Origin: a virus
IMG/VR virus record: IMGVR_UViG_3300017934_000004
Location: 1 to 35,311 of that record
Strand: one strand, 5' to 3'
Length of the DNA: 35,311 nucleotides
The notes under the pieces were generated by a model. The model was not told the origin of the DNA. It did not search any database and worked only from the letters and a program-made list of their open reading frames with translations. A program made the position numbers and the translations under genes. Below are positions 1 to 35,311 of the stretch, piece by piece (positions within the stretch are counted from its first letter, which is position 1; every line of letters starts with the position of its first letter).

Positions 1-67
1 AACACGGCGCAGCGTGCCGTCGTTTTCGGCCGGGCGGCGGCACGTGGGGTGGCAGCCGCTACTAGTA
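1..67. repeat. Terminal direct repeat, copy 1 (contig closes on itself)
   Basis: nt 1..67 are base-for-base identical to 35245..35311. This implies a 35244-bp circular or terminally redundant genome. Confidence 0.9.
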
Positions 68-745
68 CCGCGCGGTGTTGGGGCTCTCGCTCCGCAATCA
101 CAGCAAATCGCGCAAATTGCTGCGACTGGTGCCTCGACTGCGGCCGGTATGCTGGTGGCGCTCGGTACAATCGGCGGGCCGGTCGGCGCGGCGATCGGTG
201 GCCTAATCTCGATCGGGCTGCTGGTGGCGAATCAATTCGGCGGCTGCGGTCAAACTTGTGTGGAGGCGACCAAAATCGCCGATCAAGTCGGCGCGCTGCT
301 CGATCAGATGTTGCAAACCTACCTCGCGGCGCCAGTGCATTATTATTCGATGCAGCAAGCGTATCTAACGCAATGGGATGCCGCATGGGCCGCGCTCGAA
401 AAGGCCTGCTCAAATCCGCAGCTCGGCGATGCCGGCGCGCGCTGTATTACCGATCGCCAGCGCGGGTCTTGCAAATGGCACACGTCGCCCGGCGGTTGGC
501 AACAGGCTAACGGCGTGTGGCAGTATATCGCGCCTGGTCCGGATGGTTCGGGCTCTACTTGCTGGAATTGGTTCGTCGGTTCTCGCGATCCGGTTGCGAA
601 CGATCCAACCGTTGTACCGGATCCGGCGAGCTCGGCCAGCTCGCCATTATCAGCCATCAGCTCCGCGGTTTCCGGTGTTAGCCCGGTTATTTTGATCGGC
701 GGCGCTCTGCTAGTCGGCGCTTGGCTTTTCATCGGAGATAACTAG
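14..745 (+). CDS. Membrane protein with RGVG leader motif, Cys-rich central domain and C-terminal anchor
   Basis: 243-aa ORF. RGVGA at 71..85. Hydrophobic helix LVALGTIGGPVGAAIGGLISIGLLV. Six Cys in the central part. C-terminal helix VILIGGALLVGAWLFIGDN just before the stop. Confidence 0.6.
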   Translation: MPSFSAGRRHVGWQPLLVPRGVGALAPQSQQIAQIAATGASTAAGMLVALGTIGGPVGAAIGGLISIGLLVANQFGGCGQTCVEATKIADQVGALLDQMLQTYLAAPVHYYSMQQAYLTQWDAAWAALEKACSNPQLGDAGARCITDRQRGSCKWHTSPGGWQQANGVWQYIAPGPDGSGSTCWNWFVGSRDPVANDPTVVPDPASSASSPLSAISSAVSGVSPVILIGGALLVGAWLFIGDN

Positions 746-746
746 C

Positions 747-1532
747 ATGGCCTACGTGAATATCACCAGGCCGAGCGGAGGATTGAATGGGCGAGGCCTG
801 GGCGCCATACCGCGGCCCGTTCAACGCCTGCGTGTTAAAAACATGCTGCCGCGCGGCCGCGGTATGGGTTATGCGATCAGCGCAGCGGCGCCTTACTTCA
901 CGCCGGATCCGCCAACTTTCGTCACGGTCACGCCGACGACCGGCGCGCTGCCTTTTCAAGTTGTCTCGACTGAAAGCTATCTGCAGCAAAATTTAGTCGG
1001 CCAAATGCAGAACAGCGCGCAGTACAACGGATGGACACTCGCGCAATGGATCGCGGCAATCACGGCCGACGCGCAGCAGCGATGCAGTTTTTATCCTGGG
1101 AGCTGCGGCAGCTCAACACCCGAGCAGCTCGGCCAAAAATACGGCACGCTCGCCTACCAGATAATGCAGCTCAAGGCTTCGCAGCAGCCGGCCAGCTCGC
1201 CGGCGCCGGTGCCTGTCACACCGTCAGGAAGTTTCGGACCTAACCCGACGCCTGGCGCGATCCCGCCGCAGGTTTCGAGCGGACCGGCAATCGGCGTATC
1301 CGTACCGACCTCGCCGGCTAGTCCGGCCGGCTCACCCGGCCAGGCGTCGATTCCGCTTGTGCCGTTTACGACGCCGGCGCAAACATCGGCGCCTACCGGT
1401 GTTGATTTCAGCTTTCTCACAAACCCGATTTCGCTTTTCGGTTACGGCGTGCCGCTTTGGATGCTACTTGCGGCTGGCGGCGCGGGTATCTATGCGCTCG
1501 CGAGCTCGGGCGGCGGAGGCCGGCACCGATGA
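747..1532 (+). CDS. Tail-anchored Pro/Ser/Thr-rich membrane protein (MAYV / RGMG leader family)
   Basis: ATG 1 nt after the upstream stop. N-terminus MAYV. RGLGA at 792..806 and RGMGY at 858..872. Long P/S/T/A linker. C-terminal helix plus GGGGRHR. Stop overlaps the next start (ATGA). Confidence 0.65.
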   Translation: MAYVNITRPSGGLNGRGLGAIPRPVQRLRVKNMLPRGRGMGYAISAAAPYFTPDPPTFVTVTPTTGALPFQVVSTESYLQQNLVGQMQNSAQYNGWTLAQWIAAITADAQQRCSFYPGSCGSSTPEQLGQKYGTLAYQIMQLKASQQPASSPAPVPVTPSGSFGPNPTPGAIPPQVSSGPAIGVSVPTSPASPAGSPGQASIPLVPFTTPAQTSAPTGVDFSFLTNPISLFGYGVPLWMLLAAGGAGIYALASSGGGGRHR

Positions 1533-2164
1533 ACAGCGCAATTAAAATCGGCTTGCTTGCCGGGGGCGCATGGCTGCTCTATGAATGGTGGCAGCAGCAG
1601 CAGCTTACCGCAGTACCCGGCTCGATTCCTAACGCGGCGTTGCCGGCGCCGACGCCTGGCCCGCTCGGTACGACGGTGAGCAGCTCGCCGGCACCGGCCG
1701 CGCAGGCGACGAACACAGCCGCAAATTCCGCGAGTCTGGCCGCGATCCGTTCGCAGTTGCAGGCACTCGCGATGGCGTACCTGGCGGCAAATCCATCGGC
1801 GACCGGGCTCGATGTTGACCAGTGGAACTATTATTACGCGCAAATCCGGGGCATATCCTTTCCCGGTGCTGCCGGCACTTTAATCCTCAACTCGCTCGGG
1901 ATTCCACTGACCGCGCCTGGCCGTTCGCAACCGGTTTCAATCGACCAGTGGATAAGCGCGGCTGCGGCCGCCGGGCTTAGTGGTTATCGGCGCGGCCTTG
2001 ATGCTGCAGCACCATTCCTGCAGCTCCGCAATCGCGCGAAAGTGATCCGGCTACCACTGACGACACCGGCAATCGCGGCCATTCGCCGCGGCGTGGCGGC
2101 GCGATCGCGAGCCGGGCAAAACTATCTGCCGAGCAATACGCCGATGGTAGGGGGTGCCGCGTAA
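1529..2164 (+). CDS. Membrane protein with N-terminal anchor
   Basis: ATGA overlap with the upstream stop. N-terminal helix IKIGLLAGGAWLLYEWW. Ala/Pro-rich remainder. The track ORF 1457..2164 is trimmed to the in-frame ATG. Confidence 0.6.
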   Translation: MNSAIKIGLLAGGAWLLYEWWQQQQLTAVPGSIPNAALPAPTPGPLGTTVSSSPAPAAQATNTAANSASLAAIRSQLQALAMAYLAANPSATGLDVDQWNYYYAQIRGISFPGAAGTLILNSLGIPLTAPGRSQPVSIDQWISAAAAAGLSGYRRGLDAAAPFLQLRNRAKVIRLPLTTPAIAAIRRGVAARSRAGQNYLPSNTPMVGGAA

Positions 2165-2472
2165 TGGCATTCGTGCGCCGGCGAGGGCGGGGCATGGGCG
2201 ACACAGCAGCTTGTCCCTCGCTCGCTCAACTCATGGGCGTAGTCGATGCAACGGACCCGTGCCAGCAACAATCGCAGATCCCAACTGAAACGACGTATCC
2301 GGTTCTCACGACCGCGCCGGCAAGCGGCGGGGTAACGCCAACGGGCGCGCCGGCGAGTGCCTCTGCTGGCCTGATGAGCTGGTTACAGACCAATCCGGCC
2401 GCAATGCTCGGCCTCGGCGCGGCGCTCTTAGTTGTCGTCGGCGGTGCGCTTCTGGGAGGGCGCCGGCGATGA
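2164..2472 (+). CDS. Small tail-anchored membrane protein (MAFV..RGMGD leader family)
   Basis: TAATG overlap. N-terminus MAFVRRRGRGMGD (motif at 2188..2202). C-terminal helix AAMLGLGAALLVVVGGALLGG followed by RRR. Confidence 0.65.
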   Translation: MAFVRRRGRGMGDTAACPSLAQLMGVVDATDPCQQQSQIPTETTYPVLTTAPASGGVTPTGAPASASAGLMSWLQTNPAAMLGLGAALLVVVGGALLGGRRR

Positions 2473-2714
2473 GTGATTTTAAACGGGCGCCACTTTCCAA
2501 TCTCGCCGCACGCCTGGCGCGAGCAAGTGTCGCGCAGTTTGCCGAGCACGTACGGGCTAATCCTGGCGTGATGGCCGCTTACGATGAACACGCCGCGCCG
2601 ATCGTCGAGGAAGCAATAAACCGAGTGCTACCGGGCGAGCCGTTGAGTTTGGTCGAAATCGCCGATCGCATCGGGATCCTGCCAAAACGAAGGGGGCGCC
2701 GTGCCCTACGTTAG
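2469..2714 (+). CDS. Small soluble hypothetical protein
   Basis: ATGA overlap with the upstream stop. 81 aa, helical-looking, basic C-terminal tail. No motif recognised. Confidence 0.45.
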   Translation: MSDFKRAPLSNLAARLARASVAQFAEHVRANPGVMAAYDEHAAPIVEEAINRVLPGEPLSLVEIADRIGILPKRRGRRALR

Positions 2715-3186
2715 CGCAGCAGTGCCGATGGGCCGGCCAATGATCGCGCCGGCGCGACCTGGCCCGCGCTTGGTGCGCAACCGCGGGCGCCGCGGCGTCG
2801 GCGACTACTTCAGCGAGAATTGTCTCGGGCCGGCATCGCTCGCGACCGTCTTAAACCCGTTCTGTTACCTGTACCCTGGCCGCAACCTTTCAGCGTCGGC
2901 GAGCAATATCATTTCGCCATATAATCCGCCGCCGCTGCCGACACCGATCGCGCAGCCGACGGCATACACGCCAACCGGGGCGGTTGATGTTGCCGGCAAT
3001 CCGGTTTACGACATCAGCTTTCAAACGCCGCAAGAAAACCAGGCGGCGAACGCTGCGCAGGCGCAGCAGTTTTTCACTAACCTCGCCGATCAAAACGCGG
3101 CCGGCAATCCGAGCAGCACGGCGATTTGGCTCATTGCCGGCGCCGTGTTGCTCGGCGGGCTCTGGCTTTTAGGGGGGCGGCAATAA
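2701..3186 (+). CDS. Tail-anchored membrane protein (MPYV..RGVGD leader family)
   Basis: GTG start about 6 nt after an aaggggg SD. N-terminus MPYV. RGVGD at 2791..2805. C-terminal helix AIWLIAGAVLLGGLWLLGGRQ. Confidence 0.6.
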   Translation: MPYVSAAVPMGRPMIAPARPGPRLVRNRGRRGVGDYFSENCLGPASLATVLNPFCYLYPGRNLSASASNIISPYNPPPLPTPIAQPTAYTPTGAVDVAGNPVYDISFQTPQENQAANAAQAQQFFTNLADQNAAGNPSSTAIWLIAGAVLLGGLWLLGGRQ

Positions 3187-3551
3187 TGGCGTACACGATG
3201 CGGCGCGGCATGGGCGATTACGATCAGGTGAAAAACTGGAGCTGGTTATATTATCCGCCTCCGTACGGTTTTGTAAATCCCGATCGGCCGCGGCCAAAGT
3301 CACCTGCGCAGTTCTACGCACCGGCGGCAACGATGGGGCTCGGGTGCGGCTGCGGCGGTACCTGTGGCGGTTGTAGCGCGCCTGGCGCGCCAGGCCTGGG
3401 AATGTTCGAGTCCGGGCTCGATATTTCGGGCTGGGGCCTTGGCGAGTGGCTTACGGTCGGCGCCGGCATCGCGATCGCCGCGGCCGCCTTCGGTAAGGGC
3501 AAGCGGACGGTGCGATCGCGTAAAGCGATGCGGCGCATTAGAGGTTTTTGA
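3186..3551 (+). CDS. Tail-anchored membrane protein (MAYT..RGMGD leader family), Gly/Cys-rich
   Basis: TAATG overlap. N-terminus MAYTMRRGMGD (3204..3218). GCGCGGTCGGC stretch. Helix WLTVGAGIAIAAAAF followed by a basic tail. Confidence 0.6.
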   Translation: MAYTMRRGMGDYDQVKNWSWLYYPPPYGFVNPDRPRPKSPAQFYAPAATMGLGCGCGGTCGGCSAPGAPGLGMFESGLDISGWGLGEWLTVGAGIAIAAAAFGKGKRTVRSRKAMRRIRGF

Positions 3552-3559
3552 GAAATACA

Positions 3560-4894
3560 ATGACGAGGCGGGCAACATCACAGAGGAAGGCGCGGGGCGG
3601 TACCGGATCCAACCGGCCGCACCTGCGCCGGAATCTGTGGCCGTTCTCGGCTTTTAAAACGAGTACGACTTATCACGTCAAGCGCAAGCGCGGTCCGACG
3701 ACTGCGGGCGCGGGCAGTTTCAAGGGGCACAGGATCGAGCGGCTGCCCGATGGCGGTTTTACTGTGCCGTCGCTCGATCGTGAAAGCGTTTTTGACGATA
3801 AGCGCCAGGCGAAGCGATTCATCACAGCGCAGACTAAGTACAACAATGCGGCTCGCAAGAATAGCCAGCCAGTGATGACATATCAACTCGCGCACGCCGC
3901 GGCGACCGATGCCGCCAATAAGGCGATGCGAAAAGCCGGCCGTACGTCCTGGAATAAGGCCGATTACAATGTAGCGGTCCGCACATTCAAAAAACTTTTC
4001 AAGGCCAATCCTGGTAAGCATGCTTTCGCCCGGTGTGTTGCGAAAGTTTCCCAACGGCCCGAGGTAGTGAGCCCTGCCGGCGTGTGCGCGGCAGCCGGCC
4101 GGAAAAAGTACGGTGCTAAAAAATTCGCAGCGATGGCTCGCGCCGGCAAGCGAGCGGCGGCCCGCAACCCTGGCCTGCGCATCGTCGCACTGAATGAATC
4201 CCGCTACAATCGCGACATCCGGCACCTGCTCCGCGATCCTAGCCAAACTTACGCGGAATACAGCCGGAATTATCCCGGCCGCATGTGGATGCTGTATCGC
4301 GGGTCGGAGTTCATCAGAACATCGGCATCAAAAGCTGAGCTCAAGGGCTACGGGCGGGAAAACTCCGGAAAGCAGAAAAACTGCGGCGCATTGCGTCAAC
4401 CTAAGCACAGCAATCCGGTCGAGGCCGCGAAAGAAGTTTACGAAAAATTCCATGGCCGGCCGGCTGCGAAAATCCTTAAGATCACCGAGCGGGTGCATGT
4501 ACACACGGCTTTATCGGGCATCGGTGATTTGAAGCGGCTCACTGTGCGTCACATAGGCGGCCGCAAAAAAACCGACCTCGATTTCGGGCCTGGGGCCGTG
4601 CTGGCACAAAATGAAAAACGGAATCAGCTTTTTATTCGGGGCGGCGACCAAAGCGTACCGCTCGCGGTTTTTGGAATTAAGCCGCCATACCATGAAAGCG
4701 AAATCCTCGGTGAGGTTCTCTCGGTTGACTACTTCACGCGCAAGGATCATCTGGCGCCCAAGGATGGAGGCACGGCGACATATCGCCATAAATTCGGCCG
4801 CAAAAAACCAACGCTGATCTATAGCGTGCCCGATAAGAAACTCAGCTTTGCCGGCGGCGGTTACACCATTCCGGATGAGGGGATCGACCTCTAG
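3560..4894 (+). CDS. Very basic 444-aa protein (possible nucleic-acid-binding or internal virion protein)
   Basis: Long ORF (track start TTG 3548, first ATG 3560). K/R-rich N-terminal two thirds. C-terminal globular part of about 160 aa. No catalytic motif recognised. Confidence 0.55.
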   Translation: MTRRATSQRKARGGTGSNRPHLRRNLWPFSAFKTSTTYHVKRKRGPTTAGAGSFKGHRIERLPDGGFTVPSLDRESVFDDKRQAKRFITAQTKYNNAARKNSQPVMTYQLAHAAATDAANKAMRKAGRTSWNKADYNVAVRTFKKLFKANPGKHAFARCVAKVSQRPEVVSPAGVCAAAGRKKYGAKKFAAMARAGKRAAARNPGLRIVALNESRYNRDIRHLLRDPSQTYAEYSRNYPGRMWMLYRGSEFIRTSASKAELKGYGRENSGKQKNCGALRQPKHSNPVEAAKEVYEKFHGRPAAKILKITERVHVHTALSGIGDLKRLTVRHIGGRKKTDLDFGPGAVLAQNEKRNQLFIRGGDQSVPLAVFGIKPPYHESEILGEVLSVDYFTRKDHLAPKDGGTATYRHKFGRKKPTLIYSVPDKKLSFAGGGYTIPDEGIDL

Positions 4895-4896
4895 CC

Positions 4897-6156
4897 ATGC
4901 GATTCGTTTTTATTTCCGAGCGCACTTTCGAGCCGTGGGATTGGACGAATCCCGAGCTCGCCGGCATCGGCGGTTCGGAAACGTCACACATTGAAATGGC
5001 CCAACGCCTCGCGCGCCGCGGTCATGATGTCATGTCATACGCGCCGCTCGCGCTCGACGAACGCATGGGCATGGCTCGCGTTGCCGGCTACCAAATCCCC
5101 GCGGATAGCTTCACGGACCCTGCAGGCGTGGAGTGGTATCCGATCGAGCGGTTTCTCGAAGTCGTCGGCCGCGCCCATGTTCCCGGCTTAGTGTATGTAA
5201 TCTATCGCGCGCCGCACCTAGTCGATCTACTGCCGGCCGGCTCGATCGCCTGGCTAATCTGCCAGGATACCGATTACACGCGGGCCGACAACCTGCTCGA
5301 CCTCGATCGCGCGAGCCGGTTTACGCGCATCGTCACACTCTGCCAGGCGCAAGCGAAGGCCATGCGGCGCCGGCTCGATTCCCTGCCTGGCTCGAAAGGG
5401 CGCCGCGATAACATCGTAGTTTCCTCGAACGGCATCAAGCGCGAAACCATCGACGCGCTCGAAAATCTTTCAAGGGAAACGCCGTATGCACCTGAGCGGA
5501 ATGAATGCCGGCTCATTTATGCGAGCTCGCCGGATCGCGGCCTAGAAAATCTCTTGCCCATTTTTGAACGCGTGCGCGAAATCGTGCCCAAGGCCGAACT
5601 GCATGTTTGTTATGGCTTCAACAACATAGAGAAAGTCATCCAGCGCATCGACGATCGCGGCTTTAAAAACAATCCGGTCGCGCAAAACCGCGCGCACCTT
5701 CTCGCTGAAATGGAGCGGCTCGGCGTGCATCACTATGGCCGCCTGGGCCAAACCGAATTGCTCGCGCACTGGCTACGATCCGCCGTTTGGTGCCATCCCT
5801 CGAACTTCACTGAAACAAGCTGTATCACTTGCATGGACGCGCAGGCCTGCGGCGCCGTGCCGGTTACTAATCCAGTGTGGGCTATCGGCGAAAACGTCGA
5901 ACACGGCGTTTTTATTGAAGGCGACGTACGCACCGAAGCAATCCGCGCCCGCTATGTTTATGCGGTCGCCGAGCTGCTGTTAAACCCGCAAATGCAGCAG
6001 GAACACCGGGCCGAAATGATGCCCTGGGCTCGCGATCGTTTCAACTGGGAAAGATTCGTCGATCAGTGGGCTATGTGGGCCGCGGGTGACACAGAAAATT
6101 TAGCCTGGCCGGTGACCGAGCAGGAAATGGCCGATTATCCGGGGGTGACACTTTGA
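4897..6156 (+). CDS. Glycosyltransferase, GT-B fold (GT4/GT1-like)
   Basis: N-terminal GIGGSETS..LARRGHDV and C-terminal PSNFTETSCITCMDAQACGAVPV (E-x7-E-like) match the classical group-1 glycosyltransferase pattern. Confidence 0.8.
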   Translation: MRFVFISERTFEPWDWTNPELAGIGGSETSHIEMAQRLARRGHDVMSYAPLALDERMGMARVAGYQIPADSFTDPAGVEWYPIERFLEVVGRAHVPGLVYVIYRAPHLVDLLPAGSIAWLICQDTDYTRADNLLDLDRASRFTRIVTLCQAQAKAMRRRLDSLPGSKGRRDNIVVSSNGIKRETIDALENLSRETPYAPERNECRLIYASSPDRGLENLLPIFERVREIVPKAELHVCYGFNNIEKVIQRIDDRGFKNNPVAQNRAHLLAEMERLGVHHYGRLGQTELLAHWLRSAVWCHPSNFTETSCITCMDAQACGAVPVTNPVWAIGENVEHGVFIEGDVRTEAIRARYVYAVAELLLNPQMQQEHRAEMMPWARDRFNWERFVDQWAMWAAGDTENLAWPVTEQEMADYPGVTL

Positions 6157-6722
6157 CGCCGGTTAAGATGGCTTCGCAAGTCTATCGCGATCAGTTCGGC
6201 TTTCAGCGCGAGCACTCCAAGGGGCGAGTGTTAAACGTGGGCTCGAATACCGACGGCGCCAAACTCGCAGCCGATTTCGGCGCTATCAACGTCGATATGC
6301 GCATCGTCGATCACGTTTCTGGTTTTGTTTTGCCGGTGGCGGTCTTGGCCGATGCGCGCGCCCTACCGTTTGCTGGTGCCTTCGATACGGTGGTACTAGG
6401 TGAAATTCTCGAACACATGGAGCCTGCCGATGCCGTTCGCTCGTTACGCGAGGCAGTCGCGGCGATCCACGACAGCGGCCAGGTGGTTATCACCATGCCG
6501 CACGACGGTCGGCGCGAAACAGGAGAGATCGAAACGCCGCAGGGCGAAAAACAGTTTTATGCGCCAGGCATCTACGCGTATCACTACCGATCCATCAGCC
6601 GGCTAGAGCTGCTCGCGTGGATCCGCGAGGCAGGCTTGCGCGCCGAAGTGATCGCGCGAATTATTTACGTATGGGGTGAGCAGGGATCCGGAATCGTAGC
6701 GCGAAAGTGGTGCGAGGCATGA
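6153..6722 (+). CDS. Class I SAM-dependent methyltransferase
   Basis: Motif I VLNVGSNTDG, acidic loop, then ALPFAGAFDTVVLGEILEHM. TTGA overlap with the GT4 stop after a ggggg SD (alternative ATG at 6168). Confidence 0.75.
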   Translation: MTPVKMASQVYRDQFGFQREHSKGRVLNVGSNTDGAKLAADFGAINVDMRIVDHVSGFVLPVAVLADARALPFAGAFDTVVLGEILEHMEPADAVRSLREAVAAIHDSGQVVITMPHDGRRETGEIETPQGEKQFYAPGIYAYHYRSISRLELLAWIREAGLRAEVIARIIYVWGEQGSGIVARKWCEA

Positions 6723-7465
6723 TCCGGCACAAACTCATCGGCACAGTTGCATACATGGGCGGCACGATGGCCGTGCCGGAAGCCTTCGCCTGGTCCTGGG
6801 GGCAGCTCATGCGGCACACTGAGGCCGTAATTTGCGGGCCTCATGAGCATATCCACCCTACGCGCTCGACGGTGAGCCTGCACGATTGGGGCCGCAACCA
6901 AATCGTCAGCGACCTGCGCGGCGAGTGGCTTTTTATGCTCGACAACGATTTAGCTTTTGAGCCCGACCTATGCGCTCGCATGTTGGCGATCGCGAACCGC
7001 TATGAGCTCGACGTGGTGACCGGAATTTATTCGTACAAGTCGCCGCCTCACTATCCGGTGTTGTATCTCTACAACCATGAAAGCGGGCAAAACGAAATCG
7101 TCGCCGAATGGGAGCGGAGCTGCGAAGTCTTTCGCGTGGATTCTGCCGGTGCCGGCTGCCTGTTCGTTCGCCGCAGTGTGTTCGAGCGGATCGCACGCGA
7201 GCTCAAGGTTAACCCGTTCGATCGGATCGGGCGCAAGGGTGAAGATCATTCGTTTTTCGAGCGGCTGCGCGAGCTCGGAATCCCGGCCTGGTGCGCATGG
7301 AATATCGAAGTACAGCACCTAGCCGTTTTGGGACTTCAAACCTCGGTGCATTTCAAGCCGACGCGCGAGCCCGATCATTACTACGACGGGCAAGGTTTTG
7401 AAAGAGAAGGGGCTGGCGTAAAGGCGCCGCCACAATTGGGAGAAAAGGAGCAACTAGCACTATGA
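6719..7465 (+). CDS. Glycosyltransferase, GT-A fold (GT2-like)
   Basis: DxD-type motif FMLDNDLAFEPD. GAGCLFVRRSVFERI. GEDHSFFERL. ATGA overlap with the methyltransferase stop. Confidence 0.75.
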   Translation: MIRHKLIGTVAYMGGTMAVPEAFAWSWGQLMRHTEAVICGPHEHIHPTRSTVSLHDWGRNQIVSDLRGEWLFMLDNDLAFEPDLCARMLAIANRYELDVVTGIYSYKSPPHYPVLYLYNHESGQNEIVAEWERSCEVFRVDSAGAGCLFVRRSVFERIARELKVNPFDRIGRKGEDHSFFERLRELGIPAWCAWNIEVQHLAVLGLQTSVHFKPTREPDHYYDGQGFEREGAGVKAPPQLGEKEQLAL

Positions 7466-7797
7466 GCGTTACATTAACATACCGGGCGCCTTACAGCTCG
7501 GCGCCGACACTGGTACAGCAGCACTACAAGCCCAAAAACCTTGTGATCGCGACCGTGCTCGCCGGCGCAGCATCCGACGCGCAGGTTATCATCACGCACG
7601 ATTTCGGTCTGACCTCGCAGGATTTGGCGATGGGTTATCCGCTCGTGACGATCACGCCGGAAGATGGGAACTCGATCACTTCGCCATGGTTTGAGGCCTC
7701 GCAGGCCCATGACTACACCGTGCTCGGCAAGAGTACCGTTGACGTTGGCGGTCAAGTCAAGGTCGGCATTTCGCGGCCGCCGACTTCGATCCGTTAA
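7462..7797 (+). CDS. Small beta-rich structural-module protein
   Basis: aaggag SD. ATGA overlap. 111 aa with alternating hydrophobic pattern. Function unknown. Confidence 0.55.
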   Translation: MSVTLTYRAPYSSAPTLVQQHYKPKNLVIATVLAGAASDAQVIITHDFGLTSQDLAMGYPLVTITPEDGNSITSPWFEASQAHDYTVLGKSTVDVGGQVKVGISRPPTSIR

Positions 7798-7807
7798 GCT
7801 CGGCGCC

Positions 7808-8416
7808 ATGAAATCCACCGTGATAGCGGAAATGCTCGGGATCCTCGGCCGTGCCGAGGCTTCCCGAGCACGGAATGAGCTGCCGGCATTCGCGCAACTG
7901 CGGAGCACGCTCGCGGCCGCCTTTGCATTGGGTTTATACACAGACGCGGATCTTGATGTTTCTGTTTTCATTGACGCGCTAGAGCGAGCGCAGTCGGCGG
8001 CCGAGGTTATGATGCCGGCCGCCGCCATCCGCCAGAAGCTAGAGCCGCTCACGGAAGACGAGGCAACGGGTGCGACCGGTATCGAGCTGCAGACCTATCC
8101 GCCGGCGGTCGAAATCCTCCCGATGGCTCTGGCTGAAGCGCAACAGAGTGAGGCGCCGCCGGCGCCGGCCGCTTTGCCTGCGCACGTTATTAGCGTTCTC
8201 ATCGGTATTCTTGACGCGATCGATGAGGCGCAAACATTGGACGACGTAGCGAGGGGCGTCGCCGTGGCACGTCAGTTTTTACACGATGCCGCGGGCACCA
8301 GTGGAATCCGTAAACCCGAGGCGCCGGCGGCCGATCAAACCGCGCCGGCGGAAACCGACCAGGCCGAAGGCGCATCGGCGCCCGAAGTCGAGGCCGAAAA
8401 CGCAGGGGGTAATTAG
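7808..8416 (+). CDS. Acidic Ala/Glu/Asp-rich helical protein (scaffold-like by position and composition)
   Basis: In-frame ATG at 7808 of track ORF 7664..8416. 202 aa, strongly acidic. Lies directly upstream of the basic membrane protein and the capsid-like gene. Confidence 0.5.
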   Translation: MKSTVIAEMLGILGRAEASRARNELPAFAQLRSTLAAAFALGLYTDADLDVSVFIDALERAQSAAEVMMPAAAIRQKLEPLTEDEATGATGIELQTYPPAVEILPMALAEAQQSEAPPAPAALPAHVISVLIGILDAIDEAQTLDDVARGVAVARQFLHDAAGTSGIRKPEAPAADQTAPAETDQAEGASAPEVEAENAGGN

Positions 8417-9249
8417 TGGCAGTTGCGACACGTACGACCATCATCCCTAACCGCGGGCGACGCCGGCCCGCGGTTAGGCCGATCTCGCCGCACAGGAAAC
8501 GTGCGGGGGCAAAGCGGGCGAAAAATCCATCCGATGTGATCGGATGGACTATGAACAAGGGCCGAAAGTCGGCACAGAAAGGGCGAGGTTTTACAATGGC
8601 ACAGAAATCGAAAAAGAAAAAGAAATCCGCGGCCGGCGCGCGGCCTGTCATCATCATGCGGGCGAACACCGGCAAGAAGCAAAACCGGAAAAACGCCGGC
8701 CACCACAAGCATCATCACGCGATGAAGCACAACAGAGGCCGGCATCATCATGTTCGCCATAATATCGGCGGCGGACGGATGCGCGGAGTGAGCGACCTGG
8801 TGATTAACGGTGTTTTCGTGATCGCCGGCGCGTTGGGCTCGAAACTCATCGCGCAAATGGTGCTCGGTGCCAACAACACAGGCATTATGGGGTACGGCGT
8901 GAGTCTCCTCGCCGGCACTGCGCTTTGGTTTGCAACCGACAAGCTCTTGAAGAATCCCGCGGCCTCGGCCGGCGTGATCTCGGGAACGATCGTGCAAATC
9001 ATCATCCGTCTGCTCAACGACTACACGCCTTTCGGCACGTACGTTGCGAGCCTTGGCATGGGTGACTACCAGGCGCAGGCGTTCCTTACGCCTCAAATCC
9101 TGGTCGATCCGTACAAAAACTCCACTATCAAATTTCCCGCGGCTCTCATGCCGCCGGCGCCTAGCGCGCCGCCGCCGTCGAAAACCATGCCGGCGTCGGT
9201 GGGCGTGAGCGGGTTTGATCCGCTCTATGGTGGCCGCAGCATTTACTAA
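8416..9249 (+). CDS. Basic His/Lys-rich protein with hydrophobic C-terminal half
   Basis: TAGTG overlap (alternative ATGs at 8551 and 8596). KKKKK and HHKHHH..GRHHHVRH tracts. 2-3 hydrophobic helices. LGMGD at 9052..9066. Confidence 0.55.
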   Translation: MAVATRTTIIPNRGRRRPAVRPISPHRKRAGAKRAKNPSDVIGWTMNKGRKSAQKGRGFTMAQKSKKKKKSAAGARPVIIMRANTGKKQNRKNAGHHKHHHAMKHNRGRHHHVRHNIGGGRMRGVSDLVINGVFVIAGALGSKLIAQMVLGANNTGIMGYGVSLLAGTALWFATDKLLKNPAASAGVISGTIVQIIIRLLNDYTPFGTYVASLGMGDYQAQAFLTPQILVDPYKNSTIKFPAALMPPAPSAPPPSKTMPASVGVSGFDPLYGGRSIY

Positions 9250-9307
9250 GGGGCTCGCGACTGGCGCGGGCGGCAGTAAAAATTTAAAGAACAAGGGAGC
9301 ACTTGCG

Positions 9308-10057
9308 ATGCACGCGAAACAATTCGATTTCCGTAAACGGCCAACCCTCGAACAGTTGGCCGCGTGGCTTGAAACGCACACGATTGGAGGCGGGGCCTAT
9401 GGCCCCAATCCCAATCAGAACCCCAGCGGCCAGATTCTCGACGCGACCGAGGCGCAGGGCCGCAACACGAACTCGATCATGGAGGGCTGGGTCGATCGTG
9501 GTCCCTGGCAGTACTGGGATACGATTCCATTTATCGCCGGCGCGCAGGTAGCACAAAGCTACTCGCCGTTTTCGGTGCCGATCGGCCAACAGGATCCGAT
9601 CACGAACACCACGAAAACCAAACTGCAGACCAACCTGCAGCGTGGCAACCAATTCCCGCCGCCGAAATGCCTGCTGCTCATGGCAATCGGCTTTTACTTC
9701 GATCCGACCTGGGCGCTTTCCGATATCCAGGCAGTTTTGAACGCATGCTATATGCAGTTCAAAATCGACGACAAGATTTTCCACGAGGGTTTTCTGTGGG
9801 ACTTCCCGCCGGGCGGTGCGATCACCGGCTTTACGCAAAACTCGGGCGATTCGACTTTCACGCTCGGACTGCCGGCGCCGCAGTACCAACGCCGGTATGG
9901 TGATTGGGCGAAGTACATCGCGCCGATTCAGCAATTCTCGATGGACCTGATTTTCGGCGGTGGCGGCGTCGCCATCCCGACGGTAGGCGTCGCCGAGGGG
10001 CCGAATAACTACCTCATCGTGCAGCTCGACGGCCTGACCGATCGGTCGGTACAGTAG
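9308..10057 (+). CDS. Putative major capsid-like beta-sandwich (jelly-roll-like) protein
   Basis: Strong SD aagggag 8 nt upstream. 249 aa, beta-rich. Followed by an 8-bp stem-loop. Has a shorter paralog at 26847..27398. The capsid role is inferred from position, expression signals and strand pattern only. Confidence 0.55.
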   Translation: MHAKQFDFRKRPTLEQLAAWLETHTIGGGAYGPNPNQNPSGQILDATEAQGRNTNSIMEGWVDRGPWQYWDTIPFIAGAQVAQSYSPFSVPIGQQDPITNTTKTKLQTNLQRGNQFPPPKCLLLMAIGFYFDPTWALSDIQAVLNACYMQFKIDDKIFHEGFLWDFPPGGAITGFTQNSGDSTFTLGLPAPQYQRRYGDWAKYIAPIQQFSMDLIFGGGGVAIPTVGVAEGPNNYLIVQLDGLTDRSVQ

Positions 10058-10067
10058 CTCCGGGTCT

Positions 10068-10098
10068 GCGCCTGGTGTTTACTCTCCTTGCCAGGCGC
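10068..10098 (+). terminator. Stem-loop downstream of the capsid-like gene
   Basis: gcgcctgg (10068..10075) pairs with ccaggcgc (10091..10098) around a 15-nt loop. There is no U-tract, so it may be an attenuator or RNA-stability element rather than a canonical terminator. Confidence 0.4.
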
Positions 10099-10186
10099 GC
10101 GCTAACCCGAGGGCAGGCGCGGCGGCCGTTTACGTTCAGGCAGCGGTCGCCGTGGCTGTTCTCTTTTTGAGTTTCTGGAGGCCTTT

Positions 10187-10810
10187 ATGTACTTGCTGAG
10201 CTCGGATTCCTGCTCTCATCCGAACAGTGCGACGCCGATCCCACAAACGGCGATCGACGCGCAAAATGTGCGGATCGCGCGCGTCGGGCATCATTTCAAT
10301 CGCGGCAATGCGGCGATAGATGCGATCATGGCGGCGCTCACGCCGCCGGTTGCTAGTCCGTCCTGTGGCGACCTGCAAAATAGCGATGGTTTAATCGCCG
10401 GCTCTCCGTTCCCAAATCCTGGCGGCGGCCCGGCGCCAACAGTCGAAATCATGAGCGCGTCACAGCTCGCCGCCTGGTACAAGTCATGGAGCGCGAGCTC
10501 GGCCGCTGCGGCGGCTGCAGCGAATTACGGCTCAATCCCTATGCCGATCGTGGGCGGTCCTTCTGCCGGTATCTCGCGCTTACCGCGGGGCGTGCGGCCG
10601 GCCAGGTGGGGCCGTTGGGCGCCGCCTGGCGTGTCGGCCCAGTGCCAGGATCCCGAAGTTTTGCCGGTCGCGACCGTCTCACGGCCGGCGAATGGCAGTG
10701 GTACGCAAAACGCTGCGGCGCCGCAGGCCTCGGTCATGCAGCCGTGGCAGTGGCTGGCGCTCGCAGCTCTCGCGGGTTTGGGTTTGTATCAGGTTTCAAC
10801 GCAAAGGTAG
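10187..10810 (+). CDS. Tail-anchored membrane protein
   Basis: ggagg SD 6 nt upstream of the ATG. Ala/Pro/Ser-rich. C-terminal helix WQWLALAALAGLGLY followed by QVSTQR. Confidence 0.6.
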   Translation: MYLLSSDSCSHPNSATPIPQTAIDAQNVRIARVGHHFNRGNAAIDAIMAALTPPVASPSCGDLQNSDGLIAGSPFPNPGGGPAPTVEIMSASQLAAWYKSWSASSAAAAAAANYGSIPMPIVGGPSAGISRLPRGVRPARWGRWAPPGVSAQCQDPEVLPVATVSRPANGSGTQNAAAPQASVMQPWQWLALAALAGLGLYQVSTQR

Positions 10811-10813
10811 CAA

Positions 10814-11188
10814 ATGTTCGAGGGACTCCGACAAGCCGATGCTGTGCTCGACGCCTGCGGGCGTGAAGTCGCGCCGCCGGGCTACAAGTTTGTGGACCTT
10901 CCTTATGTCATTCCACAGAAAGCGACGTTTACCAGTGGCGGCCCGACGCCGTTTCAAATCCGCGTGAAAAACAACGGGCTCACGGCGTTCCGCTGTAAGG
11001 GCATCGTGATCGATTGCATCTTACCGATCCGTATAAAGTGGCCGTCGGGCCGCTATCTCGCTCAGGGGCCGAGCTGGCCGGGCTCGGCTGGCTCGCCCAT
11101 CGGCGCCGGTGGAAACTTGATCGCGCTGAACGAGGAAGTCGAGATTGAAAGCGGCGCGAATATCGTCATCGAGGTTTCGCAGCCATGA
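10814..11188 (+). CDS. Truncated beta-sandwich domain protein (paralog of the N-terminal domain of 13942..14937, lacking the last strand)
   Basis: Roughly half of aligned residues are identical to 13942 aa 8-135 (VLDACGR..PPGY..VDLP, F-x-C-[KR]-G, IRI[KR]WP.GRYL.QGP, IALxxExEIExGAxIxIE). It ends at IEVSQP, before the IQFWGV strand. Confidence 0.65.
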   Translation: MFEGLRQADAVLDACGREVAPPGYKFVDLPYVIPQKATFTSGGPTPFQIRVKNNGLTAFRCKGIVIDCILPIRIKWPSGRYLAQGPSWPGSAGSPIGAGGNLIALNEEVEIESGANIVIEVSQP

Positions 11189-12315
11189 CCGAAATAGTAG
11201 ATTCCTTCGGCCTGTACGTGCTTACCTCGGTGAGCCCTGGCGCGAGCCAGAACTCGCTTACCACGTTTTGGAATGCGATCGGGCCTGGTGGTTTCACTAT
11301 GGGCGTGCAGGCTGGCGCCGGCGACCGTGGCAATCCGGCGCTTTATCTTCCGTTCGGCGCCGCGATTTGCAAAACAGTTTCGCATCAGCCGACATACACG
11401 CTCGGCCTCCGCGTTTCAATGAGCTGCGTCGCCGGCGTCGGCGGCGGATCTTCTTTTCTTCAGTTCTGCAACTGCGGTTTCGCGCTCTGCTCTCTCCGCG
11501 TGAACCCCGATGGCTCGATTCTGGTCTACGGAAACAATGTCGGTAGCACTGTGATTTTCACGGCGCCGGCGGGCACCTTGACGGCGGCGACGCAAACCTA
11601 TCTCGAATTGACGGCGACCGTCACGGCCGATGTGCTCGGCGACATGAGCGTAACGGCCGAGGCTTGGGTCAACTCAGTTTCGATCGGCAGCGGATCCGCT
11701 GCGCTCGGCCGGAACATCAGCACGCTCAAAAATGCGGCTGCGAATTTCAACCAGATTTTCATTTTTTCCGGCGTCGCGACGAACGGCCAGGCGTTTGTGT
11801 CCGACCTGTACCTAAACAATGGGCAAGGGCCGACGAACACCGGCCGGCTCTCGCTTTTGCCGCCGAATAATACGGCGCCGTTTGTGATCGTTGAGCCGCT
11901 TGTACCTAACGCTGACACATCGCCGCTCAATTGGACGCCGCTCGCGCCTGGCCCGCACTTCAGCGAGATCAACGAGGTTCCCGCCGACGGCGATGCGTCT
12001 TACAACTTCGCGGCGGCCGCGGCAGCCGGCACGATCGACAATTACCGCTGGCAGCCGATCTCTACTTTTGTAGGAACCGTGCAATCGGTGCAGCTCCGCT
12101 ATCAGGCGCGCTCGACCGCGGCCGGTCCGGCCGGCTATCGTTCGACTGTAGGAATCGGCGGGATCGAGGCGACGGGACAAAAAGCCGGGCTCTGTAGTTC
12201 CTATACTTACCAGGGCTCGCAGACATTCGACCTTGATCCGCGTACCGGGCTGCCCTGGGCACAGCCGAATTTTAACTTGAAACCGTTCGGCGTCGAAGTG
12301 GTGGCACTGCCATGA
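11185..12315 (+). CDS. Fibre/spike-like protein, LamG/concanavalin-like N-terminal domain (inferred)
   Basis: ATGA overlap at both ends. 376 aa, beta-rich, Gly/Asn/Thr-rich. Composition is typical of phage receptor-binding proteins. No direct motif proof. Confidence 0.5.
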   Translation: MTEIVDSFGLYVLTSVSPGASQNSLTTFWNAIGPGGFTMGVQAGAGDRGNPALYLPFGAAICKTVSHQPTYTLGLRVSMSCVAGVGGGSSFLQFCNCGFALCSLRVNPDGSILVYGNNVGSTVIFTAPAGTLTAATQTYLELTATVTADVLGDMSVTAEAWVNSVSIGSGSAALGRNISTLKNAAANFNQIFIFSGVATNGQAFVSDLYLNNGQGPTNTGRLSLLPPNNTAPFVIVEPLVPNADTSPLNWTPLAPGPHFSEINEVPADGDASYNFAAAAAAGTIDNYRWQPISTFVGTVQSVQLRYQARSTAAGPAGYRSTVGIGGIEATGQKAGLCSSYTYQGSQTFDLDPRTGLPWAQPNFNLKPFGVEVVALP

Positions 12316-13955
12316 GCCTGCTGTACGACGACGATTTCCAGAGCTATGCAGTCGGCGCATTCCCGCCTTATGGAAACCTGTTTAATATCGCGATTATTGC
12401 GCCGAAGATCGCAAACAGTGTCCCGCCTGGTGGCGTTTTTGGTGCCGCCAAGTACGTTAACATGGCCTCGCTGCCGAGCCTCATCTGGCCGACGACGACA
12501 CCTTCGACGGCACTACCGGCTTACTCTGAATTTTCCGTTTTCCAGCACGTGCTCATCCTGGGCGGCCAGGGGAGCGATGAACAGGGCGCGATTTTGCAGT
12601 TCAATTGCAACCTAAGCCCATTCGCAGGCATAAGCCTCGCTGCGCTGCGCGTTCTCTCCGATGGAACTCTCGCATTTACGGCACCGCAGAGCTCGGCCTT
12701 TTCTCCGAATCAGTTTGTTTCAAACGATTCGATTCTGGTCAATGCCTGGTACTCGATCCAGACCAACGTTCGGTTTTTCGCGGCCGGTGCATTCGTCGGC
12801 GTCGATGTCGAGGTAGCGATCAATAACAAGTCGGTTTTTGCCGGCAGTTTCGTGACCACTCAAACGGTGGCATCGCTGCCGGCCCTATTCGTAAACAATC
12901 TAATTTTCGGTGGACTCGGCGGCGGCTGCGCTTATGGCCGTATCACCGTTTCTGATACAATCCTCCCGATCGGCGCCGATCCCCATGCCGGCACACCCGA
13001 CGTGCGTGTGACGCAAGGCGCGATCGAGCTCATACTCGCGGCGTCTGGTGGCCTGCCGGTGCCAGTGTGCCCTATCGGTGGCGGTAACGCGACGGTCGGG
13101 CAACTCTACAACAAGACATTGACCGCAAGCGGCGGCATTCCGCCTTACACCTGGAATGTAACCGGCCTGCCGCCCGGCATCACATTCAATCCGGTAAGCG
13201 GGCAATTGCTCGGGATCCCGACCACGCCAGGCACGTTTACATACCTGGCGACGGTTACCGACCTGGCGACGGCGATGGGCTCGGTTAACTGCACGATTGT
13301 AGTCGTCGCCTCGCTCACCGTCGATATTCAGTTTTGGGGCGTGCTCCGTTTCCTGGTGCCGGTTGGATCTGGCGACGGCGACGCCGCTGAGTATTCGGCG
13401 ATCGGGCGCCAGGCATTACGCAGCCTGGCCGCGATCGCGCTTAGGGCGGCCTCAGTGCTGCTCGACCAGTTGGCGCGCACCCTGGCGCCGGCGAGCTCAG
13501 GGCGCCGCCTGCAGCTCGCCGCGTCGCCGGCGTCGGCCGTTAAAATTCCGATCCCTATGCCGGCCGCTCTGGAAACTGCAGCGGATAAGTGCAACTTGCG
13601 ACCGTTTGTGCAACCGGTTGCACAAACGACGCGAGAAACAAATGAGTTAGGTATATCCTTAACACTATCATCGCCTCGCATTCGCTTTTCTGGCGGTTTC
13701 AGTTTTTCTTGGCGGCCATTCGTGCAACCGGTTGCACAAACGACGCGAGAAACAAATGAGTTAGGTATTCCCTTAACACTATCATCGCCTCGCATTCGCT
13801 TTTCTGGCGGTTTCAGCTTTTCTTGGCGGCCATTCGTGCAACCGGTTGCACAAACGACGCTAGAAACAAACGGCTTAGGTATTTTACCCTGCCATTTGGC
13901 AGGGGCTCATAAAACGCCGACGTTTTTAGGGGAGGGTATCAGTGGCGCAGCTTAG
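12312..13955 (+). CDS. Fibre/spike-like protein with Ig-like (He_PIG-type) domain; 3' third reads through a 114-bp repeat array
   Basis: Residues 248-332 (13053..13307), containing GQLYNKTLTASGGIPPYTWNVTGLPPGITFNPVSGQLLGIPTTPGTFTY, match the putative Ig domain consensus. VDIQFWGVLRF at 13320..13352. No stop until 13953. GC3 falls from about 75 to about 38 percent inside the repeats, so the real C-terminus is uncertain. Confidence 0.55.
   Translation: MSLLYDDDFQSYAVGAFPPYGNLFNIAIIAPKIANSVPPGGVFGAAKYVNMASLPSLIWPTTTPSTALPAYSEFSVFQHVLILGGQGSDEQGAILQFNCNLSPFAGISLAALRVLSDGTLAFTAPQSSAFSPNQFVSNDSILVNAWYSIQTNVRFFAAGAFVGVDVEVAINNKSVFAGSFVTTQTVASLPALFVNNLIFGGLGGGCAYGRITVSDTILPIGADPHAGTPDVRVTQGAIELILAASGGLPVPVCPIGGGNATVGQLYNKTLTASGGIPPYTWNVTGLPPGITFNPVSGQLLGIPTTPGTFTYLATVTDLATAMGSVNCTIVVVASLTVDIQFWGVLRFLVPVGSGDGDAAEYSAIGRQALRSLAAIALRAASVLLDQLARTLAPASSGRRLQLAASPASAVKIPIPMPAALETAADKCNLRPFVQPVAQTTRETNELGISLTLSSPRIRFSGGFSFSWRPFVQPVAQTTRETNELGIPLTLSSPRIRFSGGFSFSWRPFVQPVAQTTLETNGLGILPCHLAGAHKTPTFLGEGISGAA
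13594..13885. repeat. Tandem repeat, 114-bp unit, about 2.6 copies
   Basis: Units 13608..13721 and 13722..13835 are 111/114 identical. A third partial unit starts at 13836. Each begins with the palindrome GTGCAACCGGTTGCAC. Confidence 0.9.
13608..13851. promoter_or_regulatory. Three copies of the 16-bp palindrome GTGCAACCGGTTGCAC, 114 bp apart
   Basis: Exact copies at 13608..13623, 13722..13737 and 13836..13851, upstream of the gene starting at 13942. Confidence 0.7.
13887..13926 (+). other. Two short hairpins between the repeat array and the 13942 start
   Basis: ccctgcc-attt-ggcaggg (13887..13904) and aaaacg-ccga-cgtttt (13911..13926), followed by a ggagg SD. Confidence 0.4.
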
Positions 13956-14937
13956 AATGCAACCGCTACGTGAGGCCGATATGGTGCTCGACGCGTGCGG
14001 CCGGCGGCAACCGCCGCCGGGTTACCGTTGGGTCGATTTACCGGCCGTGCTGCCGTTCAACTGGTCACAATTCGCGACCGTAGCGCCAGTGACGCCGGCG
14101 CAGGGACGCGTTGCCAACAATTCCAAGGCGAATTTTATTTGCCGCGGCGTGATGATTCAGAGCCCGGTCGGTGTGCGGATCCGCTGGCCTGGCGGCCGCT
14201 ATCTCTCGCAAGGGCCTACTTGGGTCGGCGTGCCGACCGTGCCGGGCAATCCGATCGCGACCGGCGGAAGTATGATCGCGCTCGACAGCGAGCAGGAAAT
14301 CGAGCGCGGCGCAAAAATCGCGATCGAAATGTCGGGCGGCACTGCCGGCCTGGTTAATATACAATTTTGGGGCGTGCGACGGTACTTACTTATGCAACCG
14401 AAAAACGGCGGCGCCGGCAGCTCGCCGGCGATGATTCCGGATCCGATCGACGAGCTGGAAGCACGGCCACGCTATCGGTGCGGGCCGCCTCAGAACATCA
14501 TGGCGCCCGAGTGGTACCTCGGAAACCAATGCACGCCGGAAACGCCGGCAGGTTACGAAGATGAGCCCTTTACATTCTTCTCGCCGCCGATCACCGTGCC
14601 CGTCGCAAAGCAGAATTTCAATAACGCCGTGATCGTGCCCGGCGGCGACGATGTGATTATCCGGCGGTACCGGGCAATCACCGATTACAGCGGGCTCGGT
14701 GGAGCCAGCTCGACGATTCCGGTATTCTCGCTGCGGCTGCCTAATGGCTATTCAGTCACCGGCGGCGATCTTGTTCCGACGCCGTTTCTGTTCTGGATCC
14801 CGATGTTTCCGACGATCCGCCTGCATCCCGGCGATCGGATCATACTCGACGTGGCCGACATGCAACCGGTCGGTACGGGCTCGGTGACGACGACGTTTGA
14901 ATTTGAGGGCGTGAAACGGAGGAAACTCATAGTATGA
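13942..14937 (+). CDS. Two-domain beta-sandwich protein (domain family F-x-[CL]-R-G .. F-x-G-x-[KR])
   Basis: GTG start 6 nt after ggagg. Domain 1 has FICRGV, IRIRWPGGRYL, AKIAIEM, VNIQFWGVRR. Domain 2 has VIIRRYRAI, FSLRLPNGY, LHPGDRIILDV, FEFEGVKRR. Confidence 0.7.
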   Translation: MAQLRMQPLREADMVLDACGRRQPPPGYRWVDLPAVLPFNWSQFATVAPVTPAQGRVANNSKANFICRGVMIQSPVGVRIRWPGGRYLSQGPTWVGVPTVPGNPIATGGSMIALDSEQEIERGAKIAIEMSGGTAGLVNIQFWGVRRYLLMQPKNGGAGSSPAMIPDPIDELEARPRYRCGPPQNIMAPEWYLGNQCTPETPAGYEDEPFTFFSPPITVPVAKQNFNNAVIVPGGDDVIIRRYRAITDYSGLGGASSTIPVFSLRLPNGYSVTGGDLVPTPFLFWIPMFPTIRLHPGDRIILDVADMQPVGTGSVTTTFEFEGVKRRKLIV

Positions 14938-15779
14938 AAATGCCGTGCCAGTTTCCGCGGGATCTTTTCAAGCCGCAATTTGCTTATGCGACGCCGCAGG
15001 GTTACCGCGATGAACCCTACTGGATCCCGTTCAAATTCACCATACCGGCCGACGGCAATATCCATTTAGGCCTACCTTGGTCGCTCGACGACGACGTGCC
15101 TTTTATCCTACGCGGCGTGATCTTCCCGGCGATCGGCACGGCGCAACCTGGCGCGAACACGATCCCGCCGACGGCATTCCCTGCCCTGTGCCGGATGCGC
15201 GATACGGAGGGGAATGCGCTGCAGGATACGCTAGTGCTCGCGCTCGGCGTATGGGCTCAATCCGGCTTTGCTCCGACGACGACGCCGACCGGCATCAACG
15301 CATTCGGTTTTCCTGTGGAGCCGGAAGTTTTGTGCGCGCCGGGCGGCACAATCATTTTCGATTTTCAAATTCCAACCGATGCAGTGCCGGCGACGCTGTC
15401 GCACACGGTCGGCGGTTCGACGGTGGTTTTCGCGGCCGCGGTGTACGGCCTGGCAGGCAACGCTTACACCATCCAGTTTACAAATCCTGGTGCACCTAGC
15501 GTGCCGCTTTCGGTCGCCGTCGTCGGCAATGCGGTAAACGTCACGCTCGCCACTAACGGCGCCTCAGTGATCGTAACCACGATCGCGCAAGCCGCCGCGG
15601 CGATCAATTCAACGCTCGCGGCCCTGGCGCTCATGGGCGCCGTCGTCACTGTCGGCGGCTCTGACCTCGCGACGGCCTTCGGGCCAACAAATCTAGCCGG
15701 CGGCCTGGCGCAAGTCGGCGCCGGCGTCGTACTGACCGGGACTATGATCGGCGTCAAACGCTTTCCGGAGTGTGACTAG
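14934..15779 (+). CDS. Beta-sandwich domain protein with inserted Ala/Val/Thr-rich module
   Basis: ATGA overlap. PQGYRDEPYW, FILRGVIF, CRMRDTEGNAL, PGGTIIFDF. About 110 aa are inserted before the last strand, LTGTMIGVKRF. Confidence 0.7.
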   Translation: MKMPCQFPRDLFKPQFAYATPQGYRDEPYWIPFKFTIPADGNIHLGLPWSLDDDVPFILRGVIFPAIGTAQPGANTIPPTAFPALCRMRDTEGNALQDTLVLALGVWAQSGFAPTTTPTGINAFGFPVEPEVLCAPGGTIIFDFQIPTDAVPATLSHTVGGSTVVFAAAVYGLAGNAYTIQFTNPGAPSVPLSVAVVGNAVNVTLATNGASVIVTTIAQAAAAINSTLAALALMGAVVTVGGSDLATAFGPTNLAGGLAQVGAGVVLTGTMIGVKRFPECD

Positions 15780-15781
15780 CA

Positions 15782-16666
15782 ATGATTCAACGCCATCAGG
15801 ATTATCAACTCACGATTCCGGTCGTGCCGCCAGGCGGCCTGAATGATTTGCCGCTGAAGCTCGACACGGATGCGCCTTTCGCGTTGCGCCTGGTCAAATC
15901 GCGGAACCTCGGGCTCTCTGGTTTTCGTTTTGAAACGCCGCGGCGCCAGTGGCAGAGCTCAGGGCTCACTACTGACCTTATTCCGCAAGCGCCAGGCGCG
16001 ACACTTCCAAATCCGCAACCATCGCGCGGGCGGATCCTCTATCCCGAGCTGGTCTATCCGATCGGCGGGACCATTGTTTGTTCGGTCGGCAACACCACGA
16101 ACTCGAACCTCACAAACGTAAAGCTGCTATTCCGTGGCTCGAAACTTTTCCCCGACGGTGCGATCCCGTCGCCGACCTATCCGGCGAAAATGTCGGTTTT
16201 GCCGTTCCTGTATCCGCCGAGTGAAACGGTGTTAGTGAACGTGCCGGCAGTGACGGCGCCGGCAATCCGAAACGTGCAGCTCCGCAACAAAACCGACGCC
16301 GATTTCGTGCTGCGCTATGGCGTCTGTGATCCATTCACTCTCGGGATCGACGGCGGCCCGTACCGGCCGTTTAATTACACCGAGCTGTATGTGCAGCTCC
16401 GCGATGAAGGCTATAAGGCCTATTCGAATGAGCCGATCCACGTAAACGACCTTTTCGGGCAAGGGCAGCCGCGGCCATTTCAAACCTCCGTCGCCGGCCT
16501 TCCGGTGAATGATGACGACGTTGTTTTCCTGCCAAACGTGTTCACGCCTGAGATTTACATTTTGCGCGATCACTCGATTTACTTCGACGTGTACCGCAAT
16601 GATCCCGGTAGTGGCCCGGTCGATTTGCATTTTCGATTTCAAGGAAGTAAGGTGTTTTCACGATGA
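15782..16666 (+). CDS. Two-domain beta-sandwich protein
   Basis: Domain 1 has FALRLV, FRFETPRRQW, PIGGTIVCSV, LLFRGSKLF. Domain 2 has FVLRYG, LYVQLRDEGY, EIYILRDHSIYFDV, FRFQGSKVF. Confidence 0.7.
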   Translation: MIQRHQDYQLTIPVVPPGGLNDLPLKLDTDAPFALRLVKSRNLGLSGFRFETPRRQWQSSGLTTDLIPQAPGATLPNPQPSRGRILYPELVYPIGGTIVCSVGNTTNSNLTNVKLLFRGSKLFPDGAIPSPTYPAKMSVLPFLYPPSETVLVNVPAVTAPAIRNVQLRNKTDADFVLRYGVCDPFTLGIDGGPYRPFNYTELYVQLRDEGYKAYSNEPIHVNDLFGQGQPRPFQTSVAGLPVNDDDVVFLPNVFTPEIYILRDHSIYFDVYRNDPGSGPVDLHFRFQGSKVFSR

Positions 16667-17145
16667 GTTTATCCAGCCTGGCCCTTGATTCGAGCTGGCG
16701 CGATTACGCCGGCATGTGGAATCCGCTGATCGAGCCGCAAATGGCGCCGATCGAGAAAAGCCCATGCCATGCGCCGCGGCTCGCCCTGGTGCCCGACATT
16801 CTAAACCAGGTGGTGCCGGCGAGCGGCAAGATTCAGTACAACTTTCATCTTGTGCCGGGCTCGCTGATTTGGGGTTTCTTCCCTGGTCAAATGTCGAGCC
16901 TCGATATGGTCGTGCAGCTTACCGATGTCGAGCTGGGGCACCAGTTGTTTCAGGATCCAGTCACGGTCAAGTTTTTGTTGACCGTCGGCGCCAATGCCGG
17001 CCGGTTCCCGTCCTATACCCTGCTGCCGGCGCCGCACCCGGTTATCGGCGACGGCTTATTTACGCTCGAAGTGTGGGGCAACGCCGGCGATGTGGCCGCC
17101 CTAATTCTCGGCGTCGCGGAGGTAACCGATTGCAACGTAAAGTGA
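16663..17145 (+). CDS. Single beta-sandwich domain protein (divergent member)
   Basis: ATGA overlap. MVVQLTDVELGHQLF, IGDGLFTLEV, ALILGVAEV follow the family strand order. Confidence 0.6.
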   Translation: MSLSSLALDSSWRDYAGMWNPLIEPQMAPIEKSPCHAPRLALVPDILNQVVPASGKIQYNFHLVPGSLIWGFFPGQMSSLDMVVQLTDVELGHQLFQDPVTVKFLLTVGANAGRFPSYTLLPAPHPVIGDGLFTLEVWGNAGDVAALILGVAEVTDCNVK

Positions 17146-17642
17146 TTACGCCTGGGCCGTCGCTGGTCACGGCCGCCCGCGCGATCGCCGGCGCGGATCC
17201 GCGGAACGCGATCGGCACGTATCCCTATCAGTGGCTCTTTCCTGGGCCGCATTCGCGCAACGTGACCGCTCAAAATACGGTCGCGCTTTCCGGACCTGGC
17301 TTTACTGATTTGATTCTGCAGTACGTCGTACCCGATGGCGAGATTTTTTCATGCCGCGGTGTTGTCGTCGGTTTCATCGGCACTGGTTGGAGCGAAGGCA
17401 GCACACAGCTAGAATGGACTCTTAGCGTTACCGCGGCCGGCACGCGCAAAGTGGATTTTTTTGCCAACATCAGAACGCATCTGGGGTCGCTGGAGTCGCC
17501 TTACCCGGTTCTCGGCAGGCTCGAATTTGCTCCGCTCAGTGTTTTGCAGTGGACCGTACAAAACACCGGCGGGCCGTCGGCGGGCACGTTCAGTTTCGCG
17601 CACCTGGTCGGGCACACTTATCCGCAAGTCGAGGCGGCTTAA
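17130..17642 (+). CDS. Single beta-sandwich domain protein
   Basis: 3' part of track ORF 16716..17642. TTG at 17130 lies 7 nt after ggagg (alternative GTG at 17142 in a GTGA overlap). FSCRGVVVG, LEWTLSV, LQWTVQN, FSFAHLVGH. Confidence 0.55.
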   Translation: MQRKVITPGPSLVTAARAIAGADPRNAIGTYPYQWLFPGPHSRNVTAQNTVALSGPGFTDLILQYVVPDGEIFSCRGVVVGFIGTGWSEGSTQLEWTLSVTAAGTRKVDFFANIRTHLGSLESPYPVLGRLEFAPLSVLQWTVQNTGGPSAGTFSFAHLVGHTYPQVEAA

Positions 17643-17643
17643 C

Positions 17644-17934
17644 ATGGGCGACGAAGGCAACGGAAAAATCCCGTTTCTCGGGCATCCGCCGGCGATTCGC
17701 ATTGTGCGGACGCAAACGCAGCGGATCGGCTGCCCATATTGTCCGGCGGATCCAAAAACCGGTATGCCGACCGGGTATGTCGATGTGACCGCGGAAGTCA
17801 CGCCAGGGCCGAGCGGCCATCCTCAAATGCAGATACAGAATTTCCACACACCGAAGAAGTGCGTAACGTGCGGGCGATTTTTCCAGCTCGAACCGGTGTT
17901 GCAGGTCAGAGGCGTTCCAATCCCAGGGGAGTAA
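17644..17934 (+). CDS. Small zinc-ribbon protein
   Basis: In-frame ATG at 17644 of track ORF 17461..17934. CPYC..(47 aa)..CVTC four-Cys arrangement. Confidence 0.5.
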   Translation: MGDEGNGKIPFLGHPPAIRIVRTQTQRIGCPYCPADPKTGMPTGYVDVTAEVTPGPSGHPQMQIQNFHTPKKCVTCGRFFQLEPVLQVRGVPIPGE

Positions 17935-17939
17935 ACACT

Positions 17940-18386
17940 ATGAGTGCGCAGGCATGGCAAATCTATAACGAGTTTAAGGCGACAGTCGGGCTCGCGCAGT
18001 TGAACCTCAACGCCGACGCGATGAATGTCGCGCTGTTCCTTTCGACCTCGAACTGCGCAAACGTCGGCCTAGTGACCGCGCAGTATGCGACGCTGACCCA
18101 TGAACTCGCCAACGGCAACGGCTACCTGACGGGCGGATTTGCACCGACGGGCGTGAGTTACTCACAAAGCGCCGGTACGGCAACTTTCACCATGGGAACG
18201 TCCACATGGACGGCTGCCGGCGGGAATCTGGTTTTTCGCTACGCGGTGATCTATGACAACACGGCCGCGAGCAAAAACTTAATCTGTTATTCGCTGCTCG
18301 ACACCACGCCGGCCGACATCACGATTTTAAACGGCGAGACACTGAATCTCTCGATCAACGCCAGCGGAGTTTTCACTCTCACGTAA
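17940..18386 (+). CDS. 148-aa beta-rich structural protein, probably abundant
   Basis: In-frame ATG at 17940 of track ORF 17739..18386. Followed directly by a GC stem plus T6 terminator-like hairpin. Confidence 0.6.
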   Translation: MSAQAWQIYNEFKATVGLAQLNLNADAMNVALFLSTSNCANVGLVTAQYATLTHELANGNGYLTGGFAPTGVSYSQSAGTATFTMGTSTWTAAGGNLVFRYAVIYDNTAASKNLICYSLLDTTPADITILNGETLNLSINASGVFTLT

Positions 18387-18413
18387 GCCGCGAGTGTCGG
18401 CAGCGGCTTTTTT
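18385..18413 (+). terminator. Intrinsic-terminator-like hairpin with T-tract
   Basis: aagccgc (18385..18391) pairs with gcggctt (18403..18409) around an 11-nt loop. A T6 run at 18408..18413 directly precedes the next ATG. Confidence 0.5.
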
Positions 18414-19478
18414 ATGGCAATCGCTCCAGTAGCTCACGCGACCGCGGCGGGGCCGAATAGTGCGACGACACCAGCGCAGGACACGAGCACTGCGAATCTC
18501 ATAGTCCTTTCGGCCTTAACCGGGCCGCTCGCGGTGGGGCCGGCCGTGCAGGATAGTAACCATAACATCTGGACGCCGCTCAACGGAAACCGCGGCGGCG
18601 GATTTTTCTGGAATCAGTTTTTTTACTGCATTAATCCAGTTGTCGGGCCGGGCCACACGTTCACCATAAACGATGCCGGCGGTTTCGGCTCTATCCAGAT
18701 GACGGCCTGGAGTGGCGCCGCGGGAGGCTTCGACTTACAAGGGGCTGATTTTGGCGGATCGACAACGCAGCCACTCACTCCGAGCGTAAACGGATGCCTC
18801 GTTGTCGCTTCCTACGTCGGCAGCAATGACATAACAAGTGTCAATCTTCCCTTCGCTCTCAGCGATACCGAGCCGTTTACCGGCGGCGTCAATTACGCCT
18901 CGGGCACGGCTTTCGTCATCCAAACGACGGCCATCCTGGCGCAGTGTACGTTTAACGGAGTCGGCTCAGGCGGTCCGCTGTCAATTGCATCTTTCAAACC
19001 GTCGGCAACGGCTACCACGATCACGCCACCAGCAGGCGCACTCGCGACGGCCACATTTGCGCCACTGCTCACCGATACGATCACGCCAGGCGCCGCGGCT
19101 CTCGCGATCGCGACCTTTGCGCCAGCACTGATCGGCGGATTATTGGTGCCGACCGGTGCGCTCAGCCTGCAAGGTTTCGCGCCGGCTCTGACGCGCACAA
19201 TACCGGTGCCAGCGGGCGCGCTTACGCTCGCGACCTTCGCCCCGCTGCTGGGCGAGGTAGTCGGGCCAGTGCCGCCGGCTCATCTGGTGCTGACAACCTA
19301 TGCGCCGAAACTGGTGTTTTCATTTGGGCCGGCTGCCGGCAATCACGCCGCCGCCTGGTGGTGGAGCGGCGCGGCGGCGCGCATGATAAACGATGCCGGT
19401 TTTCAACTGCTGGTGGAGCCGCACTTACAGAATGAGAATTACACCGGCGAGCCGCAACCGGATGAGGGCGCGCCATGA
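18414..19478 (+). CDS. Fibre-like protein with five 20-aa tandem repeats
   Basis: 354 aa. Globular N-terminal domain, then 5 x (I/V)xPxAGALxLATFAPxLxxx. Confidence 0.65.
   Translation: MAIAPVAHATAAGPNSATTPAQDTSTANLIVLSALTGPLAVGPAVQDSNHNIWTPLNGNRGGGFFWNQFFYCINPVVGPGHTFTINDAGGFGSIQMTAWSGAAGGFDLQGADFGGSTTQPLTPSVNGCLVVASYVGSNDITSVNLPFALSDTEPFTGGVNYASGTAFVIQTTAILAQCTFNGVGSGGPLSIASFKPSATATTITPPAGALATATFAPLLTDTITPGAAALAIATFAPALIGGLLVPTGALSLQGFAPALTRTIPVPAGALTLATFAPLLGEVVGPVPPAHLVLTTYAPKLVFSFGPAAGNHAAAWWWSGAAARMINDAGFQLLVEPHLQNENYTGEPQPDEGAP
19020..19319 (+). repeat. Five in-frame 60-bp tandem repeats inside 18414..19478
   Basis: Units start at 19020, 19080, 19140, 19200 and 19260. The first two share atcacgcca and all share the ..gcgc.ct....c.....c.t..gcgcc core. 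Confidence 0.8.
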
Positions 19479-19506
19479 TTGCGAAGGCGATTTCGAGGGC
19501 TGTTTC

Positions 19507-20121
19507 ATGAACCTTGCCGCCATCAGGCCGCGCCGGCAAATGCCGCACCCGGTACTTTACGCGCCGCGGCGCCGCGGCGGCCTGGCCGGCTACGGCCTAG
19601 GCGTCGTGCAAGTGCTTGCACCGTCGCAAACGGCTACGATCGCGAGCACGATTCAGCAAGTCGAGGGCTACTATCCTGGCTCGCTCGCGTATCAGAATAA
19701 CAACCCTGGAAACCTGGTCTACGTCGGCCAGACAGGGGCCTCGCCCGGCGCCGGCGGGTTTGCGCAATTCCCGAGCTACTCGGCCGGCCTGCAGGCGCTC
19801 GACGATCAGATACAACTCTATGCCGCCCGCGGCATGACGATTTCTCAAATGATGAACACGTACGCGCCGGCCTCGGCCGGCAATAATCCGACAGCGTACG
19901 CGAACCAAATCGCCGGCGCGCTCGGTGTGGATCCATCAACCTCGCTGCTCGACCTGGCTGGGTTTTCGACCAGCTCGCCGGCGCCGCTGCCTGCCCTGCC
20001 CGATGTCTCGACGTGGGCGAGCTGGCTACCGGACTTTTCGAGTATCGACCCGTCGAGCCTGGCAATGATCGCCGGCGGCCTGCTGCTCGGAATTGTTGTG
20101 CTCAACGTCACCGGCGACTAG
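19507..20121 (+). CDS. Tail-anchored protein with NNNPGN motif domain (possible cell-wall-active or virion-associated protein)
   Basis: In-frame ATG at 19507. Basic leader ..RRRGGLAGYGLGV. YQNNNPGNLVY..GFAQFPSYSAGLQAL..YAP..NNPTAYANQIA. C-terminal helix LAMIAGGLLLGIVVL. Confidence 0.55.
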   Translation: MNLAAIRPRRQMPHPVLYAPRRRGGLAGYGLGVVQVLAPSQTATIASTIQQVEGYYPGSLAYQNNNPGNLVYVGQTGASPGAGGFAQFPSYSAGLQALDDQIQLYAARGMTISQMMNTYAPASAGNNPTAYANQIAGALGVDPSTSLLDLAGFSTSSPAPLPALPDVSTWASWLPDFSSIDPSSLAMIAGGLLLGIVVLNVTGD

Positions 20122-20141
20122 TACCCCTAGACCTGGCCGGC
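20119..20141 (+). promoter_or_regulatory. 23-nt conserved element, copy 1 (TAGTACCCCTAGACCTGGCCGGC)
   Basis: 21/23 identical to 22135..22157. Both copies begin at the stop codon of the preceding gene and precede an intergenic gap of about 115-135 nt. Confidence 0.45.
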
Positions 20142-20276
20142 TCGCCGGCGCCGTGCTAACATTCCCGCGTGTTCCGTTGGATCCGGAAAATCCGCCGGCT
20201 GCTGCTAGGCCGCCGACCGTATCGACCCTATATCAACCCGCGGCGGTTTCATCGGCGCCGCCGGCCTGGAGGTTAC

Positions 20277-20831
20277 ATGAGAGATAGCGAAAGCATGAAG
20301 GCATACGCCGACGATTTGGAAAGCCTGGTGCTCGAACACCGGCAGGCGATCGAGCGTTTAGAGGATCGCCTTAACGGCGATCGTGGAAACCTCGACCCCG
20401 ACGACCTGGTGCGCAGTCAGATCGAGTTTTTGGTTTTGAATGTGCGCGGGCTCATGCTCGGCAAAGAACAGGAATTGCGCCAGGTGCGCGCCGAGCTCGA
20501 ATATCGGCGGCAAATGGAGGCCGATCGCGGACCCTGGCAAGAAACGCGGCCGGCCCGCATGTATCCGACCGAGCCGGCGTATCCGCCGCTCGCGACGACG
20601 CCAGGCGAATTATTTACCAGGGCCGCCGAATACATGGGGCCGGTGCCGGCGGCCGCGATCGCGCGTACAGTTTTCGCTCATCACAGAAACCCGGCGATGG
20701 TGATGATTTGCTACCGCTTAAACAACGGCGAGCTGCTGCCGATCCACAACAAAGCCGAAAAGTGGGATCCCTCGGGCGAGTGGGATTGCATCTACGAAAC
20801 CGCGATCGAGGGCGCGCAACATGCCTCTTGA
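20277..20831 (+). CDS. Hypothetical protein with coiled-coil N-terminus
   Basis: ATG 4 nt after ggagg. In-frame trim of track ORF 20169..20831. Confidence 0.55.
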   Translation: MRDSESMKAYADDLESLVLEHRQAIERLEDRLNGDRGNLDPDDLVRSQIEFLVLNVRGLMLGKEQELRQVRAELEYRRQMEADRGPWQETRPARMYPTEPAYPPLATTPGELFTRAAEYMGPVPAAAIARTVFAHHRNPAMVMICYRLNNGELLPIHNKAEKWDPSGEWDCIYETAIEGAQHAS

Positions 20832-21447
20832 ATTGCCGGCCGACATTCCGCGGACTATCTTCCGCACGCTCGACGGCCGCATGACGACCGAGGCGCAGGC
20901 CGCTTTTGAGGCCGCGAAATCGATCGTAGCGAACGGCCGCAACCTCAACGATGCGGTACTACTCACGCGCGCCGTGCGCGTGCTGGTGCTCTATGGGCAC
21001 TATACGCAATGGCCGCGGCCGGTCGTGTTCCCGGCGATCGGGATGCTGCAGGGGTGTTTCGATCGCCAGCTATACCGCGGCCGCGGGATCCGCGCGCAGC
21101 TCGCCGGCTTCCTATTCCGCTTAGTTCACGCGAGACTAGAGGCGGAGGCCCTAAAAAAGTATGGCGCCAACTCGCCAGGCTGGAACGATTTTCACATGGC
21201 GTACTGGTTTATGACCGCGGATCGGGCGACTGTGTGCGAGCTCCACCGGCGCGCGACCTTAACCCTGGTGCCAGGCGACGGACGCGAAATGCGGGCCGTG
21301 AAGGCCACCGCGGTCTACCTGGTGCAAAATGTTCGGGCTCAGTATCCGGATTTTGATGAGGCGCTAGGGCGCGTAGAAACGCGCTGTAAGCAGCCGGTGA
21401 TCGCCGGGGATCTAGCGGAAGGCCCGGCGCCGGGCGGCGCTGCATAG
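20821..21447 (+). CDS. Hypothetical protein
   Basis: 208-aa ORF overlapping the upstream stop by 11 nt. No motif recognised. Confidence 0.5.
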   Translation: MPLELPADIPRTIFRTLDGRMTTEAQAAFEAAKSIVANGRNLNDAVLLTRAVRVLVLYGHYTQWPRPVVFPAIGMLQGCFDRQLYRGRGIRAQLAGFLFRLVHARLEAEALKKYGANSPGWNDFHMAYWFMTADRATVCELHRRATLTLVPGDGREMRAVKATAVYLVQNVRAQYPDFDEALGRVETRCKQPVIAGDLAEGPAPGGAA

Positions 21448-21509
21448 CGCGCGCGAGGCCGTGCCGTTTGAATTTTATGAACAGACTGGCAGCGGTTCCG
21501 AGCCGTCCC

Positions 21510-21521
21510 GCAACCGGTTGC
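21510..21521. promoter_or_regulatory. Seventh copy of the palindrome core GCAACCGGTTGC
   Basis: Exact 12-bp core about 90 nt upstream of the gene starting at 21614. Confidence 0.6.
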
Positions 21522-21613
21522 CTAACTCGACGCGTTAAAGTATGATTCTAAACATAGCGGCGACGACCCAAGGGCCGGCCCGCAAACTGGTGTTTAAGGG
21601 ACGGGGGTAAAAA

Positions 21614-21898
21614 ATGCGACAAGGGCAAACGGTGACTATGCATAACCCTGGCGATCGCGGGGAGCATGAGAGCTGGACCCGCGGAGTAGTTAGGGGCTCG
21701 ACCCTAGTAGGCGGGCTCATCGCCTACATAGTGGAAATTGACGGCTTTAAGTGGGACGCCGGCGCACCGTGGGGAGTATATGACGGCGTGCCGGAAGTGC
21801 TCGCCAGGCCGGCGGGATTCGGCCGGCTCGATTCGGTCGAACCTGAATTGCCGCGCCTGGAGTTTATCGACACCTGGCCGCGGCGTGCTGCGGGATGA
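21614..21898 (+). CDS. Hypothetical protein
   Basis: ggggg SD then ATG. 94 aa. Confidence 0.5.
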   Translation: MRQGQTVTMHNPGDRGEHESWTRGVVRGSTLVGGLIAYIVEIDGFKWDAGAPWGVYDGVPEVLARPAGFGRLDSVEPELPRLEFIDTWPRRAAG

Positions 21899-22137
21899 AA
21901 CTCACAGATTTTGAGCCTAACATGGCCGGCGGTTTCTTGGTGTTCTGGTGCCCGGCGTGCCGCGGCGAACACGATCACCGTATCCGCGTGCCGATCGCGC
22001 CGACGGTTTTCCACGAGCATTCATGGCGGCCGGCCGGTGAGTTTCCGGCAACGCTCACGCTCACGCCGTCGATCGACGCCGGATGCTGGCACGGCAATTT
22101 AACAAACGGCGAGCTCATCACAATCCCGCCGGCGTAG
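21895..22137 (+). CDS. Small Cys/His protein of a phage-typical type (CPxC .. PT.xPSI .. CWHG..nGeli)
   Basis: ATGA overlap. FWCPACRGEH .. TLTPSIDAGCWHGNLTNGELI resembles, from memory, a widespread small phage protein family (possibly catalogued as DUF6527; not verified). Confidence 0.5.
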   Translation: MKLTDFEPNMAGGFLVFWCPACRGEHDHRIRVPIAPTVFHEHSWRPAGEFPATLTLTPSIDAGCWHGNLTNGELITIPPA

Positions 22138-22157
22138 TACCGCTAGACCTTGCCGGC
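22135..22157 (+). promoter_or_regulatory. 23-nt conserved element, copy 2 (TAGTACCGCTAGACCTTGCCGGC)
   Basis: See 20119..20141. Confidence 0.45.
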
Positions 22158-22271
22158 GATCGCGACCAGGCGCAAACTTGAAAGCGGCCCGACAATTGGC
22201 CGGCTATCCTGGCGACGCGCACCCAGACCGCGAAAACCTCGGGCCGGCCATCTAGGGCCGAAAGGGATCCG

Positions 22272-22661
22272 ATGAGTATCTCACTTGCATGGCCGACGCC
22301 GGCCAGGATTCGCGAAATCGCCGCAGCGTTCCGTCAATGGCCGAGGTGGGAATTCGCGGTCGTCGCTGCGGCCGATTTGGAAATTTGGGCCGCCCGGCTC
22401 GACGCCGCGGGGCTGCCGCCGCCGCCGGCGGCGATCAAGTGGATGTCCACACAAAAAGGCGAGGTTTATATCGCCGTCGATGAGGCGAGCGAGCGCGTGC
22501 TTGGTTACGTCGAAAAGATTGAAGGGCCGGCGGGCGGCCCGATGATGTGGCGCTGGACTATTTTCGATAAAACTTTTCTGACCGCAGAGGCCGCGAAAAC
22601 GCAGCTTGAAATCGCGTTTAGGCCGCATAGTACGGCAACTTCAGTCTACCCCTTGAACTGA
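22272..22661 (+). CDS. Hypothetical protein
   Basis: 129-aa ORF with a weak aaaggga SD. Confidence 0.5.
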   Translation: MSISLAWPTPARIREIAAAFRQWPRWEFAVVAAADLEIWAARLDAAGLPPPPAAIKWMSTQKGEVYIAVDEASERVLGYVEKIEGPAGGPMMWRWTIFDKTFLTAEAAKTQLEIAFRPHSTATSVYPLN

Positions 22662-22858
22662 TGCCTCGGCCATGTTACTTTTGCCTTGCGTGGAAGCGTG
22701 CCGAATAGACCGGCGTAAGTGACCCGCCGCCAAAGTGGACCCCGTTCGATCAAGCTATCCTCCGAGTCGGGCGGGTGTTCCCCTGGCGCCGCCGGCGCCG
22801 CTTGGGACTCCTCAGCACACCGGGAATTACTGCACAATTCGGCGCCGGCTAATTTACC

Positions 22859-23119
22859 ATGCACCCGCACGCGTTTCCTAATTGCGAGTTTTGCGGCGCT
22901 GAGGGCGCCGGCGCGCTACTGTGCGACGGACGCCTATCGTCACCCGAGCAAGTTACTCACGTCAAAACCTGCGATCGCCGTATGTGTCGCAAGTGCGCCG
23001 GCAAACCGGTTTTGGTGATTCACATGCAAATTCAAAAGAAGGGCGGCGGCCGCGGCAGCGCTTGGGACTCGCGCGACCTATGCCCTGAATGCCGCGAGCT
23101 CGGGCGTAGCGCATGGTAA
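22859..23119 (+). CDS. Cys-rich (zinc-binding-like) small protein
   Basis: CEFC .. C..(C) .. CRKC .. CPEC pairs. Last rightward gene before the convergent junction. Confidence 0.45.
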
Positions 23120-23239
23120 TTTAACCGCCAGTAGGATACAGCCCGAGGGATCCCTCCACCGGCTTGCTTTTGTGCGCCTTTGGCTTGGGGCGCGCCGGCT
23201 CTTGGGCTTGCCTTACGGCTGTACCCTACTCGCGGTTGT

Positions 23240-23746
23240 TCATCGCCTAGCCTTCAAATCCTCGATCGCCACCCGAGGGCGATCGCCGCGACCGTCGAGA
23301 ATCAGCTTGTCCAGTTCTTCCATGCCCGGAATGCTGCGGCTCGCAACGTCGGGCAACTGCTTGAGCACGCGCGAAGCCTGCGCCGGCCGGCGTCCTAGAG
23401 GTTTCAGCATCGGCTTACAGGTAAACGCGGCCGGATCCGCCTCGATTTGCATCTTGAGCTGGGTGATGAGCTGCGCTAGTTCCGGATCGGCCACGGCGGC
23501 GCGTTCTATGAACTGGCACGAATTGATAACCGTCGTGTGATGTCGGCCGATCGCACGGCCGACCTCCGACAAGGCCATGCCGGCGCCGACCAAGAGATAC
23601 GCGACTAAGTGCCGGGGGTGTGCGATATGGCGGGCATTGCTGCGACGCGTGAGGGTGCCCGGCACATAACCATACGCTTGCTCCACCAGGGCGAGGATCG
23701 CCGCTGCATTCGTTTTCTGCATTCGTGCCGGCGTCAAGAATTGCAT
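23240..23746 (-). CDS. DnaA domain IV-like helix-turn-helix DNA-binding protein
   Basis: RHIAHPRHLVAYLLVGAGMALSEVGRAIGRHHTTVINSCQFIE matches the DnaA C-terminal pattern (R..a.pRqiamYL.r.lt..Sl.eIG..fG.rdHtTV.ha...i). ATG at 23746 follows an agagg SD. No AAA+ domain is present. Confidence 0.6.
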   Translation of the reverse strand: MQFLTPARMQKTNAAAILALVEQAYGYVPGTLTRRSNARHIAHPRHLVAYLLVGAGMALSEVGRAIGRHHTTVINSCQFIERAAVADPELAQLITQLKMQIEADPAAFTCKPMLKPLGRRPAQASRVLKQLPDVASRSIPGMEELDKLILDGRGDRPRVAIEDLKARR

Positions 23747-23756
23747 AAGCGGGCCT

Positions 23757-24011
23757 CTAATCCGGATAGCGGGTGCGGGTCGGCGCCGCGGGACCATCGA
23801 CCTTGAACGTAGCGAAGTCGATAGCACGGTTCGAGTTCGACCATTCACAATTTGCCAGCTCAGGGTTTGGATCGCCGGCCATCTCCAAGGTGCAGGGCGC
23901 CTGGCGGCTGGTCACTAAGGCGCACTGCCTGCCTCCGGAAACATCATCGGGCAACGGCACAAGGATCCTCAGTAACTCATTCGCGCTTTTACCATAAAAC
24001 GGGCAAGGCAT
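23757..24011 (-). CDS. Hypothetical protein
   Basis: Strong SD aaggggga 5 nt upstream of the ATG at 24011. Confidence 0.55.
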   Translation of the reverse strand: MPCPFYGKSANELLRILVPLPDDVSGGRQCALVTSRQAPCTLEMAGDPNPELANCEWSNSNRAIDFATFKVDGPAAPTRTRYPD

Positions 24012-24029
24012 CGTTTCCCCCTTTTTCTA

Positions 24030-24203
24030 TCAGTTCGATTTGAAAAAACCAACGACGTGTTCGAGGCCTTCCGCTTTGAGTAAGTCGAGCCGGCCGGTTT
24101 CGCGCAGGTAAGCGGCGCGCCTAGTGCGCCAGTCTTTATCGTTCGGCTTTTCGTGTAGAGTAATCTTCGGCGCAGGCGCCATGGGAGTATGTTTGGATTT
24201 CAT
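24030..24203 (-). CDS. Small basic hypothetical protein
   Basis: ATG at 24203 forms an ATGA overlap with the stop of 24200..24535. Trimmed from track ORF 24030..24371. Confidence 0.4.
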   Translation of the reverse strand: MKSKHTPMAPAPKITLHEKPNDKDWRTRRAAYLRETGRLDLLKAEGLEHVVGFFKSN

Positions 24204-24535
24204 GGCCGTCGGTACTCCAAAAACCCGAGCTGGTGCCGGCCGCTCGCGCAAATGATCGGCAGCCGGCGCCGGCAGCTCGCCGGGCGGATCCACCCGCGGG
24301 GCTCGGACTCGATTTGCGGATCCCAACGGGCAAGCTCGCGCGCTGCCGTATCTACCTCGGCGTAGCACCATCCATCCTCGGTATGGTCAGGCGTTCGCAC
24401 CACTAGGCGCACATTGAACATTTGCAGACGCAGGAAAGCCTCGCGGCCGTCGGACAAGTGGCGGCGTGTGAACTTTTCGAGCCTGGCCGCGGCCCTTTGG
24501 AGCCACTTAAAGCTATAGACAAACTCGACGCTCAT
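24200..24535 (-). CDS. Hypothetical protein
   Basis: ATGA overlap with the upstream stop at 24532..24535. Confidence 0.5.
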   Translation of the reverse strand: MSVEFVYSFKWLQRAAARLEKFTRRHLSDGREAFLRLQMFNVRLVVRTPDHTEDGWCYAEVDTAARELARWDPQIESEPRGWIRPASCRRRLPIICASGRHQLGFLEYRRP

Positions 24536-24846
24536 GACCGGGCCGCCTTAGTGCGCGACCTGGCGCCGGCGGCCGCGATCGCCGCGGCGTTCGATCGACG
24601 CCGACGGAAGGGCAGCGGCGCCGATGGAATTCGACGAAATGCGTTCATGAGCGCGCCGGTTCTCATCTCATACGCAACCTCGGCATAGTCGAGCAGGTGC
24701 GCTAGGATTTCGGCGCAATTCGAGCAAAGCGGCGCCGTCCCGAGGGCCTTTTCTTGTGCTGGGCCGGCCCAACTGCAGCCATTGGCACACGCGCGATCGT
24801 AACTACAGCGGCAAATCTTACAACGTGGCATCAGATTTCCTTTCAT
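24532..24846 (-). CDS. Cys-rich small protein
   Basis: CKICRC .. C..GC .. C..C arrangement with a basic C-terminal tail. Confidence 0.5.
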   Translation of the reverse strand: MKGNLMPRCKICRCSYDRACANGCSWAGPAQEKALGTAPLCSNCAEILAHLLDYAEVAYEMRTGALMNAFRRIPSAPLPFRRRRSNAAAIAAAGARSRTKAARS

Positions 24847-25261
24847 CCAAGGCGGCCAGTATCGGCCGGCTCAAATCCTTGCGAGCTGCACGCGTTTCCG
24901 CGTGGTGTTTTTTGTCATAGTCCAGATGGCACCATTGGCACCAGGCGGCTAAGTTGTCGTCGCGATCGTCGCCCGAAACGTGATTACGGTGCGCGATCGT
25001 GAGCACGACGCGGATCCGCCGAGTTTTCCCGGCTGGTCGATCGCCGATGTATCGGCCTAATGTGTCGCGCCAGTGTTCGATAACTCCGTCCGTCCATGTT
25101 ACGGTTTGATCGAGCCAACAGCCGCCGATTCTAGTTACATCGGTGTGGTTTGGAATGTCGCAGGCCTCGCACTTGTTCCCAGCCCGCGCGAGGATCCGCG
25201 GCCGCGTGACCGTTCGCCAAATGCGGCCGTAATAGATGCGCAGCTCTTTTCTAATCGGCAT
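24818..25261 (-). CDS. HNH endonuclease
   Basis: CEAC .. LTIAHRNHVSGDDRDDNLAAWCQWCHLDYD (CxxC, H-N-H, CxxCH). ATG at 25261. The upstream part of track ORF 24818..25525 looks like non-coding read-through. Confidence 0.7.
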   Translation of the reverse strand: MPIRKELRIYYGRIWRTVTRPRILARAGNKCEACDIPNHTDVTRIGGCWLDQTVTWTDGVIEHWRDTLGRYIGDRPAGKTRRIRVVLTIAHRNHVSGDDRDDNLAAWCQWCHLDYDKKHHAETRAARKDLSRPILAALDERKSDATL

Positions 25262-25442
25262 GGTCGCGGCCGTACAAACTGCCGTCGGCGTGGATCCCTC
25301 TCGACACTGGAAGGCGTAACGATGTTGGCGCCGCGGGCTCGGGCCTGGTAGCGATCGCGAGCAGCGCGGCGATAATCCCGATGCCGGCATTTGAAACGGT
25401 GAAGCGTTCGGGCTCTTTAACGTGCGGCTCGTAGACGAGCAT
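25251..25442 (-). CDS. Possible small membrane protein
   Basis: In-frame ATG at 25442 of track ORF 25251..25517. Helix AGIGIIAALLAIA. GC3 about 70 percent. Fills the gap between 25495 and 25261. Confidence 0.3.
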   Translation of the reverse strand: MLVYEPHVKEPERFTVSNAGIGIIAALLAIATRPEPAAPTSLRLPVSRGIHADGSLYGRDHAD

Positions 25443-25494
25443 GAAAATTGAGCCGACTGCCCAACATAGAGGGCGACGATGTGCACTAGTTTTC

Positions 25495-26004
25495 TCATGG
25501 CAGCAACCCCGTCGCACATGTCCAATGCACCGGTACGGCGATCGCGCTATAGGCGAACTGCTGCCGGCACTTGTCTTGCTGTTCCTTATCCAAACCTGGC
25601 CCGAGGGCGACTAGGGTGTAAACGTCGCCCTGTTTTAGAAACTCCTGGCAGGCGGCGCAGCGCGATACAGGCACGCTCAGATAGGGGTGACCCGAGGGCA
25701 GGGGTTCGGACTTCCGGAGTATCGACATACGGCGCCATTCGTCGGGATTTGGGGCATTAGCGTTCACTGTGCCACGGCCGAGCTCGGTACCTGGTATCGC
25801 CTGGAGATTACCAGAGACAACGGCAGGCGCGAGCGCGCCGGGCCGCTGCCATTCTGGAATTTGCCAGGGGCCGACGGCCGGCGGTATGCCGCCCGGCGGA
25901 GCCTCGGGGCGCCGCGGAAGTACCTCGGGTGTGAGCCCGGCCGCCTCGGCTATTTTGCCGACCTGCACAATCCCGGTTTCGCGAGTGGTTTTATCTTCGG
26001 GCAT
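25495..26004 (-). CDS. Hypothetical Pro-rich protein
   Basis: ATG at 26004 preceded by an aggggga SD. 169 aa. Confidence 0.55.
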   Translation of the reverse strand: MPEDKTTRETGIVQVGKIAEAAGLTPEVLPRRPEAPPGGIPPAVGPWQIPEWQRPGALAPAVVSGNLQAIPGTELGRGTVNANAPNPDEWRRMSILRKSEPLPSGHPYLSVPVSRCAACQEFLKQGDVYTLVALGPGLDKEQQDKCRQQFAYSAIAVPVHWTCATGLLP

Positions 26005-26251
26005 CGCTTCCCCCTGTATTGGCAGGCCGTTCGCACCGGCAGGGCATACGATCGCAGGCCGGGCAGTTCATGCGGCCGATATTCGCCGAGCTGCCGACAA
26101 TTCGGGCGATGCGCAAGGCGGCGAGGATCACGGCCAGCTCATCGCCATCCGCCTGCAAATCGACGACGCGGCGATCGGCTACGGCCGGCAGTGGATCGCC
26201 AAGGTGCCAGATGACTACACCATCGGTATGTGGATCCCCAAAATAGATCAC
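25991..26251 (-). CDS. Hypothetical protein
   Basis: GTG at 26251 in a GTGA overlap with the recombinase stop, preceded by an aggggggg SD. Confidence 0.5.
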   Translation of the reverse strand: MIYFGDPHTDGVVIWHLGDPLPAVADRRVVDLQADGDELAVILAALRIARIVGSSANIGRMNCPACDRMPCRCERPANTGGSDARR

Positions 26252-26850
26252 TTCCCCCCCTTATCCTCGGCCTCGGCCAAAGTGCGGCCGACGACGCTTT
26301 TACTGGACTTCAATTCAGTAGCGATCTCGCGCAGGCTATAGCCGGCATCTCGCAGCTCGCGCACGCGTATCCTGTCGAGCACTGCCGGCCGGCGGCCGCC
26401 GATGACGCCATTCGCCCTGGCGCGCGCCAGACCGGCCCTAACGCGGGCCTGCATCGTTAGGCGTTCCTGCTGCGCGATAAATGCCGCAATCGCGATGAGC
26501 AGCTCGCCGGCAGGGCCGGCAGTTCTGAAATGCTCCTCGTTCATGCTCCATAACTGCACGCCGGAACTGCGCAGCCTAGCAATGAGCTCGAACGCGCTCG
26601 CAGGCCCGCGGCGGGTGAGCCGGCTTAGATCGAACACCAGCACGGTATCAAAGTCGCGCCGGGCCGCGTCCCGCATCAAAGCCTCAAGGCCGGGCCGCGC
26701 GGAGCTCGCGCCAGTGATTTCATCGGTGTAGACTGCGGCGACTTTCCAACTCATCGCCGCGGCGTATTTCCGAAGGGCGCGGACCTGGCTACTGAGGTTC
26801 TGCTTTCCGTCCGACGTGCTGATTCGGGCATAGACGCCTGCGGTTTTCAT
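26248..26850 (-). CDS. Small serine recombinase (resolvase/invertase family)
   Basis: N-terminal GVYARISTSDG (catalytic Ser context). D..LVFDLSRLTR. C-terminal HTH GYSLREIATELKSSKSVV. 200 aa. Confidence 0.9.
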   Translation of the reverse strand: MKTAGVYARISTSDGKQNLSSQVRALRKYAAAMSWKVAAVYTDEITGASSARPGLEALMRDAARRDFDTVLVFDLSRLTRRGPASAFELIARLRSSGVQLWSMNEEHFRTAGPAGELLIAIAAFIAQQERLTMQARVRAGLARARANGVIGGRRPAVLDRIRVRELRDAGYSLREIATELKSSKSVVGRTLAEAEDKGGK

Positions 26851-27398
26851 TGGAGCGCTAACACTCCCTGCAAGTAGAACCGCAAACCGCGCTCGGCCGC
26901 CAAGTCAAGCGCGTCGCCGGCAATCTCTAGCCTAAAATCGGATTGAGGCGCGATCGCAATTTGAGGCGCGATCGGTTGCCAGGCCGCCGAGCTAAACGCA
27001 TTCGGCGCCATCAGGGCCAGCGGCGCCGCGAAATAGGTCTTGCCGCCAATCACTAGCTGGCATTCAAACGCGTCAAGGATCCGCGCCGCCTCGGCGACCG
27101 GAATATCGCCGAGGCCGCTCCATCCGATCGAGCGAATAGCAAAATTCGTCGGGCTCGGTCCAGTGAAAAGTATCTCACGCGTTTCCTTGCCCGGCTGCAG
27201 CATGACGGTATCCCAGATAGACCAATCCTGCAGCCAGGAATCCGCCCAACCCTCAATGATTGGATTACGCGTGCGCATGCTCGCGATCGCGTCGGCGAAG
27301 TGCGGAAGCGGCGGCTGTACTAACTGCTCTGGCTTGACCGCGAGGGCCGCGGCCAGCATCGCAAGAAATGACCGACGGCTTACGGGCTCGATGCTCAT
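26847..27398 (-). CDS. Tat-signal-bearing short paralog of the capsid-like protein
   Basis: N-terminus MSIEPVSRRSFLAMLAAALAV (SRRxFL twin-arginine pattern). IIEGWADSWLQDWSIWDT, FAIRSIGW, CQLVIGGKTYF, IAPQSDFRLEI, FYLQGVLALQ align with IMEGWVDRGPWQYWDT, LLMAIGFY, CYMQFKIDDKIF, IAPIQQFSMDLI, YLIVQLDGLTDRSVQ of 9308..10057. Confidence 0.65.
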   Translation of the reverse strand: MSIEPVSRRSFLAMLAAALAVKPEQLVQPPLPHFADAIASMRTRNPIIEGWADSWLQDWSIWDTVMLQPGKETREILFTGPSPTNFAIRSIGWSGLGDIPVAEAARILDAFECQLVIGGKTYFAAPLALMAPNAFSSAAWQPIAPQIAIAPQSDFRLEIAGDALDLAAERGLRFYLQGVLALQ

Positions 27399-27619
27399 AA
27401 AATCCTTTCTTTCCCCTCCCCGTACAATTCGGCATAGGCGGCGAAGCCGTAGCGGAATCCATCAAGAAAACACGCGGCCAGGCAACCTAGGATTATGCCG
27501 ACAAGCAGCAACGGGAAACCTAGCCATACTGTGATAACTCCAAGAATCACCTGACCCAGGTTTATTGGTTCGGGTGGCGGCACCGGAGATTTATGCTCGC
27601 TGTCCATGATGGTTTTCAT
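27395..27619 (-). CDS. Small two-helix membrane protein
   Basis: ATGA overlaps at both ends. VILGVITVWLGFPLLLVGIILGCLAACFL. Confidence 0.55.
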   Translation of the reverse strand: MKTIMDSEHKSPVPPPEPINLGQVILGVITVWLGFPLLLVGIILGCLAACFLDGFRYGFAAYAELYGEGKERIL

Positions 27620-27840
27620 ATTCGGGTTAGACCCTTGAGTATCCGCACAGCGCGCATTCCAACGATCCAGGCATGAACCGCGATGTATGCCTCACCGCTG
27701 CAATTTCGCCCGGCCTCGATCGAGTTAAGCACACGCGGCGTTATTCCAATCTCGCGGGCCGCATCGTGGCAACTAAGGCCGGCTGCCGCGCGCAGGCTGC
27801 GCACGATGCTGCAAAAATCTTGATAGTCGTTTCCGATCAC
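27616..27840 (-). CDS. XRE-family helix-turn-helix transcriptional regulator
   Basis: LRAAAGLSCHDAAREIGITPRVLNSIEAGRN matches the HTH_3 pattern. GTGA overlap with the upstream stop. Confidence 0.7.
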   Translation of the reverse strand: MIGNDYQDFCSIVRSLRAAAGLSCHDAAREIGITPRVLNSIEAGRNCSGEAYIAVHAWIVGMRAVRILKGLTRI

Positions 27841-28136
27841 GCACGACCCTTTCGCTCGGTTAGCTGGTGACTCGCAACTCTCACGCCGATCAGCTCGGCA
27901 GCCTCGAAAATTGTGTCGGCGTGGCCGGTTCCGACCAGCTCTTTTTTATGGTAAACGGCCCATGCAATCCGTTGCACACCGAGCACCCAGTAGCGAGCGA
28001 AAACAAACCGGAAACCGCGGCGGCTGCCTTTCCATTTTCCGGTTTTTGCCAAGCCGCGAGTGATGTCGCCGCGAGCTCGGGCAGTGAGGATTTCGGTAGC
28101 CGCAATCATACCGCTAGTGGCTAGAGTGTCCCACAA
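27837..28136 (-). CDS. Hypothetical protein, first gene of the leftward operon
   Basis: 99-aa ORF with a TTG start (alternative ATG at 28109). No SD seen. Confidence 0.45.
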   Translation of the reverse strand: MWDTLATSGMIAATEILTARARGDITRGLAKTGKWKGSRRGFRFVFARYWVLGVQRIAWAVYHKKELVGTGHADTIFEAAELIGVRVASHQLTERKGRA

Positions 28137-28180
28137 ACTCTAGTTTGGGTCAATTTTTTTTGGTTGAAAAAGTACCAAAT

Positions 28181-28243
28181 GTGCAACCGGTTGCACGGCG
28201 AGTTTGTGCAACCGGTTGCACGAAAACGCGCAACCGGTTGCAC
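28181..28243. promoter_or_regulatory. Three clustered copies of the palindrome (operator, iteron or res-like array)
   Basis: GTGCAACCGGTTGCAC at 28181..28196 and 28206..28221, and GCGCAACCGGTTGCAC at 28228..28243. Lies in the divergent region between 28136 (-) and 28564 (+). Confidence 0.75.
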
Positions 28244-28244
28244 G

Positions 28245-28324
28245 ACGTATCTCTATTACATTTAGAAGAATCTTTAGAAGAACTAACAGCAGCAGCTAAA
28301 GGTACTACTAGCGGGCTGCTGCTG
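28245..28324. other. AT-rich segment with 2 x TTTAGAAGAA, then a 10-bp stem-loop (origin-like unwinding region)
   Basis: tttagaagaa at 28261..28270 and 28273..28282. cagcagcagc (28287..28296) pairs with gctgctgctg (28315..28324). This is the most AT-rich patch I noticed in the window. Confidence 0.5.
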
Positions 28325-28445
28325 CTCGCGTTCGCCTGCTGTTCCCTCTTGCAAAATAAAACCTGCTATGCTTACGATTGACGGGTAAGCGCGCCAAAAA
28401 CCGCAACGCGGATTTGGTCACCGGTTCGGCCTTGGGTTTGGTTTC

Positions 28446-28514
28446 CTCAGAAAACTCCCGACCCTAGCCGAGCTGGTGACCGGTTCGCCAAACAGCGCGC
28501 GGGAGTTTTCTGAG
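28446..28514 (+). promoter_or_regulatory. 15-bp perfect inverted repeat in the Rep-gene leader
   Basis: ctcagaaaactcccg (28446..28460) pairs with cgggagttttctgag (28500..28514) around a 39-nt loop. The 3' arm contains gggag upstream of a 16-codon uORF (28517..28567) whose stop overlaps the Rep ATG. Confidence 0.6.
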
Positions 28515-28563
28515 ACATGAAAAGCTCGATCCGTTATCCACTCGCGTTCGGAGTCGCCCGGCA

Positions 28564-29637
28564 ATGAACGCACCCGCCCAACAAACCGGCCAATTTTTTT
28601 ACGTTCCAAACTCACTCACCGAAAACCAGATGTTTTTGACTCATGCCGAGCTGGCAATGGCCCTGATCGTGTTGAGGCGATCCCACAGCAACAAGGGCGG
28701 GGCGGTACCGGTGAGTGATGAAAACTGGAAAAACTGGACCGGCCTCAGTATTCGGCAAAAAAAATATGCTGTCGCCGGCCTTGAAAAAAAAGGCCTACGC
28801 ATCGAGGGCCGCGGCGATCGCGCGCGTTACGCCTGGCAGTTCGATATGTGGGAATCGTACGCGCGGCAAACGGCGATCGAGCAGCGCGCGAAAACCGAGG
28901 GCCGGAAACCCGCGCCAGTGCCGGCGAAAAAGGGCGCAATGGTACATCCGGAATGCGCTGCCGGCTGCGCGATGCTACAACAGACACCGGCGAAACTTGT
29001 GCTGCTACCGGCCGGCCAAATTGAACAGGCTTGGCCTGAAACCCTCAGTACGATCCGGCAAGCGTTCCCGCCGGTCACTGGCGCATTTCTGGCGCGCCTG
29101 GTCGGCGTAGTGAAAGCCTCGATCGGCACCGTAACCGATGCCGAGCTCGCGCACGCGGTCACCATCGCGTACAAACGGCAGCAGCGTAGCGAGGGCCTAT
29201 TTCTCGACACGGTGCCCGAGGCGCTCGCCGCGCTTCGGCGCGTGAAGGCAAAGCCGGTACTGCCGGCAGCCGGCGACGTGGATCCGGCCGCGATCGAGCA
29301 GCGCATCGGCGAAGTGCTCACGATTCTATCAGCCGACAACTGGGCCTCGGCCGCGCTCTGCGCCGATCTCGAAAAACTGCGCGATCGCGTGAAGTCTACC
29401 GAGCTGCAGCAGCTCGATGACGAAATGAACGCGCTCGAAAAGCGGATTATCAATGCGGCACATGATGCGATCGCCGAGCCACAACGCGAGAAAATCCGGC
29501 AGCGTGTCGCCGGCCAGATGAAATCCTACGCCGGCAAAATGTCGCCCGCGCAGCTCGACCAGCTCGCGCACACCATGCTAGAGCGCGAGCTCTTGCAGTA
29601 CTTCGACGTGCCGCGGCTCGGGGTCTTCTATGTGTGA
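28564..29637 (+). CDS. Putative replication initiator / winged-helix DNA-binding protein
   Basis: N-terminal FFYVPNSL..LTHAELAMALIVLRR..WTGLSIRQKKYAVAGLEKKGLRIEG resembles phage/plasmid replisome-organiser wHTH N-termini. Lies directly downstream of the iteron/AT-rich region. The function is inferred. Confidence 0.5.
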   Translation: MNAPAQQTGQFFYVPNSLTENQMFLTHAELAMALIVLRRSHSNKGGAVPVSDENWKNWTGLSIRQKKYAVAGLEKKGLRIEGRGDRARYAWQFDMWESYARQTAIEQRAKTEGRKPAPVPAKKGAMVHPECAAGCAMLQQTPAKLVLLPAGQIEQAWPETLSTIRQAFPPVTGAFLARLVGVVKASIGTVTDAELAHAVTIAYKRQQRSEGLFLDTVPEALAALRRVKAKPVLPAAGDVDPAAIEQRIGEVLTILSADNWASAALCADLEKLRDRVKSTELQQLDDEMNALEKRIINAAHDAIAEPQREKIRQRVAGQMKSYAGKMSPAQLDQLAHTMLERELLQYFDVPRLGVFYV

Positions 29638-29638
29638 A

Positions 29639-29803
29639 ATGCTTGCGGCGCCGGGCCTTCAAAGTGCGCGGATCATTACCGCGCTCGACAAGGTGCGCGT
29701 ACCGCGGTCAGTGAATGAAAGCCGTGACGGTGCGCACCGTTGCGGACGGATGACACTAGGCAGGCGTGACCTAAGGGCCGGCGCCGCAAGGAGTTCACAG
29801 TGA
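29639..29803 (+). CDS. Possible 54-aa ORF bridging Rep and the next gene
   Basis: ATG 1 nt after the Rep stop, and its stop forms a GTGA overlap with the GTG at 29800. GC3 is only about 63 percent. Below the ORF-track length cutoff. Confidence 0.3.
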   Translation: MLAAPGLQSARIITALDKVRVPRSVNESRDGAHRCGRMTLGRRDLRAGAARSSQ

Positions 29804-30057
29804 GAGCCGAGCTAGTGATACAATTCCGCGAGCTGTATCCCGACAAACCTGAGGCCAGCGTACGGCTTTATCCCGCGCTGGAAATAATCAGGCAGGCCGG
29901 CGCCGTTTCCATCGACCTCTGCGAAGATGGTGCCGTACTTCTCGGGAAACAGGAATTTAGAAAGCTTGCTCACATTGCCGATGATGCGTCGATCGGCAGC
30001 GGCCGCCTAGTGTTGCCTTTTGCAGAAGGCGCGCCCGTGTACCTCGTCCGCGAATGA
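29800..30057 (+). CDS. Hypothetical protein
   Basis: GTG start 6 nt after an aaggag SD. 85 aa. Confidence 0.55.
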   Translation: MRAELVIQFRELYPDKPEASVRLYPALEIIRQAGAVSIDLCEDGAVLLGKQEFRKLAHIADDASIGSGRLVLPFAEGAPVYLVRE

Positions 30058-30242
30058 AGAAAGCAGCGAGTGTTACCTTTTCGGCAAGCTGCCCGAAGTG
30101 CGGCGGGCTCATGACTGTAAGGCTTGGCAAAAAAGCGGCGGCGGCGACGATGCTGCGCGCGCTCACCGTTCAACACCAAAAAGAGCACGCGGCATGTATT
30201 TCGGGTTTCCTGGTGCTTCCGATGCTCTCCGATTTGCGGTAG
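30054..30242 (+). CDS. Small zinc-ribbon-like protein
   Basis: ATGA overlap. CPKCGG motif. 62 aa. Confidence 0.5.
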   Translation: MKKAASVTFSASCPKCGGLMTVRLGKKAAAATMLRALTVQHQKEHAACISGFLVLPMLSDLR

Positions 30243-30270
30243 CATTTTCTGGTGAGAGGAATTCGCAACA

Positions 30271-30381
30271 ATGTACGCATGGATCTATGGGCTGCTGACC
30301 GGCGCCCTGCTGTGCCTCGGCGGCGCTGGTACCGCGGTTTACTACGCTGCTCGCTCGGTGCTGCGTCACTGGCCGCGATAG
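30271..30381 (+). CDS. Possible 36-aa single-helix membrane peptide
   Basis: MYAWIYGLLTGALLCLGGAGTAVYYAARSVLRHWPR. GC3 about 75 percent. Below the track cutoff. A second 28-aa hydrophobic ORF at 30414..30500 follows. Confidence 0.3.
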   Translation: MYAWIYGLLTGALLCLGGAGTAVYYAARSVLRHWPR

Positions 30382-30496
30382 CATTCGCGACGACGCCGGC
30401 GGGTGAGCTGTTCATGTTGCGCCACAATTTTCTATCCGGCTTTGGCGACCTGGCCCTTATCGCGGTCGCGACTGCACTCGCTGTGGGGTTTGAGAA

Positions 30497-30748
30497 GTGA
30501 GCCTAACGGATTCCAAGCGTAACGCCTGGCGCCGCTGCTGGTGGCTACAACCGCAGTTGTTGAGCGTTTTGTATCTAGCGGCGCAAGCCTACCGCATGAT
30601 CGCGCGCGCTGGCCGGCCAGGCGGCGGGGTTGCCTATGCCGGCGAGCAACGGCTCGGTGTGCCGCACGTCGTCGTATTCGTCGGCACTGATCGCGAGGCC
30701 TGGCGCATCTCGCAACGCGCTATCGAGGAATGGCAGCGGCCGGCGTAG
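30497..30748 (+). CDS. Hypothetical protein (conflicts with 30575..30868 on the other strand)
   Basis: GTGA overlap with the 30414..30500 mini-ORF. GC3 about 75 percent. Confidence 0.35.
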   Translation: MSLTDSKRNAWRRCWWLQPQLLSVLYLAAQAYRMIARAGRPGGGVAYAGEQRLGVPHVVVFVGTDREAWRISQRAIEEWQRPA

Positions 30749-30868
30749 GATTTGGCCGCCGGTGCGCGCCTGGCGCCCGGTGAGCTGCTCAGATAGGCAG
30801 AGCAGGCACGGTGTCGCCCGCTCGAACTCGATCGCATGACGGCCGCACATTTCGCGCCGCGGGCTCAT
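30575..30868 (-). CDS. Hypothetical protein (conflicts with 30497..30748)
   Basis: ATG at 30868. GC3 about 82-85 percent, including the part not shared with the plus-strand ORF. An AT-rich patch lies upstream. Confidence 0.4.
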   Translation of the reverse strand: MSPRREMCGRHAIEFERATPCLLCLSEQLTGRQARTGGQILRRPLPFLDSALRDAPGLAISADEYDDVRHTEPLLAGIGNPAAWPASARDHAVGLRR

Positions 30869-30977
30869 CGGGATACCGCCAGCCAAATTAATTCATATAC
30901 AGCCATCGCCGCCAAGCACAGGAAAGCGATTCTCGGTTTTTCCATGTCCGATCGTACAGGGCCAATGTGCGCGCGCC

Positions 30978-31090
30978 AATAGAGCGCGAGTACCGTTTTA
31001 CGCTCGGGCCTTCGCCTTAGATCGGCCGGGCGCAACGTGTGCCTGCTAATAGATTGGCAGTACCGTTTTAGGCTCGGGCATTCGCCTTAC
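30978..31090. repeat. Two 43-bp imperfect direct repeats, 70-bp period
   Basis: 30978..31020 and 31048..31090 are 36/43 identical (aataga..agtaccgtttta.gctcgggc.ttcgcctta). Intergenic, just downstream of 31092..31598 (-). Confidence 0.8.
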
Positions 31091-31091
31091 G

Positions 31092-31598
31092 TCACTTAGG
31101 GCTCGGAAGGCTGCCAGCTCGCATGGATTTTGTTTCGCGAGCTTGGCCAAGGCCCGCTGGCGGCCGCGGATCCGGATGAAAGTTTGCGACCGCCGCCTCT
31201 AACACTCGCACGCGAGAATACAGCGCGCGTATCGTGCGCTGGTCGGCGGCAAGCAACTCAGCCAGGCTCACTACTTGTTTGGCGAGCGAGGCGCCGGCGG
31301 CCGGCAGCTCATCGCGCATCACAAACCCGGCGGCGCGTAATGTGCCTATCTGCGTCGTCGATCCGGTTTTAGTTTCGGCAGCGACAAGTTTCCGAACCAG
31401 CTTTTCGAGTTTGATCCTTAGCGGTCCGAATGCCGAGCCGTGCCGCCCGTATTCGTTCTTGCAAGCGGTCGTACAAAACATGCGGTTCGGTTTAGTGACT
31501 GGAAATTTTTTATCGCAATTCCGGCAGCATTTCCGCTTGTACCGGATCGGTTCGGGCGGCGCTGTGACGGCCTGTGGCGATTCGAGGGATACGTTCAT
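31092..31598 (-). CDS. Zinc-ribbon plus coiled-coil protein
   Basis: CRNCDKKF..(10 aa)..FCTTAC four-Cys motif near the N-terminus, with a helical C-terminal half. Confidence 0.55.
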   Translation of the reverse strand: MNVSLESPQAVTAPPEPIRYKRKCCRNCDKKFPVTKPNRMFCTTACKNEYGRHGSAFGPLRIKLEKLVRKLVAAETKTGSTTQIGTLRAAGFVMRDELPAAGASLAKQVVSLAELLAADQRTIRALYSRVRVLEAAVANFHPDPRPPAGLGQARETKSMRAGSLPSPK

Positions 31599-31679
31599 AC
31601 ACCGAGCGTACCATGTGCCGCTTGCGGCACGCTCTAAGCCGGCGCGCGGGGATTTAATTCGGCTCAGTGAGCCTCAAAA

Positions 31680-32159
31680 TCAGGAAAGTTTAGGCGGGCC
31701 GCCGGCCTCAGTGATCGTATCGCGCATTTCCTGAAGCAACTTTACAACTTTCATACCGAGGCCGTTCCCGGTGAAAGTCGCGCGGAGCTCGGCCTCGGTG
31801 TGCGTCGCCGCGAACAGCTCAGTAACTCGCGCGACGATTCGCTCATCGCTCACGCGAATCGCAGCGGTCGCCTGGTGGATCTTCCACCTGGTTTGATCGG
31901 CCTGGTGCCGCACTTCGCCATTCACGCCGAAGTATCGAAGCATGAGCATTCCGCCGTACTCTTGACCCTGGATTGCCGCGGCCTTAAATTCGTTTGGGTG
32001 TGTCTCGCGCAAGTGCGTCGATAGCCTCATCACAAAACGAGCAGTGCGCGCGTCGGGTGTATCGCCTAGATCCACACCTGGCGGCGGCGTGAATCGCCGG
32101 TTACATAAGCGGCAATTGATCGGCACGACGATTTCGGAAACTGCAGCCGGCGAGCTCAT
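31680..32159 (-). CDS. Hypothetical protein
   Basis: 159-aa ORF whose ATG directly follows the stop of 32160..33725 (TAGATG). Confidence 0.55.
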   Translation of the reverse strand: MSSPAAVSEIVVPINCRLCNRRFTPPPGVDLGDTPDARTARFVMRLSTHLRETHPNEFKAAAIQGQEYGGMLMLRYFGVNGEVRHQADQTRWKIHQATAAIRVSDERIVARVTELFAATHTEAELRATFTGNGLGMKVVKLLQEMRDTITEAGGPPKLS

Positions 32160-33725
32160 CTAAAAACCGCCATCGCTTGCGCGACCATTCGGGGCCGCCG
32201 ATGCCGGCAGGCCTGGCGCGGGCTGCTGAATGTCGCCGGCGGTTTCCTCATCCTCACTAAACTCGCTCGGCTCGCTTGACAAGAATTGCGCGATGAATTG
32301 CAAAACCTGTTCTTTCGGTGCGAGCTGCGCGAGCTGGCCGCGGAGCAGCTCGGTCGGCGCCTCAGTCTTACGCAGCTCGATCACATCGGCAATTGTTTGC
32401 GGGTGGAGCTGCTTTAGTCCATCGTAGGCCCGGCGGCCGTATTCTTGTATGAACCAATCGCGGAACTCCATGCCGGTAACGCCTCGTACAAAATAGTTTG
32501 AGAGAAACGGCGTGACCTCATCGAACATCGGGCCGAATTGTTCACTGATATTCGCGATCATCTCTTGAATCTCCTCGGGGGTTTCTTGCTCTGCTGCTGC
32601 TGTTGCACTCGTCGGTAACGCGCCGGCGCCGTTGGCGACCTCGGCTGTGCGGCGTGCCGGCTGCTTGACACCGCTACGCATCGCGATCGCCTGCATCACG
32701 GGGCCTGCGGCCTCGATTAGTTTTTCGCCAATTCGTACGCCGACCTCCGGCCACTCAATTTTTCCGTCGGTTGTCACCTTGCCGCCGCGGCCGAAAATCG
32801 TACCGAGTACATCTTTTGCCTCGGCGAGCTCTCTTAACTCCGCGAGCAGTGAGCGCGGCGCCGCGACCGTTCCTTTATTCGCCTCGGTGAGTTTTAACAG
32901 CAACTCGTTTTGGAAGCGGCGCGATTCGATGAGCTCGGCGCGCAAATGATCGTCGCCGCCGCCGCCATTTTTACTTTCAAGTAGCTTCAGTACGATCGCC
33001 TCTAGGCCGGCGCTGGTTTTCGGCTGCTCGCGTTGAATCGCCTGCACGACCTCGGCCGCGATCGTCGAGGCCTCATCTTTACGCGCACCGGGTAGCAACT
33101 CGCGCACCAAGGCGATAACTTTATCCTCGCCGGCGGCTGCCGGTGCGCCCTGCGCGGCTGCCTGTTCCGCGGCGGCCTCTTGTCTTGCGAGGGCCTGCAG
33201 CTTCGGTTTCGCCCATGCCCACTCTTTATTATTGTCGCTGTCGAGCCATTCGCCGAAAGGAATCCGCGGCGGAAAGTCGTAATTCAAAATCTTAAAATAC
33301 TCCTGCCGTATGTTCGTCGTTAACCTGGTCGTCGGATTGTAGCGGACCAGGGTAAGTTTATAGCCGCCGCTGCCGCCATAAGAGGCGCGCATGATTTCGT
33401 CAGGATCCGTCGGCCTGGTGAACTTTTGTATGTTGAAATCGTTCCCAGTGCGCCCGCGGTCGATCACCGGCGCGGTGCGGAACAAGTACATGAACAGGCC
33501 GCCCTTTTCCCAATCGAGCGGATCGTATGCGCGTTGCAGTGCGAAAATATCCAAGTGGCTGTTGTCGCTGTCGAGCTCGGCACCAGTCCGTACAGCGGCC
33601 TCTAACTCGGGCGACGTTTCACCAGGCGCGGCATAATTCGTGTTGGTGCGCGGCCGGCCTCGGCCTCGCTTTGGTGCGGCAGCCTCGGACGGTTCCTCGA
33701 TCGGTGTAGTTTTTGTGCGTGCCAT
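32160..33725 (-). CDS. AT-hook-containing 521-aa protein with long helical and acidic regions
   Basis: KRGRGRPR AT-hook at aa 19-26. Ala/Glu-rich coiled-coil centre. Acidic C-terminus. Function unknown. Confidence 0.6.
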   Translation of the reverse strand: MARTKTTPIEEPSEAAAPKRGRGRPRTNTNYAAPGETSPELEAAVRTGAELDSDNSHLDIFALQRAYDPLDWEKGGLFMYLFRTAPVIDRGRTGNDFNIQKFTRPTDPDEIMRASYGGSGGYKLTLVRYNPTTRLTTNIRQEYFKILNYDFPPRIPFGEWLDSDNNKEWAWAKPKLQALARQEAAAEQAAAQGAPAAAGEDKVIALVRELLPGARKDEASTIAAEVVQAIQREQPKTSAGLEAIVLKLLESKNGGGGDDHLRAELIESRRFQNELLLKLTEANKGTVAAPRSLLAELRELAEAKDVLGTIFGRGGKVTTDGKIEWPEVGVRIGEKLIEAAGPVMQAIAMRSGVKQPARRTAEVANGAGALPTSATAAAEQETPEEIQEMIANISEQFGPMFDEVTPFLSNYFVRGVTGMEFRDWFIQEYGRRAYDGLKQLHPQTIADVIELRKTEAPTELLRGQLAQLAPKEQVLQFIAQFLSSEPSEFSEDEETAGDIQQPAPGLPASAAPNGRASDGGF

Positions 33726-33869
33726 TTTTCCGGAGCTCTCCTGTCTGTTTGCCTGGAATCGTACCGCAAAACAGCGGCGTTTTCAATTCGGCTCAATATC
33801 TTAGTGCCACTAACCCCCTACTTGCGCGCCAAAATCGGGATGGTGTATGCTCAGCCTTAATCTGGAGAA
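33726..33869. promoter_or_regulatory. Divergent intergenic region (probable promoters for 33725 (-) and the long rightward block)
   Basis: Positional inference only. A ggag SD precedes the ATG at 33870. Confidence 0.3.
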
Positions 33870-35141
33870 ATGTTGCAAGACATCGAACCAACTGCCGGCA
33901 ATCGGCTCTATGACGTGAGCGCACCAGCGGCCACGGCGCCGGCCGATAGTGCGCCCGCGCGGCGCCTGGCGATCGTGCCGAAGGATCCACAGAGCACGAA
34001 ACCGCCGGTAGCTGGCGCGCGCATGGAGCGGCGCACCGTTCCCGATGATGACGACCAGGCGACGGCCGAAACCATATCAATGATGTGCGACTACATCCGG
34101 GCCGGCGTAAAGGATCCGCTCTGCGTCGCGTGGGCCGAGTGGGCTCTCGATTGTTTCGGTATGGGCGTTGATGACGCCCGCGCGAAATTTTGGGCCGTGT
34201 TCTGGTGTTTGAAACATGCGGTGAAGTACCGACGCGATGAGCCCGAGCTGTTCCGAATCGGCGAACGCAGTGCGCGTGATTTGCTAACCGCGCCGAGTGT
34301 GTTAGTGCGGCAAGCGGCGCCGGCCGAGGATTGCGACGGTTTTACGATGCTCGCATGCACACTGCTGCAGATCCTCGGTGTGCCGGCATTCATTGTCACG
34401 GCGAAAGTGGATCCGGGTGAGCCTGGCCGCTGGTCACATGTATTCGCGATGGCCGATGTTGCCGGTGTCGGATTGTGTTCGCTGGATGGTTCGCACGGCA
34501 AGGCGCCCGGCTGGATGGTTCCGCGATCGCACATTTTCGGTTACCAGGTTTGGGATCTTAATGGCCGCCCGATTCATAAAAAATTGCCCGTCGTGCAGCC
34601 GCGGCTGCAGGGTTACGAATATCGGCCGCGAGGCATGGGCGCGCAGCCTGGTGCGGTTCGCCGGCGCCGCGGCGTGGGCGATACCTGCGCGGTGGATCCT
34701 ACGACGGGCGTACTGTCGGATCTCACGACGGGCCTACCGTGCGGAACGAGCACCGGCCCGCTTTCTGCGCTGCCATCATCGGGCGTTTGCGTCAATGGTT
34801 TTGATACCGGCTCTGGCGATCCGTGCCTCGCGCCGACGGGCCCGCCAGCCGTAATCACTCCGATCGCCGGCACGCCAGCACCGAATCCGGCGAATGTTCC
34901 GACTGCAACGCCGAGCACACTACAGTCTATTATCAATAATCTTTTTGGTGCGGGCACCAAGATCGCCACCATCGCGACGGCGCCGGCCGGATCCACTATT
35001 TCGCCGACGGGCGCCGTCACGATCGGCGGCGCGCCGCTCATGGCTTCACTCGGGAATCTGCTGCCCTGGCTGCTGGTTGGCGGAGTGATTCTTTTTGCCG
35101 TGAATGCGGCGAGCAGCGCACCAAGTCGAGGGCGGCACTAG
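33870..35141 (+). CDS. Membrane-anchored transglutaminase-like (papain-fold) cysteine peptidase
   Basis: EDCDGFTMLACTLLQILGVPAFIV .. RWSHVFAM .. SLDGS fits the Cys-His-Asp transglutaminase-core pattern. RGMGA (34629..34643) and RGVGD (34668..34682) follow the domain. Gly/Pro/Thr-rich linker. C-terminal helix LPWLLVGGVILFAV. Confidence 0.65.
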   Translation: MLQDIEPTAGNRLYDVSAPAATAPADSAPARRLAIVPKDPQSTKPPVAGARMERRTVPDDDDQATAETISMMCDYIRAGVKDPLCVAWAEWALDCFGMGVDDARAKFWAVFWCLKHAVKYRRDEPELFRIGERSARDLLTAPSVLVRQAAPAEDCDGFTMLACTLLQILGVPAFIVTAKVDPGEPGRWSHVFAMADVAGVGLCSLDGSHGKAPGWMVPRSHIFGYQVWDLNGRPIHKKLPVVQPRLQGYEYRPRGMGAQPGAVRRRRGVGDTCAVDPTTGVLSDLTTGLPCGTSTGPLSALPSSGVCVNGFDTGSGDPCLAPTGPPAVITPIAGTPAPNPANVPTATPSTLQSIINNLFGAGTKIATIATAPAGSTISPTGAVTIGGAPLMASLGNLLPWLLVGGVILFAVNAASSAPSRGRH

Positions 35142-35170
35142 TGTACGTCAGCTCCGCAAATGCGCTGCCG

Positions 35171-35311
35171 ATGTTACCGCGCGTGCGGAATCTGCAGCGG
35201 CCGGCCCGGCCCCGGCTGCAACTTATCAAACCGTCAACACTAGCAACACGGCGCAGCGTGCCGTCGTTTTCGGCCGGGCGGCGGCACGTGGGGTGGCAGC
35301 CGCTACTAGTA
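35171..35311 (+). CDS. Probable 5' end of the gene that continues as 14..745 across the junction
   Basis: ATG at 35171 is in frame (87 nt) with the ORF at 14 once the 67-nt overlap is collapsed, with no stop between. The start choice (ATG 35171, GTG 14 or ATG 149) is unresolved. Confidence 0.4.
   Translation, partial: MLPRVRNLQRPARPRLQLIKPSTLATRRSVPSFSAGRRHVGWQPLLV
35245..35311. repeat. Terminal direct repeat, copy 2
   Basis: Identical to 1..67. Confidence 0.9.

Follow-up and report, generated by a model that had tools for sequence, protein, structure and literature searches.

A virus-encoded transglutaminase-fold cysteine enzyme as a candidate leader peptidase for neighboring membrane proteins

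Near the right end of a virus genome, a 423-residue protein combines a catalytic domain resembling cysteine peptidases with a C-terminal membrane anchor, and between the two lies a G-x-G motif that is also found near the N-termini of small membrane proteins encoded next to it. This raises the question of whether the enzyme acts on the motif and, if so, in what way. The window analyzed here, a stretch of 35,311 nucleotides, is a complete circular 35.2-kb genome with a 67-bp terminal repeat. The original prediction was that of a protease processing the leaders of the membrane proteins and releasing itself from its own anchor.

Gene layout and predicted fold of the enzyme

The gene was confirmed as the first plus-strand gene after a minus-strand block, whose adjoining member, a 521-aa gene at 32160-33725, ends at 33725 in the ORF map. 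No promoter-like site was found on the plus strand of the intergenic region by consensus scan. The start codon was backed by the N-terminus MQDIEPT, which is common to the relatives P0002 and P0003. The features of the region were as follows:

33726..33869, no strand, divergent intergenic region of 144 bp between the minus-strand block and the enzyme gene (ORF map)
33870..35141, plus strand, gene for a membrane-anchored transglutaminase-fold cysteine enzyme of 423 aa, a candidate leader peptidase (ATG start, ORF map)
33870..34031, plus strand, N-terminal variable low-confidence region, aa 1-54 (AF2 pLDDT, alignment)
34032..34619, plus strand, predicted catalytic transglutaminase-like core, aa 55-250 (AF2, Foldseek, weak PF01841 matches)
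34332..34334, plus strand, Cys155 codon TGC, predicted nucleophile, invariant and at the N-terminus of helix 155-168
34437..34439, plus strand, His190 codon, invariant, first residue of strand 190-197
34485..34487, plus strand, Asp206 codon, invariant, one residue past strand 201-205
34629..34643, plus strand, RGMGA, aa 254-258, additional copy of the motif, shared only with P0002 and P0003, the closest relatives
34659..34682, plus strand, RRRRGVGD, aa 264-271, family-wide G-x-G motif and predicted self-cleavage site (conservation, disorder)
34683..35039, plus strand, Gly/Pro/Thr/Ser-rich linker with Cys and a conserved pre-anchor region, aa 272-390 (alignments)
35040..35138, plus strand, C-terminal transmembrane helix, aa 391-414, and short tail (hydropathy, AF2, family conservation)

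All motifs read earlier from the sequence were present (DCDGF at aa 154, WSHVF at 188, LDGS at 205, RGMGA at 254, and RRRRGVGD at 264), as was the C-terminal anchor, identified as a hydrophobic stretch at about aa 389-419 by hydropathy and as AF2 helix 391-414, conserved in the family and followed by a tail that ends in basic residues (SSAPSRGRH). At the other end of the protein, aa 1-54 differed in length and sequence across the family alignment, AF2 pLDDT was <50 at aa 1-34 and 40-45, and no hydrophobic signal peptide was identified by hydropathy.

The catalytic core was modeled by AF2 with pLDDT >90 over most of aa 55-245 (10-residue block means of 84-98), and all 8 Foldseek matches in the PDB with E <= 1e-3 were transglutaminase-like. 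The best PDB matches included the putative proteases 3kd4 and 3isr, the transglutaminase 4xz7, TglA, and LapG (4u65_E), with a Foldseek probability of 1.00 for the core against 3kd4, 3isr, 4xz7, 9crn, and 4u65_E; TG2, PeiP/PeiW, TgpA, NAT, and PNGase ranked lower. The best four BFVD structural matches of the enzyme were entries without names. In the AF2 model, helix 155-168 begins at Cys155 in a region with pLDDT >90, His190 opens the strand 190-197, and Asp206 comes after the strand 201-205. Among 34 homologues (30-84% identity), E153, D154, C155, D156, G157, F158, S189, H190, V191, and D206 were invariant, together with G268 and G270 of R-G-x-G-D; in a more diverse alignment (mean column identity 26%), D154, C155, H190, D206, and G268 were still invariant, and G270 was retained in at least 90%.

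Searches of Pfam, PHROGs, and NCBIfam with the window protein returned no match. The Transglut_core family PF01841 (clan Peptidase_CA), which resembles the enzyme family in having its Cys at a helix start followed by His and Asp, was matched by 5 of the 34 homologues below threshold (best E = 0.0064), and none of the 34 reached its gathering score. Profile searches of PDB sequences yielded, besides spurious helical-repeat designs, only weak matches to TG2 (E = 0.6-0.9), and in the one with E = 0.57, the family Cys aligned with Cys277 of human TG2, the catalytic nucleophile of that enzyme.

The transglutaminase/papain-like fold and the Cys-His-Asp pattern proposed at the outset were both borne out, the first by the superfamily of the top Foldseek matches and by the position of Cys155 at a helix start, the second by 3 residues that are invariant in diverse homologues and ordered as expected in the AF2 model. 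The predicted structure supports membership of the transglutaminase-like/papain-like superfamily (Pfam clan Peptidase_CA), within which the enzyme is a new family separate from the curated Pfam families. The Foldseek matches show that the fold also holds transamidases, acetyltransferases, isopeptidases, deamidases, and inactive members; it houses many activities, and therefore the Cys-His-Asp triad does not fix the reaction.

The G-x-G motif in the window and in related loci

The pattern G-[LMVFI]-G-[DQ] was observed 8 times in the predicted window proteome against 1.65 expected, with 0 of 2000 shuffles reaching 8, and 3 of the 8 sites were the N-terminal RRG[MV]GD of adjacent small membrane proteins. 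Within the enzyme, RRRRGVGD was the sole copy kept family-wide, and AF2 left the segment containing it (aa 248-271) disordered, with pLDDT <50 and the motif undocked. Distant family members retained the core, G-Phi-G, linker, and anchor, and one clade (L008 and L013) had R-S-G-L-S-G in place of G-x-G. The motif belongs to a bipartite signature, (A/P/G)-Y-(V/L)...[R/K]-G-[L/M/V/F]-G-[D/Q/A], located between the enzyme domain and the membrane module and recurring at the N-terminal end of 2-5 proteins, usually 3-4, that have C-terminal anchors and whose genes follow immediately downstream in the same orientation; these proteins begin M(A/P)Y(V/L)...R-G-[LMVF]-G-[DQA]. The membrane proteins of the window that bear on this were:

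35141..35311, plus strand, 5' part of the first leader-bearing membrane protein gene (GTG start, product MYVSS...)
68..745, plus strand, remainder of the first leader-bearing gene, with PRGVGA at 71-85, a GGCGQTCV motif, and a C-terminal anchor
747..1532, plus strand, C-terminally anchored membrane protein MAYVNITRPSGGLNGRGLGA..., which carries RGRGMGY as a second site
2164..2472, plus strand, membrane protein of 102 aa, MAFVRRRGRGMGD..., whose C-terminal anchor ends GGRRR
2701..3186, plus strand, 161-aa membrane protein MPYV...RNRGRRGVGD... with a C-terminal anchor
3186..3551, plus strand, membrane protein of 121 aa, MAYTMRRGMGDY..., with a hydrophobic segment at the C-terminus and a basic tail
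8416..9249, plus strand, possible further substrate with a protamine-like basic N-terminus, a hydrophobic domain, and an internal LGMGDYQ (9055-9066)

The gene begun at 35141 continues at 68-745 because the window ends in the 67-bp terminal repeat. Its GTG start shares one base with the TAG stop of the enzyme gene, and judged from the sequence, the 2 genes are translationally coupled in the window. Orthologues of its product begin MYVSS/MYR... and carry RRGMGA or RGLGQ, and in the product of 8416..9249, the form [LW]-G-[MV]-G-D-Y-Q was present in 12 of 12 orthologues examined. A candidate peptide substrate has the sequence VRRRGRGMGDTAAC. Cys pairs directly follow the motif, a hint from sequence that these segments may face an oxidizing compartment despite the absence of a signal peptide on the enzyme. 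A reading of the RR leaders as Tat/Sec signals was rejected, most of them being without a hydrophobic h-region after the arginines.

We compared 62 dereplicated related loci and identified the leader signature together with a C-terminal anchor in 112 of 1035 downstream plus-strand reading frames versus 16 of 4100 other frames (odds ratio 31, p = 3e-62). At least 1 signature-bearing frame was present in each of the 27 loci having at least 4 kb downstream, and the enzyme gene was always the first in the block encoding these proteins. A conserved motif common to several co-encoded precursors, the mark of the leader peptidase class, was present at these loci. In the site profile (n = 112), R occupied P4 in 64 sites, P2 was L/M/V/F/I, and P1 was G in 102, with S or A in the others.

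The residue that follows G-x-G, P1' in this profile, bears on a different chemistry, in which the motif would be modified without a backbone cut, whether by Gln deamidation, by transamidation or cross-linking to a partner in the capsid or membrane, or by NAT-like acyl transfer. Transglutaminases and arylamine N-acetyltransferases, both among the Foldseek matches, have the same fold and triad, Gln was the most frequent residue at this position (42 of 112), and an alternation of D and Q would fit a site that needs to end acidic. However, a transglutaminase or deamidase cannot act on the Asp (33) and Ala (31) also seen there, the 2 glycines are the only small or near-invariant positions, as is typical of protease sites, and the motif falls exactly at the module boundary of a natural gene split or fusion, which better matches a cut site. 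We regard modification as unlikely, marginally the least probable of the alternatives considered here. Cross-linking of Gln after G-x-G as a general mechanism was ruled out, Asp and Ala being equally common there.

That split was seen in 2 loci (L027 and L087), where the enzyme ORF ends after the core and the C-terminal module forms a separate next ORF. This ORF starts with MPYVRPNRRMHFPRGMGD or MPFIRT...RRGMGQ, and its product is a homologue of residues 250-423 of the enzyme (E = 2e-8); aa 272-390 of the enzyme are homologous to these stand-alone leader-bearing genes. The arrangement matters for a second alternative, that of a virion-associated or lytic cell-wall endopeptidase or isopeptidase that would cut peptidoglycan stem peptides, the G-x-G motif being an unrelated feature common to all membrane proteins of the virus. 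PeiP and PeiW, phage-encoded pseudomurein endoisopeptidases, have the same fold (Foldseek E = 7e-3 to 2e-2), and membrane-containing phages often carry membrane-anchored muralytic enzymes, which counts in favor of such a role. The genome nevertheless already encodes a separate lysozyme/SLT-like protein with a C-terminal anchor, although 2 lytic activities can coexist; its N-terminus, LYAPRRRGGLAGYGLG, may be a divergent leader. No orthologues of this protein were present in the flanking sequences retrieved, and an orthologue in L092 matches PF01464 and is without that N-terminus. PeiP and PeiW also rank under the protease-like matches, the enzyme has no signal peptide for reaching the wall, its catalytic domain lies upstream of the motif, in the position of a leader, and what follows the motif exists in L027 and L087 as an independent gene with its own leader. 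A lysin had been considered equally possible; given the separate lysozyme/SLT-like protein, the leader-position domain, and the split in L027 and L087, we rate it lower and consider a cell-wall role distinctly unlikely.

A third alternative arises from the extreme N-terminus of the leaders (MYV, MAYV, or MPYV), which is conserved separately from G-x-G at variable spacing, as would be expected of a recognition peptide. This conservation suggests a function of the leader of its own, beyond what cleavage explains. M(A/P)YV...R-G-x-G might be a targeting or assembly signal directing membrane insertion, recruitment to the assembling particle, or capsid binding, never removed or removed by a host protease; the enzyme domain would have another job and carry the signal only through fusion to a signal-bearing membrane protein, and the fusion or fission event could be incidental. 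Against this, the internal position of the motif in most family members suits an endopeptidase site better, the enzyme gene always heads the signature block and is coupled to the next gene in the window, and an invariant triad needs a conserved substrate, a role for which no conserved candidate other than the motif is apparent. The enzyme's own motif also covaries with those of its neighbors: enzymes with D after G-x-G had neighbors with D in 18 cases and Q in 0, and enzymes with Q had neighbors with Q in 33 and D in 15 (counts uncorrected for phylogeny), the 15 D-type sites within Q-type genomes speaking against strict covariation. We hold an uncleaved signal to be unlikely as well, if somewhat less so than the other 2 alternatives. 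The proposal that the enzyme and the membrane-protein leaders have a common motif held, with covariation, in about 60 dereplicated related genomes.

Proposed function and viral lineage

We lean towards the view, cleavage being inferred, that the virus encodes a leader peptidase of the transglutaminase fold, made as a fusion to one of the enzyme's own substrates. Such an enzyme would cut at or next to G-Phi-G, and by analogy with papain-like proteases, the hydrophobic residue would sit in S2, with Gly as P1 and D/Q/A as P1'. The cut would remove leaders of 6-66 residues from the downstream membrane proteins, and self-cleavage would free an enzyme of ~29 kDa from a membrane module of ~15 kDa. 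Because the enzyme and its putative substrates have the same architecture, they would be expected to share one membrane and to lie on the same side of it. A further site may be the LGMGDYQ that is invariant in the protamine-like membrane protein. Processing would probably serve, in what is speculation on our part, to mature or activate virion or envelope membrane proteins at assembly.

No relatives of the window were found among GenBank phages (DNA and protein) or PLSDB plasmids, and the GTDB species genomes contained 2 MAG contigs only, 1 in a Gammaproteobacteria bin and 1 in a Ca. Sulfotelmatobacter bin; Acidobacteriota are candidate hosts. The enzyme family comprised at least 2739 representatives at 50% identity (E <= 1e-3) and, by sample names, seems to derive chiefly from soil and peat metagenomes. 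A Pfam scan of 37 window proteins (larger ORFs) identified no other protease domain, and a Walker-A search of the genome identified no packaging ATPase, terminase, or ABC protein. The most conserved protein (9308-10057) gave a model of moderate confidence whose Foldseek matches, none of them significant, were enriched for jelly-roll capsid proteins, at most a suggestion of a jelly-roll-like capsid protein.

A wider and doubtful possibility is that a large lineage of uncultivated circular bacterial viruses (~33-45 kb) has the enzyme and leader pair as its hallmark maturation system, a counterpart of the adenovirus type with a different protease fold. In this lineage, a protease fused to its own substrate would process a full set of virion proteins, those of the membrane and of the core, at G-Phi-G sites. 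Its viruses would have a small jelly-roll-like capsid protein, numerous membrane proteins that are tail-anchored and possibly glycosylated, and a DNA-binding membrane protein of protamine-like type, and would lack a recognizable terminase or packaging ATPase.

To our knowledge, the maturation proteases described so far for bacterial viruses are serine enzymes, the prohead proteases of tailed phages. The literature and database scans revealed no description of a transglutaminase-fold cysteine protease trimming a set of viral membrane proteins, and the literature held nothing relevant on transglutaminase-like proteins in membrane-containing phages, TglA, the BFVD accessions, or such a soil virus group. 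The family sits in genomes that are almost wholly uncharacterized in sequence, and the short, sharp motif is a signature able to annotate several genes per genome in the lineage. If processing is borne out, the motif would also tell which proteins of these viruses belong to the virion, and the enzyme might offer a new site-specific protease for biotechnology (R-G-Phi-G / D,Q).

Comparison with known proteases

By analogy, the nearest working systems are LapG, the C39 double-glycine peptidases, and the adenovirus protease. LapG (BTLCP, DUF920), whose structure 4u65_E was among the top matches, has the fold class and Cys-His-Asp triad of the enzyme. It is a transglutaminase-like C-H-D protease that cuts between Ala108 and Ala109 near the N-terminus of the product of a neighboring gene, and its Cys-to-Ala mutant is inactive. 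No Pfam match placed the window protein or its 34 homologues in this family, the likeness being structural. LapG is soluble, Ca-dependent, and periplasmic, acts on a single giant adhesin, and is regulated by LapD and c-di-GMP, whereas the enzyme described here comes from a virus, is joined to a membrane module by way of its own site, and has several small candidate substrates with a predicted G-Phi-G site in place of A-A.

PeiW and PeiP of methanogen viruses, which were also structural matches, are likewise virus-encoded and agree with the enzyme in fold and triad. They cut cell-wall isopeptide bonds and have wall-binding repeats, and unlike the enzyme, they are without a membrane anchor, an own-site motif, or an associated set of leader-bearing genes.

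Adenain cuts many virion precursors at (M/L/I)XGX-G or XGG-X, including membrane-lytic and DNA-condensing proteins, which parallel the membrane proteins and the protamine-like LGMGDYQ protein of the window. Adenain, pS273R of ASFV, and I7 of poxviruses have the clan CE fold. Clan CE enzymes differ in their Ulp1/adenain fold, in the order His-Asp/Glu-Cys, in belonging to eukaryotic viruses, and in placing the hydrophobic residue in a different register; the order here is Cys-His-Asp, and no clan CE enzyme was among the listed structural matches. The precedent drawn from adenovirus, ASFV, and poxviruses in the original prediction applies to the class of site only, those enzymes having another fold.

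C39 domains are papain-related cysteine proteases acting on several precursors encoded alongside them, whose N-terminal leaders they cut off after Gly-Gly (or Gly-Ala, Gly-Ser), and as at the sites of the enzyme, G, S, or A is tolerated at the last small position. No Peptidase_C39 match was found for the window protein or the 34 homologues, nor an ABC protein in the genome. C39 peptidases differ in their fusion to an exporter, their longer amphipathic leaders, their secreted-peptide substrates, and a Gly at P2 where a hydrophobic residue is found here. For a candidate leader peptidase of this fold, LapG and the C39 peptidases are better precedents than the proteases of eukaryotic viruses.

The enzyme gene and its family

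We located the enzyme, a candidate leader peptidase, in an ATG-initiated, 423-aa ORF at 33870-35141 (+ strand). The original prediction of a catalytic pattern, two motif copies, and a C-terminal anchor agrees with the translation, in which every element is present:

aa 154, DCDGF
aa 188, WSHVF
aa 205, LDGS
aa 254, RGMGA
aa 264, RRRRGVGD
C-terminus, hydrophobic stretch

The gene also opens the rightward block as predicted: past the minus-strand block, which ends at 33725, it is the first gene on the + strand. The window ends form an exact 67-bp direct repeat (1-67 = 35245-35311), which makes the window a circular assembly of 35,244 bp whose left-end genes come directly after the enzyme gene.

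No curated model matched the enzyme in Pfam (to E = 10), PHROGs (to E = 1), or NCBIfam (to E = 0.1). A word-indexed protein collection yielded 64 homologue clusters, every one metagenomic, none with a Pfam domain, and many on 32-42-kb contigs. A profile search with the catalytic region retrieved 2739 representatives (50% identity) at E <= 1e-3, with 1142 at E <= 1e-10 and 416 at E <= 1e-30, pointing to a large, uncurated family. Residues E153, D154, C155, D156, G157, F158, S189, H190, V191, and D206, as well as G210, G214, W215, P218, G268, and G270, were invariant in an alignment of 34 sequences; D154, C155, H190, D206, and G268 were still invariant in a more diverse alignment (mean column identity 26%), with G270 in at least 90%. 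PF01841 was matched by 5 of the 34 members, all sub-threshold. The sole match of the trimmed core to PDB sequences was human TG2 (E = 0.57), a weak alignment that places the family Cys on TG2 residue 277 in GQCWVF, which is TG2's nucleophile.

An AlphaFold2 model built with the family alignment gave a 10-residue block mean pLDDT of 84-98 for aa ~55-245. Helix 155-168 begins with Cys155, strand 190-197 begins with His190, and Asp206 comes after strand 201-205. Disorder was predicted for aa 248-271, including both motif copies, and for aa 293-353, and the C-terminal helix spans aa 391-414. Foldseek against PDB returned 8 matches at E <= 1e-3, 8/8 transglutaminase-like proteins, including:

3kd4 and 3isr, putative proteases
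4xz7, TGase
9crn, TglA
4u65_E, LapG

Rad4/XPC, arylamine N-acetyltransferases, PeiP/PeiW, TgpA, TG2, and PNGase followed as lower matches. Query-normalised TM-scores were at most 0.26 because the core makes up less than half of the 423 residues. A transglutaminase-like fold is well supported by the model, as the transglutaminase-core/papain-fold assignment had anticipated, and the alignment of a Cys-His-Asp triad holds as far as the secondary-structure placement and the invariance of Cys155, His190, and Asp206 extend.

Leader-bearing neighbors and the common motif

The following + strand genes come after the enzyme gene:

35141-35311, on to 68-745, + strand, first gene after the enzyme, MYVSS...PRGVGA
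747-1532, + strand, MAYVN...RGLGA...RGRGMGY
2164-2472, + strand, N-terminus MAFVRRRGRGMGD
2701-3186, + strand, MPYV...RNRGRRGVGD
3186-3551, + strand, MAYTMRRGMGD

The GTG start of the first shares one base with the enzyme's TAG stop. All 5 listed products end in a hydrophobic helix, in most cases with a short basic tail behind it. The window contains 8 instances of G-[LMVFI]-G-[DQ], where 1.65 were expected, a count reached in 0 of 2000 shuffles.

Loci related to the window's were collected from ENA/Logan, IMG/VR, GTDB, and JGI metagenomes, and stop-to-stop frames of 62 dereplicated loci were scored for the full signature (start codon, optional A/P/S/G, Y/F, G-Phi-[GAS]-[DQAESN] within 80 aa, and hydrophobic C-terminus). 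It was found in 112 of 1035 frames on the same strand <= 7 kb downstream of the enzyme and in 16 of the 4100 remaining frames (odds ratio 31, p = 3e-62). Every one of the 27 loci whose downstream sequence reached 4 kb or more had 1-5 signature frames, most commonly 4. The claim that the enzyme carries the G-x-G motif of neighboring membrane proteins is supported across these related loci.

Among the 112 frames, the leader measured 6-66 residues to the site (median 18.5). Numbered around the proposed cut, P4 was R in 64, P2 was L/M/V/F/I, P1 was G in 102 (S or A in the rest), and P1' was Q (42), D (33), or A (31). The frequent Gln at P1', together with what the fold permits, would suit an enzyme that modifies the motif by deamidation, cross-linking, or acyl transfer, without proteolysis; however, Asp and Ala turn up at this position just as often, and we consider such a modifier quite unlikely.

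Where the enzyme site ends in D, neighbors have D in 18 cases and Q in 0; with a Q-ending enzyme site, the neighbors show Q in 33 and D in 15 (Fisher p = 3e-7 counted by site, 7e-4 counted by genome, uncorrected for phylogeny). The residue behind G-x-G co-varies between enzyme and neighbors. This covariation, the gene order and coupling that tie leaders to the enzyme, and the enzyme's need for a conserved substrate all speak against a leader that serves targeting or assembly with no connection to the enzyme, or that a host protease cuts. The MYV N-terminus is conserved separately, favoring some signal function, but we judge this explanation unlikely.

In 2 relatives, enzyme and membrane module are split:

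L027, 3869-4543 then 4530 onward, enzyme and membrane-module genes
L087, 367-945 then 945 onward, enzyme and membrane-module genes

Here the enzyme ORFs have only 224 and 192 aa, respectively, and stop just behind the core. The second ORF overlaps or abuts the first and opens with MPYVRPNRRMHFPRGMGD or MPFIRTARPLHP...RRGMGQ, a canonical MPYV/MPFI...RGMG[DQ] leader; the rest shows homology with the window enzyme's aa 250-423 (E = 2e-8, small database), with an anchor of the enzyme's kind at the end. In fused enzymes, the core end GLHGY(V)R...RRGxGD resembles the leader M(A/P)YVR...RRGxG. This fission and likeness indicate that the C-terminal part of the window enzyme is one more leader-bearing membrane protein, with the enzyme domain in the position upstream of the leader. 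The internal signature in most members suits an endopeptidase site better than a free-N-terminus signal.

Two further observations concern the motif region. Cys pairs lie directly behind the motif in the window (TC...LPC...GVC...DPC, 34683-34850) and in the putative substrates, with CxxYDxxGxC as an example in homologues P0150-P0206, and hint that disulfide loops form and that the compartment is oxidising; despite them, none of these proteins has a classical signal peptide. One putative substrate of L092, a 34.7-kb relative with gene order and leaders as in the window, has 3 tandem motif copies near its N-terminus (3535-4647; VRGLGQ, RRRGMGQ, HRGLGQ), suggesting multiple or alternative processing sites.

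Other genes and lineage

We annotated the rest of the genome as follows:

3548-4894, 448-aa basic protein, between the membrane-protein genes and the glycosyltransferase cluster
4897-7465, GT4-like glycosyltransferase/methyltransferase/GT2 glycosyltransferase cluster
12312-13955, He_PIG Ig-domain protein
23240-23848, minus strand, DnaA C-terminal-type HTH protein
24818-25525, minus strand, HNH-like protein, by eye, without Pfam match
26248-26850, minus strand, serine recombinase

The glycosyltransferase cluster, ~1.3 kb downstream from the genes for the Ser/Thr/Pro-rich membrane proteins, may glycosylate the linkers of these proteins. The minus-strand genes at 23240-27398 suggest integration or multimer resolution together with replication control. 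A 114-bp tandem repeat (13608-13883, 2.4 copies, 95% matches) encodes segments that recur at the C-terminal end of the He_PIG protein. By eye, the translations of 10814-11188 and 13942-14937 have in common a paralogous N-terminal domain, ADAVLDACGR..PPGY.(F/W)VDLP...RI(K/R)WP(S/G)GRYL(A/S)QGP(S/T)W, and may be spike or vertex components.

The 8416-9249 protein has an N-terminus of ~120 aa that is protamine-like and rich in K/R/H, along with a hydrophobic domain that is conserved; internally it carries LGMGDYQ (9055-9066), with [LW]-G-[MV]-G-D-Y-Q in 12/12 of the orthologues inspected. We regard it as a possible DNA-condensing membrane protein and a further candidate for cleavage. For the lineage's most conserved protein, encoded at 9308-10057, we counted at least 312 homologues; identity across the 120 listed ranges over 56-100%, and homologues also begin MAY.... 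Its AlphaFold2 model is a beta-rich domain with Foldseek matches below significance that are enriched in jelly-roll capsid proteins (such as SPMV, SPV1, PCV2, and SH1), making it a candidate major capsid protein. In L093, a 71-kb contig, the capsid-candidate gene and downstream block are preceded by unrelated genes (PIN, DUF4279, and a CLC fragment), not the membrane-protein block; integration or rearrangement of this copy, or chimerism of the assembly, could explain it.

The genome had no match in GenBank phages and PLSDB plasmids, and no terminase, portal, Walker-A packaging ATPase, or tRNA genes were recognisable in the window; one encoded protein is related to tailed-phage hypothetical proteins. 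Relatives of the enzyme occur on seven IMG/VR viral contigs and in two MAG bins, which point to conflicting host phyla. We consider the element most likely viral, from a lineage not yet described and perhaps containing a membrane.

At 19393-20121 the window encodes a C-terminally anchored protein with a lysozyme/transglycosylase-like domain (PHROG matches down to E = 7.5e-19); its L092 orthologue (18789-19319) matches PF01464 SLT. In the window protein, the N-terminal LYAPRRRGGLAGYGLG could represent a divergent leader. This protein is a muralytic enzyme separate from the transglutaminase-fold enzyme, which bears on whether the latter is itself a cell-wall endopeptidase or lysin, a role originally put on an equal footing. 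PeiP and PeiW have the same fold, but the separate lysozyme/SLT-like protein, the domain order, the gene fission, and the lack of an export signal on the enzyme make a lysin quite unlikely and place it behind a leader peptidase.

Proposed cleavage and known systems

The fold of this invariant Cys-His-Asp enzyme includes sequence-specific proteases, and one sharply defined motif is common to its interdomain linker and to co-encoded, co-oriented, identically anchored neighbors. We infer cleavage at G-Phi-G by the enzyme, acting in trans and perhaps also in cis, which would remove leaders from the membrane proteins and free the enzyme from its own anchor. The hydrophobic residue would be P2 and Gly P1, since papain-like enzymes have a general S2 preference. 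We give a leader peptidase cutting at G-Phi-G somewhat better than an even chance, and any other explanation beyond those weighed here seems very improbable. This is a strong case that lends itself to testing, and the family behind it is very large and uncharacterised.

The best precedent is LapG, a transglutaminase-like C-H-D protease that cuts LapA between Ala108 and Ala109, near the LapA N-terminus; LapA is encoded near the LapG gene, and C135A inactivates LapG. A leader peptidase with a small-residue site and substrates encoded nearby is a principle already known from LapG and C39, and the enzyme represents a new family inside a known superfamily. New relative to LapG and C39 are its occurrence in a virus, its fusion to a substrate, a substrate set made up of several membrane proteins, and the site.
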